Shown: positions 1-12,498 of the stretch, one piece after another
How the letters are laid out: every line of letters begins with the position of its first letter
Numbering within the stretch: the stretch's first letter is position 1
Origin: a virus
Taxonomy: Duplodnaviria; Heunggongvirae; Uroviricota; Caudoviricetes
Virus record (IMG/VR): IMGVR_UViG_2896595138_000006
DNA length: 12,498 nucleotides
Strand: one strand, 5' to 3'
The notes under the pieces: generated by a model
The model's input: the letters and a program-made list of their open reading frames with translations, nothing else
Told to the model about the DNA's origin: nothing
Database searches by the model: none
Made by a program: the position numbers and the translations under genes

Positions 1-795
1 GTGCCGGAACTGACCCGCAGGACCACGAGAGGCAAAAAAGAGAGACAGAGGCCCGAAGTCGAAAATGTGGCGGCGGCATGGTACCAGGTGAAAATCAGCC
101 AGAATCTGGCCGCCAACAGTGGGCTGATTGATGCCAATCCGGCTATGAATGTGCGTAAGGCGTTTCCCTCACCTGTAAAAAAACATATGCCAACAATCCG
201 CCCCGAACAGCTGCCGGAGCTTATGCAGGCTTTATCAGTATCGGCAACAGAACGGCAGACCAGATTACTGATTGAATGGCAGTTACTGACCGTAACCCGT
301 CCCGCCGAAGCGTCATCAACGCGGTGGGATGAAATCAACCTGGACGCGAAGCAATGGACGATACCTGCCGGACGCATGAAGATGCGCAGGGATCACGTTA
401 TCCCGCTTTCCGGTCAGGCTATGGCGGTGCTGGAGGCCATGAAACCAATCAGCCACCACCGCAATTACGTTTTCCCAAGTCTGAAAGACCCACAGCAGCC
501 GATGAACAGCCAGACCGCTAACGCAGCATTGCGGCGTATGGGATTCGCTGGCGTGCTGGTGTCTCATGGATTACGCGCCATATTCAGCACAGCAGCGAAC
601 GAGGAAGGATTCGAGCCGGACGTAATAGAGGCGGCACTTGCCCACGTCGACACCAACGAAGTTAGACGGGCATACAACCGGAGCAACTACATAGAAAAAC
701 GCATCGTGCTGATGCGCTGGTGGGGCGAATTTGTCGAGGCTGCGGCGACGGGCGTAACCCTCGCCAGTGGTAAAAGGGGTATCCGAGCCGTGTAG
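1..795 (+). CDS. int: Tyrosine integrase, P4-like family; C-terminal 264 codons only (5' end of the gene lies upstream of the window)
   Basis: Frame is open from base 1 to TAG at 793-795. Translation shows the catalytic-domain pattern of phage tyrosine recombinases (WDEINLD..WTIPAGRMKMRRDHVIPL, HGLRAIFSTAANE, LAHVDTNEVRRAYNRSNY). Recognised as P4/CP4-type integrase from memory; no search run. Confidence 0.9.
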   Translation: MPELTRRTTRGKKERQRPEVENVAAAWYQVKISQNLAANSGLIDANPAMNVRKAFPSPVKKHMPTIRPEQLPELMQALSVSATERQTRLLIEWQLLTVTRPAEASSTRWDEINLDAKQWTIPAGRMKMRRDHVIPLSGQAMAVLEAMKPISHHRNYVFPSLKDPQQPMNSQTANAALRRMGFAGVLVSHGLRAIFSTAANEEGFEPDVIEAALAHVDTNEVRRAYNRSNYIEKRIVLMRWWGEFVEAAATGVTLASGKRGIRAV

Positions 796-802
796 CTGTA
801 CA

Positions 803-837
803 GAAAACCAGTAAAAACTACGAAAACCATGTAAAAC
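803..837 (+). repeat. Two 16-bp direct repeats (GAAAACCAGTAAAAAC at 803-818, GAAAACCATGTAAAAC at 822-837), 19-bp period, immediately downstream of int
   Basis: Read directly; 15/16 identity. Lies just upstream of a TATAAT hexamer at 844-849. Function unknown (candidate protein-binding sites). Confidence 0.6.
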
Positions 838-872
838 CATCGTATAATTGCATCAAATTTAACGACAAGGCC

Positions 873-1124
873 GTGAAACATGAAACCGTTAAGATGCAAA
901 AAAATATCAGATGCAATTGCGACGGGCTGCAACTGGCCCTGATGGTTCAGCATGAATTTTGGTCAACCTACGATCCGGAGGACAGAACGACGGCCCCATC
1001 AAAAAAACAGGTAGTAGATTTTCTGGTATCCCGTGGCGCTTCCAGAAATCTGGCGGTAAGTATTGATAAGGTCGTACGTCCGGCATCTATGAAGATCGGA
1101 GGCAGGCCCCAAAAATGGCGGTAA
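873..1124 (+). CDS. Hypothetical small protein (GTG start at 873, or ATG at 894)
   Basis: ORF ends at TAA 1122-1124, followed 12 bp later by a strong intrinsic terminator. No convincing Shine-Dalgarno sequence for either start and no recognisable motif. Confidence 0.3.
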   Translation: MKHETVKMQKNIRCNCDGLQLALMVQHEFWSTYDPEDRTTAPSKKQVVDFLVSRGASRNLAVSIDKVVRPASMKIGGRPQKWR

Positions 1125-1135
1125 CAATCCTGGAA

Positions 1136-1158
1136 GCGGCAGAAATGCCGCTTTTTTT
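1136..1158 (+). terminator. Rho-independent terminator (GCGGCA-gaaa-TGCCGC followed by T7)
   Basis: 6-bp GC-rich stem 1136-1141/1146-1151, 4-nt loop, T run 1152-1158. Confidence 0.55.
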
Positions 1159-1270
1159 ATAATTCCATTTCAAATCATCAATATAAAAACGGTGGGAACT
1201 GTTTTTACCCATATCCGATGATTTACCGTATTTGTCACCGGAATACACCGGATTCACAAGGTAAATCACG

Positions 1271-1477
1271 ATGGAAGCAATCAGAAAAATTATCTTTCGC
1301 CAGGAAGTAAAAAAAATTATCCACATCAAGGCAGACAGCACGCTGCAAAGCATGATCAACGCCGGAGAATTTCCGCAGGGTTTTCGCGTTGGTTTACGCC
1401 GTCGCGGATGGTATGAGGATGATGTGTTGGCCTGGCAGAAAGAACGCGAACAGGAAGCACGCGGAACGGCTGCTTAA
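1271..1477 (+). CDS. alpA: AlpA-family (Phage_AlpA / excisionase-like) transcriptional regulator
   Basis: 68 aa. The pattern EV..I.....STL...I..GEFP.G...G.R..GW...DV..W matches the AlpA/MerR-like HTH fold as remembered. Position next to the integrase is typical of P4-like and PICI elements. Confidence 0.8.
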   Translation: MEAIRKIIFRQEVKKIIHIKADSTLQSMINAGEFPQGFRVGLRRRGWYEDDVLAWQKEREQEARGTAA

Positions 1478-1513
1478 CGGGTATCACAGATATGACAAAC
1501 ACGAAAAAAGCGG

Positions 1514-1526
1514 CCCCGATATGGAG
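1514..1526. repeat. Left copy of the 13-bp target-site duplication (CCCCGATATGGAG) flanking IS4
   Basis: Identical 13-mer at 1514-1526 and 2953-2965, directly abutting the IS4 ends. Confidence 0.85.
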
Positions 1527-2952
1527 TAATGCCGATCAGTTAAGGATCAGTTGACCGATCCAGTGGCTGTGTAAGAATCCGGAAACGCTCACTTGTTTCC
1601 GGATTTTTTTATGCACATTGGACAGGCTCTTGATCTGGTATCCCGTTACGATTCTCTGCGTAACCCACTGACTTCTCTGGGGGATTACCTCGACCCCGAA
1701 CTCATCTCTCGTTGCCTTGCCGAATCAGGTACTGTAACGCTACGCAAGCGCCGTCTTCCCCTCGAAATGATGGTCTGGTGTATTGTTGGCATGGCGCTTG
1801 AGCGTAAAGAACCTCTTCACCAGATTGTGAATCGCCTGGACATCATGCTGCCGGGCAATCGCCCCTTCGTTGCCCCCAGTGCCGTTATTCAGGCCCGCCA
1901 GCGCCTGGGAAGTGAGGCTGTCCGCCGCGTGTTCACGAAAACAGCTCAGCTCTGGCATAACGCCACGCCGCATCCGCACTGGTGCGGCCTGACCCTGCTG
2001 GCCATCGATGGTGTGTTCTGGCGCACACCGGATACACCAGAGAACGATGCAGCCTTCCCCCGCCAGACACATGCCGGGAACCCGGCGCTCTACCCGCAGG
2101 TCAAAATGGTCTGCCAGATGGAACTGACCAGCCATCTGCTGACGGCTGCAGCCTTCGGCACGATGAAGAACAGCGAAAATGAGCTTGCTGAGCAACTTAT
2201 AGAACAAACCGGCGATAACACTCTGACGTTAATGGATAAAGGTTATTACTCACTGGGACTGTTAAATGCCTGGAGCCTGGCGGGAGAACACCGCCACTGG
2301 ATGATACCTCTCAGAAAGGGAGCGCAATATGAAGAGCTCAGAAAACTGGGTAAAGGCGATCATCTGGTGAAGCTGAAAACCAGCCCGCAGGCACGAAAAA
2401 AGTGGCCGGGACTGGGAAATGAAGTGACAGCCCGCCTGCTGACCGTGACGCGCAAAGGAAAAGTCTGCCATCTGCTGACGTCGATGACGGACGCCATGCG
2501 CTTCCCCGGAGGAGAAATGGCGGATCTGTACAGTCATCGCTGGGAAATCGAACTGGGATACAGGGAGATAAAACAGACGATGCAACTGAGCAGGCTGACG
2601 CTGAGAAGTAAAAAGCCGGAGCTTGTGGAGCAAGAGCTGTGGGGTGTCTTACTGGCTTATAATCTGGTGAGATATCAGATGATTAAAATGGCGGAACATC
2701 TGAAAGGTTACTGGCCGAATCAACTGAGTTTCTCAGAATCATGCGGAATGGTGATGAGAATGCTGATGACATTGCAGGGCGCTTCACCGGGACGTATACC
2801 GGAGCTGATGCGCGATCTTGCAAGTATGGGACAACTTGTGAAATTACCGACGAGAAGGGGAAGGGCCTTCCCGAGAGTGGTAAAGGAGAGGCCCTGGAAA
2901 TACCCCACAGCCCCGAAAAAGAGCCAGTCAGTTGCTTAACTGACTGGCATTA
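1527..2952 (+). mobile_element. Insertion sequence IS4, complete copy (1426 bp)
   Basis: Terminal inverted repeats TAATGCCGATCAGTTAAG (1527-1544) and CTTAACTGACTGGCATTA (2935-2952), 16/18 match. The 1426-bp length and the 442-aa transposase agree with IS4 as remembered. Flanked by a 13-bp direct duplication. Confidence 0.92.
1611..2939 (+). CDS. insG: IS4 transposase (DDE family)
   Basis: 442 aa starting [16 protein letters not shown]. Matches the E. coli IS4 transposase essentially throughout, from memory. A hairpin plus T run (1577-1610) sits immediately before the ATG. Confidence 0.92.
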
Positions 2953-2965
2953 CCCCGATATGGAG
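2953..2965. repeat. Right copy of the IS4 target-site duplication (CCCCGATATGGAG)
   Basis: See left copy. Confidence 0.85.
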
Positions 2966-3280
2966 CCGCCTTTCTGAACAATTAACCCGCTGCGCCTTAT
3001 GTGTATGTGATCCCAAACATAAGCACGGGGATGATAGACGCTATCAGGCTGGTTCAGTTCGTTGCCATACCTGCAATGAGCGCGTTTCCCTGTACTCTTT
3101 AAGGAATTGCTCAAGGGCAAAAGCACATGGTGCGAATCTTTCTGATTCATGCTCGAGCGCCATATTTTCGTGCTCTCTGTTCGTTTTTTGCGATGGTGTA
3201 TTGGTTGATTCTTTGTTGGTCATTGTGTGTACCTGTAAAGCAATGCGCCGTAGCACCTCACGCCACGGCGCTGATAGTGA

Positions 3281-3478
3281 TTATTCTGATTCTTTGGCCT
3301 TCCTGCGCTGTTCATATTTTAATTTGCGTCCACAGGCATCTAAGACCCATGCGGAAAAATTAGCACTAGGATTAGTTAATTTTTCTTGTTCAACGCTGGC
3401 ATAAACCCCATCTATAAGCTCATGTGGGAATCGAATATTTTTCTTTGCTGATTTGTTGTTTGTGTTACCGCTAGACAT
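3281..3478 (-). CDS. Arc/Mnt-like ribbon-helix-helix DNA-binding protein (putative repressor)
   Basis: 65 aa. The segment NIRFPHELIDGVYASVEQEKLTNPSANFSAWVLDA resembles the beta-strand plus two-helix pattern of P22 Arc (..NLRWPREVLDLVRKVAEENGRSVNSEIYQRV..). Shine-Dalgarno GAGGT lies 6 nt before the ATG on the minus strand. Divergent from an operator-bearing promoter. Confidence 0.6.
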   Translation of the reverse strand: MSSGNTNNKSAKKNIRFPHELIDGVYASVEQEKLTNPSANFSAWVLDACGRKLKYEQRRKAKESE

Positions 3479-3505
3479 TGATGCACCTCACTTAAATGGA
3501 CTTTA

Positions 3506-3586
3506 TGGGCGCACACAATACAGCAAAAAAAATGAGATGTTAAGTATTGACATGTGCGCACACATGATTTTAATCTGTGCGCACAG
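3506..3586 (+). promoter_or_regulatory. Rightward sigma70-like promoter (TTGACA 3547-3552, 16-bp spacer, TTTAAT 3569-3574) with palindromic operators TGTGCGCACA at 3553-3562 and 3576-3585 and a 9/10 copy at 3506-3515
   Basis: Hexamers and perfect 10-bp palindromes read directly. One operator sits in the -35/-10 spacer and one at about +1; the third lies in the leader of the divergent RHH gene. Confidence 0.45.
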
Positions 3587-3846
3587 TTTGAGTTTTGTCA
3601 CTCAAATTAAGCAACGCCCCGCAGTGCTCGCAACACATGCAGGGCGTCTAACCACCAACGATAGCAACAGTATCGAGGTAGCTATGTTAAATCATACCAC
3701 ACACCTGCAAGGGCGGGACTCGCACAACCTGAATAAAGCGGGTATGAAAAACCAGTTGATCGCCACTGCCAGCCAAGGCTATGATTCGCGTGCACCTTAT
3801 AAAACGGGTGCCGGGATTAGGACCCCGCTGACAATCGAGGCGATAC

Positions 3847-3869
3847 AGACGCCGCACGCGTCTTTTTTT
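3847..3869 (+). terminator. Intrinsic terminator inside the rightward leader (AGACGC-cgcac-GCGTCT then T7)
   Basis: 6-bp stem 3847-3852/3858-3863, T run 3863-3869. Lies about 280 nt downstream of the promoter and before the first icd-like unit. Could define a leader RNA or an attenuator. Confidence 0.4.
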
Positions 3870-3931
3870 GTATCGACGCACACGCACACCTATACAATGG
3901 TGGGCTGTATGGGGCTACCTTCGGGTAGGCT

Positions 3932-4028
3932 GGTTCCCTTGATTGCCAGTAGTCCTAACCCTGTACAGTCCACCGCCAGCGAGCTTAGGACCTCCGGCGG
4001 TGGTTACATTCCATCAATCAAGGAGGCT
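3932..4028 (+). promoter_or_regulatory. Unit-1 leader element: anti-Shine-Dalgarno segment (3932-3945) complementary to the Shine-Dalgarno region (4015-4028) of the first icd-like ORF
   Basis: CCTTGATTG (3937-3945) is the exact reverse complement of CAATCAAGG (4015-4023), which overlaps the Shine-Dalgarno sequence AAGGAGG (4020-4026). Confidence 0.35.
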
Positions 4029-4034
4029 GCCGAC

Positions 4035-4223
4035 ATGGCTACTACCCCTACCCTTGTACATTCTCAAACAGCCTTTCTCTGGCGCTTTATCGCCTTTGGT
4101 GCGTCAGAGTCCCAAATCATCCACGTCACCGCCTGGACTGAACGCGAAGCGCGTAACCATTGCCCGTCCGGTTGTGTTGCTGTATTCGCGGCCCGTATTC
4201 GTCAGGGGGTTGGCCATGCGTAA
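4035..4223 (+). CDS. Small Icd-like/Ash-family protein (62 aa); a longer in-frame form could begin at ATG 3897
   Basis: Strong Shine-Dalgarno AAGGAGG 8 nt upstream of the ATG at 4035. Motifs FLWRF, TAWTEREAR and FAARIRQG are shared with the downstream paralogue. The family name is recalled from annotations of P4-like islands, not verified. Confidence 0.55.
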   Translation: MATTPTLVHSQTAFLWRFIAFGASESQIIHVTAWTEREARNHCPSGCVAVFAARIRQGVGHA

Positions 4224-4315
4224 AAACAACTTGCAAAAAATTACCGTGGGGCTGTATTCTTCCCCGTCGCCCACATGGCGACCGGGTTTGACAGCCTGAA
4301 TAGCAAAGCGGACAG

Positions 4316-4344
4316 CCGCTTACATTCCGATATGCGGTTTTTTT
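4316..4344 (+). terminator. Terminator-like hairpin plus T7 run between the two icd-like units
   Basis: CCGC (4316-4319) and GCGG (4334-4337) flank a 14-nt loop, followed by T run 4338-4344. An alternative tight hairpin GCGG-acag-CCGC lies at 4308-4319. Same position relative to unit 2 as the terminator at 3847-3869 has relative to unit 1. Confidence 0.3.
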
Positions 4345-4409
4345 GTGTCCGTAAACCTACCCATACCCGCATTATGGCGGGGCGTAACGGGGGAGCCTTT
4401 GCGCTCGCT

Positions 4410-4502
4410 GGTTTCTTTGCTGCCAGTCTGTCAACCCTGTTACGTCCCGCCACCATGTTTGACAGCGTGCTGGCGAGACTCCTTACATCAAGCAAAGGAG
4501 CC
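4410..4502 (+). promoter_or_regulatory. Unit-2 leader element: anti-Shine-Dalgarno segment (4410-4421) complementary to the Shine-Dalgarno region (4491-4502) of the second icd-like ORF
   Basis: GGTTTCTTTGCT can pair with AGCAAAGGAGCC over 12 positions (10 Watson-Crick plus 2 G-U), covering the Shine-Dalgarno sequence AAAGGAG (4494-4500). Confidence 0.35.
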
Positions 4503-4508
4503 TTTCAC

Positions 4509-4682
4509 ATGGCTGTATCCGCACGCCCTTACTTTGTCTGGCGCTTTATGCAGTGCCTGACAGACAGCATTGCAATATTCACCGTTACCGCAGCCACTGA
4601 ACGCGAAGCCCGCGCGCAGCTGCCGCACGCACATCTGATTTTTGTCGCCCGTATTCGCCAGGGGGAAACCTATGCACAATAA
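4509..4682 (+). CDS. Small Icd-like/Ash-family protein, paralogue of 4035-4223 (57 aa); a longer in-frame form could begin at ATG 4374
   Basis: Shine-Dalgarno AAAGGAG 8 nt upstream. Shares WRF, TEREAR and ARIRQGE motifs with the upstream copy, with DNA-level similarity across the unit. Confidence 0.55.
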   Translation: MAVSARPYFVWRFMQCLTDSIAIFTVTAATEREARAQLPHAHLIFVARIRQGETYAQ

Positions 4683-4893
4683 AACCACACCGGACGCAGC
4701 CGCCGCCGCACTCACTACGCTGATGCACGCGCTTATTGATATTGAATGCACAGCAGAGCTTGCACGAAAGGAAGAACGGGAAGAATACACATTGTTCGCC
4801 CTGGAATGTATCCGATACATCGCAACGCGGTCGCTGAATGACGCTAAAAATATTCTTGTTGCTGATTGTGAAAATGGGGGGTGCCCCTATTAA
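4672..4893 (+). CDS. Hypothetical protein (73 aa)
   Basis: Start overlaps the stop of the preceding ORF (ATGCACAATAA), suggesting translational coupling. GGGGGAA lies upstream. Stop is 13 bp from the end of the IS110-family recombinase gene, so the 3' end may have been altered by the insertion. Confidence 0.45.
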   Translation: MHNKTTPDAAAAALTTLMHALIDIECTAELARKEEREEYTLFALECIRYIATRSLNDAKNILVADCENGGCPY

Positions 4894-4906
4894 GTTGTCA
4901 AGCATG

Positions 4907-6103
4907 TTATGACCCCTGCGGGGTATAAAAAGTCCCGTCGCGCATCATGGCGAACAGAACGTCGCAGCGTCGTCTCGCCAGGGCGATAAGCGCCTGATTG
5001 TGTCGTTTTCCCTGACTCATTTTGCGGGTGTAGTAAGCCCTGGAGAGCGGATCCCTGAGCGCGGCGAAGGCCAACAGGAACAACGCCCGTTTGAGAGCTT
5101 TATTACCCCGTCGCGAGGGATGCTCACCGCGTATTGACGAGCCGGATCGCCGAGTTACCGGCGCAAGGCCAGCATAAGCAGCGAGATGTGCGGCAGAGGC
5201 GAAGGCGCGGCAGGCGACCTCGGTGAGGAGTCTGGCTGCGGTCCTGACACCGACTCCGGGCATACTGGTCAGGACCGGGTAAAGAGGGTGAGCAAGAACT
5301 CGCTGTTCTACCTCAAGCGCCACCTCGTCTCTTTGCTTACGCAGCGTGATGAGCTGGAGTGCCAGACGTGGCAGTACTACGGCAGCGGCATTCGTGCCGG
5401 GAACGACGACGGTTTGTTCGGCCAGTGCCTGAGCTATGTCTGCTGCAAGGCGTTTACCCAGACGAGGCGCAAGTTTGCAGAGCTGGGCTGCCAGCTTCTT
5501 CTCACCCAGCGAAGCGAGTTTTTCTGGTGAGGGATATCGCTGGAGAAGATCGAGTACCGCCGGGTGCTCAAGTCTCGGACCGAGAACGCGCTCCAGTGCC
5601 GGATGTATCTGGGTCAGAAGGCCGCGGAGACGGTTGCTGGCCTGCGTTGTCTGTGCGGCAAGATCATCATCGAAGCCGCAGAGCATGGAGAGTTCGGCGA
5701 TTTGCTCGTCAGCCAGTTTCAGCGTGCGTAGCGCGTGAGGCAGGGTACGGGCAGCTTCGGCAATGATGGCAGCGTCACGAGCATCAGTTTTAGCTTCACC
5801 GGCGTGTAAGTCGGCTATGCGGCGCATGGCCAGTCCAGGGAGGTATCCGACAAGGACTCCTTCTGAGCGGGCAACGGCGACAGGTAACGCACCGATGGTA
5901 GCTGGCTGATCAACAACCAGCAGTATCTGACCATGTTGTTTCAGGTCAGATATTAGCGACCTGAGTTTGTTTTCGTCGTTGGGTAATGCTTTATCGAACA
6001 GGCGTTTACCTGAACGATTAATGGCAACAGCGTGATGCGTATCTTTACCGACATCAACGCCGATAAAGACCTGGACGGATTCGTAATCGCTGGATTCGGT
6101 CAT
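4907..6103 (-). CDS. IS110-family transposase/recombinase (N-terminal DEDD RuvC-like domain plus C-terminal Transposase_20 domain)
   Basis: N-terminus VFIGVDVGKDTHHAVAI and C-terminal LTSMPGVGVRTAARLL...AAYAGLAPVTRRSGSS are the hallmark motifs of IS110-family enzymes. Shine-Dalgarno AGGGAG lies 5 nt before the ATG on the minus strand. Confidence 0.9.
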   Translation of the reverse strand: MTESSDYESVQVFIGVDVGKDTHHAVAINRSGKRLFDKALPNDENKLRSLISDLKQHGQILLVVDQPATIGALPVAVARSEGVLVGYLPGLAMRRIADLHAGEAKTDARDAAIIAEAARTLPHALRTLKLADEQIAELSMLCGFDDDLAAQTTQASNRLRGLLTQIHPALERVLGPRLEHPAVLDLLQRYPSPEKLASLGEKKLAAQLCKLAPRLGKRLAADIAQALAEQTVVVPGTNAAAVVLPRLALQLITLRKQRDEVALEVEQRVLAHPLYPVLTSMPGVGVRTAARLLTEVACRAFASAAHLAAYAGLAPVTRRSGSSIRGEHPSRRGNKALKRALFLLAFAALRDPLSRAYYTRKMSQGKRHNQALIALARRRCDVLFAMMRDGTFYTPQGS

Positions 6104-6330
6104 TCTGTCTCCCTTGTATATGGGTTAACCAGATAACCACGGGGAGCAGGTACCGGCATCCACGTTACAGACGGTCCCGGCAAAAGTGCCTGACCTGACC
6201 CCTATTAGCGATTACCAGCGCCCCACCAGACCCGGTGACATCACCCCCGGATCATGGACGACTGGGGGCAGTAATCATGCCGGGTCTGGCTGGCTAACAC
6301 CCCATTATAAGGGGTACGAATAAAGTAACG
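6104..6330 (-). ncRNA. Candidate bridge (guide) RNA region of the IS110-family element
   Basis: The non-coding 5' flank of the recombinase contains a 10-bp perfect inverted repeat CCAGACCCGG (6226-6235) / CCGGGTCTGG (6280-6289) enclosing a CCCCC/GGGGG inner stem, plus a further hairpin at 6299-6315. IS110-group elements are known to encode a structured RNA here. Not folded or searched. Confidence 0.3.
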
Positions 6331-6335
6331 GGGTT

Positions 6336-6569
6336 ATGCGTGATATTTACATTGAAATAACAGACCGCGCATTTCTTGCACTTTCTCACAGTGAAAATAT
6401 GTTGGAAATATTGCAAATGTGTCTGGAAACATTTGGCGATAATGAGCGTGATAAACAGAAATCAAGGATTGTCACGGCATTAATAACGCTTCTTGAGCCT
6501 GTAATAAATGAGTTGCAGGAAATAGAGACATTACACGACCAGTATAAAGCGCCCCACACCGGAGAATAA
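6336..6569 (+). CDS. Hypothetical protein (77 aa)
   Basis: ATG start with a weak GGGG upstream. Predicted helical, no recognisable motif. Lies immediately beside the probable IS boundary. Confidence 0.4.
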   Translation: MRDIYIEITDRAFLALSHSENMLEILQMCLETFGDNERDKQKSRIVTALITLLEPVINELQEIETLHDQYKAPHTGE

Positions 6570-6574
6570 AAATA

Positions 6575-6670
6575 ATGAAACTTAAATATCCTGGCTTAAC
6601 TGCCAGCGGCAAAACTCGCACTAAATTCATGCGCGGGATATTTACCGCGATAAGTACGGCGGCACGGTAA
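6575..6670 (+). CDS. Hypothetical small ORF (31 aa)
   Basis: Shine-Dalgarno GGAG lies 10 nt upstream of the ATG. Too short to judge. Confidence 0.25.
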   Translation: MKLKYPGLTASGKTRTKFMRGIFTAISTAAR

Positions 6671-6681
6671 TAATTAAGGGC

Positions 6682-6873
6682 GTGGAGGAACGGCGCGTAA
6701 CCTACCGTCGTGAAGGCTACGAATATGATTGCGTGATGCCTGTTTATCAGTTCGACCGTGATTTTTCTCTTGTGCAGGCCGTACCGCGTAACGTGCCCAC
6801 CAGCAGGGAGAAAGCACGCGCCAATATTCAGGAAATAAAAAAGATGCTTAACGTATTCAGGGGTAAAAAATGA
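6682..6873 (+). CDS. Hypothetical protein (63 aa, GTG start), translationally coupled to the primase gene
   Basis: Its stop overlaps the primase start (ATGA at 6870-6873). Upstream Shine-Dalgarno spacing is poor, so the start is uncertain. Confidence 0.35.
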   Translation: MEERRVTYRREGYEYDCVMPVYQFDRDFSLVQAVPRNVPTSREKARANIQEIKKMLNVFRGKK

Positions 6874-8624
6874 AACTGGCACCGAACGTAAAAAAACAGC
6901 CACGCGGAATAAAACACAAAGACACAGAGGTAATTATCTTTGCGGGTAGTGATGCCTGGGCACACGCGAAACAGTGGCAGGAACATGACGCGCGTACAGC
7001 CGGAGATAATGAGCCTCCTGTGTGGCTTGGAGAGCAGCAGCTATCCGAACTGGATAATCTGCAAATTGTGCCGGATGGCAGAAAATCAGCACGCATATAC
7101 AGAGCCGGACATCTTGAGCCTGTAATGATCAAGGCGATTGGTCAGAAGCTGGCGGCGGCAGGTGTACAGGATGCAAATTTTTATCTTGAGGGTATGCACG
7201 GCCAGGAGGTGCAGAACTGGCGCGAATATCTGGCCCGTGAACGCCAGAATCTTTCTGATGGTCTGGTCATTGAGCTTCCGGTAAAGCAAAAGGCGCAACT
7301 TTCGCAGATGGCAGACAGTGAGCGCGCACAGATGCTTGCTGGTCGATTTGATGGCGTTTGTGTGCATCCGGAAAGTGAAATCGTTCACGTATGGCGCGGC
7401 GGGATATGGTGTCCGGTCAGCACAATGGAACTGAGCCGCGAAATGGTGGCGGTTTATTCAGAACACGGGGCCACATTCAGCAAGCGGGCAATTAATAACG
7501 CCGTTGAAGCGTTAAAAGTTATTGCTGACCCGATGGGCGAGCCGTCCAGTGATTTGCTACCGTTCACTAATGGTGTGCTTAACCTGAAAACGGGGGAATT
7601 TTCCCCGCACACGCCGGAGAACTGGATCACCACGCACAACGGCATTGAGTACACGCCACCAGCACCAGGGGAGAATATCCGCGACAACGCGCCAAACTTT
7701 CATAAATGGCTTGATCACGCAGCCGGAAAAGACCCGCGCAAGATGATGCGCATATGTGCCGCGCTTTACATGATTATGGCGAACCGGTACGACTGGCAGA
7801 TGTTTATTGAGGCCACCGGAGACGGCGGGAGCGGTAAAAGTACATTCACACACATAGCCAGCCTTCTGGCAGGGAAACAGAACACGGTAAGCGCTGAAAT
7901 GACATCGCTTGATGATGCTGGTGGACGTGCGCAGGTTGTCGGGAGTCGTCTTATCGTCCTGGCTGACCAGCCGAAATATACAGGCGAAGGAACGGGCATC
8001 AAGAAAATCACGGGCGGCGACCCCGTGGAAATTAACCCGAAATATGAAAAGCGTTTCACGGCGGTAATCAGGGCGGTGGTGCTGGCGACCGACAACAACC
8101 CGATGATATTCACCGAACGGGCCGGAGGTGTGGCACGTCGTCGCGTGATTTTCCGTTTCGACAATATCGTCAGTGAGGCCGAAAAAGACAGGGAGCTACC
8201 GGAAAAGATTGCGGCTGAAATCCCCGTTATTATCCGCCGATTGCTGGCGAACTTTACCGACCCTGAGAAGGCACGGGCTTTACTACTGGAACAGCGTGAC
8301 GGTGATGAAGCACTGGCAATAAAGCAACAGACGGATCCGGTTATTGAGTTTTGCCAGTTCCTGAATTTTCTGGAGGAAGCGCGCGGCCTGATGATGGGTG
8401 GCGGTGGTGATTCAGTGAAGTACACGACCAGGAACAGCCTTTACCGCGTCTATCTGGCGTTTATGGCATACGCAGGCAGGAGCAAACCGCTAAACGTAAA
8501 TGACTTTGGCAAGGCTATGAAGCCTGCCGCAAAAGTTTACGGACATGAATATATTACGCGGAAAGTTAAGGGGGTAACGCAGACTAACGCAATAACAACA
8601 GACGAGTGCGACGCGTTTTTATAA
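6870..8624 (+). CDS. Primase/helicase, phage P4 alpha-like (D5-N-type plus SF3 helicase domain)
   Basis: 584 aa. Walker A motif ATGDGGSGKSTF and the surrounding pattern (IVLADQP, VLATDNNP) match the P4-family primase C-terminal helicase domain as remembered. The N-terminal 200 aa are consistent with a Toprim-like domain. Followed by the iteron cluster. Confidence 0.88.
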   Translation: MKLAPNVKKQPRGIKHKDTEVIIFAGSDAWAHAKQWQEHDARTAGDNEPPVWLGEQQLSELDNLQIVPDGRKSARIYRAGHLEPVMIKAIGQKLAAAGVQDANFYLEGMHGQEVQNWREYLARERQNLSDGLVIELPVKQKAQLSQMADSERAQMLAGRFDGVCVHPESEIVHVWRGGIWCPVSTMELSREMVAVYSEHGATFSKRAINNAVEALKVIADPMGEPSSDLLPFTNGVLNLKTGEFSPHTPENWITTHNGIEYTPPAPGENIRDNAPNFHKWLDHAAGKDPRKMMRICAALYMIMANRYDWQMFIEATGDGGSGKSTFTHIASLLAGKQNTVSAEMTSLDDAGGRAQVVGSRLIVLADQPKYTGEGTGIKKITGGDPVEINPKYEKRFTAVIRAVVLATDNNPMIFTERAGGVARRRVIFRFDNIVSEAEKDRELPEKIAAEIPVIIRRLLANFTDPEKARALLLEQRDGDEALAIKQQTDPVIEFCQFLNFLEEARGLMMGGGGDSVKYTTRNSLYRVYLAFMAYAGRSKPLNVNDFGKAMKPAAKVYGHEYITRKVKGVTQTNAITTDECDAFL

Positions 8625-8636
8625 TTTTTTGTAATT

Positions 8637-8855
8637 GCTGTCTACCTGAGCAAAGGAAAATACATTTAATTCAGTACATTAAGTTAGGTAGACAGCTTTT
8701 TTTTACTGTCTACCCACTATCTACCCTCTCTACCTGATTTTACCTGAATCAGACAGGGAGGTAGACACGGGGTAGATAGTGGATAAAAACACTCTACCCC
8801 GCTGAAAGCCGCGCCATTACTGGCATGAGGGCCAGCAAGGTAGATAAGGTAGACA
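8637..8855. repeat. Iteron cluster, probable replication origin (ori/crr-like): about 10 copies of the octamer TGTCTACC / GGTAGACA and close variants
   Basis: TGTCTACC at 8639-8646 and 8707-8714; TATCTACC at 8718-8725; TCTCTACC at 8727-8734; GGTAGACA at 8687-8694, 8760-8767 and 8848-8855; GGTAGATA at 8771-8778 and 8839-8846; partial copies at 8738-8744 and 8793-8799. An 11-bp perfect inverted repeat (8637-8647 / 8686-8696) flanks an AT-rich 38-bp spacer and is followed by a T8 run. The octamer resembles the P4 alpha-binding repeat TGTTCACC. Confidence 0.65.
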
Positions 8856-8902
8856 AGGGGAGGCACAACTCAAAACTTTTTAAACGAGGGGTAAAAATAA
8901 AC

Positions 8903-9064
8903 ATGCACACTTCAGGAAAATTTAATAAATCACTCAAAAAACGCAGAGACAGAACAGAACCGAAATATCGCGCGTTAGACATGACAGAGCACGCTTTAAA
9001 GGTGGCAATCAGAACGATAGACCGCCACGCGGGGAAGGATACGCGAAGGAACATCCCGACCTGA
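8903..9064 (+). CDS. Hypothetical small basic protein (53 aa)
   Basis: ATG at 8903 with GAGGGG about 12 nt upstream. Lys/Arg-rich. The 5' part of the longer ORF in the track overlaps the iterons and was trimmed. Confidence 0.3.
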   Translation: MHTSGKFNKSLKKRRDRTEPKYRALDMTEHALKVAIRTIDRHAGKDTRRNIPT

Positions 9065-9176
9065 TAAGCGCATTCATGACCACAGCAGCGGCAAACTTTG
9101 CCACGCTGACAGAACGGGAGATTGCCGAAGCGGAACAGGTAACAACCATCAACGTTAAAACCGGAGAGGTGGAATC

Positions 9177-9587
9177 ATGACAGCACAGATAGCAGCTTAC
9201 GGACGGTTGGTGGACGACCCGCAGGTAAAACAGACCAGCAAGGGCACACCGATGACGCTGGCGCGTATGGCGGTATCGCTGCCATGCAGCCAGGCACAGG
9301 ACGGACAGGCGACGTTATGGCTATCGGTGATGGCATTTGGTAAGCAGGCCGACTTCCTGGCTAAACATCAAAAAGGCGACGTTGCCAGCGTATCCGGCAC
9401 GATGCAGGTCAGCCAGTGGACCGGACAGAACGGGGAAACGCGGCAGGGTTATCAGGTTATTGCCGACAGCGTAATCAGTGCCCGAGCGGCACGCCCTGGC
9501 GGGAACAGACGCAAAACCACAGGCACACAGGGTAATCAGCCACCAGCGGGAGACGATGACCCCTACGGTGATGATATTCCGTTCTGA
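9177..9587 (+). CDS. ssb: Single-stranded DNA-binding protein (SSB), phage/plasmid type
   Basis: 136 aa. OB-fold pattern (G.L..DP.V.......P..LA......WLSVMAFGKQADFLAKH.KGD...V.G......W....G..R.G) followed by a Gly/Gln-rich linker and the acidic tail DDDPYGDDIPF characteristic of SSB. Shine-Dalgarno GGAGAGGTGG upstream. Confidence 0.85.
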   Translation: MTAQIAAYGRLVDDPQVKQTSKGTPMTLARMAVSLPCSQAQDGQATLWLSVMAFGKQADFLAKHQKGDVASVSGTMQVSQWTGQNGETRQGYQVIADSVISARAARPGGNRRKTTGTQGNQPPAGDDDPYGDDIPF

Positions 9588-9595
9588 ACGCACAG

Positions 9596-9617
9596 GCCGG
9601 AGAAAATCCGGCTTTTT
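9596..9617 (+). terminator. Rho-independent terminator after ssb (GCCGGA-gaaaa-TCCGGC followed by T5)
   Basis: Stem 9596-9601/9607-9612, T run 9613-9617. Confidence 0.6.
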
Positions 9618-9623
9618 GTACCC

Positions 9624-9667
9624 AAAAAAAGCCCGATAAGTACAGGAGGAAGCTTATCGGGCTTTTG
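9624..9667. terminator. Second, probably bidirectional terminator (A7, 11-bp perfect stem AGCCCGATAAG / CTTATCGGGCT, T4)
   Basis: Stem 9630-9640/9653-9663 with a 12-nt loop, an A run on the 5' side and a T run on the 3' side. Confidence 0.5.
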
Positions 9668-9740
9668 CTTACGAGGTTAACAGCATGGTGACTACTGTTG
9701 TCGTAAATCATTTCATAATTTGCAATGCAACTCAATTCTA

Positions 9741-9797
9741 TTGCACAAAATGCAACTATGATTATAATTATAACTGGATGTACATCCAGTTATAATT
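9741..9797 (+). promoter_or_regulatory. Promoter of the head module (TTGCAC 9741-9746, 16-bp spacer, TATAAT 9763-9768) overlapped by a 32-bp perfect palindrome operator (9766-9797)
   Basis: AATTATAACTGGATGTACATCCAGTTATAATT is perfectly self-complementary about the 9781/9782 centre and overlaps the -10 hexamer and start region. Direct repeats TGCAACT lie at 9725-9731 and 9751-9757. Confidence 0.5.
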
Positions 9798-9824
9798 TTT
9801 TAAGTCGAAAAGGAATTTCTGACT

Positions 9825-10031
9825 ATGACAGAAGAGAAAAAAGGCGGGGTGACAGTTTACATAAGCCCCGATATCGTGGAGGCGCTCAAGGAACGCCACC
9901 AGCAGAACGTAAAAGCGGGCATTGCGGCAGGACTTGATCCGCTGGCGATGGTTGAGCCGTCAACAGGCTGGCAGGTACGCGCCTATTTACGTGCGGCGCT
10001 TGGCATGAATCAGACTCATGAGGGTGAATAA
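9825..10031 (+). CDS. Hypothetical protein (68 aa), first gene of the head module
   Basis: AAGGA lies 10 nt upstream. Stop overlaps the capsid gene start (TAATG), suggesting translational coupling. No recognisable motif. Confidence 0.5.
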   Translation: MTEEKKGGVTVYISPDIVEALKERHQQNVKAGIAAGLDPLAMVEPSTGWQVRAYLRAALGMNQTHEGE

Positions 10032-11086
10032 TGGCAGACAAAGCAACGGCACTTAACACTAACCAGCTTTTCGCGTACCTGAATCGCGGGGATATCCCGG
10101 AATTTAAATTCAGTCCGCTGTTTACCACGCTGTTTTTCCCGAAAGTAGCAACCTTCAACACACAAGATGTCATGCTGGATACCCTGGACATTGAAGAAGT
10201 CACCATGTCGGCGTTTTGTTCGCCTGTGGTGGGTAGCCAGGTTCAGCGTGATAAAGGGTACGAAACAAGCACTATCCGCCCTGGCTACATGAAACCCAAA
10301 CACGAAATCGATCCATCAAAAACCATCATGCGCATGGCTGGAGAAGATCCGGCACTGCTTAACGACCCCACCTGGCGACGTATGCGCCTCATTACTGGCA
10401 ACATGCGCCGCCAGATAAACGCCATTAAAGCGCGTGTGGAATGGCTGGCAGTGAATGCGGTCACGACCGGAAAAAACATCATTGAAGGCGAAGGCATAGA
10501 ACGCTATGAAATCGACTGGAATATGCCGGCAAACTGCATTGTCCATCAGGGGCCAGGAAAAAAATGGTCTGAGCAGAATAAAGAGACGCATGATCCGACA
10601 GATGACATCGAGCTATACGCCGAACAGGCCAGCTGCCCCGCCAACGTCATGATTATGGGCGCTGACGTATGGCGCACCTTACGTAGCTTTAAAAAATTCC
10701 GCGAGCTGTACGATCTTTCCCGTGGTTCAGAATCCGCCGCAGAGCTGGCGTGTAAAAACCTGGGCGAAGTGGTGAGCTTTAAAGGCTATCTGGGTGATCT
10801 GGCCCTTATCGTCTATTCCGGCAAATACACCGACAGCGACGGCACCGAAAAATATTTCCTTGAGCCTGATTTGCTTGTCCTGGGCAACACCAGCAATAAA
10901 GGTCTGGTGGCCTATGGCGCGATTATGGATCCGGAAGCGGTAAGAACGGGCGCAACGCAAAACATGTACTACCCGAAAAACTGGATTGAGAGCGGCGATC
11001 CGGCGATTGAGTACGTGCAGACGCACAGCGCACCGCAGCCGGTTCCGGCAGATATCCGCAAATTTGTTACTGTGAAAATTGGTTAA
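10031..11086 (+). CDS. Major capsid protein, lambda gpE-like (Phage_cap_E family)
   Basis: 351 aa. Multiple blocks align by eye with lambda gpE: FKFSPLFTTLFF, PGYMKPKHE, HDPTDDIELYA, LRSFKKF, LGEVVSFKGYLGDLALIVYSGKY, LVLGNTSNKGLVAYGAIMD, YYPKNWIESGDPAIEY and QTHSAPQP. Shine-Dalgarno GAGGGTGA upstream. Confidence 0.9.
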   Translation: MADKATALNTNQLFAYLNRGDIPEFKFSPLFTTLFFPKVATFNTQDVMLDTLDIEEVTMSAFCSPVVGSQVQRDKGYETSTIRPGYMKPKHEIDPSKTIMRMAGEDPALLNDPTWRRMRLITGNMRRQINAIKARVEWLAVNAVTTGKNIIEGEGIERYEIDWNMPANCIVHQGPGKKWSEQNKETHDPTDDIELYAEQASCPANVMIMGADVWRTLRSFKKFRELYDLSRGSESAAELACKNLGEVVSFKGYLGDLALIVYSGKYTDSDGTEKYFLEPDLLVLGNTSNKGLVAYGAIMDPEAVRTGATQNMYYPKNWIESGDPAIEYVQTHSAPQPVPADIRKFVTVKIG

Positions 11087-11097
11087 CGGGAGATTCT

Positions 11098-11401
11098 ATG
11101 GGCACTCCATATGTTGAGTTATATGCAGGCACACAGCAGGTTGCCACGACGCTGGTACATTTTTCCGCTGATGCTGGCGGACAATGGCGAGTTTAAGGCG
11201 TGGGATGGTCAGGAATCTGGCAAGGCTGTTTATCTGACGGCGTACCCCGTGGACACGTCAAAGCAGAAATCAGCACAGTGTTACAAGACGGGGATATTTA
11301 ATATCGCCGCCGTTAACTGGCCCGAGAGCGTCGACACCGACGCGAAAAAATGCGCCGCTTTTGCGGGTTCTGGCGTATCCGTTCAGCCACTGGTGCGATA
11401 A
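11098..11401 (+). pseudogene. Head decoration protein, lambda gpD / phage 21 SHP-like, with an apparent +1 frameshift in a T5 run (11160-11164)
   Basis: Shine-Dalgarno GGGAG lies 6 nt before ATG 11098, and that frame stops at 11194-11196. The gpD-like sequence continues in the +1 frame to TAA 11399-11401 (PLMLADNGEFKAWDG...YKTGIF...WPESVDTDAKKCAAFAGSG versus lambda PLMLDTSSRKLVAWDG...YKSGTF...WPEAASDETKKRTAFAGTA). Deleting one T from the T5 run gives a continuous 100-aa gpD-like ORF. Confidence 0.6.
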
Positions 11402-11413
11402 GCAGGGGGAACG

Positions 11414-11827
11414 ATGGCAATCAATGAAGCTATCATGGCGCTACCGCTGGCGAGTAAATTTAAAGCCGAAGCGCGGGCAATGGCGGACAGAGGTTTATCA
11501 ACCTACGAGGCTATATATCAACTTAACAAACTGGAAGAGCAGGACAAGCCGCGCACTGATGCGATTATGGCGCTTCATGAATCTGACGACTATCAGCCGC
11601 TGTTACGTGCAATGGCAAACGTGCCATGTATTAGCGTCGATAATGCCCGGGAAATCCTGAACATGACCATAGAGCAGGAACGCCCGAAGGTTGCGCCGGA
11701 GCTTACCGCAGCCTTTGAAAACTTTATGGACATGCACAGCCCGCAGGCCGTAAGCCCTGGCATGGCATACGATGGCAGATATCAGGGTGATGACGGCGAA
11801 ATCGATCGCATACTGAAAACCATCTGA
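11414..11827 (+). CDS. Hypothetical acidic protein (137 aa) in the head module
   Basis: Shine-Dalgarno AGGGGGAA upstream of the ATG. Followed directly by a strong terminator. No recognisable motif; predicted largely helical. Confidence 0.6.
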   Translation: MAINEAIMALPLASKFKAEARAMADRGLSTYEAIYQLNKLEEQDKPRTDAIMALHESDDYQPLLRAMANVPCISVDNAREILNMTIEQERPKVAPELTAAFENFMDMHSPQAVSPGMAYDGRYQGDDGEIDRILKTI

Positions 11828-11833
11828 GAAAAG

Positions 11834-11857
11834 GCCGGAGAAATCCGGCTTTTTTTT
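11834..11857 (+). terminator. Rho-independent terminator (GCCGGA-gaaa-TCCGGC followed by T8)
   Basis: Stem 11834-11839/11844-11849, T run 11850-11857. The stem sequence is nearly identical to the terminator at 9596-9617. Confidence 0.65.
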
Positions 11858-11932
11858 GCGGGTCCTTCCGGTGGGGTGGCCTGCCACGGGGCGGGAGCGG
11901 CGCAGAATTTCACTATTTATGAAAATTTTTCG

Positions 11933-12035
11933 GAAACCATGTCCGGTTTCTCTGAAGGTTAACCATTTGAAAAATATAGAAATGCGCTTTCTGCGAACCG
12001 GACATGCGCAAAAATTGAACACTCAAACCGGACAT
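11933..12035. promoter_or_regulatory. Three copies of an 11-bp motif AAACCGGACAT (one inverted) upstream of the last gene
   Basis: ATGTCCGGTTT at 11939-11949 (inverted, inside the GAAACC-N6-GGTTTC dyad 11933-11950), GAACCGGACAT at 11995-12005, AAACCGGACAT at 12025-12035. The last two are 30 bp apart. Confidence 0.4.
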
Positions 12036-12113
12036 ATATGCCGCGTTTCATAAAGTTGTTCGCAAGATGCATGTTTAAAACGCATGAGGGGAGATTTTTG
12101 GGCGAGGTGAACA

Positions 12114-12498
12114 GTGGCTACTCAGACTGAAGTTGCCAGGCATTTGAGTCTGACCGATCGCCAGCTTCGCAGATTACAGAAATTGTTCCCCCATCACTAT
12201 GGAAACCATAACCATGACCGACGCCGAACTACTGAAAGTAATCCGCCGTATTACCGGAATCTGTCAGGCAACAGGCAAACAGGTGGCCACGCAGCCGGAC
12301 AGCGTCACCGCTGAAAATTACGCGCGTGTGGTGGCTGAGGTGATGCGCCGTGACGGTATTGAGCTTAACGGCGTGGATATGCGCAACATACGAACAAGAG
12401 TCCTTGAGTTGCTGGCATATCGTCGCCGTTCTCAACAACGGAGGGAGAGCGCGAAAAATACTTACCAGTGGAGGAAGCCGGAGCACTTACGGCGGTAA
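12114..12498 (+). CDS. Putative HTH-type DNA-binding protein (possibly small-terminase-like or a regulator), apparently frameshifted at a C5 run (12188-12192); alternatively an independent ORF 12214-12498
   Basis: GAGG lies 6 nt before GTG 12114. The N-terminus ATQTEVARHLSLTDRQLRRLQKL looks like a helix-turn-helix, but that frame then becomes low-complexity and stops at 12314. The +1 frame (12199-12498) reads as a normal protein and ends exactly at the window end. Deleting one C from the C5 run fuses the two into a ~128-aa ORF. Confidence 0.4.

Follow-up and report, generated by a model that had tools for sequence, protein, structure and literature searches.

We observed that a leftward gene for a 65-aa protein and the intergenic region that it borders are well supported, from the comparison of related loci, as an autoregulated repressor-operator cassette. 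The gene lies in the window (i.e. the whole 12,498-nucleotide stretch of DNA that was analysed). The protein is probably a ribbon-helix-helix (RHH) repressor that acts on three operators, is of the autoregulated maintenance type, and co-evolves with its sites as an immunity-type cassette. The layout of the cassette, its conservation, the covariation of the protein with its operators, the exchange of cassettes between islands and the independence from AlpA were all computed. The design (an autoregulated RHH protein with operators over divergent promoters) is a classical one, and the value of the finding lies in the annotation and in a testable question, not in a new mechanism.

The window is a phage-satellite island of E. 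coli

The whole window is a phage-inducible chromosomal island (PICI) of the EcCICFT073 type, an E. coli phage-satellite island, and its gene order is the same as that of EcCICFT073 in CFT073. The integrase gene (1-795) is truncated by the window edge. It is followed by an AlpA-like gene (1271-1477) and, directly past alpA, by an IS4-family insertion (1527-2952), whose ends were defined against locus L113 (98% identical). Next come a 59-aa ORF (3044-3223, minus strand; phrog_21027, with no known function) and the 65-aa RHH ORF (3281-3478, minus strand, ATG start), for which all the coordinates of the preliminary description were exact. The 59-aa ORF lies downstream of the RHH gene on the same strand, and its C-terminus, HESERFAPCAFALEQFLKEYRE, is conserved. 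A GC-rich hairpin (3245-3271, minus strand), terminator-like with a weak T tail, stands directly 3' of the RHH stop codon. On its other side, the RHH gene is bordered by a 200-bp intergenic region. The order of int, alpA and a leftward RHH gene facing a rightward early operon was common to the window, L001, L118 and EcCICFT073.

Further to the right, the primase gene (6870-8624) is followed by an SSB gene and a lambda-E-type capsid gene. An IS110-family insertion (4666-6543, with its transposase at 4907-6103 on the minus strand) lies between the second Icd-like ORF of the early operon and the DUF4222 and primase genes, parting the early promoter from the primase in the window copy. Since the replication genes are thereby severed from the promoter under regulation, the island of the window is probably defective, with the cassette itself intact. 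The exact window cassette was found in 69 of 5426 complete E. coli genomes.

The 65-aa protein belongs to the YlcI/YnfO family

The protein falls in the YlcI/YnfO family (NF041551, 57.9 bits against a cut-off of 30). It was also matched by Pfam DUF3950 (PF13132, 26.1 bits against a cut-off of 25) and by phrog_949 (E 3e-26). All three are families without an assigned function. In the searchable literature (subscription journals lie outside it) we found no functional study of YlcI, YnfO or DUF3950, and none that ties an RHH protein to satellite regulation. The motifs IRFPHE and NFSxWV were invariant and common to 82 homologues across the Enterobacterales. The gene is under purifying selection, with a pN of 0.11-0.21 against a pS of 0.65-0.99 (saturated), and a direct reading of the sequence places its Shine-Dalgarno (GAGGT) at 3485-3490 on the minus strand, six bases upstream of the start.

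In the AF2 model of the monomer, residues 1-18 were extended and were followed by a helix (19-35), a loop and a second helix (41-64), with the turn NPSANFS. This agrees with the architecture of RHH proteins, which have an N-terminal strand, two helices and a turn of the G/N-x-S/T type before helix 2. The strand itself was unformed in the monomer; this is expected, since the RHH fold exists only as a dimer. We propose that residues 1-14 form an N-terminal arm in which residues 11, 12 and 14 determine specificity, that IRFPHE (15-20) is the invariant strand, and that the two modelled helices complete the protein.

The weak Pfam matches of members of the family fell in RHH families only (HicB-like, Arc, NikA, CopG and RHH_1). 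The threshold of the Arc family (PF03869) was not reached, with one of 41 family members at E 0.009 and no match for the window protein. When the protein was aligned by hhalign with the Arc sequence, N14-I-R16-F-P-H-E fell on N11-L-R13-W-P-R-E of Arc at a probability of 9%, which makes the alignment a pointer only. The motif N-x-R-[WF]-P-x-E-[VL]-[LI]-D was aligned with residues 11-20 of Arc. A Foldseek search of the AF2 monomer against the PDB gave zero matches, and the sole match of a profile search of PDB sequences (RFPHELI in Shq1) was spurious and was rejected. The predicted fold and the N-x-R-F-P-x-E strand motif fit the Arc-like RHH identity proposed earlier, and this identity is supported by the model and by the family comparison.

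Three candidate operators lie on two divergent promoters

The rightward promoter has a perfect -35, TTGACA (3547-3552, plus strand), of which TTGAC is nearly invariant among relatives. Its -10 is TAATCT (3571-3576, plus strand), at a spacer of 18 bp and conserved as TAAnGT in 58 non-redundant relatives. An alternative -10, TTTAAT (3569-3574, plus strand; 16-bp spacer), misses the A at position 2. The promoter had been described as near-consensus with TTTAAT as its -10; we found that this holds for the -35, whereas the conserved -10 hexamer is TAATCT. The rule on A2 kept the promoter scanner from reporting the rightward promoter, and we used the conservation within the family instead. For the leftward promoter, the scanner gave TTAACA-17-TATTGT (3543-3515). 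The leftward -10, TATTGT (3515-3520, minus strand), has T1, A2 and T6 conserved in 58 relatives, while the candidate -35, TTAACA (3538-3543, minus strand), is poorly conserved and stands back to back with the rightward -35.

The palindrome TGTGCGCACA was found exact at 3553-3562 and 3576-3585, and a 9/10 copy, TGGGCGCACA, at 3506-3515 in the leader of the RHH gene, all as reported before. We treat the three as candidate operators. O1, the 9/10 copy and the imperfect one among the three, spans about -7 to +3 on the leftward promoter of the RHH gene itself, where we propose that it serves for autoregulation. O2, a perfect palindrome, falls between the -35 and the -10 on the rightward side (about -30 to -21). 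O3, also perfect, lies 23 bp from O2 and extends over about -7 to +3 on the rightward side. Transcription is predicted to start at about 3583 (plus strand) and about 3508 (minus strand). The final base of the rightward -10 is the first base of O3, and the leftward -10 finishes on the first base of O1 in the same register. The -10 with O3 and O1 with the leftward -10 are mirror images, forming an inverted repeat (3506-3520 and 3571-3585).

At one mismatch or fewer, the 12.5 kb held these three sites and no others (0.6 expected; three or more in 3 of 200 shuffles), and all of them lay inside 80 bp of the one intergenic region. A search at two mismatches across the island gave no convincing further site, and the idea of additional operators elsewhere in the island was rejected. 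Two IMG/VR variants of the window cassette were rearranged at these sites. In L058, O2 and O3 were fused and the -10 was lost (TTGACATGTGCGCACAGTTTGAG); in L057, the unit from O2 to the -10 was duplicated. Both look like products of recombination between the repeated operators.

The candidate operators covary with the N-terminal residues of the protein

We compared 41 loci from species-representative genomes and 67 from IMG/VR, of which 62 were left after the removal of redundancy. In these ~110 related loci, which come from the Enterobacterales, Pasteurellaceae and Orbaceae, one site abutted each divergent -10 and a third lay in the rightward spacer. The order was conserved as site 1, ATACA (the leftward -10), an A-run, TTGAC, site 2, ~11 nt including the -10, site 3 and the leader. 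The O2-O3 spacing was 23 bp in 58 of the 62 non-redundant loci. The sites had the general form (G)TGT-NNNN-ACA(C), with a centre that varied between elements and agreed among the three sites of one element (mean distance of O2 to O3, 0.12 within a locus against 0.34 between loci).

The operator idea had been said to fail if the palindromes were absent from orthologous islands that retain the gene. We observed that TGTGCGCACA was often missing from such islands, but another repeated site stood at the same three positions. These replacement sites covaried with the N-terminal residues of the protein, an outcome that favours the operator idea. Across loci, operator distance was correlated with distance in the tetrapeptide that precedes IRFPH (r=0.66, with a partial correlation of 0.64 after control for the other 38 residues; p<=0.0005 by Mantel tests, which are liberal for related sequences). 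For the remaining 38 residues, the correlation was 0.22 (partial -0.16). Some covariation is expected from linkage, since the gene and its operators are less than 100 bp apart. The main safeguard is that two parts of one 200-bp gene, the N-terminal residues and the remainder, behave differently, which would be hard to explain by linkage alone.

The classes of residues and sites were consistent across genera. Proteins with xKKN, TKKG or AKKY had sites with the centre GCGC, those with x[YF]KG (in Pectobacterium, Xenorhabdus, Pantoea and Morganella) had TTTAAA, and those with TTKG had ATAT, ATGT or TTGT. AKKH was paired with GTGGGTnCACAC, ATKK with GTGTGGCCGCAC, AQKK with GTGTACCCCCAC (one site being inverted), QLKN with TGTCTACACAC, ATKG with GTGCCCCAACAC, DRKA with GTGTGCCCACAC, and KRKD (in Gilliamella and Orbus) with TGTGCGGACA. 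The sites of some classes (L014, and Gilliamella/Orbus) were non-palindromic. In five loci (L006, L009, L010, L065 and L073), TGTGCGCACA was exact three times, although the synonymous sites of the gene were saturated. The code is not a simple one-residue rule, since residue 14 changed from N to Y in L076 without a change of the operator, and EKKN (L024) was paired with a site unlike that of AKKN. If residues 11-14 read the centre, the change K12Y/N14G (AKKN to GYKG) should shift the preference from TGTGCGCACA toward GTGTTTAAACAC.

These comparative data effectively exclude that the repeats arose by chance or are RNA or DNA hairpins (e.g. the terminator-like CATGTG-CGCA-CACATG). The scanner does mark 3551-3566 as terminator-like. 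However, O2 lies upstream of the rightward start, the sites of other classes are non-palindromic or have no T run, and the position of the sites is kept while their sequence is replaced concertedly.

The cassette is exchanged between islands independently of AlpA

Sister E. coli islands with common flanks differed over 3311 to ~3641, with the exchange breakpoints at ~3310 and ~3642. The terminator-like hairpin at 3245-3271 falls in the block that is kept when cassettes are exchanged. Three of these islands carried another YlcI/YnfO allele, each with its own triple palindrome (CTGGAATCCAG in L116, GTGTTCAACAC in L117 and GTGGGCCACAC in EcCICFT073). Two others, L112 and L113, had in the place of the cassette small proteins matching the PHROG 'Arc-like repressor', again each with its own repeats. 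In EcCICFT073 (L120 15931-26655, from NC_004431.1), the leftward YlcI/YnfO gene (L120 18474-18653) faces TTGAC-GTGGGCCACAC...TATA-GTGGGCCACAC, and GTGGGGGACAG adjoins the leftward -10. In the coordinates of NC_004431, this gene is at 1380473-1380652. Judged by its gene and its putative sites, EcCICFT073, the prototype Gram-negative PICI, has the same cassette.

Between the window and L113, AlpA was 97% identical, while the RHH proteins differed (17%) and the operators differed. Between the window and L001, AlpA was 28% identical, while the RHH protein was the same (95%) and the operators were the same. The sites are therefore independent of AlpA, and AlpA was rejected as the binder of the palindromes.

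It could still be argued that the palindromes are operators of AlpA, of a host protein or of a repressor from the helper phage, the RHH gene being merely their neighbour. AlpA is the only regulator that has been tested experimentally in islands of the EcCICFT073 type (PMC6092414). We consider this reading very unlikely, since the sites follow the N-terminal residues of the RHH protein and not AlpA, and elements with a different leftward RHH gene have different sites. A host or helper protein would also leave unexplained the more than 16 site classes, each of which is paired with an RHH allele across genera.

We also evaluated whether the RHH protein could be an antitoxin paired with the ORF at 3044-3223 (minus strand), with sites that autoregulate that pair only. 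This is more improbable still. The ORF is confined to E. coli backbones, being absent from the other ~70 loci, and it is found behind the unrelated Arc-like cassette of L113 as well. A hairpin stands between the two ORFs, and two of the three sites, the best ones, are on the opposite promoter. As no conserved co-occurring toxin partner was found, membership in a type II toxin-antitoxin system was rejected.

The rightward promoter feeds a structured leader and immunity RNAs

O3 is followed directly by a structured 5' leader of the rightward transcript (3614-3675, plus strand), which ends just before the Shine-Dalgarno and the ATG at 3684. The leader is made up of a long hairpin (3614-3647), single-stranded TCTAACCACCAACG / UCUAACCACCAACG and a small hairpin (3659-3675). 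Its structure had a z of -3.8, and 13 of 15 pairs showed compensatory changes in 32 diverse sequences. No Rfam family matched the leader, and it was also found behind the alternative cassettes.

The operon then carries two tandem modules of the P4/P1 type (3779-3980 and 4254-4457, plus strand), each consisting of a target and a C4 RNA with an Icd-like ORF behind them. The operon opens with an isrK-family RNA (3792-3868, plus strand; 64 bits, cut-off 50), i.e. a P4 seqA-like target with an intrinsic terminator. The C4 antisense (P4 CI-like) immunity RNA is present in two copies, at 3893-3980 (plus strand; 78.6 bits) and at 4370-4457 (plus strand; 74.8 bits), both above the gathering cut-off of 45. 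The second target (4254-4344, plus strand) is a1b1/isrK-like and falls below the Rfam thresholds (c4-a1b1 38 bits, isrK 35 bits). One ORF (3684-4223, plus strand), with an Icd-like domain at its C-terminus, overlaps the RNA genes like the P4 'cI ORF', and a second ORF (4275-4682, plus strand) also ends in an Icd-like domain. The isrK RNA is equivalent to seqA, and C4 to CI (PMC10111431). We thus find here, as in immunity of the P4/P1 type, a C4/CI RNA with its target upstream in one transcript. That the regulated promoter first feeds isrK/seqA-like and C4 RNAs and Icd-like ORFs was a point absent from the earlier reading.

A maintenance-type repressor is the preferred reading

From the sequence comparisons we infer binding, repression and a role in maintenance. 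The protein, built like Arc and placed like Mnt, would bind as dimers to the three sites of 10-12 bp of the form given above. At O2 (in the spacer) and O3 (at the -10/+1 junction), it would jointly block RNA polymerase at a strong rightward early promoter, which would drive the immunity RNAs and the Icd-like ORFs and, where the element is intact, also the genes for primase and SSB. At O1, in the same register on its own divergent promoter, it would exert negative autoregulation at a higher protein level. Since O1 is the weakest copy, self-limitation of the protein would set in only after the early promoter is shut, which is the logic of a maintenance repressor of the CI/Mnt type. It would resemble Mnt and CI more than Arc and Cro, since its gene is divergent from the controlled operon and the strongest sites are on the promoter of that operon.

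The variable site centre would be read by the N-terminal arm together with the strand, and above all by residue 12 (the position of Gln9 in Arc). Protein and operators would therefore evolve and be recombined as one unit, an immunity-type cassette that would exist in many heterospecific versions among the Gram-negative PICIs. The early operon may be doubly locked, by the protein at initiation and by RNA afterwards. The same double control is known from P1 immI, in which the protein repressor C1 acts at Op51 alongside the c4 RNA. The earlier proposal of autoregulation together with repression of the rightward operon was supported by the comparison, in which the three palindromes behave as putative operators on two divergent promoters.

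Tight repression sits awkwardly with immunity of the P4 type, where the early promoter must fire for the immunity RNA to be made. The same protein and sites might serve instead for a transient shut-off like that of Arc, Cro or Vis after induction or entry, with quiescence kept by the C4/isrK RNA and the absence of AlpA. Such a role would suit an operon headed by immunity RNAs of the P4 type; in P4 itself, these RNAs depend on an early promoter that is active in the lysogen. It would also suit the stable immunity of P4 without such a gene, and the induction of EcCICFT073 by AlpA alone (PMC6092414). We nevertheless regard the shut-off as rather unlikely. Whereas arc and cro are transcribed together with the early operon, the RHH gene is divergent and is read from a separate promoter; the early promoter has the strongest sites and the RHH promoter the weakest, which is the design of a maintenance repressor; and many heterospecific cassettes are typical of immunity repressors. 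For these reasons we prefer a maintenance repressor over a transient one.

The preliminary description had gone further and had proposed a master repressor functionally analogous to Stl of the SaPIs. The position agrees with this, since Stl and Rpr of the Gram-positive PICIs also lie between int and the replication operon and are divergent from the latter (PMC6092414), and the RHH gene is divergent from the early operon on the int side. A similar role in the silence of the island is plausible. However, Stl and Rpr are larger and have a separate helper-sensing part, whereas the RHH protein has 65 aa and no evident sensor domain. Induction of islands of the EcCICFT073 type has also been published to run via AlpA. 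Over-expressed AlpA is by itself sufficient to trigger the excision and pri-dependent replication of EcCICFT073, helpers act by inducing alpA, AlpA is an activator and not a repressor, and the global repressor in Gram-negative PICIs was called 'unclear' (PMC6092414). The functional analogy with Stl was not supported. The RHH protein is, on the present comparison, a good candidate for the global repressor of Gram-negative PICIs.

As EcCICFT073 has the same cassette and is induced by AlpA alone, AlpA would have to override or bypass the candidate repressor. Possible routes are an antirepressor, or transcription that begins at the alpA promoter and runs on through the convergent RHH gene. In some islands, Rha/AntA-AntB/Bro-N-like proteins were seen between alpA and the leftward genes (L116 910-1879; L120 17714-18243). 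The version in CFT073 is an unannotated Bro-N-like reading frame, and such proteins are candidate antirepressors in the AlpA-driven transcript.

As a wider and tentative proposal, which we put forward as possible but more doubtful than not, the YlcI/YnfO RHH cassettes could be the missing repressor/immunity determinant of Gram-negative PICIs including EcCICFT073. There would be at least 16 heterospecific types, with residue 12 as the main determinant. The early promoter would stay shut until AlpA-driven transcription or an antirepressor of the alpA operon bypasses it, and a lambdoid paralogue (41% identical) could cross-talk.

Comparison with known systems

One close likeness in design is to immI of P22. 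Mnt and Arc are small proteins of the RHH fold whose N-terminal strand recognises DNA, mnt is divergent from the promoter that it represses with the operator overlapping that promoter, and antisense RNA is also used in the controlled region. The positional substitutes in sister islands match the PHROG 'Arc-like repressor'. The two systems differ in that there are here three separate 10-12 bp sites over two promoters, as against a single 21-bp operator in P22. The controlled genes here are a satellite early/replication operon with a C4 RNA, whereas in P22 they are those of the antirepressor of the phage c2 repressor.

The operon resembles the PLE region of P4 and immI of P1/P7 (c4-icd-ant) in its C4/CI-type RNA, isrK/seqA-type targets, Icd-like ORFs and alpha-type primase, with a Vis/AlpA-like gene upstream. 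Unlike the window, P4 has no protein repressor gene beside PLE, and we found no homologue and no ORF with IRFPH/NFSxW anywhere in the P4 genome. As for P1, the gene for C1 lies elsewhere, and C1 does not belong to the RHH proteins.

Members of the same family (NF041551/PF13132) include YlcI of DLP12, YnfO of Qin and a homologue at the right end of lambda. In lambdoid phages (lambda, DE3, many Stx phages and phage O276, L114 200-394), this paralogue of lambda type lies near the right cos end and is often unannotated; it is 41% identical and retains IRFP and NFSAWV. Unlike the PICI gene, the lambdoid copies stand near cos, between lysis and packaging genes, and an operator-like three-site layout on divergent promoters was sought upstream of the lambda-type paralogue and not found. 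Lambda is a known PICI helper, and it is conceivable that the lambdoid paralogue heterodimerises with the PICI protein or competes with it for the operators.

The cassette offers a concrete candidate for the repressor gap in PICI biology, namely a member of DUF3950 in the position of Stl/Rpr with its own putative operators, which is also present in EcCICFT073. The cassettes together form a natural series of protein-operator pairs, a possible source of small orthogonal repressors, and they predict heteroimmunity groups among satellites.

In vB_KppS-Ant (L002 6997-7971) and in Pasteurella Pmp7 (L003 4435-5109), both satellite-sized 'phages', the annotation leaves out the RHH ORF, which runs antisense to a long CDS that is annotated. 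The long CDS of Pmp7 is labelled 'transcriptional repressor', a label apparently carried over from the old annotation of the P4 'cI ORF' that overlaps the CI RNA.

Follow-up and report, generated by a model that had tools for sequence, protein, structure and literature searches.

The window analyzed here is a stretch of viral DNA of 12,498 nt. Between positions 3847 and 4682, it carries two similar units in tandem, each with a leader followed by a short open reading frame. Do these leaders encode proteins or regulatory RNAs, and what do they control? A first-pass annotation, made from the raw sequence alone, had read them as noncoding RNA that masks the ribosome-binding site of the short ORF, and this sufficed to recover an antisense-RNA switch that is real and has strong covariation support.

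The region is very probably composed of two serial IsrK/seqA - C4/CI - icd/kil RNA immunity modules as in P4 and P1. It is also, with the same high confidence, the early-operon control region of a phage-satellite island. Each unit has the complete P1/P4 layout, i.e., a1-b1, a terminator, a C4 RNA with a' and b', and a2-b2, where b2 overlaps the Shine-Dalgarno sequence. Judged by sequence, unit 1 is P4-type and unit 2 is P1-type. IsrK-C4 immunity is a kind of system already in the literature. The tandem arrangement with two different specificities seems to be the sole aspect that has gone unremarked.

The island encodes an integrase, an AlpA-like ORF, a P4-family primase domain, an SSB, and a lambda-E-type capsid gene. 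The primase gene is located downstream of the RNA modules, as are the SSB and capsid genes. The capsid gene bears the PGAP label of major capsid protein in a homologous island. None of sid, psu, or delta was seen within the window, which ends at 12498. The island contains two insertion sequences and may be defective:

1593-2939, IS4-family element, insertion sequence in the island
4907-6103, IS110-family element, insertion sequence in the island

Organization of unit 1

Unit 1 is made up of the following features:

3792-3869, plus strand, IsrK/seqA-type leader RNA (Rfam RF01394, 64 bits; gathering score, 50)
3847-3869, intrinsic terminator (hairpin 3847-3863 and a run of seven T to 3869)
3893-3980, plus strand, C4/CI-type antisense RNA no. 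1 (Rfam RF01695, 78.6 bits, full model covered)
3985-4026, plus strand, downstream targets a2 (TTAGGAC, 3985-3991) and b2 (CAATCAAGG, 4015-4023)
4035-4223, plus strand, icd/kil-like gene 1, 62 aa (NF033153, 60.1 bits)

The IsrK match passes the gathering score and spans 3792-3868, corresponding to a 77-nt RNA. This RNA has two hairpins, with a1 (TTAGGAC, 3817-3823) in the loop of the second and b1 (CAATCGAGG) at 3832-3840. In C4 RNA no. 1, the b' loop (3934-3945) contains the anti-Shine-Dalgarno core CCTTGATTG (3937-3945), the a' joiner lies at 3952-3958, and a GCCA tail is found 3' of the closing stem. Homology with P1 c4 places the predicted mature RNA at ~3899-3977.

The core of the b' loop matches the reverse complement of CAATCAAGG at every position; the latter overlaps the Shine-Dalgarno sequence AAGGAGG (4020-4026), and the 9-mer is single in the window. 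By chance, exact complementarity over 9 nt between a loop of ~12 nt and the ~30 nt preceding a start codon is expected ~3e-4 times. An alternative hairpin (3970-3977 paired with 3996-4003) carries the a2 element in its loop. Predicted cognate duplex energies for the unit 1 targets are -14.3 and -9.3 kcal/mol. The Shine-Dalgarno sequence ends at 4026, 8 nt before the ATGGCT of icd-like gene 1 (ATG 4035), and the stop codon of this gene overlaps an ATG (ATGCGTAA, 4216-4223).

Organization of unit 2

Unit 2 and the gene that follows it comprise:

4254-4344, plus strand, c4-a1b1/IsrK-like leader, P1-type (a1 TTGACAG, 4288-4294; b1 AGCAAAG, 4302-4308)
4316-4344, weak hairpin and run of seven T (4-bp CCGC/GCGG stem, 14-nt loop)
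4370-4457, plus strand, C4 antisense RNA no. 2, P1-type (RF01695, 74.8 bits, full model covered)
4459-4502, plus strand, downstream targets a2 (TTGACAG, 4459-4465) and b2 (AGCAAAGGAG, 4491-4500), the latter overlapping the Shine-Dalgarno sequence
4509-4682, plus strand, icd/kil-like gene 2, 57 aa (NF033153, 53.6 bits)
4672-4893, plus strand, next ORF, 73 aa (no family match; a homologous CDS is annotated in E. coli EH41)

The leader of unit 2 scores 38.1 bits against RF03163 (E = 1e-7, 4254-4302), below the gathering score of 46.7; unit 1 scores 17.7 bits, P1 51, and P4 44.1. Against the isrK model RF01394, it reaches 35.4 bits (4266-4344), under the gathering score of 50. Despite the sub-gathering score, the alignment makes homology to the c4-a1b1 motif of P1 plain, and the leader is ~80% identical to P1 immI. 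No convincing promoter for unit 2 itself was found on reading 4233-4262.

A hairpin followed by seven T had been proposed for both units. The site at 3847-3869 is a clean terminator-like site in the terminator scan, whereas the one at 4316-4344 is weaker; it was not flagged by the scan, and the minimum-free-energy fold favors other small hairpins. The latter site is homologous to the same position in P1.

C4 RNA no. 2 has a b' loop at 4412-4421 (CTTTGCT, 4415-4421), the a' element CTGTCAA at 4428-4434, and a tRNA-like ACCA tail. GGTTTCTTTGCT (4410-4421) pairs with AGCAAAGGAGCC (4491-4502) over 12 positions, two of which are G-U. The Shine-Dalgarno sequence AAGGAG ends at 4500, again 8 nt before ATGGCT (ATG 4509). 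All sequence strings quoted in the first-pass annotation lie where it placed them, both of its anti-Shine-Dalgarno pairings are exact (the 9 nt of unit 1 and the 12 positions of unit 2, with the two G-U included), and it correctly gave the strong Shine-Dalgarno sequence and its spacing in both units. Absent from it were the a' element with its a2 target and the upstream a1 and b1 copies, in both units.

The 73-aa ORF starts within the last bases of icd-like gene 2 (ATGCACAATAA) and is therefore probably translationally coupled to that gene, as ant1 is to icd in P1. It would be the first gene with expression dependent on both switches.

Upstream promoters and the long open frame

Upstream of the unit 1 RNAs are the following features:

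3281-3478, minus strand, divergent YlcI/YnfO-family gene (family match)
3547-3574, plus strand, sigma-70-like promoter read from the sequence (TTGACA 3547-3552, 16-nt spacer, TTTAAT 3569-3574)
3551-3566 and 3575-3586, two TGTGCGCACA palindromes overlapping this promoter, putative operators for the divergent gene
3684-4223, plus strand, long open frame of 180 codons in the ORF list (ATG 3684, GAGG 3675-3678)
3756-3785, plus strand, internal promoter-like site from the promoter scan (TTGATC, 18-nt spacer, TATGAT)

The upstream promoter was missed by the promoter scan because TTTAAT lacks an A at position 2. The promoter/operator region at 3547-3586 is the proposed equivalent of the regulated upstream promoter of P4. 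The internal site ends 6 nt 5' of the first base of IsrK, a position that matches PLE of P4, and its -10 element GCTATGATT is conserved in the alignment of related units. A promoter function is likely on these grounds.

The long frame traverses IsrK and C4 no. 1 and terminates as icd-like gene 1, like eta/kil of P4. Its first 18 codons are the N-terminus of the "short-form" Icd-like proteins of relatives. A truncated Icd-like N-terminus is present at 3684-3737.

A third C4 target was considered at ATCGAGG (3672-3678), before ATG 3684, where the predicted duplex with unit 1 b' is -11.3 kcal/mol. This candidate was discarded: in 45 related loci, the strongest complementarity 5' of IsrK does not rise above background and varies in position, and the GTATCGAGGTAGC motif is unchanged across b' types.

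Family membership, RNA fold, and covariation

Both leaders are members of the C4 family RF01695 (gathering score, 45 bits), and their scores compare with 74.9 bits for P4 CI and 68.8 bits for P1 c4. The match of P1 c4 and P4 CI to the same model bears out the suggested likeness to P1 c4 over icd-ant and to P4 CI. The short ORFs, described earlier as ~60 aa in length, both match NF033153 (phage_ICD_like; curated cutoff, 25 bits), where P1 Icd scores 52.6 and the P4 kil frame 73.9 bits. By this match, both are Icd-like, with cell-division inhibition as a putative function.

The minimum-free-energy folds of both C4 RNAs give the family structure, namely a long closing stem around two hairpins, one of tetraloop type and the other with a loop of ~12 nt. 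The z-scores of this three-stem fold are -4.6 (no. 1) and -6.5 (no. 2). Compensatory pairs are found at 9 of 28 stem pairs in seven sequences. Sequence hallmarks of RNase P-type processing are also present: the closing stem has U|GG on its 5' side and is followed by GCCA or ACCA.

All six elements (a', b', a1, b1, a2, and b2) are located in both units. Covariation shows the pairing of a' with a2 and of b' with b2. In 35 related units, 94.4% of cells are paired at these contacts, against 30-50% in slid controls, and changes are two-sided in 13 of 19 pairs. The upstream contacts, a1-a' and b1-b', are paired in 95.7% of cells of the 35-sequence alignment, with two-sided change in 13/16 pairs. Over both contact sets, slid partners are paired in 30-52% of cells, and none of 500 shuffles attained the observed values. 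The first-pass annotation had staked its selected RNA duplex, masking the Shine-Dalgarno sequence of the icd-like genes, on covariation in a wider alignment. Two-sided covariation is what the wider alignment holds, so the duplex stands.

There are 22 distinct b' loops and seven distinct a' joiners among ~100 copies. The cognate target is best or equal-best for b'-b2 in 26/29 cases and for a'-a2 in 19/19, and 0/10,000 permutations reached the observed mean. Cross-pairing of b' is predicted to be ~4-5 kcal/mol weaker than cognate pairing; the gap is small because all b' loops share the anti-Shine-Dalgarno core. The covariation set consists mainly of E. coli-type viral and metagenome contigs, since a wider scan of genome contigs gave eight loci, mostly Icd-like genes without C4.

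Alternative explanations

The leaders could be primarily protein-coding. In this case, the frames 3684-4223 and 4275-4682 would be "Ash"-type proteins with a C-terminal Icd domain, and the complementarities would be secondary. Pfam Phage_ASH does match the translation of 3780-4065, and the PGAP labels on such DNA are "ash family protein" and long Icd-like or Rha ORFs. The indel that was said to shift the frame between the leaders is a 1-nt indel in the loop and is compensated: the distance between the C4 start and the ATG, 142 nt in unit 1, is shorter by 3 in unit 2 (139 nt), which leaves both leaders open in frame with their icd-like genes. Of 57 distinct variants, 51 have no stop in this frame across IsrK and C4, while the other two frames have means of 5.4 and 2.5 stops. 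For the corresponding long ORF of P4 (eta, with kil as its end), translation driven from an upstream promoter overrides immunity, according to the passage of PMC10111431 that cites Forti 1999. However, leader variation has no codon periodicity (0.66/0.54/0.64), whereas that of the icd ORF is periodic (0.23/0.24/0.44), with an excess at third codon positions. The amino acid sequence of the leader is not under selection. Substitutions instead track RNA stems and RNA-RNA contacts, P1 has no open frame through c4 despite the same RNA module, and three variants shift frame by 1 nt before the ATG. A primarily coding role is unlikely, and the leaders evolve as RNA. The earlier statement that they are not coding holds as far as periodicity goes, but it is unproven because the frame is kept open in 51 of the 57 variants. 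The best reading is regulatory translation-through without a functional Ash polypeptide. In unit 2, the second read-through frame is discontinuous from ATG 4216, as that ORF stops at 4299, and the option of bypassing unit 2 by translation, which E. coli EH41 has, may for this reason be lost here.

Pairing might also act only in cis, with the leader sequestering the Shine-Dalgarno sequence of its own mRNA and with neither a trans-acting RNA nor immunity. Loop and target do lie on one transcript ~70 nt apart, the conserved alternative hairpin joins the 3' strand of C4 to the a2 region, and translation of the Gifsy-1 isrK-orf45 mRNA is controlled by intramolecular alternative structures (PMC4825925). 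This is very unlikely given the closed, very stable three-way C4 fold and its tRNA-like NCCA tail, which typify the P1 and P4 RNAs matured by RNase P. P1 c4 and P4 CI, from the same Rfam family, are proven trans-acting immunity factors (PMC5320573, PMC3632133), and a simple sequestering hairpin has no need of the upstream a1/b1 copies that a' and b' also match. The least probable of the three is an inactive relic, with the tandem units as decaying duplicates without present function in an island disrupted by insertion sequences. The IS4- and IS110-family elements, the truncated Icd-like N-terminus, and the broken second read-through frame relative to E. coli EH41 are compatible with decay, but in each unit all six specificity elements are preserved and match one another. 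Moreover, the two C4 copies reach scores on a par with those of P1 and P4, neither icd-like ORF is interrupted, and the same arrangement of two units is found again in further contigs, where the specificities are different but still match.

Proposed mechanism

Under two serial RNA immunity modules, the constitutive internal promoter at 3756-3785 would generate, by homology, the 77-nt IsrK-type RNA ending at the terminator at 3847-3869. RNase P cleavage and 3' trimming of read-through transcripts would produce a ~79-nt C4 RNA. C4 would then act in trans on later transcripts, where the a' joiner pairs with a2 and the b' loop pairs with b2 over the Shine-Dalgarno sequence of the icd-like gene. 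The icd-like gene would remain untranslated, and therefore transcription would stop early through Rho-dependent polarity and the next terminator, leaving the downstream replication genes silent. The upstream a1/b1 copies, in IsrK RNA and the nascent leader, would bind the same C4 elements. Their role may be to help termination as seqA does in P4, or to titrate C4, in line with the IsrK activator model and the P1 decoy model.

The P1-type unit 2 would repeat this logic with another a'/b', placing two RNA locks before the 73-aa ORF and the genes beyond. Escape would come from the operator-controlled promoter at 3547-3574, which would send ribosomes from ATG 3684 through IsrK and C4. This translation would block RNA folding and termination, as eta translation does in P4.

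Shared specificities and implications

Unit 1 has the exact specificity of the IsrK-C4-antirepressor module of Stx2 phages, and the a' of unit 2 is common to P1. The locus might then be a serial two-key RNA lock whose keys are common to other mobile elements, allowing helper sensing at the RNA level; this idea is tentative and rather improbable. If true, the early operon of the satellite would be wired into the RNA immunity networks of resident and incoming phages. The C4 RNA of a co-resident phage could silence the satellite, and a burst of phage IsrK/a1b1 decoys at infection or induction could titrate satellite C4 and turn the operon on. Systematic co-residence with a phage of the same specificity is unsupported, as, of 5,426 complete E. 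coli genomes, 84 carry the 41-nt unit 1 b'/a' signature, mostly in a single copy and never in more than two. The exact specificity of unit 2 was found in one IMG/VR contig only, a sibling island; P1, D6, and P7 share the a' element only.

Two features are possibly new biology, i.e., the stacking of P4-type and P1-type modules in one operon of a capsid-encoding satellite, and one specificity exactly common to Stx2 phages. Should they matter functionally, they would bear on the mutual sensing of satellites and helper phages. The 22 loop variants, with targets matched on both sides, constitute a natural covariation data set. In addition, what annotations call an "ash family protein", or the N-terminal portion of long Icd-like or Rha proteins, is at the DNA level an IsrK plus C4 RNA locus.

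Comparison with known systems

The direct counterpart of unit 1 is P4 immunity (PLE - seqA - CI RNA/seqB - seqC - kil in eta). The IsrK model matches P4 seqA, the C4 model matches P4 CI, and the promoter position, the terminator after seqA, and the two-part targets upstream and downstream are alike. P4 and unit 1 also share the Shine-Dalgarno context GGAGGCTGCC-N-ATGGCTAC. The 65-aa kil frame of P4 is Icd-like, a long frame (456 nt in P4) is open through the RNA genes, and a P4-family primase is found downstream in the island. In contrast to the one module of P4, there are two serial modules here, the second P1-type, and the a'/b' specificities of the island are unlike those of P4. The long-frame start of the island (ATG 3684), 3' of the regulated promoter, is common to short Icd-like genes. 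The island also differs from P4 in its capsid gene and in the lack of sid, psu, and delta in the window. C4 and isrK matches have been reported in Gram-negative PICIs by a study that also summarizes the eta/kil mechanism (PMC10111431).

Unit 2 is 75-82% identical to immI of P1, D6, and P7 (a1 b1 - c4 - a2 b2 - icd - ant1/2 in P1/P7). The a', a1, and a2 elements are identical (CTGTCAA/TTGACAG), the annotated sites are equally spaced in a layout that is near base for base, the icd ribosome-binding site lies under b2, and icd overlaps at its end with the following gene. Published work covers RNase P processing at GG and what a' and b' do (PMC5320573, PMC2864571). The b' loop is TTTCTTTGCTG in unit 2 and TTTCACTAACG in P1, so unit 2 is probably heteroimmune with P1. 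Downstream is a 73-aa ORF without a family, rather than the antirepressor of P1. The icd frame is open through the RNA here and closed in P1, and the C1 operator is absent here.

The IsrK - STnc1160/orf45 - anrP locus of Salmonella Gifsy-1 and the IsrK-C4-Rha modules of Stx phages have the same Rfam pair, IsrK then C4. In Stx2 phage F039, annotated with both RNAs, a1, b1, a', b', a2, and b2 are exactly as in unit 1. Antirepressors (Rha/AnrP) are controlled in those phages, whereas icd-like genes before replication genes occupy this position here. In Gifsy-1, a leaky terminator marks the end of the short IsrK RNA, and transcription past it supplies the coupled downstream gene; IsrK is treated as a seqA homologue, with a processed ~80-nt RNA downstream (PMC4825925). 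That work explains regulation mainly via IsrK as a translation activator, not via C4 repression.

RNA families and pairing elements

Each of the two tandem icd-like units encodes a C4 antisense RNA with the structure of that family and four co-varying contacts, one of them on the Shine-Dalgarno sequence of the icd-like gene. Scanning the window against Rfam yielded three matches that reach the gathering score (two C4, one IsrK). In unit 2, a more permissive scan added a c4-a1b1 motif and an IsrK-like match below threshold, which takes in the second T-run. Thus, the two "leaders" of the first-pass annotation are C4 RNAs, and its first hairpin and T-run are the IsrK terminator.

Rfam and NCBIfam matches in the two units
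3792-3868, IsrK RNA, unit 1 (RF01394, 64 bits)
3893-3980, C4 antisense RNA, unit 1 (RF01695, 78.6 bits)
4035-4223, icd-like ORF 1, 62 aa (phage_ICD_like, 60.1 bits)
4254-4302, c4-a1b1 motif, unit 2 (RF03163, 38.1 bits, E = 1e-7, more permissive scan)
4370-4457, C4 antisense RNA, unit 2 (RF01695, 74.8 bits)
4509-4682, icd-like ORF 2, 57 aa (phage_ICD_like, 53.6 bits)

Folded alone, each C4 RNA adopts the three-stem structure of the family (z = -4.6 in unit 1, -6.5 in unit 2). The sequence strings quoted earlier are all located where they had been placed. In unit 1, CCTTGATTG (3937-3945) is the exact reverse complement of CAATCAAGG (4015-4023), and this 9-mer occurs once in the 12.5-kb window. 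In unit 2, GGTTTCTTTGCT (4410-4421) pairs with AGCAAAGGAGCC (4491-4502) over 12 positions, two of them G-U. Both targets extend into a Shine-Dalgarno sequence ending 8 nt 5' of ATGGCT (ATG at 4035 and 4509). Two hairpins with T7 runs had been proposed; the one at 3847-3869 is clean and intrinsic-terminator-like, but that at 4316-4344 is weak, with a 4-bp stem and a 14-nt loop, unflagged by the terminator scan and disfavoured by the fold.

The single contact per unit described by the first-pass annotation, between loop and Shine-Dalgarno sequence, is present but is one of four, laid out exactly as those annotated in P1. The C4 loop (b') and joiner (a') are the specificity elements, with upstream targets a1 and b1 and downstream targets a2 and b2.

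Elements of the two units
Promoter-like site: 3756-3785 (TTGATC, 18-nt spacer, TATGAT), ending 6 nt 5' of the first base of IsrK
a1: unit 1, TTAGGAC 3817-3823, in an IsrK hairpin loop; unit 2, TTGACAG 4288-4294
b1: unit 1, CAATCGAGG 3832-3840; unit 2, AGCAAAG 4302-4308
Terminator or T-run: unit 1, 3847-3869; unit 2, 4316-4344 (weak)
b' (C4 loop): unit 1, 3934-3945; unit 2, 4412-4421
a' (C4 joiner): unit 1, AGTCCTAA 3951-3958; unit 2, CTGTCAA 4428-4434
a2: unit 1, TTAGGAC 3985-3991; unit 2, TTGACAG 4459-4465
b2: unit 1, 4015-4023; unit 2, 4491-4500

The PLE promoter of P4 has the same place relative to seqA as the promoter-like site has to IsrK. A possible second partner for CCACCGCC (3970-3977), the 3' strand in the closing stem of C4, is GGCGGTGG (3996-4003) downstream; this pairing puts a2 in a hairpin loop (columns 199-232 of the alignment of related units). 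It is kept in relatives by two-sided change (CCGCCACC with GGTGGCGG in comparison locus L019) and represents another fold of the transcript before processing.

Covariation of the contacts

Comparison loci, 168 in all, were collected from genome, viral, and metagenome contigs using the Icd-like protein as an anchor independent of the RNA. Approximately 100 C4 copies were located by covariance model and nhmmer; among them are 22 distinct b' loops and at least 7 distinct a' joiners, combined in various ways. Contacts were scored as the longest contiguous pairing, with G-U at half weight, and for each of the four the observed cognate mean was reached by 0 of 10,000 permutations.

Contact scores (cognate mean; non-cognate mean; cognate best or equal-best)
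b' with b2: 9.07; 4.85; 26/29
a' with a2: 7.05; 3.95; 19/19
b' with b1: 7.22; 4.72; 25/38
a' with a1: 5.32; 4.32; 15/38 (an underestimate, as the a1 window of this scoring clipped the IsrK-type a1 site)

A formal count used an alignment, with almost no gaps, of 35 P4-type units, including those of a Stx2 phage and a P1-like phage. Standard pairs fill 94.4% of cells in the 19 downstream pairs, versus 30-50% with partners slid by 1-3 columns, and 13 of the 19 show two-sided changes. The 16 upstream pairs are 95.7% paired, with two-sided change in 13. Observed values were reached in 0 of 500 shuffles for either set, counts that are not probabilities because the sequences are related; the slid controls preserve relatedness and score far lower. 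Pairing at these levels confirms the selected RNA-RNA duplex proposed in the first-pass annotation, which had named covariation in a wider alignment as a check, and extends it to three further contacts.

A few units have a b' loop that has lost its match to their downstream b2 while b1 or a2 still fit (L092 1206-1345; L125 725-864; L091 2837-2976; L151 542-684), e.g., loop TTTCTTTGGTT alongside a AACATAGGAG-type b2. These units could be recombinants or immunity-escape variants.

Coding status of the leaders

The leaders had been considered non-coding. Their amino-acid sequence is indeed unconserved, but their frame stays open. From the start of C4 to the ATG there are 142 nt in unit 1 and 139 nt in unit 2, and the icd frame is open through both leaders. 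Over approximately 255 nt, this frame is stop-free in 51 of 57 distinct leaders, the second frame in none, and the third in 11. By codon position, column entropy averages 0.66/0.54/0.64 in the leaders, i.e., without codon periodicity, and 0.23/0.24/0.44 in the icd-like ORFs, the usual third-position excess. Together, the stop-free frame and the lack of periodicity indicate that openness is kept and amino-acid sequence is not. The indel cited as a non-coding argument does not hold, as the change between a 12-nt and an 11-nt loop is compensated.

The same picture is described for P4 eta/kil. P4 kil forms the last part of a longer frame, eta, translated only from an upstream promoter, and eta translation blocks termination that depends on immunity (PMC10111431, summarising Forti et al. 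1999). In P4, the open stretch ahead of kil is 456 nt long; that of P1 measures only 33 nt.

Pfam PF10554 (Phage_ASH) matches the translation of 3780-4065, in the frame of ORF 3453-4223, which is the IsrK and C4 region. The P4 "cI gene product" ORF (L171 8168-8584, minus strand) likewise covers the CI RNA and the Icd-like end. Phage_ASH and PGAP "ash family protein" calls therefore mark the RNA locus; they represent a read-through frame and no independent protein domain.

Each icd-like gene ends in a start/stop overlap (4216-4223, ATGCGTAA; 4672-4682, ATGCACAATAA). In Escherichia coli EH41, which carries a homologous island, the ATG overlapping icd1 opens another eta-like frame of 155 codons (L001 4767-5231), which crosses the second a1b1 and C4 and continues into icd2. 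Its counterpart in the window ends at 4299.

Island context

Features of the island outside the two units
1-795, integrase fragment
1593-2939, plus strand, IS4-family transposase gene, between an AlpA-like ORF and the YlcI/YnfO gene
3281-3478, minus strand, YlcI/YnfO-family gene (DUF3950), divergent, adjoining the promoter
3547-3586, upstream promoter overlapped by TGTGCGCACA palindromes
3610-3650, leader hairpin
4672-4893, 73-aa ORF, probably coupled
4907-6103, minus strand, IS110-family transposase gene, directly after the 73-aa ORF

The island also encodes a P4-family primase, SSB, and a capsid gene, called major capsid protein by PGAP in the 91%-identical EH41 island. It has the look of a capsid-encoding PICI-type satellite more than of a classical P4. 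Matches to parts of the region are present in 1,722 of 5,426 complete E. coli genomes. The island is broken up by two insertion sequences, the IS4-family and IS110-family elements listed above. The IS110-family gene separates the RNA switches from DUF4222 and the primase; in sibling contig L010, the second C4 is interrupted after 20 nt.

Architectures among 170 loci (not de-duplicated, seeded with the window's own protein)
icd only, without any C4: 90
C4-icd: 30
icd-C4-icd: 30
C4-icd-C4-icd: 12
icd-C4-icd-C4-icd: 7
icd-C4, broken by contig end: 1

The promoter palindromes vary between islands (GTGTATTTCAC, GTGTGTTTCATG, and GTGTACCCCCAC elsewhere) and always adjoin a small divergent gene (L156, L047, L008, L004, ~2330-2400); the arrangement looks like a set of repressor-operator pairs of varying specificity. 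The leader hairpin (GCCCCGCAGTG...CAGGGCG; GCCCGGCAGTG...CCGGGC in Klebsiella and Pantoea) is conserved 3' of the regulated promoter in all island types (L047, L008, L004, ~2410-2470). It is followed by CTAACCACCAACG and a Shine-Dalgarno region resembling b2 sites (AACGTAACTGAGGCT).

The first 18 codons from ATG 3684 (3684-3737, MLNHTTHLQGRDSHNLNK) equal the N-terminus of "short-form" Icd-like proteins (L156 2464-2515; P0091, P0093, P0096). In relatives, genes for these lie directly 3' of the same promoter and leader, without IsrK or C4. The window looks like a short-form gene with an IsrK-C4-icd cassette recombined after codon 18, or else the short form is a deletion.

Shared specificity and proposed mechanism

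All six elements of unit 1 (a1, b1, a', b', a2, b2) are exactly those of Stx2 phage F039 (L172 1501-1770), which is annotated with IsrK and C4. In Stx2-converting phages, among them the O104:H4 outbreak lineage, this module lies ahead of the antirepressor-type gene. Approximately 25 Stx2a phage records show 88.6% identity over this segment. Of 5,426 E. coli genomes, 84 contain the unit 1 b'/a' signature, which mostly lies beneath ORFs annotated "Rha family phage regulatory protein"; in Stx2-converting phages, the PGAP "Rha family" ORF runs across the C4 RNA. Because C4-type RNAs act in trans, cross-regulation in a cell with both satellite and phage is plausible. The signature is found at most twice per genome, so there is no sign of systematic satellite-phage pairing in these 5,426 genomes.

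By analogy with P1 and P4, the C4 RNA would be processed by RNase P, act in trans, block icd-like translation, and cause premature termination ahead of the 73-aa ORF and, beyond the IS110-family insertion, DUF4222 and the P4-family primase. As sequence hallmarks, the closing stem has U|GG on its 5' side and is followed by GCCA or ACCA. The upstream a1/b1 sites may help termination, as in P4 seqA, or may serve as a decoy or activator, a role proposed for P1 and, in another form, shown for Gifsy-1 IsrK (PMC2864571 supplement; PMC4825925). Two modules in series would confront transcription with two RNA-controlled checkpoints. Predicted duplex energies are ~-14.5 kcal/mol cognate versus ~-10 cross for the b' loops and ~-9.3 versus ~-3 for the a' joiners, suggesting partial orthogonality of the two specificities.

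Comparison with P4 and P1

The IsrK-C4 system at this locus is already known. The c4 and c4-a1b1 motifs were described in PMC2864571, IsrK as a seqA homologue with a processed ~80-nt RNA downstream in PMC4825925, and C4 and isrK matches in Gram-negative PICIs in PMC10111431. No description of tandem modules of different specificities, or of a P4-type and P1-type pairing, was found in the literature searched.

The P1 immI region and complete P4 were scanned with the same Rfam models. In P4, the CI RNA is a C4 match (74.9 bits), the seqA leader is an IsrK match (60.8 bits), the "cI gene product" ORF ends in a C-terminal Icd-like domain (73.9 bits), and kil is a 65-codon frame beginning ATGGCTACAACC. 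Unit 1 is P4-like throughout, including the terminator sequence and the context GGAGGCTGCC-N-ATGGCTAC. In P1, c4 scores 68.8 bits and the a1b1 motif 51 bits. The immI regions of P1, D6, and P7 are 75-82% identical to unit 2; the P1 a', a1, and a2 sequences are those of unit 2, but the b' loop differs. The locus is thus a P4-type module followed by a P1-type module, a modest addition to the known system.

What the first reader, a model, noticed from the sequence alone, without database searches (positions are those of the whole stretch)
4894..6335. IS110-family element with a structured 5' flank: candidate bridge-RNA-guided recombinase
The minus-strand 398-aa protein has the IS110 hallmarks (DEDD RuvC-like N-terminus, Transposase_20 C-terminus with the conserved Ser). 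Its 3' flank is only about 13 bp before the neighbouring gene, while the 5' flank (6104-6335) is about 230 bp and non-coding. That flank contains a 10-bp perfect inverted repeat (6226-6235 / 6280-6289) around a CCCCC/GGGGG inner stem, plus another hairpin at 6299-6315. In the IS110 subgroup this flank encodes the bridge RNA that specifies target and donor sequences. This copy is longer than the IS621 recombinase I remember (about 326 aa), so it may be a less-studied member with its own programmable RNA.
Basis: partly seen in the sequence, partly recalled or inferred. Interest (0 to 1): 0.55.

Follow-up and report, generated by a model that had tools for sequence, protein, structure and literature searches.

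The report
ISEc20 insertion sequence with bridge RNA
This is a copy of ISEc20, a catalogued IS110-family mobile element found in about a third of complete E. coli genomes, and its 5' flank does encode the expected bridge (guide) RNA, here aimed at runs of C/G, so the finding is correct but ordinary.

Summary

- **Identity.** The 398-aa minus-strand ORF (4907-6103) is the recombinase of ISEc20 (=ISSfl4 cluster). It occurs in 1799 of 5426 complete E. coli genomes. A published table already assigns this cluster a left-end bridge RNA.
- **Boundaries.** An occupied/empty allele pair places the element at 4882-6329, with a duplicated 2-bp core (GG on +, CC in element orientation). The whole 5' flank belongs to the IS.
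- **RNA structure.** Sixty-three relatives from Proteobacteria and Actinobacteria share a 5' hairpin and two stem-closed loops. Twenty base pairs show compensatory changes.
- **Guides.** Loop 1 carries ..CUG-CCCCC and GGGGGG-UG, matching the C-run target. Loop 2 carries AUAGGGGC and GUAACG, matching the element's right and left tips. A few guide variants co-vary with the DNA.
- **This copy.** It carries a rare 1-nt deletion in the right target guide (5 G instead of 6).
- **Protein length.** 398 aa is normal for the IS110-proper subgroup.

No RNA or activity data exist here. Interest is low.

The parts
4880..4881 (-). Core dinucleotide copy at the right-end junction (GG on +, CC in element orientation).
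   Evidence: The empty allele has 8 G. The occupied allele has 6 + 4 G.
4882..4906 (-). Right end (RE), 25 nt, non-coding. It holds the left-donor sequence ATAGGGGCA (4882-4890 on +) and a TTGACA hexamer (4896-4901 on +) that could act as a -35 box after circularisation.
   Evidence: The end is shared by all copies. TTGAC(A/G)-N5-6-ATAGGG(G/A)CA is conserved in relatives from two phyla.
4907..6103 (-). ISEc20 recombinase, 398 aa, with an RuvC-like DEDD domain, a long linker and a Tnp domain.
   Evidence: Pfam and NCBIfam matches. The C-terminal domain aligns to the IS621 and ISCro4 structures, and the SGSS motif aligns to IS621 S241. RefSeq names it ISEc20.
6104..6329 (-). Left end (LE), 226 nt, non-coding. 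The RBS AAGGGAGA lies at 6108-6115.
   Evidence: Present in all copies and absent from the empty site.
6141..6316 (-). Predicted bridge RNA body, about 175 nt: 5' hairpin, target-binding loop, donor-binding loop. The RNA ends are inferred, not mapped.
   Evidence: Covariation on alignment A1: 95% of cells paired, 20 pairs with compensatory change, 0 of 500 shuffles as high.
6299..6315 (-). 5' stem-loop (ACCCC UUAUAAU GGGGU).
   Evidence: helix 1; three pairs with changes on both sides.
6225..6290 (-). Target-binding loop, closed by the basal stem 6280-6290 / 6225-6235.
   Evidence: Helix 2: 11 pairs, 6 of them with compensatory changes, 98% paired.
6264..6272 (-). Left target guide (RNA ACUGCCCCC). 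It has the same sense as the left target plus core.
   Evidence: Flanks of 67 distinct sites end in CCC(C)(C). The base before the C-run matches the guide more often than in permuted pairings, p 0.002-0.008.
6242..6248 (-). Right target guide GGGGG (6244-6248) plus the putative handshake guide UG (6242-6243). This copy has 5 G where the consensus has 6.
   Evidence: GGGGGG-UG is the reverse complement of CA-CC-CCCC at the right junction. The 1-nt deletion is private to this copy among 13 aligned copies. The 5-G allele is found in 9 of 1142 E. coli records.
6141..6224 (-). Donor-binding loop, closed by the basal stem about 6214-6223 / 6142-6151, with a distal hairpin at 6173-6195.
   Evidence: Helices 5-7: 11 of 14 pairs show compensatory changes.
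6199..6207 (-). Left donor guide (RNA UAAUAGGGG). It is identical to the right-end tip TAATAGGGG.
   Evidence: AUAGGGAC in the RNA goes with ATAGGGACA in the RE in 10 elements. AUAGGGG in the RNA goes with ATAGGGGCA in the RE in the rest, except L042 (AUAGGGUC).
6160..6168 (-). Right donor guide GUAACGU (6162-6168) plus the putative handshake guide GG (6160-6161).
   Evidence: GUAACG is the reverse complement of C-GTTAC at the left-end tip. It is invariant in 63 sequences.
6325..6331 (-). Left-end tip GTTAC (right donor, 6325-6329) and the core copy CC (6330-6331).

Best explanation
Window 4882-6329 is a near-consensus copy of ISEc20, an IS110-group insertion sequence inserted into a G8 run of a phage-satellite-like island.

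**How it works, by homology with IS621 (inferred).**
- The element excises as a circle. This joins the right end to the left end as ...TTGACA-N14-CC-GTTACTTT..., which may create a junction promoter.
- That promoter would drive a bridge RNA of about 175 nt, followed by the recombinase mRNA.
- The RNA has a 5' hairpin and two stem-closed loops.

**Loop 1, target binding.**
[quoted passage not shown] - The following UG can 'handshake' with the donor's CA.
- Together these direct insertion into C-runs of about 7-10 nt, ideally ACTG followed by nine C.

**Loop 2, donor binding.**
- AUAGGGGC recognises the right-end tip ATAGGGGC.
- GUAACG recognises the left-end tip C-GTTAC.
- The following GG can 'handshake' with the target's CC.

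**Recombination.** It occurs at a CC core, which ends up on both sides of the insertion.

**This copy.** It has lost one G of the right target guide.

**Shown versus inferred.**
- Shown here: identity, boundaries, the 2-bp duplication, the RNA stems (by covariation) and the guide/DNA complementarity.
- Inferred: transcription, RNA ends, protein binding, cleavage positions and activity.
For: **Identity.**
- RefSeq names it ISEc20. It has 3053 places in 1799 of 5426 genomes.
- Pfam and NCBIfam matches.
- Durrant et al., Suppl. Table 5, lists ISSfl4/ISEc20 with the bridge RNA in the LE.

**Boundaries.** L001 (occupied, same site) and L009 (empty) differ exactly by the element plus GG.

**Structure.**
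- On 63 distinct LE sequences, 95% of cells are paired.
- 20 pairs and 183 cells show changes on both sides.
- 0 of 500 shuffles reach the observed values.
- Slid controls pair only 35-55% of cells.

**Target guides.**
- All elements sit between ...CCC(C)| and |CCCCCC.
- They carry CCCCC and GGGGGG in loop 1.
- L079 has GGGGUG and its flank reads CACCCC.
- The base before the C-run co-varies between guide and flank, p 0.002-0.008.

**Donor guides.**
- The G/A change in AUAGGGRC is mirrored in the RE tip in two unrelated clades.
- GUAACG matches C-GTTAC.

**Agreement with IS621.**
- The strand rule (5' side of a loop pairs with the bottom strand, 3' side with the top strand) and the loop order match IS621.
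- The two bases 3' of the right target and right donor guides fit the handshake rule.

**Other.**
- There is no sigma-70-like promoter in the integrated LE, which fits dependence on a junction promoter.
- The Tnp domain aligns to the IS621 and ISCro4 structures.
Against: - There is no expression, RNA-end, binding or transposition evidence.
- Rfam has no model for this RNA, so there is no independent family hit.
- The guides are almost invariant across the clade, so guide/DNA covariation rests on few events:
  - one MAG contig end (L079);
  - about two independent G/A co-changes;
  - a permutation test that is not corrected for phylogeny.
- The fixed-register test of upstream left-target-guide positions was not significant, p = 0.30.
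- CCCCC and GGGGG can pair with each other, so a structural stem cannot be excluded.
- The left donor guide does not pair with the last donor base or with the core, unlike IS621.
- The junction -10 box (TACTTT, 18-nt spacer) is weak.
- The exact crossover position inside a homopolymer cannot be fixed from sequence alone.
Confidence: 0.85

Rival explanations
1. The element is a bridge-RNA IS, but this particular copy is impaired or inert. The 1-nt deletion shortens the right target guide to 5 G, shifting or weakening pairing with the CCCCCC right target. The copy also has two private amino-acid changes.
For: - All 12 other copies aligned have 6 G, L001 (the same insertion site in another strain) among them.
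- The 5-G allele occurs in only 9 of 1142 E. coli records.
- Residues L159 and L344 are private to this copy.
Against: - The ORF is intact and no catalytic residue is changed.
- Five G-C pairs may be enough.
- Relatives with 5 or 7 G exist.
- A homopolymer length miscall in the assembly cannot be excluded.
Confidence: 0.3
2. CCCCC/GGGGG is a structural stem inside loop 1. The C-run target would then be read by other RNA bases or by the protein.
For: - The two segments pair in the MFE and in the RNAalifold structures.
- 98.7% of cells are paired.
Against: - There are no compensatory changes in this helix.
- Three of the four sequences that vary there (L019, L079, L089) break a pair; the fourth (L043) keeps a G-U wobble.
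- The segments sit where IS621 has its left and right target guides, and have the sense the strand rule requires.
- The L079 variant GGGGUG matches its flank CACCCC, not its partner CCCCC.
- The remaining loop bases are conserved, while the flanks outside the C-run are not.
Confidence: 0.1
3. The structured left end is only a 5' UTR or promoter region that regulates recombinase expression. Site choice would be protein-determined.
For: - The structure lies directly upstream of the RBS.
- No RNA data are available.
Against: - Complementarity to both element tips and to the target, in the IS621 layout, with co-variation.
- NCBIfam and the published experiments on IS621 and ISEc21 show that such non-coding regions are required guides.
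Confidence: 0.04
4. An IS1111-group element, with its guide (seek) RNA downstream of the gene.
For: None beyond membership of the wider family.
Against: - The right end is 25 nt and the left end is 226 nt.
- The longest inverted match between the two 60-nt ends is 6 nt and is out of register.
- The published table places this cluster in the IS110 group with the RNA in the LE.
Confidence: 0.01

Closest known systems
IS621 bridge recombinase and bridge RNA (E. coli; Durrant et al. 2024 PMC11208160; Hiraizumi et al. 2024 PMC11208158)
   Same: - DEDD RuvC-like domain plus Tnp domain with a catalytic Ser motif.
- Long LE and short RE.
- A 2-bp core.
- RNA order: 5' hairpin, then target loop, then donor loop.
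[quoted passage not shown]
- Two-base handshake positions 3' of the right target and right donor guides.
- A -35-like hexamer at the RE tip.
- ATA/TAT-type short repeats flank the donor in relatives (ATAGGGGCACCGTTACTAT).
   Different: - The protein is 398 aa against 326 aa, with a longer linker between the domains. Only the C-terminal domain aligns by sequence (E 2e-14).
- The second acidic residue appears to be Asp (D65) rather than Glu. This rests on a weak alignment.
- The core is CC rather than CT.
- The target is a homopolymer, so the two target guides are mutually complementary.
- The left donor guide stops one base before the core.
- The right donor guide has U opposite the first core C.
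- The guides are nearly invariant across phyla.
IS110 proper and its subgroup (IS110, ISSfl4, ISBma3 and others; cluster in Durrant Suppl. Table 1)
   Same: - Same protein cluster.
- Same size class, 395-455 aa.
- ISSfl4 is grouped with ISEc20 as one entry.
   Different: Nothing substantive. I found no paper in the held library that describes the guides or target of this subgroup.
ISEc21 seekRNA (IS110 type; Siddiquee et al. 2024 PMC11187229)
   Same: An upstream non-coding region is needed for circle formation and transposition, and a promoter forms at the circle junction.
   Different: - It belongs to a different clade (345-385 aa).
- Its target lies inside IS3-family transposase genes.
- It is reported to insert without duplicating target bases.
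IS1111 group (ISEc11, IS4321, IS5075)
   Same: DEDD recombinase and RNA-guided site choice.
   Different: Its RNA lies downstream of the gene, it has long subterminal inverted repeats, and the order of its guides is reversed. None of this is seen here.

Membership tests
IS110 family (DEDD recombinase IS) | N-terminal RuvC-like DEDD domain (PF01548) | tested here: met
   E 5e-49 over residues 14-168. D17, D107 and D110 align to IS621 D11, D102 and D105. D65 aligns to E60, but that alignment is weak.
IS110 family (DEDD recombinase IS) | C-terminal Tnp domain (PF02371) with a conserved catalytic Ser | tested here: met
   E 4e-22. Residues 276-392 align to IS621 8wt6 at E 2e-14. S320 in RRSGSS aligns to the ESGSS motif that holds S241; the numbering offset is inferred.
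IS110 family (DEDD recombinase IS) | Site-specific insertion with a short core repeated at both junctions and no classical terminal inverted repeats | tested here: met
   A 2-bp GG/CC duplication is seen by comparing the occupied and empty alleles. The sites with a full right flank show C-run flanks in nearly all cases. No terminal inverted repeat is present.
IS110 group (as opposed to IS1111 group) | Long non-coding LE and short RE, with the RNA upstream of the gene | tested here: met
   LE 226 nt, RE 25 nt. Listed as 'LE / IS110' in the published table.
IS110 group (as opposed to IS1111 group) | No 7-17-bp subterminal inverted repeats, only 2-4 bp | tested here: met
   The longest inverted match between the two ends is 6 nt and is out of register. 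Only AATA...TATT (ATAG...CTAT in relatives) flanks the donor.
Bridge RNA (IS621 type) | Two internal loops closed by stems that are conserved through compensatory changes | tested here: met
   helices 2 and 5-7 have 17 pairs with changes on both sides. 0 of 500 shuffles reach the observed values.
Bridge RNA (IS621 type) | In loop 1, the 5' side has the same sense as left target plus core, and the 3' side is complementary to core plus right target | tested here: met
   ..G-CCCCC and GGGGGG against flanks ..G-CCCC| and |CCCCCC. Co-variation evidence is limited (L079; p 0.002-0.008). The fixed-register test was not significant.
Bridge RNA (IS621 type) | Loop 2 is complementary to the element's own joined ends (left and right donor) | tested here: met
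   AUAGGGRC matches the RE tip, with a G/A co-change. GUAACG matches C-GTTAC. Pairing with the core itself is incomplete.
Bridge RNA (IS621 type) | Handshake guides: the two bases 3' of the right target and right donor guides pair with the non-cognate DNA | tested here: met
   UG pairs with donor CA, and GG pairs with target CC. Neither pairs fully with its cognate DNA. This is consistency of sequence only.
Bridge RNA (IS621 type) | A promoter is reconstituted at the RE-LE junction of the circle | tested here: inconclusive
   TTGACA is conserved at the RE tip. The best -10 box is TACTTT at an 18-nt spacing, matching 3 of 6 positions. No promoter is found in the integrated state.
Bridge RNA (IS621 type) | The RNA is expressed, bound by the recombinase and required for recombination | not testable with these tools
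   This needs RNA sequencing, co-purification and transposition assays.

The most novel reading that the evidence does not exclude
In the IS110-proper clade the two target guides (C5 and G6) are complementary to each other. The target-binding loop would therefore stay zipped shut until it meets a homopolymeric C/G tract. Both the guide and the target are slippage-prone homopolymers, and 5-G, 6-G and 7-G guide alleles exist. The clade has kept this one specificity while spreading between Proteobacteria and Actinobacteria. That would be a self-gated, register-variable form of bridge-RNA targeting, aimed at G-runs such as Shine-Dalgarno-like tracts.
Probability: 0.25. Interest if true: 0.4.

Novelty: already known. 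Interest (0 to 1): 0.2.

Why it matters
The value is mostly bookkeeping. The region is a known, very common E. coli IS and should be annotated as ISEc20 with exact ends.

The modest added value is a concrete guide map for the IS110-proper subgroup, whose recombinases are 395-455 aa. I found no experimental bridge-RNA work on this subgroup in the held literature. The map covers:
- a CC core;
- a C-run target;
- the donor sequence ATAGGGGCA-CC-GTTAC;
- the handshake bases.

The map makes reprogramming experiments on this larger recombinase clade straightforward to design. It also explains why ISEc20 lands in G/C runs. Here the run is the G8 tract that serves as the ribosome-binding site of a small gene in a satellite island.

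Tried and rejected
- **Rfam**, at gathering and at permissive thresholds, has no bridge-RNA family. Only chance hits fall inside the IS.
- **No exact empty allele of the window itself** was found; the best flank matches are about 90% identical mosaics. The pair L001 (same site, occupied) and L009 (empty) settled the boundaries instead.
- **Fixed-register test** of whether the variable bases 5' of the guide's C-run match each element's own flank gave no signal, p = 0.30. Only a register anchored on the start of the C-run gave a signal.
- **Sigma-70 promoter scan** of the integrated element found none.
- **IS1111-type anatomy** was considered and rejected.
- **Literature searches** for ISEc20 and ISSfl4 returned only genome surveys.
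- **Several relatives have damaged right-end tips** (L019, L038, L043, L059 read ATAG(G)(G) followed directly by a C-run), and L049 has extra GC-rich DNA after the tip. I left them out of the donor co-variation count.
- **Not run:** structure prediction of the recombinase and the large protein database searches. They would not change the verdict.
Full report
**Observation.**
- ORF 4907-6103 on the minus strand encodes 398 aa.
- It matches Pfam DEDD_Tnp_IS110 (residues 14-168, E 5e-49) and Transposase_20 (277-358, E 4e-22).
- It exceeds the cut-off of NCBIfam NF033542, 'IS110 family RNA-guided transposase'.
- The perfect 10-bp inverted repeat 6226-6235 / 6280-6289, the CCCCC (6244-6248) / GGGGG (6264-6268) pair and the hairpin 6299-6315 are in the sequence.
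- As a single sequence, the flank folds only modestly better than shuffles (z = -2.36).

**Identity and boundaries.**
- A megablast of 4850-6400 against complete E. coli genomes finds 3053 places in 1799 of 5426 genomes. Most are at least 99% identical, and all are annotated 'IS110-like element ISEc20 family transposase'.
- Seven copies in different contexts share sequence only between GGGGGGTGCCCC... on the left and ...GTAACGGG on the right of the window.
- L001 is the same insertion site in another strain. L008 and L009 are uninterrupted alleles of that site.
- The empty site reads GTGAAAAT-GGGGGGGG-TTATGCGTGAT. The occupied site reads GTGAAAAT-GGGGGG|TGCCCC...GTAAC|GGGG-TTATGCGTGAT.
- The element is therefore 4882-6329: 1448 bp here and 1449 bp in 12 other copies. 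A 2-bp GG is duplicated (CC in element orientation).
- Because the site is a homopolymer, the crossover point is the most parsimonious placement, not a proven one.
- The right end is 25 nt and the left end is 226 nt. The two ends share no subterminal inverted repeat longer than 6 nt. The IS1111 alternative therefore fails too.

**Relatives and RNA structure.**
- A scan of one genome per species returned 80 loci. They comprise ISEc20/ISSfl4 copies in E. coli and Shigella, one 93% relative, and many elements at 73-81% amino-acid identity.
- The 73-81% elements come from Burkholderiales, Oxalobacteraceae and other Proteobacteria, and from Microbacteriaceae and other Actinobacteria.
- All relatives whose ends could be read begin GTTAC(T/C)(T/A)T. 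Apart from a few with damaged tips, they end TTGAC(A/G)-N5-6-ATAGGG(G/A)CA. With few exceptions they sit between ...CCC(C) and CCCCCC....
- Sixty-three distinct left ends align over 221 columns (A1).
- On a structure of a 5' hairpin plus two stem-closed loops, 95% of cells are paired. Twenty pairs and 183 cells show changes on both sides. No shuffle out of 500 reaches the observed values. Sliding the 3' partners by 1-3 columns drops pairing to 35-55%.
- The basal stems of loop 1 (window 6280-6290 / 6225-6235) and loop 2 (about 6214-6223 / 6142-6151), and the distal hairpin of loop 2, carry most of the compensatory changes.
- The CCCCC/GGGGGG segment carries none. Three of the four sequences that vary there break a pair, and the fourth keeps only a G-U wobble.

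**Guides.** For IS621, Durrant et al. state the following rule (PMC11208160).
- The first loop binds the target and the second binds the donor.
[quoted passage not shown] Applied here, in element orientation, the target is ...N-CCC-CC-CCCC-N... and the joined donor is TTAATAGGGGCA-CC-GTTACTTT.
- **Loop 1.** The 5' side carries AUUACUG-CCCCC, the same sense as left target plus core. The 3' side carries GGGGGG in the consensus, the complement of CC-CCCC.
- **Loop 2.** The 5' side carries UAAUAGGGG, the same sense as the right-end tip. The 3' side carries GUAACG, the complement of C-GTTAC.
- **Handshake positions.** Hiraizumi et al. (PMC11208158) found that the two bases 3' of the right target and right donor guides pair with the non-cognate DNA after strand exchange. 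Here they are UG, which pairs with the donor's CA, and GG, which pairs with the target's CC.

Co-variation between guides and DNA is limited, because the guides are nearly invariant.
- L079 has GGGGUG and its right flank reads CACCCC. This is a single case at the end of a MAG contig.
- AUAGGGAC in the RNA goes with ATAGGGACA at the right end in 10 distinct elements. These belong to two unrelated groups, Oxalobacteraceae and Pseudoclavibacter-like Actinobacteria. AUAGGGG goes with ATAGGGGCA in all others except L042, which has AUAGGGUC.
- The base or bases just before the C-run match between guide and flank more often than in permuted pairings (p 0.002-0.008). This is not corrected for phylogeny.
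- A fixed-register version of that test was not significant (p = 0.30).
- Among 13 distinct ISEc20 sites, several approach the predicted optimum ACTG followed by nine C. L006, for example, reads CTG followed by ten C.

They are complementary to each other only because the target is a homopolymer.

**This copy.**
- Against 12 other copies it has four private differences:
  - loss of one G in the right target guide (5 G at 6244-6248);
  - T for C at 6211, where T is the state in the wider family;
  - two coding changes, I159L and S344L.
- An exact match to the 5-G allele occurs in 9 of 1142 E. coli records. About 1119 carry the 6-G allele.
- The change could be real slippage or a homopolymer miscall. 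If real, it removes one guide-target pair.
- The ORF is otherwise intact.

**Expression.**
- No sigma-70-like promoter is found in the integrated element.
- The right-end tip carries a perfect TTGACA seven bases after the stop codon, and the hexamer is conserved across phyla.
- After circularisation it would lie 18 bp upstream of TACTTT (TACTAT in many relatives) at the start of the left end.
- The geometry resembles the junction promoters shown for IS621 and ISEc21, but the -10 box is weak. I rate this feature inconclusive.

**Protein.**
- Only the C-terminal domain aligns by sequence to the solved IS621 and ISCro4 recombinases (E 2e-14 and 4e-12).
- S320 falls on the SGSS motif that holds IS621 S241.
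- The extra length lies between the two domains, residues 169-276.
- Siddiquee et al. (PMC11187229) note that the subgroup containing IS110 itself spans 395-455 aa because of a larger variable region. The length is therefore typical.

**Context.**
- The element sits in a small integrative island that carries:
  - a partial tyrosine integrase;
  - an IS4-family transposase;
  - an Ash-family protein;
  - isrK and two C4 antisense RNAs;
  - a D5-type primase-helicase;
  - SSB;
  - a major capsid protein.
- In the empty alleles, the G8 run lies 2 nt upstream of the ATG of a small gene and inside the last codons of the gene before it.
- The insertion rewrites the last residues of the upstream ORF, which now stops inside the IS at 4893. 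It also separates the downstream ORF from upstream transcription.

**Comparison and verdict.**
- The element works like IS621 and passes every sequence-level membership test for the IS110 group and for a bridge RNA. The exceptions are the junction promoter (inconclusive) and the experimental criteria (not testable here).
- It is already known:
  - ISEc20 is a named IS;
  - NCBI annotates the family as RNA-guided;
  - Durrant et al., Suppl. Table 5, lists 'ISSfl4 / LE / IS110 / ISEc20;ISSfl4'.
- I found no paper in the held library that describes its guides or target. The guide map above is therefore incremental detail, not a new kind of system.
- Interest is low (0.2).

Noticed in passing
window 1-12498: The window looks like a small integrative phage-satellite or PICI-like island. 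It carries a partial tyrosine integrase (1-795), an Ash-family protein (3453-4223), a D5_N/DUF5906/Pox_D5 primase-helicase (6870-8624), SSB (9177-9587) and a major capsid protein E (10031-11086).
   Followed up: partly
window 1593-2939 (+): A second insertion sequence: a 448-aa ORF with Nterm_IS4 and DDE_Tnp_1 domains (IS4 family) sits between the integrase and the regulatory region.
   Followed up: no
window 3792-3868, 3893-3980, 4370-4457 (+): Rfam finds isrK and two C4 antisense RNAs above their gathering scores. This is a P1/P7-type immunity module (c4/icd-like) just upstream of the IS.
   Followed up: no
window 6336-6344 versus L001 4488-4709: The window lacks a small gene of about 222 bp. 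That gene lies immediately beside the IS left end in L001 (same insertion site) and in the empty alleles L008 and L009. The missing segment is bounded by a 9-bp repeat, ATGCGTGAT, so it is either an IS-adjacent deletion or recombination between paralogous gene starts.
   Followed up: partly
L014 2722-2735, L016 2722-2735, L054 2723-2736: In two Shigella/E. coli loci and one Cupriavidus relative, the right end is followed by C-GTTAC... host sequence instead of a C-run. The element has inserted into a site that mimics its own left junction (left target, core, right donor). This resembles the 'half-match' recombination named in the title of a 2026 preprint (10.64898/2026.08.31.748434).
   Followed up: partly
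L019, L038, L043, L059 (right-end tips); L049: Several relatives have right-end tips that read ATAG(G)(G) followed directly by the C-run. They have lost part of GGGGCA, the tight GGGG-CA-CCCC inverted repeat at the junction. L049 has extra GC-rich DNA between the tip and a 13-C run. These are probably decayed copies or assembly errors.
   Followed up: no
L017 (Shigella flexneri copy): This ISEc20 copy carries D110N in the recombinase. D110 aligns to the catalytic D105 of IS621, so the copy is probably inactive.
   Followed up: no
L018-L089: Elements 73-81% identical in protein, with almost identical guide sequences, occur in both Betaproteobacteria/Gammaproteobacteria and Actinobacteria (Microbacteriaceae). 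This implies spread across phyla with the same C-run specificity retained.
   Followed up: partly

Follow-up and report, generated by a model that had tools for sequence, protein, structure and literature searches.

EcCICFT073 is the prototype of the Gram-negative phage-inducible chromosomal islands (PICIs) and carries a capsid homologue (c1499) and a decoration protein (c1500) (Fillol-Salom et al. 2018, ISME J, PMC6092414). In Gram-positive PICIs the origin is located directly 3' of the replication initiator gene, and the corresponding region of EcCICFT073 was described as the PICI ori in the same study. A pri-ori fragment of EcCICFT073 kept a temperature-sensitive plasmid at 44 C. When pri was deleted the plasmid was not maintained at this temperature, and when ori was deleted, which removed the entire intergenic region and not the repeats specifically, maintenance was significantly reduced but not abolished (PMC6092414). 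The origins of SaPIbov1, SaPI1 and SaPI5 are likewise found directly 3' of rep and consist of 6-12 short opposed iterons that flank a region rich in AT. The SaPI initiator is a self-loading SF3 helicase with a C-terminal winged-helix domain, and binding of PriRep5 to its own iteron origin requires the C-terminal domain (PMC9371898).

The DNA analyzed here (the window) is a stretch of 12,498 nucleotides from the IMG/VR virus record IMGVR_UViG_2896595138_000006 (Caudoviricetes). When its genes were identified using Pfam and their synteny was compared with CFT073 and Nissle 1917, the gene content and order of an EcCICFT073-type PICI (int, regulators, DUF4222, pri-rep, ori, ssb, capsid homologue and decoration protein) were observed (Table 1). 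The homologous island in Nissle 1917 and CFT073 lies between roxA and phoQ and has the same gene order. The 801 bp around the repeat cluster at 8637-8855 have matches in 1,468 complete E. coli genomes, and the top ones (Nissle 1917 among them) are about 96 % identical. For the window as a whole, the best E. coli matches cover 60-65 % at about 90-92 % identity, the rest being IS DNA, and coverage by any one complete E. coli genome stays at or below 65 % because of the IS insertions. The left part of the island, which is regulatory, is interrupted by both transposase genes. The small PHROG-1231 gene that follows the cluster is shorter in the window (53 aa) than in Nissle 1917 (92 aa) or CFT073 (85 aa), and its remainder can be read, in a different frame, as far as the start of ssb. 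Judged by its genes and their order, the window is an IS-riddled EcCICFT073-type PICI, a phage satellite.

Table 1 Features of the replication region and of the surrounding island in the window (positions in nucleotides of the 12,498-nt stretch)
Feature	Position	Strand	Remarks
IS4-family transposase gene	1593..2939	+	Pfam
Ash-family protein gene	3453..4223		Pfam
IS110-family transposase gene	4907..6103	-	Pfam
DUF4222 gene	6682..6873		Pfam
Pri-Rep gene, 584 aa	6870..8624	+	D5_N, SF3 helicase (DUF5906) and Pox_D5-type C-terminal domain (Pfam)
Coding region of the C-terminal origin-binding (winged-helix) domain, residues 488-579	8331..8606	+	phmmer match to PDB 1KA8
Left repeat TGTCTACC	8639..8646	+	single left-hand copy before the AT-rich spacer; two in most alleles
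Module A spacer, 40 nt, 25 % GC	8647..8686	.	between convergent cores; proposed melting site; loosely conserved TTAATTCAGTACATTAAG motif
Repeat TGTCTACC	8687..8694	-	right arm of the inverted repeat
T8 run	8697..8704	+	adjoins the inverted repeat, with which it gives a terminator-like RNA hairpin whose loop is unusually long
Three direct repeats: TGTCTACC at 8707, TATCTACC at 8718, TCTCTACC at 8727-8734	8707..8734	+	spacing 11 and 9 bp
25-nt spacer	8735..8759	.	degenerate copy TTTTACC at 8740-8746; small palindrome CTGATT..AATCAG; read from the sequence and by repeat search
Two repeats: TGTCTACC at 8760-8767, TATCTACC at 8771-8778	8760..8778	-	11 bp apart
Lone repeat ACTCTACC	8791..8798	+	left arm of module B
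Module B spacer, 40 nt, 62 % GC	8799..8838	.	conserved motif AAAGCCGCGCCATTACTGG at 8805-8823
Two terminal repeats: TATCTACC at 8839-8846, TGTCTACC at 8848-8855	8839..8855	-	9 bp apart
Conserved tail CAAAACTTTTTAAACGA; GAGGGG as ribosome-binding site of the following gene	8865..8902	+	inside the published delta-ori deletion
Small PHROG-1231 gene, 53 aa here	8903..9064	+	cut short by a 1-bp deletion near 9030
Single-strand DNA-binding protein (SSB) gene, replication module	9177..9587	+	Pfam SSB; RefSeq annotation of homologues
E-type major capsid protein gene	10031..11086		Pfam

When the pattern TRTCTACC was counted on both strands of the whole 12.5-kb window, eight copies were found, all inside 8639-8855, against an expectation of 0.38; none of 200 shuffles contained at least eight. 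The 6-nt core TCTACC occurs 12 times in the window, 10 of them within 8641-8853, and adds two copies (TCTCTACC and ACTCTACC) to those found with the longer pattern. The repeat search also detected an inverted repeat of 11 bp without mismatches (8637-8647 / 8686-8696), whose arms are 38 nt apart, and the GC content of the spacer between them (8648-8685) is 26.3 %, compared with 51.7 % window-wide. These results agree with a previous sequence-only reading, which had counted about ten octamers in both orientations, described the inverted repeat around a 38-nt AT-rich spacer and pointed to 8647-8686 as a possible AT-rich element. The same reading had regarded the ORFs overlapping the cluster as probably spurious, and the annotated RefSeq homologues and PHROG 1231 do start at the ATG equivalent to 8903.

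Read from core to core, the cluster begins with one plus repeat, a 40-nt spacer (25 % GC), one minus repeat and the T8 run, which are followed by three plus repeats, a 25-nt spacer, two minus repeats, one plus repeat, a 40-nt spacer (62 % GC) and two minus repeats. It contains two modules of convergent repeats around about 40 nt, module A with the AT-rich spacer and module B with the GC-rich spacer. The window and the complete EcCICFT073 island have one TCTACC cluster each, and a search of both revealed no second one. When 50 distinct alleles from this class of origin were compared, conservation was higher in the repeat-core columns than in the remaining columns of the intergenic region (0.885 vs. 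0.708, Mann-Whitney p = 3e-11), and in the allele alignment the columns of the module B spacer are highly conserved. As single-stranded DNA, the module A spacer has essentially no structure (dG -0.1).

The published primers (supplement of PMC6092414) were mapped onto CFT073 (locus L005) for comparison with the described ori. The pri-ori fragment corresponds to L005 12198-14307, and the pri-delta-ori fragment ends at L005 14000, which is position 8628 of the window, four bases past the pri-rep stop; therefore, the deleted ori corresponds to about 8629-8925 of the window. The cluster falls wholly within it. Aligned base for base, the intergenic region of the window is about 95 % identical to that of EcCICFT073. 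On the strength of this alignment, the cluster is an allele (about 95 % identical) of the already described and tested EcCICFT073 origin and not a new kind of element, which upholds the iteron-type origin of the sequence-only reading. We consider it very probable that the cluster is the cis-acting replication origin of an EcCICFT073-type PICI and that it is bound, melted and loaded with helicase via Pri-Rep. Directly shown are the repeats themselves, with their non-random clustering and their conservation, and the homology; in addition, a function has been published for the CFT073 region, which is nearly identical.

Pri-Rep is 94.7 % identical to the EcCICFT073 Pri-Rep, and its C-terminal domain is 99 % identical to that of CFT073. 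Using Pfam and matches to solved structures, we found the SF3 helicase and the C-terminal winged-helix domain of a PICI/SaPI-type initiator: residues 226-432 match 7OLA, the SaPI5 PriRep5 helicase, and residues 488-579 match 1KA8, the solved origin-binding domain of P4 alpha (phmmer, E = 7.2e-7). The homology to the P4 alpha domain supports the proposal that the octamers are the cognate binding site of the island's own primase/helicase. The Pri-Rep stop ends at 8624 and the first repeat begins at 8639, and the same arrangement was observed in 86 related loci.

P4 alpha and Pri-Rep share 40 % identity in an alignment confined to Pri-Rep residues 141-579. No catalytic primase domain was recognized in residues 1-140/160 using Pfam and NCBIfam, and the Zn-ribbon/Toprim primase part of P4 alpha did not align to residues 1-140 (window 6870-7289), for which the matches are confined to PHROG 864, 2850 and 1139. 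Thus, of the label 'primase/helicase' that the gene had been given, the helicase half (SF3, DUF5906) stands, and for the primase half no catalytic domain is recognizable with Pfam, NCBIfam or the P4 alpha alignment; for this reason, 'primase-dependent' replication is not established. The Morganella relative is 794 aa long and has a long N-terminus with a weak DnaG-type match.

A scan of genome contigs with the single protein gave only 3 loci. An alignment-based scan of IMG/VR yielded 80 further loci and with them useful diversity, and words were counted de novo in the 330 nt past each primase stop. Three word classes were observed (TCTACC, TGTTCA and GTATAC, the last also seen as GTATACA). Serratia aquatilis and Morganella morganii, whose primases are 53 % and 52 % identical, respectively, have the same layout directly past the primase stop: two plus repeats, an AT-rich spacer of about 40 nt, one minus repeat and then plus repeats at 20, 11 and about 10 bp. 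Their words are TGTTCAC and TGTTCAT (9 found vs. 0.8 expected and 14 vs. 1.4), and the 20/11/9-10 spacing is common to CFT073, Serratia and Morganella. The first gene downstream varies (the small PHROG-1231 ORF, SSB, a TerS-like HTH protein and others), and the cluster always follows the primase. Another downstream gene is possibly ProQ/FinO-like, its translation having been judged by eye.

The word classes TCTACC, TGTTCA and GTATAC are accompanied by divergent C-terminal domains at similar core identity. When the initiators were compared, the identity of the C-terminal domains was 45-76 % between lineages with the same word and 31-40 % between TCTACC lineages, Pri-Rep of the window included, and TGTTCA lineages, at a core identity (Pri-Rep residues 150-487) of about 60-65 %. 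The relatives keep the architecture with other words and the C-terminal domain diverges alongside the word, as would be expected if the altered repeat defined a distinct replicon specificity, which had been suggested before. In these sequences, only about two independent events underlie the match between repeat word and C-terminal domain. The TCTACC lineages form one clade, so that its covariation counts essentially as one event, and the second event (L078 vs. L079) is not clean because the origins carry mixed words. Both loci belong to L078-L086, IMG/VR loci with a primase about 54 % identical to that of the window. L078 and L081 (dominant repeat GGTGTTCAT) and L079, L080 and L083 (dominant repeat GGTATACAT) have 99 % identical cores and few C-terminal substitutions, the subgroups being distinguished by GMLVGN/GMMVGN, PRV/PRI and KTRGVVTN/ARGMVTN. 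From this comparison, it is conceivable, if rather improbable, that two or three residues near the C-terminus (KTRGVVTN vs. ARGMVTN) retune the repeat specificity, and if this is true, the L078/L079 pair is a natural map of specificity determinants.

In the mechanism that we propose for the origin, Pri-Rep would be expressed as SF3 helicase-initiator after induction of the island. By analogy with the work on SaPIs and P4, its C-terminal winged-helix domain would bind the approximately ten TCTACC-core repeats without ATP, the repeats acting as convergent sets around the two spacers of about 40 nt. The AT-rich spacer would then melt, and helicase rings would self-load at it, probably one per side as a double hexamer, as also modelled on SaPIs and P4. 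Priming would be performed either by the N-terminal domain of Pri-Rep or by the host primase. The island would replicate independently of the chromosome and would then be packaged by the helper phage.

Compared with CFT073, Nissle, Shigella and locus L034, the 9-bp unit CTGTCTACC is deleted at 8637-8647 of the window (junction TTGCTGTCTACCTGAG). Two left cores are present in 60 of the 69 TCTACC-class loci, the clean loss of the 9-bp unit was seen in the window only (1/69), and none of the 316 complete E. coli genomes carrying this origin aligns across the deletion junction. The SaPI norm is at least two repeats on each flank of the AT-rich stretch, whereas the window has ten repeats in both orientations with one on the left. 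Together with the inserted IS4-family and IS110-family transposases and the frameshift in the adjacent small gene, the deletion speaks for an origin by descent that is now a crippled remnant, with inefficient replication from this allele in a decaying island. We regard this as possible but doubtful. The Pri-Rep ORF is intact with its nearly unchanged (99 %) C-terminal domain, the ten repeat cores and both spacers are intact, and the left repeat is mutated in two other loci as well (L045 and L060), which indicates that variation there is tolerated or at least occurs. As far as the sequence allows a judgement, the origin may be weakened in a decaying island that still has an intact Pri-Rep.

The two modules were also compared among the lineages. 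All lineages have an AT-rich module A (11-28 % GC). The spacer of module B is rich in GC in the TCTACC class and AT-rich in L078, L081 and Morganella. The motif AAAGCCGCGCCATTACTGG is highly conserved in the TCTACC class and was also found, with 2 mismatches, in L072/L073 (L072 4313-4331), which have the TGTTCAC word. In L066, L068 and L072 the halves are reversed: the module B half comes first, followed by about 85 nt with the AAAACTTTTT tail and then by the module A half, so that the conserved tail stays with module B in these permuted origins. Two separable modules thus appear to make up the origin. A loose motif, TTAWWTCARTR..TTAAG, is present in the AT-rich spacers of the window (8664-8684), L003, L004, L074 and L078, and its distance from the minus-strand repeat is constant in the different word classes. 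We take it to resemble the IHF core consensus WATCAA-N4-TTR and treat this as a lead only.

Since Pri-Rep is without a recognizable primase domain, we considered whether module B recruits a priming or loading factor. The origin would then be a composite of two separable, permutable modules, of which module A, with its IHF-like TCA..TTA motif, melts and module B, itself or through the word-independent AAAGCCGCGCCATTACTGG, might recruit such a factor from the host or the helper; we think this rather improbable. A single-strand initiation hairpin in the module B spacer was not supported, as both strands fold no better than shuffles (z = -0.02 and -0.54). A strong module B hairpin was found in L066 only, and thus the conserved feature is the sequence and not the structure.

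It is very unlikely that the repeats are mainly transcriptional, that is, a terminator after pri together with operators for the downstream ssb and capsid genes, with replication secondary or none. Although the 11-13-bp inverted repeat and the T8 run fold as an RNA hairpin (dG -20.2, z = -2.55), its loop measures 34-38 nt, the fold is only mildly better than shuffles and other word classes have only a weak T-run. The region falls in a unidirectionally transcribed operon (PMC6092414) and the conserved tail lies just upstream of the ribosome-binding site of the next gene; however, consensus scans gave no promoter-like or terminator-like site, and the word tracks the primase C-terminal domain and not the variable downstream gene. 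L078 and L079, for example, share an identical downstream gene and differ in the repeat word. As a secondary function, a terminator/operator role is possible. Also very unlikely is a crr-like, cis-required enhancer with the true origin elsewhere in the island: P4 crr does sit directly 3' of alpha with ori about 4.5 kb off, both having type-1 repeats in both orientations, and the middle block of the window (three plus, spacer, two minus) resembles one crr unit, but there is just one TCTACC cluster in EcCICFT073 as in the window, and the pri-ori fragment was reported to suffice by itself for plasmid maintenance (PMC6092414).

Other candidates were analyzed and rejected. For a known RNA, an Rfam scan of 8300-9300 gave sub-threshold matches of the miRNA hairpin type only, caused by the inverted repeats. 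A sigma-54 promoter in CTGGCATGAGGGCCAGCA is not suitable, as the GG-GC spacing is off by one (by eye) and the GC is not kept in CFT073. The DnaA box AGTGGATAA / TTATCCACT at 8778-8786 (minus strand) agrees at 8/9 positions, overlaps a repeat and lies in poorly conserved columns; it is probably due to chance. The cluster was also rejected as a cos site, exact lambda-type cosN 12-mers being located some 3.5-4.3 kb downstream of the origin in EcCICFT073 (L005 17559 and 18298). Inside pri-rep, GGGCGGCGACCC at 8012-8023 is one base off the 12-nt lambda cosN cohesive end, and this site is kept in CFT073 (L005 13384-13395). A literature search with the octamer sequence returned unrelated primer matches only.

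The PICI replication origin recognized here belongs to a class found in 316 of 5,426 complete E. coli genomes, and none of the 25 RefSeq records listed has an annotated feature under it. For annotation, a PICI replication module can be recognized by a TCTACC cluster that follows a 'primase' gene of the P4 family, and the repeat word classes could help to predict whether co-resident satellites share each other's initiators or avoid them. As its organisation, position and function were published in 2018, the cluster opens no new question.

Among known systems, the plasmid iteron origins (R6K, pSC101, P1 and F) also have clustered initiator sites beside an AT-rich region. Their iterons are about 17-22 bp long, mostly direct, and are bound by a WH1-WH2 Rep of the RepA/pi family that recruits host DnaB. 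The window is not of this type, since its repeats are 8 bp long and in both orientations and an SF3 helicase serves as its initiator. Papillomavirus E1 and SV40 large T antigen are SF3 initiators that bind short inverted sites flanking an AT-rich stretch and form two hexamers. The likeness of the window to them would be a functional analogy only, as the SF3 fold is the sole sequence relationship and the DNA-binding domain differs in type and position.

In the P4 record NC_001609, 16 'ori type 1 repeats' are annotated, of which 11 read TGTTCACC and the others are one-base variants. Compared with TGTTCACC, TGTCTACC has two substitutions at adjacent positions, within the one or two that had been stated for the P4 alpha-binding repeat. 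P4 resembles the window in its 8-bp repeats in both orientations and in having crr directly 3' of alpha. It differs in the Zn-ribbon/Toprim primase domain of alpha, which has no recognizable counterpart in Pri-Rep, and in the repeat word: the window has TGTCTACC and TATCTACC, and TGTTCA occurs 0 times in its intergenic region, whereas the P4-like TGTTCA word is used by Serratia, Morganella and IMG/VR relatives. The bipartite arrangement of P4, with ori about 4.5 kb from crr, also contrasts with the one cluster of the window and of the complete EcCICFT073. The P4-type kinship proposed earlier is retained as a relationship to the alpha system, but by position the cluster matches P4 crr and not P4 ori.

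The SaPIs are similar in that the origin is 3' of the initiator gene and combines opposed iterons with an AT-rich region, and in the SF3 helicase (7OLA match). The differences are the repeat length (core and flanks of 8 nt in the window, 5-6 nt in SaPIs), the second, GC-rich module of the window with its spacer of about 40 nt and conserved motif, homology that is detectable in the helicase core only, and the host lineage. The EcCICFT073 ori is the same by descent. Compared with it, the window has lost one of two left repeats (9 bp), its small ORF is frameshifted and two IS elements are inserted, while the gene order (DUF4222, pri-rep, ori, small ORF, ssb, capsid and decoration protein) and the word, orientation and spacing of the repeats are shared.

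Follow-up and report, generated by a model that had tools for sequence, protein, structure and literature searches.

The segment at positions 9741–12498 of the analyzed window, a stretch of DNA 12,498 nt long, is very probably, judging from its sequence, the late module, serving packaging and morphogenesis, of an EcCICFT073-family PICI of the classical Gram-negative type. The element belongs to a known kind, the EcCICFT073-type satellites of E. coli and Shigella phages with diverged lambda capsid, decoration, and scaffold genes, and the copy described here is partly decayed. CP026845.1 and the source contig (L004) both match the window at 100% identity, the exact capsid protein carries a Shigella label at NCBI, and the chromosome around the island is of the Shigella type, with the insertion site beside tRNA-Pro(GGG), between yejM and yejO. 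The gene order is the same as in CFT073, and the homologs of c1498–c1501 and c1504 are 67–91% identical at the protein level. The module runs from a promoter-like site and palindrome through orf68, the capsid gene E′, the decoration gene D′, and the scaffold homolog Nu3′ to a terminator, a cos copy, and the last ORF (all features below are on the plus strand unless marked otherwise; repeats are given without strand). The Nu3 homology, the 327-bp cos copy, the conserved palindrome, and the satellite-specific head-gene lineage under purifying selection were unreported in the literature searched.

The satellite backbone named in the original prediction was recovered for the integrase, the D5/P4-type primase, and the iterons, whereas AlpA appeared only as a weak AlpA-like HTH. 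The 3′ part of a tyrosine integrase gene (positions 1–795, cut by the window start; Pfam Phage_integrase, E = 2e−29) adjoins tRNA-Pro(GGG) in sister loci. The AlpA-like regulator (positions 1271–1477; Pfam Phage_AlpA, E = 0.0035, under the gathering score) corresponds in position to alpA of EcCICFT073-type PICIs. Directly 3′ of the primase/replicase gene pri-rep (positions 6870–8624; Pfam D5_N, DUF5906, and Pox_D5), a repeat search found an iteron-type origin (positions 8637–8860) in which GGTAGACA/TGTCTACC occurs approximately eight times, in either orientation; the PICI ori has been described directly 3′ of pri-rep (PMC6092414). A single-strand DNA-binding protein gene (SSB; positions 9177–9587; Pfam SSB, E = 5e−17; PHROG 44) is followed by two terminator-like hairpins with T/A runs (positions 9592–9616 and 9627–9666), also from the repeat search. 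The early region carries an IS4-family insertion (positions 1528–2952; Pfam Nterm_IS4 and DDE_Tnp_1) with the 13-bp target duplication CCCCGATATGGAG, missing from L005 and L006, and a second IS with an IS110-family transposase gene (positions 4907–6103, minus strand; Pfam DEDD_Tnp_IS110, E = 5e−49, and Transposase_20). Within the window, the DUF4222 gene has lost 1 nt. Because D′ is broken and two ISs have been inserted, full activity of the described copy is unlikely, and with the DUF4222 deletion in addition, this copy may be immobile.

It had been proposed that terminase or portal genes might lie just downstream of the window and that the island represents a distinct capsid-forming strategy. 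On the source contig, however, the window is followed only by approximately 1.15 kb of non-coding DNA, a candidate attR (a 16-bp direct repeat), and then yejO, narP, and ccm; the downstream gene calls and Pfam marks are those of chromosomal genes. In sister loci, the 16-bp repeat, taken as the att site, flanks approximately 12 kb, with chromosomal genes on both sides. A tblastn search with lambda Nu1, A, W, B, C, FI, and FII, RppA, and the Nissle TerS found none of these in the PICI-type loci; on the source contig, the nine-query search returned module genes only, and neither Rpp nor TerS was found on the island. With such a downstream sequence, devoid of portal, protease, terminase, and tail genes, the island is not a capsid-forming PICI, and it is not a fragment of a prophage either. 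That a cf-PICI-like satellite builds its own lambda-type heads here, with the remaining head and packaging genes just downstream, is therefore very improbable. Capsid, decoration, and scaffold-like homologs are indeed encoded, as a satellite-specific set under purifying selection, but in the source contig, as in every sister locus, the island stops within approximately 1.15 kb, and the portal, protease, connector, HNH, TerS, and TerL genes were not found, which refutes the idea for gene content. Since cf-PICIs are defined by having the full set (10.1101/2022.09.08.507074), the island falls outside that class, and its gene set matches that of EcCICFT073, a classical PICI. The 2018 work on EcCICFT073 also opposes the capsid-forming reading, as c1499 and c1500 were dispensable for transfer and for lambda interference, the DNA packaged with lambda was all in phage-sized capsids, and the phage TerS was required (PMC6092414).

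The original prediction was right that the element is a satellite rather than part of a prophage, that the Sid/Psu/Delta set is missing, and that no portal, protease, tail, or lysis gene lies in the window; none lies nearby downstream either. Fusion by rearrangement of an ordinary lambdoid prophage head-region remnant to a P4-like island would account for genes of the gpE, gpD, and Nu3 families and for a lambdoid cos plus the 5′ stub of terS, but it is barely credible. The order is E′-D′-Nu3′ as against C/Nu3-D-E in lambda, and E′ is at most 46.5% identical to the best GenBank phage capsid but 90–95% alike among PICIs at different chromosomal sites. Furthermore, the compact, direct-repeat-bounded module occurs in 482 complete E. 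coli genomes (at least 80% coverage), and tail and lysis genes were not found nearby.

The lambda-fold capsid and decoration homologs do lie behind a palindromic control site, as had been predicted. Inspection of the sequence suggested a candidate sigma-70 promoter at positions 9741–9768 (TTGCAC, 16-nt spacer, TATAAT). Its TATAAT is unchanged in five PICIs, but the candidate −35 element fits only three of six positions and was therefore missed by a consensus promoter scan. It overlaps a perfect 32-bp palindrome, AATTATAACTGGATGT|ACATCCAGTTATAATT, at positions 9766–9797, which is followed by T6 and was detected both by the repeat search and as a terminator-like match; this is a putative operator and/or intrinsic terminator preceding the head-gene operon. 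Across 12 PICI loci, the palindrome core, CTGGATG(A/T)ACATCCAG, does not vary apart from one compensatory T:A to C:G change, and the computed ΔG of the RNA hairpin is −13 to −20 kcal/mol. A palindrome upstream of ruvA in MG1655, CTGGAT-N4-ATCCAG, has the same two 6-nt arms as the 16-nt core (agreement at 12 of 16 positions). The first gene, orf68 (positions 9825–10031; PHROG 3255; dN/dS 0.12–0.30), is 91% identical to CFT073 c1498, and its stop codon overlaps the capsid start codon (TAATG). Its RHH-like signals are weak (Pfam RHH_1, E = 0.21; a low-confidence beta-alpha-alpha model with a pLDDT of 61).

Profile searches confirmed the predicted intact gpE-family capsid gene at positions 10031–11086 (Pfam Phage_cap_E, E = 1.5e−48; PHROG 29, E = 2e−104). 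The 351-aa E′ is 90% identical to E. coli CFT073 c1499 (PDB 3BQW, E = 2e−217), matches the lambda capsid structure 7VI9 (E = 1.5e−82), and shares 43% identity with lambda E over 328 aa (E = 1e−93). For the decoration gene at positions 11098–11401, the predicted gpD family was borne out (Pfam HDPD, E = 9.4e−15; PHROG 49, E = 1e−21), but the ORF is not intact, because 32 bp have been deleted between two CCGCTGATGCTGGCG copies (junction 11163/11164), which shifts the frame. The ATG at 11098 thus runs into a stop after 32 codons, and the gpD-like C-terminal 75 aa lie in the ORF at 11111–11401. The deletion is common to L004–L007; L008, L001, L002, and CFT073, as well as L010, have an intact 111-aa decoration gene. 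L003 lacks the deletion and has a near-intact allele with an apparently separate late indel; this allele shares 35% identity with lambda D across 65 aa.

No scaffold gene had been recognized in the window, but the ORF at positions 11414–11827, a c1501 homolog of 137 aa, proved to be a homolog of the scaffold region at the C-terminus of lambda gpC/Nu3. Nu3′ matches PHROG 53 at positions 474–566 of 583 (E = 1e−9) and the gpC-like C-terminus of the helper-type prophage L015 (31% identity over 114 aa, E = 2e−11). A library-wide search with Nu3′ matched P0042 (E = 7.7e−5), which in turn shares 47% identity with lambda Nu3 (E = 2e−16), and the predicted structure is all-helical. The hairpin GCCGGAGAAATCCGGC followed by T8 (positions 11834–11857), recognized by inspection of the sequence, is the putative terminator of the head-gene operon. 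A terminator scan placed the same stem on the minus strand.

Sequence comparison indicates that purifying selection acts on the head genes and that they form a lineage specific to satellites. Each of the 11 PICI loci examined has E′, D′, and Nu3′, and the dN/dS of the triad is 0.15–0.35 (E′ 0.15–0.19; Nu3′ 0.27–0.35), compared with 0.06–0.14 for pri-rep against sister PICIs. These values, together with a triad intact in nearly all copies seen, weigh against the idea that the head genes are near-neutral leftovers of captured helper late genes, at most a spare capsid copy, which we consider improbable. One source of such leftovers would be helper-embedded PICIs integrating into gene E: PICIs with their own capsid gene have been found in helper A, B, C, and E by Mageeney et al., who proposed a backup role (PMC10111431), and in L020, PICI genes abut a truncated helper portal gene. 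The broken D′ among retained neighbors would also fit. However, simple substitution is doubtful because E′ is 45% identical to the helper-type E, and drift would not be expected to keep three cognate partners together.

Beyond the terminator, positions 11859–12185 appear to be a captured helper cos region with a cosQ-like left arm, the cosN variant GGGCGGGAGCGG (11889–11900), three R-like elements, and the first 24 codons only of a Nu1-like terS (12114–12185). Over 327 bp, this segment shows 98.2–98.8% identity with the cos/terS 5′ region in the lambdoid prophages L015, L020, L021, L022, and L024 (contigs of 46–50 kb, one of 16 kb), where it sits directly upstream of Nu1/A/W/B/C/D/E/FI/FII homologs, and it also resembles lambda cos. 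The R-like elements (11939–11947 on the minus strand, 11997–12005, and 12027–12035) are the only exact copies of ACCGGACAT in the window. One is inverted and two are direct, and the R elements of lambda cosB are likewise one inverted and two direct. The last ORF (positions 12199–12498; PHROG 1561), of 94 aa (ATG 12214) or 99 aa (ATG 12199), is the homolog of the final EcCICFT073 gene and is 67% identical to L010 3374–3655; its dN/dS is 0.12–0.33, and searches of PDB and Pfam gave no match.

In the life cycle that we propose, a lambdoid helper would turn on AlpA, and the island would excise and replicate from the pri-rep/iteron origin, as published for EcCICFT073. Because its cosQ, cosN, and cosB correspond to those of the helper, the unmodified Nu1-like/gpA-like helper terminase would cut and package island concatemers by cos mimicry, making Rpp or an island TerS unneeded. 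The DNA would enter heads with helper portal, protease, and connectors, to which helper tails would be joined. E′, D′, and Nu3′ would form a co-inherited, satellite-specific shell-building set. Tentatively, as a plausible role that we rate somewhat below probable, the triad may take part in the assembly of helper procapsids or compete in it, with Nu3′ as an alternative internal scaffold for E′; if so, it would yield altered or satellite-favoring heads with the cognate helper. The capsid (c1499) and decoration (c1500) homologs of EcCICFT073 were described in 2018, and transfer was approximately wild type with c1499::cat, c1501::tetA, or a deletion of either c1499 or c1500 (PMC6092414), which argues against an essential role. 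In a later survey, 21 of the 29 Gram-negative PICIs used as references had capsid genes (PMC10111431).

Purifying selection on genes dispensable for transfer (PMC6092414) would also suit a poison or decoy acting against capsid assembly in non-helper or competing lambdoid phages, that is, host defense cargo with no role in the island's own spread. Interference functions are common in this satellite module (PMC6739421), and Nu3′ keeps the gpC/Nu3 C-terminal motif; as this motif is probably the region contacting the capsid protein, competition with the phage scaffold or protease is conceivable. We nevertheless regard a decoy as unlikely, because single cloned EcCICFT073 genes other than c1503 (rppA) left lambda plating unreduced (PMC6739421), and lambda interference was not relieved, nor plaques restored, by deletion of c1499 or c1500 (PMC6092414).

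The island shares with EcCICFT073 the late-module order (orf68, c1499, c1500, the 137-aa c1501, cos, and last small ORF), the upstream palindrome, and the int, alpA, and pri-rep backbone class. In EcCICFT073, two lambda-type cosN sites flank rppA (PMC6739421), with RppA of 144 aa (RppC PDB 6HLK, E = 5e−31) and a non-phage cosB, whereas the window lacks Rpp and carries just one, variant-cosN copy of the helper cosQ-N-B and terS 5′ end. The islands also differ in att site (roxA-phoQ versus tRNA-Pro/yejM-yejO), in having PerC or SSB at the same place, and in the frameshifted decoration gene and two IS insertions of the window island. The Nissle 1917-type PICI (L009) uses the same tRNA-Pro site and shares the module through the 137-aa gene (approximately 88% DNA identity), but it has a lambda-type cosN and a genuine TerS of the Nu1 family (Pfam PF07471, E = 2e−23; 45% identical to the helper-type TerS) encoded between that gene and the last ORF; neither of these is in the window. 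SaPI1 CpmB is a small helical alternative internal scaffold that shares the capsid-binding C-terminal end of the helper scaffold. Nu3′ may be its analog, although CpmB acts on the helper capsid protein, whereas the window island also brings its own. SaPIbov5 of S. aureus likewise carries a helper cos instead of terS and a homolog of the helper major capsid protein, Ccm (PMC6092414, PMC6893505). Ccm turns prolate helper capsids into small isometric ones, whereas EcCICFT073 with lambda showed no size redirection, and SaPIbov5, with a different host clade and backbone, has no sequence relationship to the window island. The cf-PICI EcCIEDL933 has the same int, alpA, and rep backbone type and encodes a major capsid protein (10.1101/2022.09.08.507074), but cf-PICIs add protease, portal, head-tail connectors, HNH, TerS, TerL, and their own small capsids, genes absent from the window island. 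P4 has a distantly related integrase, an AlpA/Vis-like regulator, a D5/alpha-type primase, and a helper cos on the satellite; its cos is P2-type and not lambdoid, Sid, Psu, and Delta are absent from the window island, and PICIs are regarded as having evolved independently of P4 (PMC6092414). Finally, the helper-embedded PICIs, of which 11capE is an example, are EcCICFT073-like, with their own gpE-family capsid gene and lambdoid helpers (PMC10111431); they sit inside helper late genes, whereas the window island occupies a chromosomal tRNA-Pro site.

Positions 31–12498 of the window were identical (100%) to positions 1–12468 of its source contig, L004 (CP026845.1), and the exact capsid protein is named "MULTISPECIES [Shigella]" in NCBI nr. 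The sister copies L003 and L005–L008 shared 99.4–99.9% identity with the window, and the E. coli copies, L001 and that of strain Nissle 1917 (L009), approximately 90%. In the sister and E. coli copies, the island is inserted directly after tRNA-Pro(GGG), between yejM and yejO/narP. A 16-bp direct repeat, TTTTAGTTATACGTTT, flanks 11,975 bp in L006 and was taken as the candidate att site; in L004, its right-hand copy lies at 13613, 1,145 bp beyond the end of the window, and the start of the window falls inside int. The original prediction that terminase or portal genes might lie just downstream did not hold, as no supported gene occurs in the 1.15-kb stretch leading from the end of the window to attR, and past attR come yejO, narP, and the ccm genes. 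A 143-aa ORF predicted beyond the window end matched no family and is probably spurious. The same interval (L004 12469–13612) matched no Rfam family and contains the paired imperfect repeats GGGGAAAGGTGCGCACCTGAATCACCA and GGTGGAAAGATGCGTACCTGAATCATCA and, close to attR, several GTTAAC(A/T) clusters. In L004, tblastn with RppA and TerS gave no match, and gene calls and Pfam marks showed chromosomal genes alone downstream; the lack of a tail or lysis block there agrees with the earlier view of a satellite rather than a lambdoid prophage fragment.

The backbone is that of a classical PICI, and the 11,975 bp between the repeats in L006 fall within the approximately 10–15 kb typical of this class. 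At the left end, an integrase domain (Pfam) adjoins tRNA-Pro, and a 68-aa HTH ORF at 1271–1477 occupies the same place as alpA in relatives and matched Pfam AlpA weakly (E = 0.0035), scoring 17.6 bits and thus under the cut-off of 21. The primase contains D5_N, DUF5906, and Pox_D5 domains (Pfam), and approximately eight GGTAGACA/TGTCTACC repeats in both orientations lie directly 3′ of its gene at 8637–8860, bearing out the predicted iteron origin and giving the pri-rep and iteron-origin combination of classical PICIs. A packaging determinant without a full virion and lysis gene set, also characteristic of this class, is present as a cos segment at 11859–12185. The right end of EcCICFT073 (CFT073, NC_004431) comprises a 68-aa ORF, a capsid gene, a decoration gene, and ORFs of 137, 144, and 93 aa. 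The corresponding window proteins shared identities of 91% (orf68, 9825–10031), 90% (capsid), 81–95% (decoration, in two frames), 88% (137-aa ORF), and 67% (last ORF, 12199–12498) with those of CFT073, and the CFT073 144-aa protein is the one without a window counterpart.

Other satellite classes were considered against the same gene content. The definition of cf-PICIs includes protease, portal, connectors, HNH, TerS, and TerL (10.1101/2022.09.08.507074). The island has a major capsid gene, in an operon context that differs from the cf-PICI head operon, but none of these other genes; of gpC, only a scaffold-like C-terminal piece is present, and the island lacks TerL altogether. When PICI-type loci were searched by tblastn with lambda head and packaging proteins, there were no W, B, C, FI, or FII matches, and neither these searches nor the gene calls and Pfam marks of L004 revealed portal, protease, terminase, tail, or lysis genes. 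The earlier suggestion of a distinct capsid-forming strategy is not supported. A P4 relationship was not supported either: no Psu-type Pfam or PHROG match was found among the ORFs scanned, and the late-module ORFs all fall to families other than Sid, Psu, and Delta, whose absence had been correctly noted. Because of the CFT073 gene match, the literature, and the lack of cf-PICI head and packaging genes, the element is a classical Gram-negative PICI; it belongs neither with the cf-PICIs nor with the P4 relatives, nor is it a piece of a prophage. The combination of lambda-type capsid and decoration genes with a PICI backbone has thus already been published and experimentally probed. When window 9000–12498 (3.5 kb) was compared with 5,426 complete E. 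coli genomes, 482 covered at least 80% of it and 2,436 matched some part of it, so the late module is common in E. coli. When species-representative genomes were scanned, neither the capsid protein nor an alignment of PICI capsids retrieved any relative, and NCBIfam had no name for any late-module protein.

This copy of the island is probably impaired, because its decoration gene is broken by a frameshift and its early region is interrupted by two insertion sequences. An IS4-family element at 1528–2952, bounded by a 13-bp target duplication (CCCCGATATGGAG), is missing from L005 and L006, and an IS110-family transposase gene on the minus strand (4907–6103) also interrupts the early region. Upstream of the primase, the DUF4222 gene (approximately 6577–6876) has a 1-nt deletion relative to L007 in a G-run near 6636, which splits a 99-aa ORF; either the frame is genuinely shifted or the homopolymer was misread during sequencing. 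Rfam matches above the gathering threshold placed isrK and two copies of the C4 antisense RNA in the early region, which is Ash/Icd-like (3792–3868, 3893–3980, and 4370–4457; window coordinates are those of L004 plus 30), suggesting that this PICI has an antisense immunity circuit of the P1/P7 c4 type.

The capsid gene (E′, 10031–11086, 351 aa) is intact and belongs to the gpE family, as had been predicted. Residues 26–349 of its product aligned with positions 14–328 of the 329 in Pfam Phage_cap_E (PF03864; E = 1.5e−48; 166 bits, cut-off 22.9), essentially the full profile, and the protein matched PHROG 29 (E = 2e−104) and lambda E (43% identity, E = 1e−93). In the PDB, it matched the lambda capsid (7VI9, 1.5e−82) and 3BQW, a "putative capsid protein of prophage" (2e−217), whose sequence agrees with the CFT073 protein translated from NC_004431; given its homology to these lambda capsid structures, the protein is presumed to have an HK97-type fold. 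For the decoration gene (D′, 11098–11401), the predicted gpD-like family was confirmed by Pfam HDPD (PF02924; 9.4e−15, 55 bits against 29.1, profile positions 40–112 of 116) and PHROG 49 (1e−21), and the near-intact L003 allele shared 35% identity with lambda D across 65 aa, but the gene itself proved not to be intact. There is no continuous ORF across 11098–11401: alignment with the E. coli copies revealed that 32 bp have been deleted between two copies of CCGCTGATGCTGGCG, after which the N-terminal third is out of frame. Translation from ATG 11098 stops after 32 codons, and the gpD-like portion remains only in ORF 11111–11401. Because the deletion is common to four assemblies (L004–L007) and missing from the 99.7%-identical L003 and L008, it is a real, lineage-specific lesion.

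The 137-aa ORF that follows (Nu3′, 11414–11827) is a predicted scaffold-like protein, homologous to the C-terminal scaffold region of lambda gpC/Nu3, which was overlooked when the module was first described as having no visible scaffold. BLASTP of Nu3′ against lambda Nu3 or FI gave no significant alignment, and the assignment is therefore based on profile, intermediate-sequence, and helper-prophage evidence. The second PHROG match of the ORF was to family 53, "head maturation protease", at positions 474–566 of a 583-position profile (E = 1e−9). An HMMER search of 1.8 billion representatives with Nu3′ returned the 195-aa protein P0042 (library-wide E = 7.7e−5), which in turn shared 47% identity with the C-terminal part of lambda Nu3 (E = 2e−16). 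Among the lambdoid prophage contigs from IMG/VR used as comparison partners, L015 has a gpC-like protease/scaffold ORF whose very C-terminal end aligned with Nu3′ (31% over 114 aa, E = 2e−11). In a multiple alignment, Nu3′ showed the motifs of the Nu3/gpC C-terminal scaffold region, namely two IMAL-E...P.(M/I)(T/S)V..A(R/K).IL units and an F.(N/R)FM..HSP.A...GM tail; both occur in the gpC-like protein of L015, and the lambda gpC/Nu3 form is more diverged. In 93-aa natural variants (P0027, P0029, and P0031), exactly one internal repeat is missing, corresponding to window 11474–11605 (residues 21–64 of Nu3′), consistent with recombination between repeats. The AlphaFold model of Nu3′ was all-helical with a disordered tail and of low confidence (pLDDT 61–62 for Nu3′ and orf68). 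A Foldseek search of viral structures with this model gave no match with E < 3, tblastn against GenBank phages gave one weak match only, and a PDB sequence search gave none. The PGAP label "phage head-tail connector protein" was rejected, as no profile supports it. No link between Nu3 and PICIs was found in the literature searched, which is absence of evidence only.

Upstream of the head operon, ssb is followed by two terminator-like hairpins and a candidate promoter (TTGCAC-N16-TATAAT), the −10 element of which overlaps a palindrome. This palindrome is perfect over 32 bp (9766–9797); a T6 run comes after it, and 27 nt separate it from orf68 downstream. Its core, CTGGATG(A/T)ACATCCAG, was unchanged in 12 loci, and its outer arms showed a single compensatory change, from T:A to C:G, and a single T:G wobble pair. 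Both 6-nt arms of CTGGATGTACATCCAG (9774–9789) equal those of CTGGATATCTATCCAG upstream of ruvA in MG1655, of the form CTGGAT-N4-ATCCAG, which we take to be the ruvAB LexA (SOS) box; compared with a LexA box, the half-site CTGG of CTGGATGTACATCCAG departs from the consensus CTGT. A LexA operator at this PICI palindrome was not reported in the literature searched, and a title cited in PMC6739421 describes SaPI operon I as LexA-controlled. The RNA hairpin has a predicted dG of −13 to −20 kcal/mol and is followed by a U-run. These features fit a putative operator and also a putative intrinsic RNA terminator, and the original description of the module as operator-controlled is plausible. A phage late-promoter mimic was rejected, as the region had no DNA similarity to any GenBank phage. 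The first gene of the operon, orf68, gave no significant BLASTP alignment with lambda W and a low-confidence AlphaFold model, and its reading as an RHH protein is a weak lead.

The 370-bp "non-coding" gap 3′ of Nu3′ contains a terminator hairpin (11834–11857) followed by the cos segment (11859–12185), which shared 98.2–98.8% identity with five lambdoid prophage contigs from IMG/VR. In these contigs, the segment lies immediately upstream of a Nu1-like terS and continues into it, and downstream of this helper-type terS come homologues of A, W, B, C, D, E, FI, and FII that are 44–67% identical to the lambda proteins. The island segment comprises a left cosQ-side arm, a cosN variant (GGGCGGGAGCGG, compared with GGGCGGCGACCT in lambda), a lambda-like CTATTTATGAAAATTTT block, three exact ACCGGACAT repeats, and the start of terS. 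One ACCGGACAT repeat is inverted and two are direct, with no further exact copies in the window, a layout that resembles the R3/R2/R1 arrangement of lambda cosB. Only the first 24 codons of terS are present. Because identity to the helpers ends abruptly within terS, the HTH stub at 12114–12185 is, judged from the alignments, the edge of a captured helper fragment; a decayed rpp or terS of the island itself was rejected as its origin, since the stub marks the boundary of a 98–99% identical helper cos/terS copy. A C5 run at 12177–12181 separates the stub from the last ORF. In L003, this run is C4, and the stub and last ORF are fused into a 127-aa ORF (L003 12113–12496) with a TerS-type HTH at its N-terminus; it is unclear whether the difference reflects sequencing error, mutation, or phase variation. 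PDB sequence searches with the last ORF and the L003 fusion gave no match, RppC included.

The recently copied cos contrasts sharply with the head genes. The best identity of the capsid among 50,697 GenBank phage records was at most 46.5%, and PICI capsid copies from different chromosomal sites were 90–95% identical to one another. E′, D′, and Nu3′ were found together in 11 of the 11 PICI loci examined, in the order E′-D′-Nu3′ compared with C/Nu3-D-E in lambda. Pairwise Nei–Gojobori dN/dS between the window and six other PICI copies was 0.15–0.19 for the capsid and 0.27–0.35 for the 137-aa ORF (orf68, 0.12–0.30; last ORF, 0.12–0.33; primase, 0.06–0.14). The low dN/dS, the divergence from phages, the similarity among PICIs, the constant presence, and the gene order indicate that the three genes were not captured recently but form an old, constrained lineage specific to satellites.

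Such a lineage fits specialization in head assembly or in interference. Of 29 reference Gram-negative PICIs, 21 have a major capsid gene, which is unnecessary for transfer (PMC10111431). Transfer of EcCICFT073 stayed close to the wild-type level when c1499 or c1501 carried an insertion and when c1499 or c1500 was deleted, and the island DNA that was packaged with lambda had phage size (PMC6092414); the capsid-gene results are restated in a review (PMC6893505). These published knock-outs argue against an essential function with the helpers tested. A role in head assembly is nevertheless the reading that we rank first, tentatively and at somewhat below an even chance. Interference with other phages, which the same constrained lineage would fit, ranks below it; deletion of c1499 or c1500 did not bring back lambda plaques (PMC6092414). 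Near-neutral carry-over, against which the low dN/dS speaks, is likewise placed lower. It is rather unlikely, although conceivable, that the three genes are a shell kit owned by the satellite (coat, cement, and internal scaffold) that builds satellite-specific capsids around the portal and protease of a cognate helper. The helper would then be a lambdoid phage of the GGGCGGGAGCGG-cos group rather than lambda, the capsids might be smaller, and the published negative results would come from non-cognate helpers or single-gene deletions. The arrangement would be intermediate between classical PICIs, which take whole heads, and cf-PICIs, which take tails only. That most Gram-negative PICIs retain a capsid gene even though laboratory transfer does not require it is an acknowledged puzzle. 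It is sharpened by the finding that the gene travels with cognate decoration and Nu3-like scaffold genes, by the satellite-specific lineage under purifying selection, and by the wholesale copying of one helper group's cos in some family members. The window itself is one more decayed Shigella copy of a common element, and its residual interest lies in the conserved, unexplained E′-D′-Nu3′ set and in the cos-capture variant as an indicator of helpers.

The packaging region differs among relatives. RppA gave no tblastn match in the window or the 8.6 kb downstream, so the island is not an Rpp-dependent PICI. In EcCICFT073, two lambda-type cosN sites lie on either side of rppA, which encodes the 144-aa protein (a match to RppC, PDB 6HLK, at 5e−31), an arrangement absent here; the Nissle island (L009), unlike the window island, has a true Nu1-family TerS. 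This TerS (180 aa) occurs at L009 12863–13405 and, in another PICI copy, at L002 17113–17655 (minus strand), is 45% identical to helper-type TerS, and occupies, in either orientation, the position of rppA in EcCICFT073, where the window has nothing; PDB sequence searches with these proteins gave no match. The packaging-specificity slot is a swappable cassette. In a 31-kb IMG/VR prophage contig carrying the same variant cos (L020; region 369–10964), PICI primase and SSB genes abut a truncated helper-type portal gene, an arrangement resembling that of a helper-embedded PICI inserted into gene B. Some family members copy the cos of one helper group in place of Rpp or TerS, and helpers other than lambda are worth testing. 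Because the island has a copied helper cos and neither Rpp nor its own TerS, the simplest inference is cos mimicry, in which the helper's own terminase would recognize the island, the same principle as that described for SaPIbov5, a satellite that carries a helper cos.

Follow-up and report, generated by a model that had tools for sequence, protein, structure and literature searches.

What does a 32-bp perfect palindrome do at the start of the capsid operon of a phage satellite, and which factor reads it? The question is raised by a stretch of 12,498 nucleotides (IMG/VR record IMGVR_UViG_2896595138_000006), referred to as the window hereafter. The original prediction, made from the letters of this DNA, considered the palindrome an operator with the geometry of a LexA box, but expected a dedicated repressor, encoded by the island or its helper phage, to be its more likely ligand.

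The island and its truncated head module

By gene content, the window is a phage-inducible chromosomal island (PICI) of the EcCICFT073/EcCIEDL933 type. Pfam and PHROG annotations reveal an integrase gene (int), an alpA-like gene, a primase/replication module and a module of capsid E and decoration D proteins. Positions 31-12498 are 100% identical to CP026845.1, where the island is flanked by a yejM-like gene on one side and an autotransporter/narP/ccm region on the other. DNA identity amounts to ~87-88% with the island of E. coli CFT073 (locus L002), which is EcCICFT073 itself, and to ~81% with the O157 island (L003), which is of the EcCIEDL933 type. EcCICFT073 is known to encode a capsid (c1499) and a decoration protein (c1500) (PMC6092414). 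The part of the window that precedes the capsid genes is composed as follows:

1-795: partial integrase
1271-1477: AlpA-like gene
1593-2939, plus strand: IS4-family transposase
3453-4223: Ash-family protein
4907-6103, minus strand: IS110-family transposase
6870-8624: P4/D5 primase
9177-9587: single-stranded DNA-binding protein (SSB)
9627-9666, plus strand: strong terminator hairpin after ssb (repeat finder, terminator scan; fold of -22.1 kcal/mol, z -4.6)

The IS4 and IS110 elements interrupt the early region of the island; additional IS66 and IS3 insertions are found in its sister copies elsewhere. This IS load and the accession series may indicate a Shigella host. Just past the primase gene, an inverted repeat is found whose 16-nt arms are separated by 43 nt (TACCCACTATCTACCC / GGGTAGATAGTGGATA; 8711-8785); PICI replication origins have been described at such a post-primase location (PMC6092414). 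The terminator after ssb, which is accompanied by a second, smaller hairpin at ~9597-9622, shields the capsid promoter from the replication module. The operon itself comprises four genes:

9825-10031, plus strand: 68-aa ORF, first gene of the operon (phrog_3255; PHROG)
10031-11086, plus strand: major capsid protein, lambda E-type (Phage_cap_E; Pfam E 1.5e-48)
11111-11401, plus strand: head decoration protein, lambda D family (Pfam E 9.4e-15)
11414-11827, plus strand: 137-aa protein (phrog_1999), weakly similar to the C-terminal part of a head maturation protease

The original prediction referred to these genes as a head module. The capsid-type genes are indeed present, but the module is truncated in this island, as neither a portal nor a terminase gene occurs before the chromosomal flank. 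Because the island ends soon after a 94-aa ORF (12214-12498; 67% identical to the last gene of EcCICFT073) without these functions, it is a short EcCICFT073-type island rather than a full capsid-forming PICI. After the 137-aa gene, the last of the operon, come a terminator hairpin and a cos-like region. The latter contains a lambda-like cos sequence (GGGGCGGGAGCGGCGCAGAATTTCACTATTTATGAAAATTTTTCGG; ~11886-11930) and three CCGGACAT/ATGTCCGG repeats (11940-11950, 11997-12006 and 12027-12036), while EcCICFT073 carries the lambda-type GGGCGGCGACCTCGCGGGTTTTCGCTATTTATGA at the equivalent position. With this cos located ~2 kb downstream, a role of the palindrome as cos or packaging site was rejected. 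EcCICFT073 additionally encodes an RppC homologue (L002 11260-12134; PDB 6hlk, E 5e-31), in place of which the window has a shorter, unrelated segment at 11830-12213. Membership of rpp in the regulated operon was rejected as well, since the homologue lies beyond the terminator and cos in EcCICFT073 and is absent from the window.

Islands of this kind are common in E. coli. A 500-bp region has matches of 81-93% identity in 568 of 5426 complete E. coli genomes, and a 49-nt probe spanning the -10 hexamer and the palindrome occurs in 596 of the 5426 (~11%), at 683 places. Only two E. coli plasmids match the promoter region. IMG/VR contributes 80 capsid loci. Two contig scans of species-representative genomes, one with the capsid protein and one with the pattern TATAAT-N5-CTGGAT-N3-CATCCAG, returned no matches.

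A palindrome over the predicted capsid promoter

The region between ssb and the operon contains the following elements, some of which overlap:

9720-9730, unstranded: second copy of the repeat below, TTGCA-A-TGCAA, upstream of the -35 region (alignment)
9741-9755, unstranded: inverted repeat TTGCA-N5-TGCAA across the -35 and spacer (alignment)
9741-9746, plus strand: putative weak -35 hexamer TTGCAC, with a 3/6 match and a 16-nt spacer to the -10 (read from the sequence)
9763-9768, plus strand: putative -10 hexamer TATAAT within GATTATAAT, conserved in box-bearing lineages (alignments)
9766-9797, unstranded: 32-bp perfect palindrome (sequence, repeat finder, shuffles)
9772-9791, unstranded: predicted LexA-type SOS box, 20-mer AACTGGATGTACATCCAGTT (matrix score, shuffles, motif-compatible drift in orthologous islands)
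9796-9801, plus strand: T6 run directly 3' of the palindrome, with terminator-like geometry (terminator scan, RNA fold)

The palindrome (AATTATAACTGGATGTACATCCAGTTATAATT) is exact. Its two arms (9766-9781 and 9782-9797) count 16 nt each, are 100% complementary and have no spacer between them, as the repeat finder confirmed. Three further elements of the original prediction hold at this level: the palindrome shares the last three bases of TATAAT, its core consists of CTG (9774-9776) and CAG (9787-9789) separated by 10 nt, with G and C at the fourth positions, and its length is not expected by chance. When the window was randomised 400 times with a first-order Markov model, the arms of the longest perfect palindrome ranged from 5 to 11 nt (mean 6.75), compared to 16 nt in the real window. 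The palindrome is hence real and non-random. The perfect 32-bp form is specific to the lineage of this island (seven of 118 collected loci, among which some contigs are counted twice). In most relatives, the palindrome measures 28 bp and has a 2-nt centre, or its outer arms are imperfect.

The LexA likeness was quantified, as the original prediction had proposed, with a symmetric weight matrix built from the 18 E. coli boxes printed in PMC3009722 (Table 4). The inner 20-mer AACTGGATGTACATCCAGTT scores 21.6 bits, with a heterology index of ~6.3 that was recomputed from the 18 sites and not taken from the table of Lewis et al. In a leave-one-out comparison, this score exceeds those of recA (20.4 bits), sulA (20.0), cho (19.4), lexA (19.1) and ruvA (18.4), which places the 20-mer in the upper-middle part of the range of the 18 published boxes (6.6-27.6 bits). 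A score this high has a probability of 2.2e-8 per position, corresponding to 2.7e-4 expected sites per window, and was reached in none of the 400 randomisations. The site thus combines a CTG-N10-CAG dyad, a length of 20 bp, an AT-rich centre and a score within the E. coli range. The G and C at the fourth positions, which the original prediction had counted as a departure from the SOS consensus, are no defect for LexA, because ruvA (CGCTGGATATCTATCCAGCA) and cho (CACTGGATAGATAACCAGCA), both UV-induced E. coli genes, carry CTGG-N8-CCAG boxes too (PMC3009722 Table 4) and the site itself scores well. The half-site CTGGAT/ATCCAG is the one of ruvA, and the score is comparable to or better than those of the ruvAB and cho boxes. 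These, however, control chromosomal repair genes, whereas the island box is part of a longer palindrome carried by a mobile element. Taken together, positions 9772-9791 are probably an operator for the host LexA protein at the start of a satellite capsid operon.

The placement of the box is in line with such a role. It starts 3 nt past the conserved TATAAT and 34 nt ahead of the ATG at 9825, so that the operator-like position given in the original prediction is borne out: the box directly follows a conserved -10 at the head of the capsid operon. TATAAT presumably acts as a promoter -10; its context GATTATAAT varies to GATTAAAAT in meta_L135 and to GATTAAAATATAAT in Edwardsiella. The TTGCAC hexamer scores below the threshold of the promoter scan. 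All lineages examined have kept the TTGCA/TGCAA repeats, even where the LexA box is missing (alignment). The repeats match no known motif that we recognised, and an activator or another regulator, perhaps AlpA, probably binds there. Given the weak -35 and the conservation of these repeats, the promoter probably also needs an activator from the island or the helper. A sigma-54 promoter within TTGCAC-N4-TGCAA was rejected, as the G-to-G spacing counted on the sequence is 9 instead of the consensus 11 and no GG is present.

Two further observations concern the same region. In the E. coli islands, the -10 lies inside a palindrome of its own, (A/C)TGATTATAATCA(T/G), found at 9759-9774 in the window and at ~9157-9170 in EcCICFT073. 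The ends of this palindrome co-vary (AU in 8/21 and CG in 7/21 distinct sequences) and its right arm is shared with the main palindrome, whose outer left arm it forms. Because of this shared arm, three TGATT/AATCA elements could pair alternatively. In E. coli SCU-171 (L005 ~1480-1500), a 34-bp deletion between ATGATT direct repeats has removed the -10 and the entire palindrome; the island of this strain holds several frameshifted genes.

Variation of the box across islands

The comparison set comprised 118 E. coli-type loci with 34 distinct versions of the region, not all of them independent, as some IMG/VR contigs were fetched twice. Across the 118 loci, the core CTGGAT[GA][AT][AT]CAT[CA]CAG is constant and the five flanking bases on each side vary; the ten distinct 20-mers all score 16.1-22.1 bits. 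More distant islands were found through homologues of the 68-aa ORF. Their 20-mers occur at the same place after GATTATAAT and score 17.7-22.0 bits, with forms such as CTGGAT..ATACAG, CTGGAT..GTCCAG and CTGTATATAAATTCAG that remain within the LexA motif. The diverged boxes include:

Salmonella (L128): GACTGGATAAATATCCAGAT, 18.1 bits, outer symmetry lost
Metagenomic island (L134): GACTGGATGCACATACAGTT, 18.0 bits
Pluralibacter (L130): AACTGGATGTTTGTCCAGTT, 17.7 bits, shifted 14 bp downstream
L138 and L139: CACTGTATATAAATTCAGTT and TACTGTATATAAATTCAGTT, 19.7 and 22.0 bits, with the canonical CTGTAT half-site and the CTGGAT/ATCCAG palindrome gone

CTG and CAG are unchanged in all 15 distinct orthologous boxes. 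The 17 substitutions observed in the box cost on average 0.98 bits, compared to 3.21 bits for all possible substitutions, a difference matched by none of 20,000 random sets, albeit uncorrected for phylogeny. A recurrent change from CCAG to ACAG breaks the palindrome and approaches the LexA consensus. As substitutions stay cheap on the matrix while palindrome and hairpin decay, it is the LexA motif rather than the palindrome that is conserved. The box is widespread, yet not universal among the islands compared: two lineages (Edwardsiella L132/L133 and L135/L137) lack it, with the small ORF and the promoter elements upstream still in place. In Edwardsiella tarda (L132 6001-12213), which belongs to the former lineage, the trio of small ORF, capsid and decoration genes is immediately followed by a second, complete head module (portal, S49 protease, D, E and FI), resulting in two capsid E and D pairs in tandem.

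This variation bears first on the repressor that the original prediction preferred. An island-encoded factor, for instance the 68-aa protein as an autoregulator of the ribbon-helix-helix (RHH) type, or a helper-encoded one may bind the palindrome, in which case the likeness to a LexA box would be incidental. The symmetry does extend over 32 bp, past what LexA reads, and the outer arms show paired changes (CATAA/TTATG, CACAA/TTGTG, CAGGA/TCCTG, TATAA/TTATA), with three pairs changed on both sides and a covariation score reached by none of 500 shuffles. The 68-aa ORF has sub-threshold Pfam matches to RHH_1 (E 0.21) and BrnA (E 0.13) at residues 9-23 and a beta-alpha-alpha structure model (pLDDT 78), a model that yielded no significant PDB or fold match. 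An operator of this protein should be kept or co-vary with it across lineages. Instead, the site drifts within the LexA motif in diverged islands where the palindrome is not kept, while the N-terminal strand of the protein is near-invariant even where the box differs in sequence or is absent. Moreover, the same box is found in islands with different integrases and primases (P4/D5, DUF927, RepA), with or without PerC; its occurrence alongside such differing modules suggests a factor that all hosts share. The original prediction had suggested looking for the palindrome in helper prophages. A search of phage records with the promoter region returned only chance AT-rich matches to Pelagibacter phages and thus lent no support to a helper prophage carrying it. 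Within IMG/VR, AACTGGATGNACATCCAGTT has 36 exact matches, all of them on contigs of small size (4-14 kb, except for one of 50 kb) and all in this promoter context, where the ribosome-binding site of the operon comes after the box, and no non-satellite viral contig carries the element. A dedicated repressor is therefore unlikely, and based on the matrix score, the drift within the LexA motif and the lack of a phage carrier, we rank direct LexA control above it, reversing the order of the original prediction.

A second alternative is that the palindrome mainly acts as a hairpin in RNA, either as an intrinsic terminator (a 14-bp stem followed by T6) against read-through from the replication module or as a 5' stem-loop of the mRNA. 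Like a Rho-independent terminator, it forms a stem-loop followed by a T run. The terminator scan flags 9766-9797 with its tail, the RNA fold reaches -15.4 kcal/mol (z -5.2) and -17.7 kcal/mol in EcCICFT073, and the paired changes in the outer arms occur along with some G-U-compatible variants. Unlike such terminators, however, its stem is AU-rich, with only three G-C pairs, and overlaps a -10. Since the -10 lies at the left arm, a transcript from ~9775 would be without that arm and could form a stem of only 5-6 bp, and two good terminators already follow ssb. The structure also decays where the LexA motif persists: z amounts to -0.6 in Salmonella and -0.9 in Pluralibacter, and the interiors are unpaired in L138 and L134. 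In 9 of the 21 distinct sequences, pair 16-37 does not form, and the change from CCAG to ACAG disrupts a central G-C pair. A hairpin as the main function is accordingly improbable, somewhat more so than a dedicated repressor.

LexA binding to the inner 20 bp leaves 6 bp of additional symmetry on each side and the paired changes in the outer arms without account. The covariation of these arms is real but modest. It is conceivable that the extension to 32 bp has no function and is a mutational by-product, such as template switching within a quasi-palindrome, which in AT-rich DNA would have perfected the arms on both sides of a symmetric operator. Mutation by quasi-palindrome correction is well established. 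Only the lineage of the window is perfect over 32 bp, with many imperfect intermediates among its relatives, and the 34-bp deletion in SCU-171 between ATGATT repeats shows that the region is locally unstable. On the other hand, a by-product does not account for the invariant core and its LexA score. As an explanation for the 32-mer it is very improbable; it concerns the outer arms only and is compatible with a LexA operator within them. Template-switch correction, a second factor or a secondary role of the hairpin are all possibilities for the outer symmetries. A further, improbable reading is a dual-use device: as duplex, the palindrome would be a LexA operator at +1, and in read-through RNA a terminator whose left arm contains the -10 and +1. 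Read-through transcripts would then be stopped and promoter-started ones would escape, with selection for insulation keeping the outer arms.

Predicted SOS control of a satellite capsid operon

If LexA is the ligand, a bound dimer would cover the predicted transcription start at ~9775 and would thereby block initiation. SOS genes under tight control typically have a LexA box overlapping the transcription start (PMC8072944). As long as the DNA of the cell is undamaged, the operon for the 68-aa, capsid, decoration and 137-aa proteins would be off. During the SOS response, RecA-stimulated self-cleavage of LexA would free the capsid promoter, and the same signal induces resident helper prophages.

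Published work on EcCICFT073 reports that induction of the island itself is SOS-independent and that expression of alpA depends on the helper and not on SOS. Capsids of EcCIEDL933 have been produced by overexpressing AlpA with arabinose alone (published PICI work). As AlpA alone yields capsids, LexA cannot be an absolute gate, unless replication of the island titrates LexA or induces SOS. Combined with the helper dependence of alpA, this suggests that LexA would modulate the system instead of being its master switch.

A second candidate box lies near the other end of the window:

794-813, unstranded: second LexA-like box AGCTGTACAGAAAACCAGTA (16.9 bits, 0.0076 expected per window), predicted function

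It overlaps the stop codon of int and is located upstream of AAAACCA repeats (805-840), a TATAAT (843-848), an 83-aa ORF and the alpA-like gene. Related contigs carry this box at the equivalent position. Where the integrase is of another type, the islands have TACTGTTTTTTTATACACTG-like sites between int and alpA, with CAC instead of CAG as right half. The reported SOS independence of alpA argues against a strong role of this box, at least for the CFT073 version.

Several known systems resemble the predicted control. Gifsy antirepressors and tum of coliphage 186 are LexA-repressed prophage genes. The dinI homologues of Gifsy are known to be regulated by LexA in Salmonella (PMC8072944). Similarly, the island would be a mobile element that directly uses the LexA of its host to time expression with DNA damage. 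The prophage genes trigger induction, however, whereas the island target is a structural capsid operon. The closest parallel is operon I of the staphylococcal islands (SaPI), their packaging module, which is LexA-controlled according to Ubeda et al. 2007 as cited in PMC5052747. As predicted for the window, a satellite there has its capsid and packaging module, 3' of the replication origin, under the SOS repressor of the host, separate from the helper-dependent master switch. The two cases differ in phylum, and the Gram-positive LexA box is not CTG-N10-CAG. Their master switches differ as well, being an activator (AlpA) in the E. coli islands and a repressor (Stl) in SaPI. LexA control has been demonstrated experimentally for SaPI operon I, while that of the present island is predicted.

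The Gram-negative PICI literature describes control by AlpA and helper phages only. In the searchable PICI literature (capsid-forming PICI preprints and EcCICFT073 papers), neither LexA control nor a promoter of the capsid module is mentioned; in searchable work on Gram-negative PICIs, LexA appears only in citations of SaPI studies, and the exact box sequences are absent from the searchable literature. A LexA layer would be hidden from view because nearly all PICI experiments use mitomycin C.

EcCICFT073 and the capsid-forming EcCIEDL933 are the prototypes of Gram-negative phage satellites. An SOS box on the morphogenesis operon of such a satellite would be an unreported control layer, although not a new kind of mechanism. 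If the prediction is correct, the capsid genes would remain silent until DNA damage, convergent with SaPI operon I, and lexA alleles or mutations in the box would separate induction of the island from capsid production. Should the dual-use device and the box next to int/alpA also prove true, SOS would constitute a second, host-supplied checkpoint of Gram-negative PICIs, reached in convergence with the SaPIs.

Follow-up and report, generated by a model that had tools for sequence, protein, structure and literature searches.

A candidate Nu3-like scaffolding protein and a constant capsid-gene partner in the four-gene capsid block of an Escherichia coli phage satellite

Here, we examined a 12,498-nucleotide stretch of viral DNA (IMG/VR record IMGVR_UViG_2896595138_000006; hereafter, the window) and, within it, a block of four genes that includes homologs of phage capsid and head decoration genes. 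Judged by its sequence, the window is an EcCICFT073-type cos PICI, a satellite of E. coli phages. It carries the PICI markers integrase, AlpA, DUF4222, D5-type primase and SSB, and the presence of int, alpA, the primase with its downstream module and a cos site, the size of ~10-15 kb and the gene order are all those of the EcCICFT073 type, a match limited by the rpp gene, of which only a remnant is left in the window. Because the gene order matches that of CFT073, the first and last genes of the block can be equated with c1498 and c1501, and the two genes between them with c1499 (capsid) and c1500 (decoration). The four-gene block is thus part of a known element, and our contribution is an improved annotation.

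The block is a discrete unit, with its own promoter and its own terminator (Table 1). We propose that it would be expressed as one transcription unit, running from the promoter and LexA-type box through the 68-aa gene, the gpE-like gene, the gpD-like gene (frameshifted here) and the 137-aa gene to the terminator. A sequence-only reading of this DNA had singled out the two flanking genes as candidate assembly or size-determination factors. The ORFs themselves are present exactly as it described them, with Shine-Dalgarno-like sequences (AAAGGAA 10 nt before the ATG of the 68-aa gene and GGGGGA 4 nt before that of the 137-aa gene) and with coupling, the stop codon of the 68-aa gene overlapping the start of the capsid gene (TAATG at 10029-10033). 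The E-like and D-like genes that it had placed between them are both there, but the frame of the gpD-like gene is broken in the window. The statement that neither flanking protein has a recognisable motif holds for Pfam and NCBIfam but not for PHROGs, in which the 137-aa protein does have a match, to the C-terminal end of the lambda-type head protease/scaffold.

Table 1. Features of the capsid block and its borders (window coordinates)
Feature	Position	Strand	Identification or basis
Intrinsic terminator after the SSB gene	9596..9617	+	GCCGGA-GAAAA-TCCGGC followed by T5; read from sequence, inverted repeats
Second hairpin	9627-9666		With the 9596-9617 terminator, delimits the block upstream
Promoter/operator region	9740..9797	+	Sequence reading and inverted repeats
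68-aa protein	9825..10031	+	c1498 homolog; phrog_3255 (function unknown); pI 5.6
gpE-type major capsid protein	10031..11086	+	c1499 homolog; Pfam Phage_cap_E 1.5e-48
gpD-type head decoration gene, pseudogene here	11098..11401	+	c1500 homolog; alignment with CFT073 and FDAARGOS_943
137-aa putative stand-alone Nu3-like scaffolding protein	11414..11827	+	c1501 homolog; phrog_1999
Intrinsic terminator closing the block	11834..11857	+	GCCGGA-GAAA-TCCGGC followed by T8; stem also flagged on the minus strand
cos site of the island	11886..11933	+	Aligns to the lambda left end; adjoins the block downstream, outside it

The capsid protein of the island shares 43% identity with lambda gpE, and its identity to phage capsid proteins of the searched collection does not exceed about 46%, which argues that the capsid gene was not captured recently. 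The adjacent gpD-like gene has suffered a 32-bp deletion at ~11163/11164, between 15-bp direct repeats (CCGCTGATGCTGGCG), that shifts its frame; the ORF listed at 11111-11401 is an out-of-frame remnant of the gene, and the Pfam HDPD match falls on the downstream frame only. An intact gpD-like gene of 111 aa is present in CFT073 and FDAARGOS_943, and among 84 related loci the lesion is common to the window and a single other locus (L008). With its broken decoration gene and two IS elements, the window copy may be non-functional.

Both flanking ORFs are real genes, given that they are intact in nearly all related loci (80 of 82 for the 68-aa gene and 82 of 84 for the 137-aa gene) and evolve under purifying selection (dN/dS of 0.22 and 0.26, respectively). 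The same pattern extends to the entire block: across the 84 loci, dN/dS ranges from 0.10 to 0.27 for the four genes, each of which is intact in at least 94% of the loci, and block-matching DNA was detected in 1363 of 5426 complete E. coli genomes, that is, about a quarter. These observations, along with the conservation of the capsid-start overlap, the promoter and the operators, and with the divergence of the capsid protein from its phage counterparts, argue against the possibility that the block is a relic of captured head genes or a backup copy, used when the island disrupts a head gene of its helper, as in helper-embedded PICIs. Such an origin would fit the dispensability of the block in the laboratory (see below), the broken D gene of the window copy, the splitting of the capsid gene in a few of the 84 loci, the lack of the 137-aa gene in some lineages, and the existence of helper-embedded islands that reside inside helper head genes and carry the same block (PMC10111431). 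On balance, we consider it unlikely. In Salmonella and Edwardsiella islands, the trio of 68-aa, E and D genes is retained without the 137-aa gene, so that a cognate scaffold is not obligatory.

Upstream of the block, an inverted repeat, ATTGCA-N5-TGCAAC (9740-9756), covers a weak -35 element, TTGCAC (9741-9746), and is followed by a perfect -10 element, TATAAT (9763-9768), and by a 32-bp perfect palindrome (9766-9797), the core of which, AACTGGATGTACATCCAGTT (9772-9791), is a LexA-type CTG-N10-CAG box. The heterology index of this box, calculated with a matrix built from LexA sites, is 4.6, the best for any 20-mer in the window. In 77 of 78 loci, the box occupies position -53/-54 relative to the ATG, and a search of 752 kb yielded no stray LexA-type sites besides a second recurrent position. 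The interpretation of the palindrome as an RNA hairpin or terminator was rejected because changes in the flanking pairs are not compensated (for example, G-A in 14 of 42 sequences) while the halves CTGGAT and ATCCAG are invariant, and because the perfect -10 element overlaps the left arm of the palindrome. Through this predicted LexA-type box, the block probably responds to the SOS signal.

The first gene after this conserved, operator-rich promoter encodes the 68-aa protein. The one-base overlap between its stop codon and the capsid start recurs in CFT073, FDAARGOS_943 and three further loci (L006, L088 and L090), and the TAATG junction is found in every lineage seen, including the islands that lack the 137-aa gene. 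The 68-aa protein is identified here as the partner that invariably accompanies the capsid gene of these satellites. Its AlphaFold2 model (pLDDT 77.6) consists of a strand (residues 9-13) and two helices (residues 15-34 and 47-58), the order of elements in ribbon-helix-helix proteins, with a non-canonical inter-helix loop of 12 residues; residues 4-23 also produce sub-threshold matches to RHH_1 and BrnA. No homolog with a known function was identified, no Pfam or NCBIfam family was matched, and both the fold searches and the tblastn search of the phage collection came back empty. Given the strand-helix-helix pattern, the most likely reading, which we advance tentatively, is that of a small DNA-binding protein of the ribbon-helix-helix type that regulates the block; a role as a capsid-assembly cofactor is a possible but more doubtful alternative. 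A comparison of 68-aa alleles with operator variants revealed no signal of co-evolution, the allele class (at least 90% vs ~66% identity) being independent of the operator. When the two flanking ORFs were compared directly with lambda W (also 68 aa), FI (which follows E in lambda), FII, Nu1, B, D and E, no similarity was detected, and a W-like or FI-like identity was rejected on these grounds. The PADLOC search for defence systems returned no match for any protein of the block.

Sequence comparisons show that the 137-aa protein is a stand-alone homolog of the C-terminal module common to lambda gpC and the nested Nu3. In phrog_53 (head maturation protease), it aligns with profile positions 474-566 of 583 (E 1e-9) and, in the reverse direction, the last 100 residues of lambda gpC/Nu3 match the satellite family phrog_1999 (E 4e-27) as well as phrog_8399, annotated as head scaffolding protein. 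In hhalign comparisons, the satellite profile aligns with a Nu3-like protein whose gene immediately precedes D and E genes (probability 96.6%, E 5e-10), an intermediate that itself matches residues 353-424 of lambda gpC (E 2e-15), and with residues 415-488 of a CFT073 prophage gpC (probability 93.6%, E 2e-7). The homology of the scaffold module was also detected with phmmer, at E 7.7e-5, in a search of 1.8 billion proteins, and the gpC proteins of resident E. coli lambdoid prophages are 35% identical to the 137-aa protein over 74 columns and have the FE-FM--HSP motif in common with it. Against lambda Nu3 alone, hhalign gives weak E values of about 0.01-0.02, and the link to Nu3 depends on profiles and intermediate sequences. 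A tblastn search of the phage collection with the 137-aa protein produced a single match, to the gpC C-terminus of phage 204576.

The internal organization of the protein points in the same direction. It comprises two helical repeats of ~40 aa (residues 4-43 and 47-88) and a FENFMDMHSPQAV motif, and its C-terminal helix, IDRILKTI, is invariant even in a homolog with 38% identity. The internal repeat reaches a score of 38 (shuffle mean 18.9 +/- 3.7), and repeat 2 scores 41 against the lambda repeat, a value that 1 of 2000 shuffles attained; the alignment is collinear, and repeat 1 alone shows no significant likeness to the lambda repeat. The proposal that this acidic, helical protein is a scaffold-like candidate is supported by its homology to the gpC/Nu3 scaffolding module, apparent from the PHROG matches in both directions and from hhalign. 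Its pI is 4.63 (4.52 for the 131-aa Nu3), and AlphaFold2 predicts an all-helical model with six helices, at moderate confidence (pLDDT 65.6). Fold searches with this model returned no match, a PDB sequence search with the family profile yielded chance matches only, and nothing was found when the profile was run against one genome for each species. Many entries of the 137-aa family bear the NCBI name "Phage head-tail connector protein", and an adaptor of the gp6/gp15 type, linking filled heads with tails, would likewise be small and helical. However, seven members of the family match no Pfam family, connectors included, at E values up to 10, no NCBIfam model matches the protein, it has no similarity to lambda W or FII, and the PHROG and hhalign results indicate the Nu3/gpC C-terminus. 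A connector function is, in our opinion, very improbable, and the widespread database label is corrected here.

The experiments published on the sister island EcCICFT073 bear on the role of the entire block. With lambda as the helper, all packaged EcCICFT073 DNA was phage-sized, and deletion of c1499 or c1500 left transfer and interference unchanged (PMC6092414). The c1501 homolog served as a marker insertion site, and islands in which cas9 or melA took the place of the whole of c1498-c1501 were still transduced (PMC10530653, PMC10460865). When the genes downstream of ori were expressed singly, only c1503 inhibited lambda (PMC6739421). The block is therefore dispensable for transfer with lambda or phi80 as the helper and is not a proven size-determination device; its conservation suggests a benefit under conditions other than those assayed.

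These results count against the idea, raised from the sequence alone, that the small proteins next to the capsid genes may redirect capsid size: the DNA of the sister island is phage-sized and the block can be replaced. In its general form, this idea holds that one or both of the 68-aa and 137-aa proteins reshape helper capsids into small heads, in the manner of P4 Sid, SaPI CpmA/CpmB or Ccm. The island is about one-quarter the size of a lambdoid genome, SaPIs possess capsid-morphogenesis proteins of ~70 aa (10.1101/2022.09.08.507074, introduction), alternative scaffolds, to which the 137-aa protein would belong as a scaffold homolog, can alter capsid size, and the island, like SaPIbov5 with its Ccm, encodes a homolog of a capsid protein. 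Against this stand the phage-sized DNA, the persistence of interference in the c1499 and c1500 deletions and the inhibition of lambda by c1503 alone. Furthermore, in searches of the PHROG, Pfam and PADLOC libraries, neither ORF matches a PHROG annotated with size redirection or any Pfam or PADLOC entry. The island cos matches the termini of phages phi458, mEp460 and cdtI, and the phages with a cos like that of the window have heads of the ClpP-capsid fusion type rather than gpE heads, so that co-assembly with a helper capsid is unlikely for the window copy. Taken together, we view the redirection of helper capsid size as improbable.

Another possibility is that the 137-aa protein is a protease-less decoy that competes with helper gpC/Nu3 for the helper capsid protein and poisons head maturation as a means of interference. 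Indeed, the protein retains the C-terminal module, including the motif common with the resident prophage gpC, and contains no protease domain; neither a Peptidase_S49 nor a Clp domain is present among the scanned proteins of the window. Nevertheless, c1503 aside, the EcCICFT073 genes downstream of ori left lambda plaquing undiminished when expressed. Interference persists in islands that carry a marker inserted in c1501, and deletion of c1503 alone restores lambda growth (PMC6739421). Moreover, the 137-aa gene is found only alongside the island's own capsid gene, never alone. We judge the decoy function to be quite improbable.

The interpretation that we favor, if by no wide measure, is that the block is a probably SOS-responsive unit in which the 137-aa protein would serve as the internal scaffold of the divergent gpE-type capsid protein that the island encodes and the 68-aa protein the constant partner of the capsid gene. 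The repeat helices and the conserved C-terminal helix of the 137-aa protein would attach to the inner face of the shell as it assembles. Without a protease of the island's own, the scaffold would then have to exit unaided or be cleaved by a gpC-type protease of the helper. A more ambitious version, which we consider distinctly unlikely, is that the block is a working shell kit that, with its natural helpers, builds satellite-encoded procapsids, perhaps of their own size, on the lambda-family portal of the helper. These helpers would include phi458-like phages, the heads of which are of the unrelated ClpP-capsid fusion type. If this were the case, the islands would be intermediate between the classical PICIs, which take the whole virion, and the capsid-forming PICIs, which take tails only. 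The earlier puzzle posed by this island was the retention of a stray capsid gene. If a scaffold is indeed encoded beside the shell and decoration proteins, the question becomes why a coherent, selected and probably SOS-controlled assembly kit persists.

Among the closest relatives of the block is that of EcCICFT073 (Fillol-Salom et al. 2018, 2019), which belongs to the same island family and carries the same four genes, c1498-c1501, with the cos site directly downstream, as in the window. Protein identity between the two islands is 91% for the 68-aa protein, 90% for the capsid protein and 88% for the 137-aa protein, and the intact CFT073 D protein is 95% identical to the in-frame part of the broken D of the window. 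The window copy differs in the frameshifted D gene, the insertions of IS4- and IS110-family elements, a different cosN and the rpp remnant. In the EcCICFT073 literature, c1498 and c1501 are without names, and the block is viewed as a dispensable "adaptable module".

More distant parallels come from satellites of other types. SaPI operon I is a LexA-controlled morphogenesis operon, and the island block is likewise a separate unit with a predicted LexA-type box; proteins of ~70 aa, a scaffold-like protein and a capsid homolog are found both among the products of the SaPIs (operon I, CpmA/CpmB and SaPIbov5 Ccm) and in the block. The two sets of proteins are, however, without sequence relationship, and whereas the SaPI proteins have been shown to make small capsids, the experiments with lambda as the helper argue against such an activity for the E. 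coli block. The cf-PICIs, such as EcCIEDL933, are also satellites with their own capsid proteins and have the int-alpA-primase backbone in common with the island, but they carry a full set of head and packaging genes (portal, protease, connectors, terminases and HNH) with an unrelated type of capsid protein, in contrast to the shell protein, decoration protein and putative scaffold of the island block.

Homology of the 137-aa protein to the lambda Nu3/gpC C-terminus (PHROG 8399 and the C-terminal part of PHROG 53) spans the last ~90 residues, and the two proteins have in common a helical repeat of ~40 aa, IM-L-E....VPGMTV--A--IL, as well as the tail motif and an amphipathic helix at the end. 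In both genomes, the gene adjoins those for gpD- and gpE-type proteins. In lambda, however, Nu3 is nested in-frame in the protease gene, upstream of D and E, whereas in the satellite, which lacks a protease, the 137-aa protein is encoded by a gene of its own after E and D. The number of repeats also differs, with one in lambda, three in the gpC of E. coli prophages, and two in the satellite protein, of which the N-terminal one is degenerate.

The 137-aa protein encoded by the last gene of the capsid block is homologous to the C-terminal module shared by the lambda head protease gpC and the scaffold Nu3, which is nested in-frame within gene C. This supports the scaffold role proposed for it in an earlier, sequence-only reading of the window. 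That reading recognised no motif in the protein because Pfam and NCBIfam contain no model for it. For these two collections the statement holds, but not for PHROGs, where the protein is a member of phrog_1999 (E 1.7e-59) and has a further match (E 1e-9) to phrog_53, 'head maturation protease', over positions 474-566 of the 583-position profile. This stretch is the C-terminus of the lambda gpC-type protease. Conversely, a search with the C-terminal 100 residues of lambda gpC hits phrog_1999 (E 4e-27) and also phrog_8399, 'head scaffolding protein'; the same residues form the C-terminus of Nu3. Few relatives came up when 1.8 billion representatives were searched exhaustively with phmmer; one is P0073, which is encoded immediately 5′ of D and E genes and matches residues 353-424 of lambda gpC (E 2e-15). 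The satellite-family profile matched P0073 (probability 96.6%, E 5e-10) as well as residues 415-488 of gpC from the lambdoid prophage resident in CFT073 (probability 93.6%, E 2e-7), and tblastn of the 137-aa protein against the phage collection gave a single match, to the corresponding C-terminal part of gpC in phage 204576.

The alignment to gpC/Nu3 is collinear, comprising a ~40-aa helical repeat, an FE-FM--HSP--V motif, and a terminal amphipathic helix. The repeat is present twice in the satellite protein, compared with once in lambda and three times in E. coli prophage gpC. In size and charge, the satellite protein (137 aa, pI 4.63) resembles the 131-aa form of Nu3 (pI 4.52), the latter length being that counted from the internal Met and that of the 131-position phrog_8399. 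Structure prediction, suggested along with the scaffold idea, yielded a helical AlphaFold2 model of moderate confidence (pLDDT 65.6), but a fold search with this model added nothing. The NCBI product name of the family, 'phage head-tail connector protein', was unsupported by any model run. The C-terminal IDRILKTI is unchanged even in a 38%-identical homologue. Scaffolds of other phages (P22 gp8, 80alpha/CpmB) bind the coat protein through C-terminal helices; given this precedent and the invariance of the sequence, the IDRILKTI helix is probably the capsid-binding end of the protein. A natural variant from E. coli (P0029, 93 aa) has cleanly lost one repeat unit in frame, with the junction AEARAMA/NVPC (break between A and N) consistent with recombination between the two repeats. 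A separate comparison hints that the Nu3-type repeat might be a general scaffold element located behind head proteases. In phage phi458 (L092), residues 237-286 of the fusion protein encoded at 13550-15508, which correspond to the ClpP-capsid linker, are weakly Nu3-repeat-like (hhalign E 0.012).

Both small ORFs were confirmed, with Shine-Dalgarno-like sequences 5′ of each and, as previously claimed, coupling of the 68-aa ORF to the capsid gene, whose start overlaps its stop (TAATG); none of the related islands examined, the Salmonella and Edwardsiella ones among them, lacks this overlap. All four genes occur in the same order in all related loci except two truncated by contig ends, a constancy to be read with the caveat that the loci (80 from a scan of viral contigs) were fetched via the 137-aa protein. 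Intact copies of the 68-aa, capsid, decoration and 137-aa genes are found in 80/82, 79/84, 81/84 and 82/84 loci, respectively, with median dN/dS of 0.22, 0.13, 0.10 and 0.26, indicating that all four are real genes under selection, and the two terminators that bracket the block mark it as a discrete unit. DNA matching window 9600-12100 is present in 1363 of the 5426 complete E. coli genomes. The CFT073 island has the same organisation as the window, with SSB followed by the capsid block and the cos site; in EcCICFT073, c1499 is the capsid gene and c1500 the decoration gene (PMC6092414), so that the adjacent 68-aa and 137-aa ORFs are the counterparts of c1498 and c1501.

Features of the island and capsid block in the window
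Feature	Coordinates	Strand	Remarks
Tyrosine integrase, partial	1-795
Second LexA-like box	794-813		AGCTGTACAGAAAACCAGTA; at integrase gene end; heterology index 7.5
AlpA-type regulator	1271-1477
IS4 element, 1426 bp	1527-2952		transposase ORF 1593-2939; inserted relative to near-identical island L008
IS110-family transposase gene	~4907-6103	-	common to L008
D5-type primase	6870-8624
SSB	9177-9587
Terminator	9596-9617
Inverted repeat	9740-9756		ATTGCA-N5-TGCAAC
-10 element	9763-9768		TATAAT
Perfect palindrome, 32 bp	9766-9797
LexA-type box	9772-9791		AACTGGATGTACATCCAGTT
68-aa ORF	9825-10031	+
gpE-like capsid gene	10031-11086	+
gpD-like gene	11098-11401	+	true start 11098
137-aa ORF	11414-11827	+
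Terminator	11834-11857
cos site	11886-11933		aligns with lambda left end; cosN = GGGCGGGAGCGG vs lambda's GGGCGGCGACCT
TerS-like rpp remnant	12114-12498		first ~24 codons left
Gene after rpp remnant	12199/12214-12498

The window's own copy looks degraded: its D gene is broken, it contains two IS elements, and of rpp just 24 codons are left. The sequence-only reading missed the frameshift in the gpD-like gene, where 32 bp have been lost between two 15-bp direct repeats CCGCTGATGCTGGCG (junction ~11163/11164); because this deletion shifts the frame, what was listed as ORF 11111-11401 is the out-of-frame rest of the gene. Among the 84 loci, the lesion is common only to the near-identical island L008; 81 of the 84 encode an intact gene, as do the islands of CFT073 and FDAARGOS_943, where the product has 111 aa. 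Window 4390-4880 is missing from L008. The island, which also encodes a DUF4222 protein, is interrupted by the IS4 element and the IS110-family transposase gene. The rpp remnant matches positions 2-25 of phrog_7289, and nothing matched the remainder of its ORF; islands of this type may have no working Rpp. The gene that follows shows 67% identity to the CFT073 gene following rppA.

The block is preceded by a promoter with a perfect -10 and a weak -35. Directly 3′ of the -10 lies the palindrome, the core of which fits the LexA box CTG-N10-CAG. With a matrix built from E. coli LexA sites, the box has a heterology index of 4.6, which falls among the values of those sites themselves (1.1-12.8); no other 20-mer in the window scores better. 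Its half-sites are invariant, whereas changes in the flanks are not compensated, a pattern that favours a protein operator over an RNA hairpin. This LexA-type operator is located 53-54 nt 5′ of the 68-aa ATG in 77 of 78 related loci; it is found in the Salmonella island L090 and missing in the divergent islands L006, L085 and L088. In 752 kb of related loci, other boxes with an index below 8 occur only 5.2-6.8 kb upstream of the block, near the int-alpA junction. There is precedent for a LexA-controlled satellite morphogenesis operon, namely, SaPI operon I (cited in PMC6092414). A second inverted repeat, ATTGCA-N5-TGCAAY, overlaps the weak -35 and is kept in all islands seen, the divergent islands and the Salmonella and Edwardsiella ones included; a dedicated regulator, either AlpA or the 68-aa protein, may bind there.

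The 68-aa gene is firmly linked to the capsid gene. The Salmonella (L090) and Edwardsiella (L088) islands contain the 68aa-E-D trio, with the same overlap and without the 137-aa gene. L088 (Edwardsiella tarda CM130058.1, 810-11120) is a helper-embedded island, located within the portal gene of a lambdoid prophage and carrying int, alpA, primase and a 70aa-E-D trio; a Nu3-like gene is missing. Straight after this island, the prophage continues with its own protease, D, E and FI genes. In E. coli (L007-L086), the 68-aa gene falls into two allele classes, with at least 90% and ~66% identity to the window, respectively, while the promoter before it and the capsid gene after it hardly change. The gene thus resembles a cassette that has been exchanged, perhaps to suit a partner that varies.

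The DNA on either side of the window cos is matched by the ends of phages phi458, mEp460 and cdtI. Instead of gpE/gpD heads, these phages have heads made of ClpP-scaffold-capsid fusions, together with a cement protein and a portal of the lambda family. Given the fusion-type heads of the cos-matched phages, it is unlikely that the window's copy co-assembles with the helper capsid protein or poisons it, which leaves as candidates a self-contained shell kit or a selected, conditionally useful spare set. In the sister island EcCICFT073, deletion of c1499 or c1500 left transfer and interference unchanged, the standard tagged island carries a tetA marker inserted in c1501, and with lambda as helper all packaged DNA was phage-sized (PMC6092414). 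When genes downstream of ori were expressed alone, only c1503 (RppA) inhibited lambda (PMC6739421). Islands in which the entire c1498-c1501 was replaced by cas9 or melA were still transduced by phi80 lacking cos, the lysates being normalised to ~1e6 TFU/ml (PMC10530653, PMC10460865). Another group notes that, among the late genes of Gram-negative PICIs, capsid genes are the most frequent and that transfer does not need them (PMC10111431). The cited EcCICFT073 and PICI literature assigns no function to c1498 or c1501. With sister-island DNA phage-sized and the block replaceable, the suggestion that the small proteins determine capsid size finds no support.

Under the most economical model, the island would encode a matched set: a gpE-type shell protein that is divergent from the phage copies, the cement protein that goes with it and, in the E. 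coli lineage, a Nu3-type scaffold of its own. All would be expressed together in a single SOS-responsive unit, the first product of which, the 68-aa protein, would be either a regulator of the set or an assembly cofactor. No phage copy is more than ~46% identical to the island capsid protein, and lambda gpE is 43% identical to it. The island lacks portal, protease and terminase, so that any island-built shells would need helper parts.

Both the element and the block are already known, and the block is dispensable in the laboratory. What is new, and sharpens without answering the question of why classical PICIs retain capsid genes, is the constant pairing of the 68-aa and capsid genes, the conserved LexA-type operator before the block, the correction of the 'connector' label of the 137-aa family, and the placement of c1501-type proteins in the Nu3 scaffold family.

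Follow-up and report, generated by a model that had tools for sequence, protein, structure and literature searches.

A 32-bp deletion between direct repeats in the head decoration gene of a satellite island

Reading frames and family of the split gene

The gene at positions 11098-11401 of the window (the whole 12,498-nucleotide stretch of DNA that was analysed) raises the question of why a head decoration protein should begin in one reading frame and continue in another. A reading made from the sequence alone had placed the break in a run of five T residues and had offered a homopolymer sequencing error, a genuine inactivating mutation or a slippage-prone site as the cause. The features that bear on this question were as follows.

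11088-11092, + strand: Shine-Dalgarno sequence GGGAG, 5 nt before the ATG at 11098; read from the sequence and kept in intact orthologues
11098-11401, + strand: decoration (gpD/SHP-like, PF02924) pseudogene of 304 nt, the intact form having 336 nt and 111 aa; assigned by alignment and exact reconstruction
11098-11196, + strand: frame translatable from the native start, with 27 native codons (MGTPYVELYAGTQQVATTLVHFSADAG), 5 aberrant codons (GQWRV) and a TAA stop
11160-11164, + strand: T5 run (TTTTT), a bystander, lying in frame within CAT TTT TCC (His-Phe-Ser) and unchanged in intact alleles
11165-11179, + strand: deletion junction, the sole remaining copy of the 15-bp direct repeat CCGCTGATGCTGGCG
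11165-11401, + strand: C-terminal 78 codons (PLMLADNGEF...QPLVR*), now in the +1 frame and with no ribosome-binding site of their own

Frame 1 from the ATG at 11098 ran for 32 codons to the TAA at 11194-11196 (product MGTPYVELYAGTQQVATTLVHFSADAGGQWRV), and the +1 frame was open from 11099 to 11401 with its stop at 11399-11401. The coordinates thus agreed with the earlier description of a ribosome-binding site and ATG in one frame and a C-terminal part in the +1 frame. The +1-frame translation was identical to residues 34-111 of an intact allele (protein P0002).

Assignment of the gene to the gpD/SHP family, next to a gpE-like capsid gene, was borne out by profile matches to HDPD (55 bits) and Phage_cap_E (166 bits). 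With the Pfam HDPD model (PF02924; cut-off, 29.1), the intact orthologue scored 63.3 bits and the +1-frame ORF of the window scored 55.2 bits, and the intact protein matched phrog_49 (head decoration) at 95.5 bits; no NCBIfam model matched the decoration protein. Residues 6-106 of intact P0002 were colinear with the SHP protein of phage 21 (1TD0; E = 6e-14), with no gap at residues 23-33, and the intact protein also aligned with lambda gpD (1C5E, 7VII). Identity between the intact protein and the D/SHP genes of lambdoid phages was about 38-44%. Proteins of this family form a trimer on the three-fold sites of the expanded capsid and stabilise it. The intact allele resembles phage 21 SHP and lambda gpD (1TD0/1TD3, 1C5E) over its full length and in its pairing with a Phage_cap_E major capsid gene, but the island gene is satellite-encoded rather than carried by a phage and is frame-broken in the window. 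Members of the family are encoded by one continuous ORF. In the window, a 32-bp deletion interrupts this ORF after codon 27, which makes the window copy a pseudogene derived from the family and not a functional member.

The closest phage relatives (43.7% identity) were found in ON470596, ON470627, ON470604 and ON470624, records of ~20-27 kb named Escherichia phage vB_EcoM-...R, which may be satellites or partial genomes and not complete phages.

A repeat-bounded gap at the break

The intact gene in strains with an identical capsid gene (336 nt, 111 aa, with T5 kept) reads HFSADAGVIQEFTPLMLADNG. It contains two copies of a perfect 15-bp direct repeat, CCGCTGATGCTGGCG, spaced 32 bp from start to start. 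This spacing does not divide by 3, and the copies therefore fall in different frames: in intact alleles the first encodes (S/A)ADAG and the second PLMLA. Two copies 32 bp apart were detected at loci L001, L002, L003, L008, L010 and L015; the window had one copy. The 32 nt absent from the window corresponded to the 17-nt spacer TTATTCAGGAATTTACC plus one copy of the repeat (15 + 17) and could be placed after 11179 or, equivalently, before 11165. Reinsertion of these 32 nt after 11179 reproduced the L008 gene exactly, with no other difference in the 304 nt. Alignment with two intact Escherichia coli orthologues, both annotated as 'head decoration protein' (336 nt, 111 aa), opened one gap of 32 nt in the window sequence, with no indel of 1 nt. 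In a blastn comparison of the window with L001, the HSPs overlapped by exactly 11165-11179, the 15-bp repeat; this segment matches orthologues in both frames because the 15-mer occurs twice, in two frames, in the intact gene. Loss of 32 nt has the same outcome for the reading frame as a gain of 1 nt.

Overall, these results indicated, with a probability of about 95%, that the window gene is a pseudogene of a satellite-encoded decoration protein of the lambda gpD/phage 21 SHP type, orthologous to c1500, and that it was broken by a 32-bp direct-repeat deletion. The alleles compared show the one-copy form to be derived from the two-copy form by loss of exactly one repeat and the spacer. The footprint at the junction is the signature of a deletion by slipped mispairing between direct repeats, a mechanism suggested by the structure of the junction, to which recombination at short homologies by some other route would be the alternative. 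Deletions of this type between short direct repeats follow a RecA-independent textbook route, for which E. coli lacI is the classic case. The likeness to the lacI-type deletions lies in two identical ancestral repeats, a derived allele that keeps one and loses the repeat plus spacer, and independent recurrence. The only quirk of the decoration gene is that the copies are read in different frames, so that the copy left behind agrees with orthologues whichever of the two frames is read, which conceals the breakpoint. The repeat itself was unusual in a codon-shuffle test, in which 2 of 5,000 shuffles reached 15 nt; as the gene came to notice through the repeat's own deletion, which is a source of ascertainment bias, no function was inferred from the repeat.

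The sequence-only reading had put the frame switch at the T5 run and had regarded an extra T, converting T4 to T5, as the lesion. A single extra T, whether a real +1 insertion or a sequencing error, would then have broken an ancestral ORF of ~100 aa. Removal of one T from the window gene does mechanically yield a continuous 303-nt ORF of 100 aa (...TTLVHFPLMLADNG...), and only four T residues are present at this point in E. coli orthologues. However, the frame-1 similarity to intact orthologues extended 5 codons past the run, through SADAG (11164-11178), and the same T5 lay in frame (TTT TCC, Phe-Ser) in the intact 111-aa alleles L008 and L010. ATG and repeat were equally far apart in T5 and T4-G alleles, and hence the two states differ by a G/T substitution (TTT TCC versus TTT GCC) and not by an extra T. 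The proposal to ask whether T4 is the common state would mislead: T4 is common in E. coli, but it arises by this substitution (Ala/Ser) and not by a change in length. Moreover, T4-G alleles with the 32-bp deletion were also frameshifted, no 100-aa form was present among the cluster members listed (15 per cluster), and the window plus 32 nt equalled an intact allele exactly. The 100-aa ORF is continuous, as had been claimed, but it does not restore the gene: it drops 11 residues that align with SHP and is therefore not the native protein but an artefact of the repair. Runs of this kind are unremarkable, TTTTT occurring 112 times in the window with both strands counted. An extra T, real or erroneous, was consequently judged the least probable of the explanations considered, with hardly any weight left to it. 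A homopolymer sequencing error fails as the cause for the same reasons, namely, the exact reconstruction and the presence of T5 in intact alleles. Among the three options offered, a genuine inactivating mutation was the right kind of event; the mutation was, however, a 32-bp deletion and not the insertion of a T.

A third option, that the site is prone to slippage, would allow a functional, shortened protein still to be made, either by a +1 shift of the ribosome on U-UUU-U (or anywhere within 11111-11193) or by a slip of RNA polymerase on T5. The sequence UUU-U lets tRNA-Phe re-pair in the +1 frame, and that frame is open from 11099 to 11401. There is a superficial likeness to programmed +1 sites such as that of prfB, with two overlapping frames that each have homology; unlike genes with such sites, the decoration orthologues are coded in one frame, as single 111-aa ORFs, and the shifted product lacks the 11 SHP-aligned residues and so differs from the native protein. 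Intact alleles carry the 'slippery' T5 in frame, and hence it was not selected as a shift site. Inspection of the sequence at the site detected no in-frame stop and no Shine-Dalgarno-like or stimulatory element. The UCC codon that follows UUU is not known to be rare, and efficient transcriptional slippage generally needs a run longer than T5. A second, downstream frameshift in L011 is as expected for an untranslated region, and the exactness of the 32-nt reconstruction leaves slippage without a role as the cause. Recoding was thus considered highly improbable.

Alleles and recurrence of the one-copy form

An exact look-up of the window capsid protein returned ten loci (L003-L012). The decoration gene was intact in L008 and L010 (336 nt, 111 aa, two repeat copies) and had the 304-nt one-copy form, as in the window, in L004-L007, L009 and L012. 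In L011 (4068-4370) the gene had 303 nt, the 32-bp deletion being accompanied by a further 1-bp deletion. The L003 gene (4068-4402; 335 nt) kept two repeat copies but had independently lost 1 bp close to its 3' end, with the result that its ORF ran into the next gene. The T5 sequence CATTTTTCCGCTG was common to the window and to all loci with the identical capsid protein, whether one or two copies were present. The decoration gene is thus decaying by several routes among strains with an identical capsid gene. One locus, L004 (CP026845), was 100% identical to the window over 7031-12498.

A megablast search with 10950-11500 against complete E. coli genomes detected the region in 598 genomes. The match was in two pieces for 39 of 40 sampled rows, with a span of 581-584 nt in the record against 549-551 nt in the query. 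Only 2 of the 597 complete E. coli genomes that have the gene, CP027342 and OZ501674 (L013, L014), had a single-piece, full-length match across the junction. Both carried the 32-bp deletion together with TTTTG and were labelled 'head decoration protein, frameshifted' by PGAP; one-copy E. coli alleles are thus frameshifted despite TTTTG, and the T4 state does not rescue the frame. The L014 allele was 1 nt from the intact c1500 of strain CFT073 and 22 nt from the window, and L013 was 16-26 nt from every other allele. These distinct backgrounds indicated that the identical 32-bp loss arose at least three times. A search for the junction pattern in GTDB species representatives produced 0 matches, this collection holding one genome per species and being without the allele.

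The truncated products of the window were found deposited as Shigella boydii proteins of 92 aa (15 contigs), 96 aa (5 contigs) and 32 aa (1 contig), and 8 contigs carried another deletion-type product, from E. coli (92 aa, ...WYILPLML...). The intact T5 allele occurred on 26 contigs, under the name Shigella or S. boydii. The lineage of the window is apparently S. boydii, a name that follows the database labels of identical proteins.

The distribution of alleles bears on whether the 32 bp are present in the real genome and were lost by a collapse of the 15-bp repeats in sequencing or assembly. Assemblers can collapse repeats, but a 15-bp repeat with a 32-bp spacing fits well inside single reads from any platform, and the two-copy form was resolved easily in sister assemblies. 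At least 7 independent NCBI assemblies, both drafts and chromosome-sized contigs, contained the deletion allele, and the one-copy form also occurred in the 2 complete RefSeq E. coli genomes. An artefact of this kind was therefore regarded as very unlikely.

Independent recurrence could also suggest that the deletion is selected, the 32-aa stub, which retains the N-terminal arm of the decoration protein, or the loss of the protein benefiting the island or host, for example, by interference with the stabilisation of helper-phage heads. The N terminus of lambda gpD contacts the capsid, and the identical deletion arose at least three times, both of which would favour such a gain of function. However, a hotspot formed by the 15-bp repeat predicts recurrence by itself, among 597 complete E. 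coli genomes the deletion is present in only ~2, and other forms of decay were detected at the locus in sister strains. Deletion of c1500 was also without a phenotype for λ interference or island transfer (PMC6092414). A new, selected function was accordingly given very little credence. Slightly less improbable, though still a long shot, is that the repeat pair, perfectly conserved in c1500-type decoration genes, is more than a passive hotspot: recurrent, independent loss (in one S. boydii island and at least two E. coli islands) might be selected, with the stub and its N-terminal arm interfering with the stabilisation of helper-phage heads, or the repeats might be a protein-binding site, the loss of which would change how the island behaves.

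The island and the consequences of the loss

The direct-repeat deletion lies within a capsid module in which the capsid gene and the 137-aa gene are intact. The following features of the module and of the rest of the island were assigned.

1-795: Phage_integrase, profile match, at the island end
1593-2939, + strand: IS4-family transposase gene, 448 aa
3792-3868, + strand: isrK Hfq-binding RNA, Rfam gathering level, 64 bits
3893-3980 and 4370-4457, + strand: C4 antisense RNA, two copies ~477 nt apart, Rfam, 78.6 and 74.8 bits
4907-6103, - strand: IS110-family 'RNA-guided transposase' gene, 398 aa
6870-8624: D5_N/DUF5906 P4-type primase, profile match
9177-9587: SSB, profile match
9766-9797, + strand: perfect 32-nt palindrome AATTATAACTGGATGT/ACATCCAGTTATAATT, followed by TTTTT, just upstream of a 68-aa ORF and the capsid operon
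10031-11086, + strand: gpE-like major capsid gene, 351 aa, c1499 orthologue, intact; Phage_cap_E, 166 bits; phrog_29 major head protein
11414-11827, + strand: 137-aa gene of the capsid module, intact, with its own strong Shine-Dalgarno sequence, AGGGGGA; phrog_1999, 201 bits

Matches to Ash and DUF4222 were also present in the island. The integrase at one end and the P4-type primase, with no tail or lysis genes in the ORF list of the window, are the features of an EcCICFT073-type element, and the sequence points to a decaying satellite of the PICI type. This set of genes matched the yejO islands of E. coli Nissle and FDAARGOS_943. The identical capsid protein was found on at least 24 contigs, and its CFT073 orthologue was of equal length.

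Comparison with EcCICFT073 detected the same module order, namely, a 68-aa ORF, a 1056-nt gpE-like capsid gene, the decoration gene and a 414-nt gene; c1499/c1500 (L015 669-2071) matched the window capsid module in lengths and order. The c1500 gene (AAN79969.1) was identical to the window gene at 283 of 304 comparable nt (21 differences) and had the same two 15-bp repeats at equal positions. It was intact (336 nt, 111 aa), whereas the window copy was 32 bp shorter. The CFT073 island adjoins phoQ, whereas loci sharing the window capsid gene have an autotransporter gene downstream. Capsid precedes decoration gene in the PICI, and this order is reversed in a lambda-like prophage of CFT073 (L015 45692-47125). 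The prophage pair lies ~44 kb downstream of the PICI pair (L015 669-2071), and its decoration protein shows no more than distant similarity to that of the PICI.

For the 137-aa gene, RefSeq orthologues are named 'phage head-tail connector protein' or 'hypothetical', phrog_1999 is of unknown function, and a weak match (E = 1e-9) was detected to the C-terminal part of phrog_53, 'head maturation protease'. The protein might be scaffold-like (Nu3-type) rather than a connector. In the Nissle island, a gene for the terminase small subunit lies between the 137-aa and 94-aa genes (L002 7116-7658). At 11828-12198 of the window there was no terminase small-subunit ORF, and FDAARGOS_943 likewise had only a 72-nt pseudo-fragment; this variant of the island therefore appears to be without terS. 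No match to AlpA, Rpp or TerS was detected among the window ORFs scanned, in a window that ends inside the island and is interrupted by two IS elements. Sites resembling cosN with up to 2 mismatches occurred only at 5209 and 8012, which is the chance level; the latter (8012-8023, + strand, GGGCGGCGACCC) is one mismatch from the 12-mer of the lambda/phi80 cosN and lies inside the primase gene. The 15-bp repeats were also considered as PICI cosB 'R elements' for Rpp-TerS and were rejected, as there was no cosN-like sequence nearby and the published papers place no cos site in c1500.

Elsewhere in the window, the IS110 copy is flanked by the Icd-like region on one side and the DUF4222/primase genes on the other, a place taken by small ORFs in the Nissle island; IS66 was present in L003, L008 and L010. 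The isrK and C4 copies lie in the Ash/Icd-like region as a duplicated P1/P7-type C4-icd immunity cassette, and the direct repeats D2, D3 and D6, with a spacing of 456-459 nt, mark this duplication. The palindrome at 9766-9797 was conserved in L004, L006 and L011 and may serve as an operator or as a terminator acting in both directions. Rfam had no match in the decoration gene, a tRNA scan detected none, and a promoter/terminator scan of 9500-12498 performed no better than on shuffles.

A course of events can be proposed for the decoration gene. The T5 run arose through a G-to-T (Ala-to-Ser) substitution before the deletion took place, and the 32 bp were probably lost via slipped-strand mispairing of the 15-bp repeats at replication. 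The loss shifts the frame after codon 27, adding 5 wrong codons before the stop at 11194-11196, and the product from the native ribosome-binding site would be a 32-aa stub only. The C-terminal 78 codons are predicted to be silent because no recognisable Shine-Dalgarno sequence precedes any of the internal ATGs (11111, 11123 and 11171). In L011, the second frameshift agrees with neutral decay of a region that would no longer be translated. The loss appears to be tolerated, presumably because the island or host can do without the gene, and the island itself is probably decaying, as is usual in Shigella. In EcCICFT073, deletion of c1499 or c1500 left λ interference and island transfer unchanged (Fillol-Salom et al. 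2018, PMC6092414), and this island was packaged in phage-sized capsids (PMC6092414). Gene loss at no obvious cost in the present island is consistent with that study, which covered these two functions.

The window gene is thus an ordinary, real pseudogene of a kind already on record: PGAP flags this lesion in E. coli. As the lesion is a real 32-bp deletion and not a homopolymer error, curators and polishing tools should not remove a T; the one-T 'repair' makes a form of the protein that is absent from the alleles and from the cluster members listed. The trap is a general one, in that a deletion between repeat copies read in two frames can lead to misassignment of the breakpoint to any nearby homopolymer. 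For the biology of these elements, the locus provides one further example of the decay of a satellite island, apparently in Shigella.

Follow-up and report, generated by a model that had tools for sequence, protein, structure and literature searches.

The triple motif array of an EcCICFT073-family island is very probably the cosB of a captured lambda-type cos site

The stretch of viral DNA analysed here (Caudoviricetes; IMG/VR record IMGVR_UViG_2896595138_000006; 12,498 nucleotides), referred to as the window, carries near its right end three copies of a short motif. Which protein reads these sites, and what does the reading bring about? The initial annotation took the array for a multi-site operator or activator-binding array that controls a downstream HTH gene, possibly the point where a helper signal is read. 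The three copies are found at the coordinates claimed for them and form the only such cluster in the window. They are listed here under the names of the lambda R sites to which they are related below, with base pairs counted from the predicted cohesive end.

11939-11949, plus strand: motif copy A, ATGTCCGGTTT, the core of the R3-equivalent site, at bp 51-61
11995-12006, minus strand: R2-equivalent site GAACCGGACATG, inverted relative to R3, at bp 107-118
12025-12035, minus strand: R1-equivalent site AAACCGGACAT, a direct repeat of R2, at bp 137-147

The two direct copies lie 30 bp apart, start to start, and the copy at 11939-11949 is inverted, as had been described. The 11-bp length given for the motif needs adjustment; its positions stand, but the middle copy (GAACCGGACAT at 11995-12005) opens with G and matches the motif in 10 of 11 bases. 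The exact unit common to all three copies is the 10-mer AACCGGACAT / ATGTCCGGTT, and copies A and B have the 11-mer CATGTCCGGTT in common. Counted from cosN, the 10-mers start at bp 51, 108 and 138 and the 11-bp motifs at bp 51, 107 and 137. No further match to the motif with 0-1 mismatch occurs elsewhere in the 12.5-kb window. When the sequence was shuffled 2000 times with dinucleotides preserved, a triple of any 10-mer arose only once, and the window contains no triple besides the observed one; pairs of some 10-mer no more than 110 bp apart are frequent by chance (1751 of 2000 shuffles). The GAAACC-N6-GGTTTC dyad (11933-11950), in which the inverted copy had been said to be embedded, is present, but its left arm varies in relatives (GGGATCC or GGGAACC). 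Because this arm is not conserved, the dyad is incidental, and we rejected it as a unit. A second hairpin, at 11930-11946, was considered as a terminator and set aside, as it consists merely of R3 and its flank and is not conserved as a hairpin. The placement of the array directly after a terminator-like hairpin was borne out.

11829-11854, plus strand: G+C-rich hairpin followed by a T-run at the end of the capsid-like gene block, from inverted repeat and terminator scans

This hairpin is the island sequence that precedes the cos region. It is kept in sister islands and is missing from the phage versions of cos.

What kind of element hosts the array? In the window we find a tyrosine integrase, represented by its C-terminal part (1-795), along with an AlpA-like ORF and an Ash-family protein; these are joined by an SSB, a D5/P4-type primase (6870-8624), a capsid protein resembling lambda gpE (10031-11086), a decoration protein resembling gpD (11111-11401) and a 137-aa protein (11414-11827). 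As far as a point just past cosN, the window can be aligned with the island EcCICFT073 of E. coli CFT073 and its relatives, the identity being about 90%. Judged from its sequence, the window is a phage-inducible chromosomal island (PICI) of the EcCICFT073 family. Two insertion sequences interrupt the island, one of the IS4 family (1593-2939) and one of the IS110 family (4907-6103). Neither an rpp homologue nor an intact Nu1-family gene was found among the ORFs of the window. The gene at its right end is listed for context only.

12199-12498, plus strand: the island's last gene, 99 aa, outside the cos site

A homologue of this gene closes EcCICFT073-type islands. The gene was rejected as a candidate for Rpp, having no Pfam or PDB sequence match, and the RppA of CFT073 is encoded by a different, 144-aa gene.

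Over 11859-12185 the window matches, at 98.8% identity, the segment that separates lysis and terminase genes in a lambdoid prophage of E. coli CFSAN029787. In this prophage the same array is followed by a full-length 169-aa terminase small subunit (TerS) and a gpA-type large subunit. The prophage-type match begins at 11859, and column alignment with lambda and other phages places the following elements around the motif copies.

11860-11866, plus strand: GGGTCCT, a cosQ-like block and proposed subsite for packaging termination, the same in every aligned cos region, that of lambda among them
11889-11900, plus strand: predicted cosN, GGGCGGGAGCGG, its nick positions inferred from the alignment
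11909-11931, plus strand: cosN-cosB spacer TTTCACTATTTATGAAAATTTTT (lambda: TTTCGCTATTTATGAAAATTTTC), near-invariant in all aligned lambda-like cos regions
11937-11953, plus strand: R3-equivalent predicted TerS site CCATGTCCGGTTTCTCT, bp 49-65, an invariant run across 49 distinct sequences
11960-11972, minus strand: I1-equivalent candidate IHF site TTTCAAATGGTTA, matching WATCAANNNNTTR with 1 mismatch, between R3 and R2

The role of cosQ is packaging termination (PMC6739421, PMC4669245), and the GGGTCCT block is found at lambda's distance from cosN in every aligned cos region. Compared with the lambda cohesive end GGGCGGCGACCT, GGGCGGGAGCGG is identical at bp 1-6 and bp 10 and differs at bp 7, 8, 9, 11 and 12; cosN variation in lambda-like phages is typically restricted to bp 7-12 (PMC4669245). 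Both are preceded by ACG. The window shares its cosN variant with the CFSAN029787 prophage and with 6 of 78 IMG/VR phage contigs, and the phages phi458 and PhiR40_1 have a near-identical cosN, GGGCGGGAGCGT. The pattern TTTC(A/G)CTATTTATGAAAATTTT in the spacer is common to lambda and the window region. IHF-like matches occur across the window at chance frequency, and only the conserved position supports the I1 candidate. By this alignment 11859-12185 appears to be a complete lambda-type cos site in the order cosQ-cosN-R3-I1-R2-R1-terS. The three motifs are thus very probably the R3, R2 and R1 sites of its cosB, in a cos site captured by a PICI satellite.

If the motifs are cosB sites, how are they kept in phages that carry the cognate terminase? 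We collected 78 IMG/VR contigs picked solely by TerS similarity of at least 93%, which gave 48 distinct upstream sequences. The 10-mer is found at bp 51 in 77 of the 78 contigs, at bp 108 in 73 and at bp 138 in 56, and it is restricted to these three positions in all 112 loci fetched. In a profile of 49 sequences, all 12 scored columns of R3 (11938-11949) are invariant, followed by 15 of 19 for I1, 10 of 12 for R2 and 8 of 11 for R1. The spacers are less conserved, with 7 of 18 invariant columns between I1 and R2 and 6 of 18 between R2 and R1. R1 is the least conserved of the three sites, and the ranking of R3 over R2 over R1 parallels lambda genetics, in which R3 is the critical site (PMC9026076).

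Deeper relatives, with a TerS 60-78% identical, came from Klebsiella, Salmonella, Citrobacter, Enterobacter and other E. coli. Of the 9 loci with a locatable cosN, 8 have CCGGTT at bp 55 and AACCGG at bp 108; a Klebsiella locus is shifted by 1 bp (bp 56 and bp 109). These positions are kept despite six different cosN variants. The gap between R3 and R2 is 47 bp in 10 of 10 loci, though its sequence has heavily diverged, and an IHF consensus with 0-1 mismatch occurs at the same offset and on the same strand in 8 of the 10 (six taxa), four of the matches being perfect. E. coli and Enterobacter have an R1 (+30 bp), as has Klebsiella (+42 bp), and the Salmonella and Citrobacter relatives examined lack it. 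The lambda cosN is found in phage PhiR12_1 and in the prophages of O157:H7, ATCC 25922 and M8, yet these share the three motifs and the TerS described here. In phi458 and PhiR40_1 the cosN is of the window's type, but their cosB is unrelated and so is their small subunit, a DUF1441 protein. In these comparisons the motifs appear linked to TerS rather than to cosN. A search of genome contigs for related loci returned 4 loci, useful as contrast only; in two of them, from E. albertii and Escherichia sp. MOD1-EC7003, the match covers no more of TerS than residues 26-169, and the cosB of E. albertii is N15/Monarch-like.

Is the cognate TerS a protein of the lambda gpNu1 type? The full-length protein scores 65.7 bits against Pfam Phage_Nu1 (cutoff 30), and for lambda gpNu1 hhalign returns 99.3%, colinear from residue 4. 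It shows both the Phage_Nu1 homology and the N-terminal winged HTH of a Nu1-type small terminase. BLAST and Pfam matched only its C-terminal part, the N-terminal domain having diverged too far from that of gpNu1 to be aligned by them. A PDB sequence search with the protein gave chance matches only, and Foldseek matches of its model, of moderate confidence (pLDDT 73), were not significant. TerS residue 20 aligns with gpNu1 residue 21, which falls within the recognition helix of gpNu1, residues 17-24 (PMC9026076). Site and helix vary together. TerS of the type ..RQLRRLQK pairs with ATGTCCGGTT, and TerS of the type ..LR(D/N)LQK pairs with ATTTCCGGTT or ACTTCCGGTT (AT/CTTCCGGTT). The motif shift from ATGTCC to ATTTCC, at the third base of the site, accompanies a change of TerS residue 20 from R to D or N. 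In each of 10 loci out of 10, R3, R2 and, where present, R1 switch together; the same rule is followed by three distant homologues, which have N or D as residue 20 and carry TTTCCGGTT. The covariation may reflect one evolutionary switch and not many independent events; we therefore take it as supportive rather than as statistical proof.

Downstream of the array, a full-length terS adjoins in phages and prophages; in the window 24 codons of it are left.

12114-12185, plus strand: Nu1-family terS remnant, GTG and 23 codons, MATQTEVARHLSLTDRQLRRLQKL, 98.8% identical in DNA to the start of the prophage terS
12186-12192, no strand: deletion or recombination junction between terS codon 24 and the leader of the last gene, from homology breakpoints

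The first 24 residues of the ORF that starts at 12114 are identical to the prophage TerS. They keep both HTH helices and lack the wing and the oligomerisation domain with its dimerisation helices. Past them the ORF leaves the terS frame, enters the leader of the last gene and extends to 12314. Homology to the prophage terS stops at 12185, and homology to the stretch that precedes the last gene in other islands sets in at about 12188-12192. In the sister island of E. coli O121 201805972, PGAP calls the equivalent 72 bp an incomplete pseudogene, and the length of the out-of-frame tail differs between the O121 island and that of the window. The ORF at 12114 is best read as a terS stump left by deletion or recombination and not as a regulator gene. 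The HTH gene that had been named as the last and regulated gene is this remnant (12114-12314), and the true last gene is the one at 12199-12498.

How, then, would the array work? In lambda, R3 and R2 are contacted by the winged-HTH motifs of one TerS dimer, with an IHF-induced bend at I1 between them, and TerS anchors TerL to nick cosN, where packaging starts (PMC9026076, PMC4669245). We infer the corresponding TerS and IHF binding, the nick positions and the present use of the site by the window's island, the mechanism being transferred to the island by homology of every subsite. A lambdoid helper of matching packaging specificity would grow while the island replicates as concatemers. Its TerS would have the N-terminus MATQTEVARHLSLTDRQLRRLQKLPGAP, as in the CFSAN029787 and O157:H7 prophages and the PhiR12 phages. 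The winged-HTH domains of the helper TerS dimer would bind R3 and the inverted R2, and IHF would bend the 47-bp spacer at I1 and bring the two sites together. R1 would add affinity and is probably accessory. TerS so bound would place TerL for nicking cosN about 50 bp to the left, and the island DNA would then be packaged rightwards into helper-made particles. Having neither terS nor rpp, the island would therefore depend on a near-exact copy of the helper's cos. We found no published binding or packaging experiment on the motif in the searchable literature, in which a string search for it gave unrelated primer and plasmid matches only.

Three other readings were weighed against use of the array as a helper-read cosB. 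The one that survives best, though we consider it improbable, is that the array is a cosB by descent, acquired through prophage recombination and unused since the island is decaying. The two IS insertions, the truncated terS and the missing rpp are in keeping with decay, as is the rarity of the junction, the same one being found in only 3 of 5426 complete E. coli genomes. Against it, cosQ, cosN, R3, I1, R2 and R1 are all intact within sequence 98.8% identical to the prophage cos, and the O121 sister islands, 93.7% identical over 666 bp, keep the three sites exact. Furthermore, as long as the cognate terminase comes from the helper, a cos site can do without any protein of the island.

The reading as an operator or activator array, in which a regulator, possibly helper-encoded, switches on the HTH gene or the last gene, is very unlikely. 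That the sites are repeated, partly inverted and located in a 260-bp intergenic region upstream of ORFs would suit an operator, and the DNA-binding fold of TerS is MerR-like, as in many regulators. The downstream HTH ORF, however, is the 24-codon terS stump, and a simple consensus scan of the plus strand found no sigma-70-like promoter in 11400-12498. The register of the array is fixed to cosN and not to a start codon, as R2 can be as little as 37 bp or as much as 118 bp away from the start codon. EcCICFT073 has the same array in inverted orientation as its cos2, with no gene following it in that direction, and in phages the interval is part of the late operon, flanked by lysis genes on one side and terminase genes on the other. 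The operator reading is thereby largely refuted. What stands of it is a multi-site target of a sequence-specific DNA-binding protein, the reader most likely coming from the helper phage; what falls is control of transcription of a downstream HTH gene, since the function of the array appears, from its sequence context, to be DNA packaging.

Least probable of all is a reader encoded by the island, either an Rpp-like protein or the 66-aa TerS-stump peptide heterodimerising with helper TerS, for although the cos1 cosB of EcCICFT073 is recognised via the island's Rpp, a TerS-like winged-HTH protein (PMC6739421), and the stump still has both HTH helices, neither an rpp homologue nor an intact Nu1-family gene is found in the window, the stump is without wing and dimerisation helices and has a tail of varying length between islands, and the motif is identical to that of phages encoding the cognate full-length TerS.

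The helper-read cosB that we favour can be set beside the systems already described. The cos of lambda shares with the window cosQ, the left half of cosN, the spacer, the position of R3, an A/T-rich IHF-type site and the inverted R2, and in both a third site is followed by a Nu1-family terS. R3 of lambda is located at bp 50-65 (PMC9026076), with R2 at bp 109-124 and R1 at bp 150-165. The two differ in the R sequence, CGTTTCC in lambda and ATGTCCGGTT in the window, and in the orientation of R1. The R1 of lambda is oriented like R3, as it is in 21, phi80, Gifsy-1 and Monarch (PMC9026076), whereas that of the window is a direct repeat of R2, 30 bp away. It is in this one respect that the window departs from the lambda-like cos architecture, the other features tested being found in it. 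We found no description of this recognition sequence or of this R1 orientation in the searchable literature. N15 has only R3, and R1 and R2 are dispensable within the family (PMC4669245). The cosB of N15 and Monarch (PMC4669245) represents another lambda-like specificity, with the R sequence GGTTGTTGTT at the same R3 position; both this sequence and the recognition helix of its TerS differ from the window type. Satellites of the SaPIbov5 type (cited in PMC6092414) follow the same strategy as the window's island, having no terS of their own and carrying the helper's cos. They are Gram-positive and use HNH-dependent cos phages, and their sequence and terminase are unrelated to those of the window.

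The closest comparison is EcCICFT073 itself, an experimentally studied PICI with two cos sites and the Rpp protein (PMC6092414, PMC6739421). Its 137-aa gene is followed by an interval that contains cos1, rppA and an inverted cos2. The rppA of CFT073 is a 144-aa gene whose product matches RppC (PDB 6hlk) with E = 5e-31; none of the ORFs of the window matched 6hlk. The cos1-Rpp system belongs to the same island family as the window, with the cos at the same position, directly behind the 137-aa gene, homologous cosQ and cosN and a cosB read by a TerS-type winged HTH. It differs in that cos1 has a divergent, Rpp-specific cosB and an rpp gene, while the window has a full phage-type tripartite cosB and no rpp. 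An Rpp-dependent PICI cos, with an island rpp and a cosB unlike those of phages, is thus not what the window contains, and neither packaging redirection nor Rpp-type interference is therefore expected from it.

Then, what is cos2? Published work recognised no phage cosB in EcCICFT073 and asked why two cos sites are found in some PICIs (PMC6092414, PMC6739421). For the Rpp-dependent cos, an R3-PICI was put forward by Murialdo and Feiss, who did not mention cos2 (PMC9026076). The cos2 sites of CFT073 and HM670 have ATGTCCGGTT / AACCGGACAT sites at bp 51, 108 and 138 from cosN together with an I1-like block, and their homology to the array stops right after R1. The cos of the window is single, occupies the cos1 position and is followed by the terS stump; cos2, by contrast, stands in inverted orientation, carries the lambda cosN and occurs alongside cos1 and rpp. 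Read by its sites, cos2 appears to be a full phage-type cosB for a TerS class absent from the helpers tested (lambda, phi80 and phage 4).

Other islands carry other cassettes. The KC-Dl-1 island has a lambda-type CGTTTCC array, and the OkiPb01685 island has an N15/Monarch-like cassette with a Nu1-family gene, whose 180-aa Nu1-like product found nothing in a PDB sequence search. In the window and in the three complete E. coli genomes that have its junction, the cos1-rpp-cos2 segment is replaced by a single phage-type cos with the terS stump. The left junction of the replacement lies at cosQ in the window and inside cosN in the O121 island, and these differing junctions point to recombination within cos between satellites and helper prophages. 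With about even confidence we propose that EcCICFT073-family islands carry exchangeable cos cassettes matched to helper-terminase specificities, that cos2 is a complete cosB for prophages with a MATQTEVARHL-type TerS, and that the island of the window is an Rpp-less mimic of a helper cos. If so, cos2 would allow direct, Rpp-free packaging by a second class of helpers, including O157:H7 prophages, and the island of the window would have arisen by recombination inside cos with a helper prophage; satellites of one family would swap cos cassettes with phages in this way.

The comparison recasts an apparent regulatory array as a probable packaging signal and names candidate helpers, the lambdoid prophages with a MATQTEVARHL-type TerS, which are common in E. 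coli including O157:H7. It offers the R-site ATGTCCGGTT and a candidate specificity pair, TerS residue 20 and the third base of the site, which would add a packaging specificity beside those of lambda, 21 and N15/Monarch, and for the second cos site of EcCICFT073 it suggests an explanation that can be tested. The array belongs to a well-known kind of element, and its main added value lies in the helper specificity and in the explanation of cos2.

The cos cassettes of sister islands differ from one another, as seen in the OkiPb01685 and KC-Dl-1 islands, at an equal position in the island.

L001, 9089-9220 and 9940-9960: E. coli OkiPb01685 island, GGTTTTGTTGTT cosB and inverted cos2
L008, 2040-2200: KC-Dl-1 island, lambda-type CGTTTCC array of the proposed TerS sites R3, R2 and R1

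In the OkiPb01685 island, the GGTTTTGTTGTT-type cosB resembles that of N15 and Monarch and is followed by a 180-aa Nu1-family gene, and the inverted cos2 carries repeats of the CAGATCCGTTCTTC type. The KC-Dl-1 island with the CGTTTCC array has neither terS, the small terminase gene, nor rpp, the gene for the redirecting protein. The two Rpp-less islands also differ in where the phage-derived cos starts on its left side. In the E. coli O121 island (L003 2558-2580) this boundary falls within cosN, the cohesive-end segment, so that cosQ and the left half are island-type and the right half is phage-type; in the window (compared over 11859-11900) it falls at cosQ. This difference in boundaries between the two sequences suggests that recombination within cos has occurred repeatedly.

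The flank of R1 varies as well. In most phages R1 is followed immediately by ACCGGTTTT, and the two together form the near-palindrome AAACCGGACATGACCGGTTT; the window and the lambdoid prophage of E. coli CFSAN029787 have a degenerate second half, ATATGCCGCGTTT. Distant homologues of the window-type TerS (33-43% identity) have, in place of the tripartite array, a tandem TTTCCGGTTCCGGT located 15-22 bp upstream of the terS start. CCGGTT, the core, is apparently an ancient recognition element of this TerS lineage.

L016, 1902-1930, and relatives (O157:H7, ATCC 25922 and M8 prophages, PhiR12_1): near-palindrome AAACCGGACATGACCGGTTT
L010, 140-164 (Pseudomonas phage LPPA33): tandem TTTCCGGTTCCGGT
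L011, 775-800 (E. coli phage vB_EcoM-705R4): tandem TTTCCGGTTCCGGT
L112, 45-70: tandem TTTCCGGTTCCGGT

The island in the window is broken up by two insertion sequences, of the IS4 and IS110 families, and may be decaying. It encodes no portal, protease or terminase despite its gpE-like and gpD-like genes; in EcCICFT073, phage interference persisted when the capsid and decoration genes were deleted (PMC6092414). Three Rfam matches over the gathering score, one isrK and two C4 antisense RNAs, fall inside and shortly downstream of an Ash-family ORF (3453-4223).

1593-2939, +: IS4-family transposase (Nterm_IS4, DDE_Tnp_1)
3792-3868, 3893-3980 and 4370-4457, +: isrK Hfq-binding RNA and two C4 antisense RNAs (P1/P7-type immunity RNA)
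4907-6103, -: IS110-family transposase (DEDD_Tnp_IS110, Transposase_20)
10031-11086, +: lambda gpE-like major capsid protein
11111-11401, +: gpD-like decoration protein

According to published work, the model island EcCICFT073 has no recognisable phage cosB (PMC6092414, PMC6739421). Its second cos site, cos2, carries a complete ATGTCCGGTT-type R3/I1/R2/R1 array, including the IHF-like I1, with sites at bp 51/108/138 from the cosN of cos2, and this array stops directly after R1.

L009 (E. coli CFT073, NC_004431.1), 11163-11259, minus orientation, also L019 1815-1911: cos2 array of EcCICFT073
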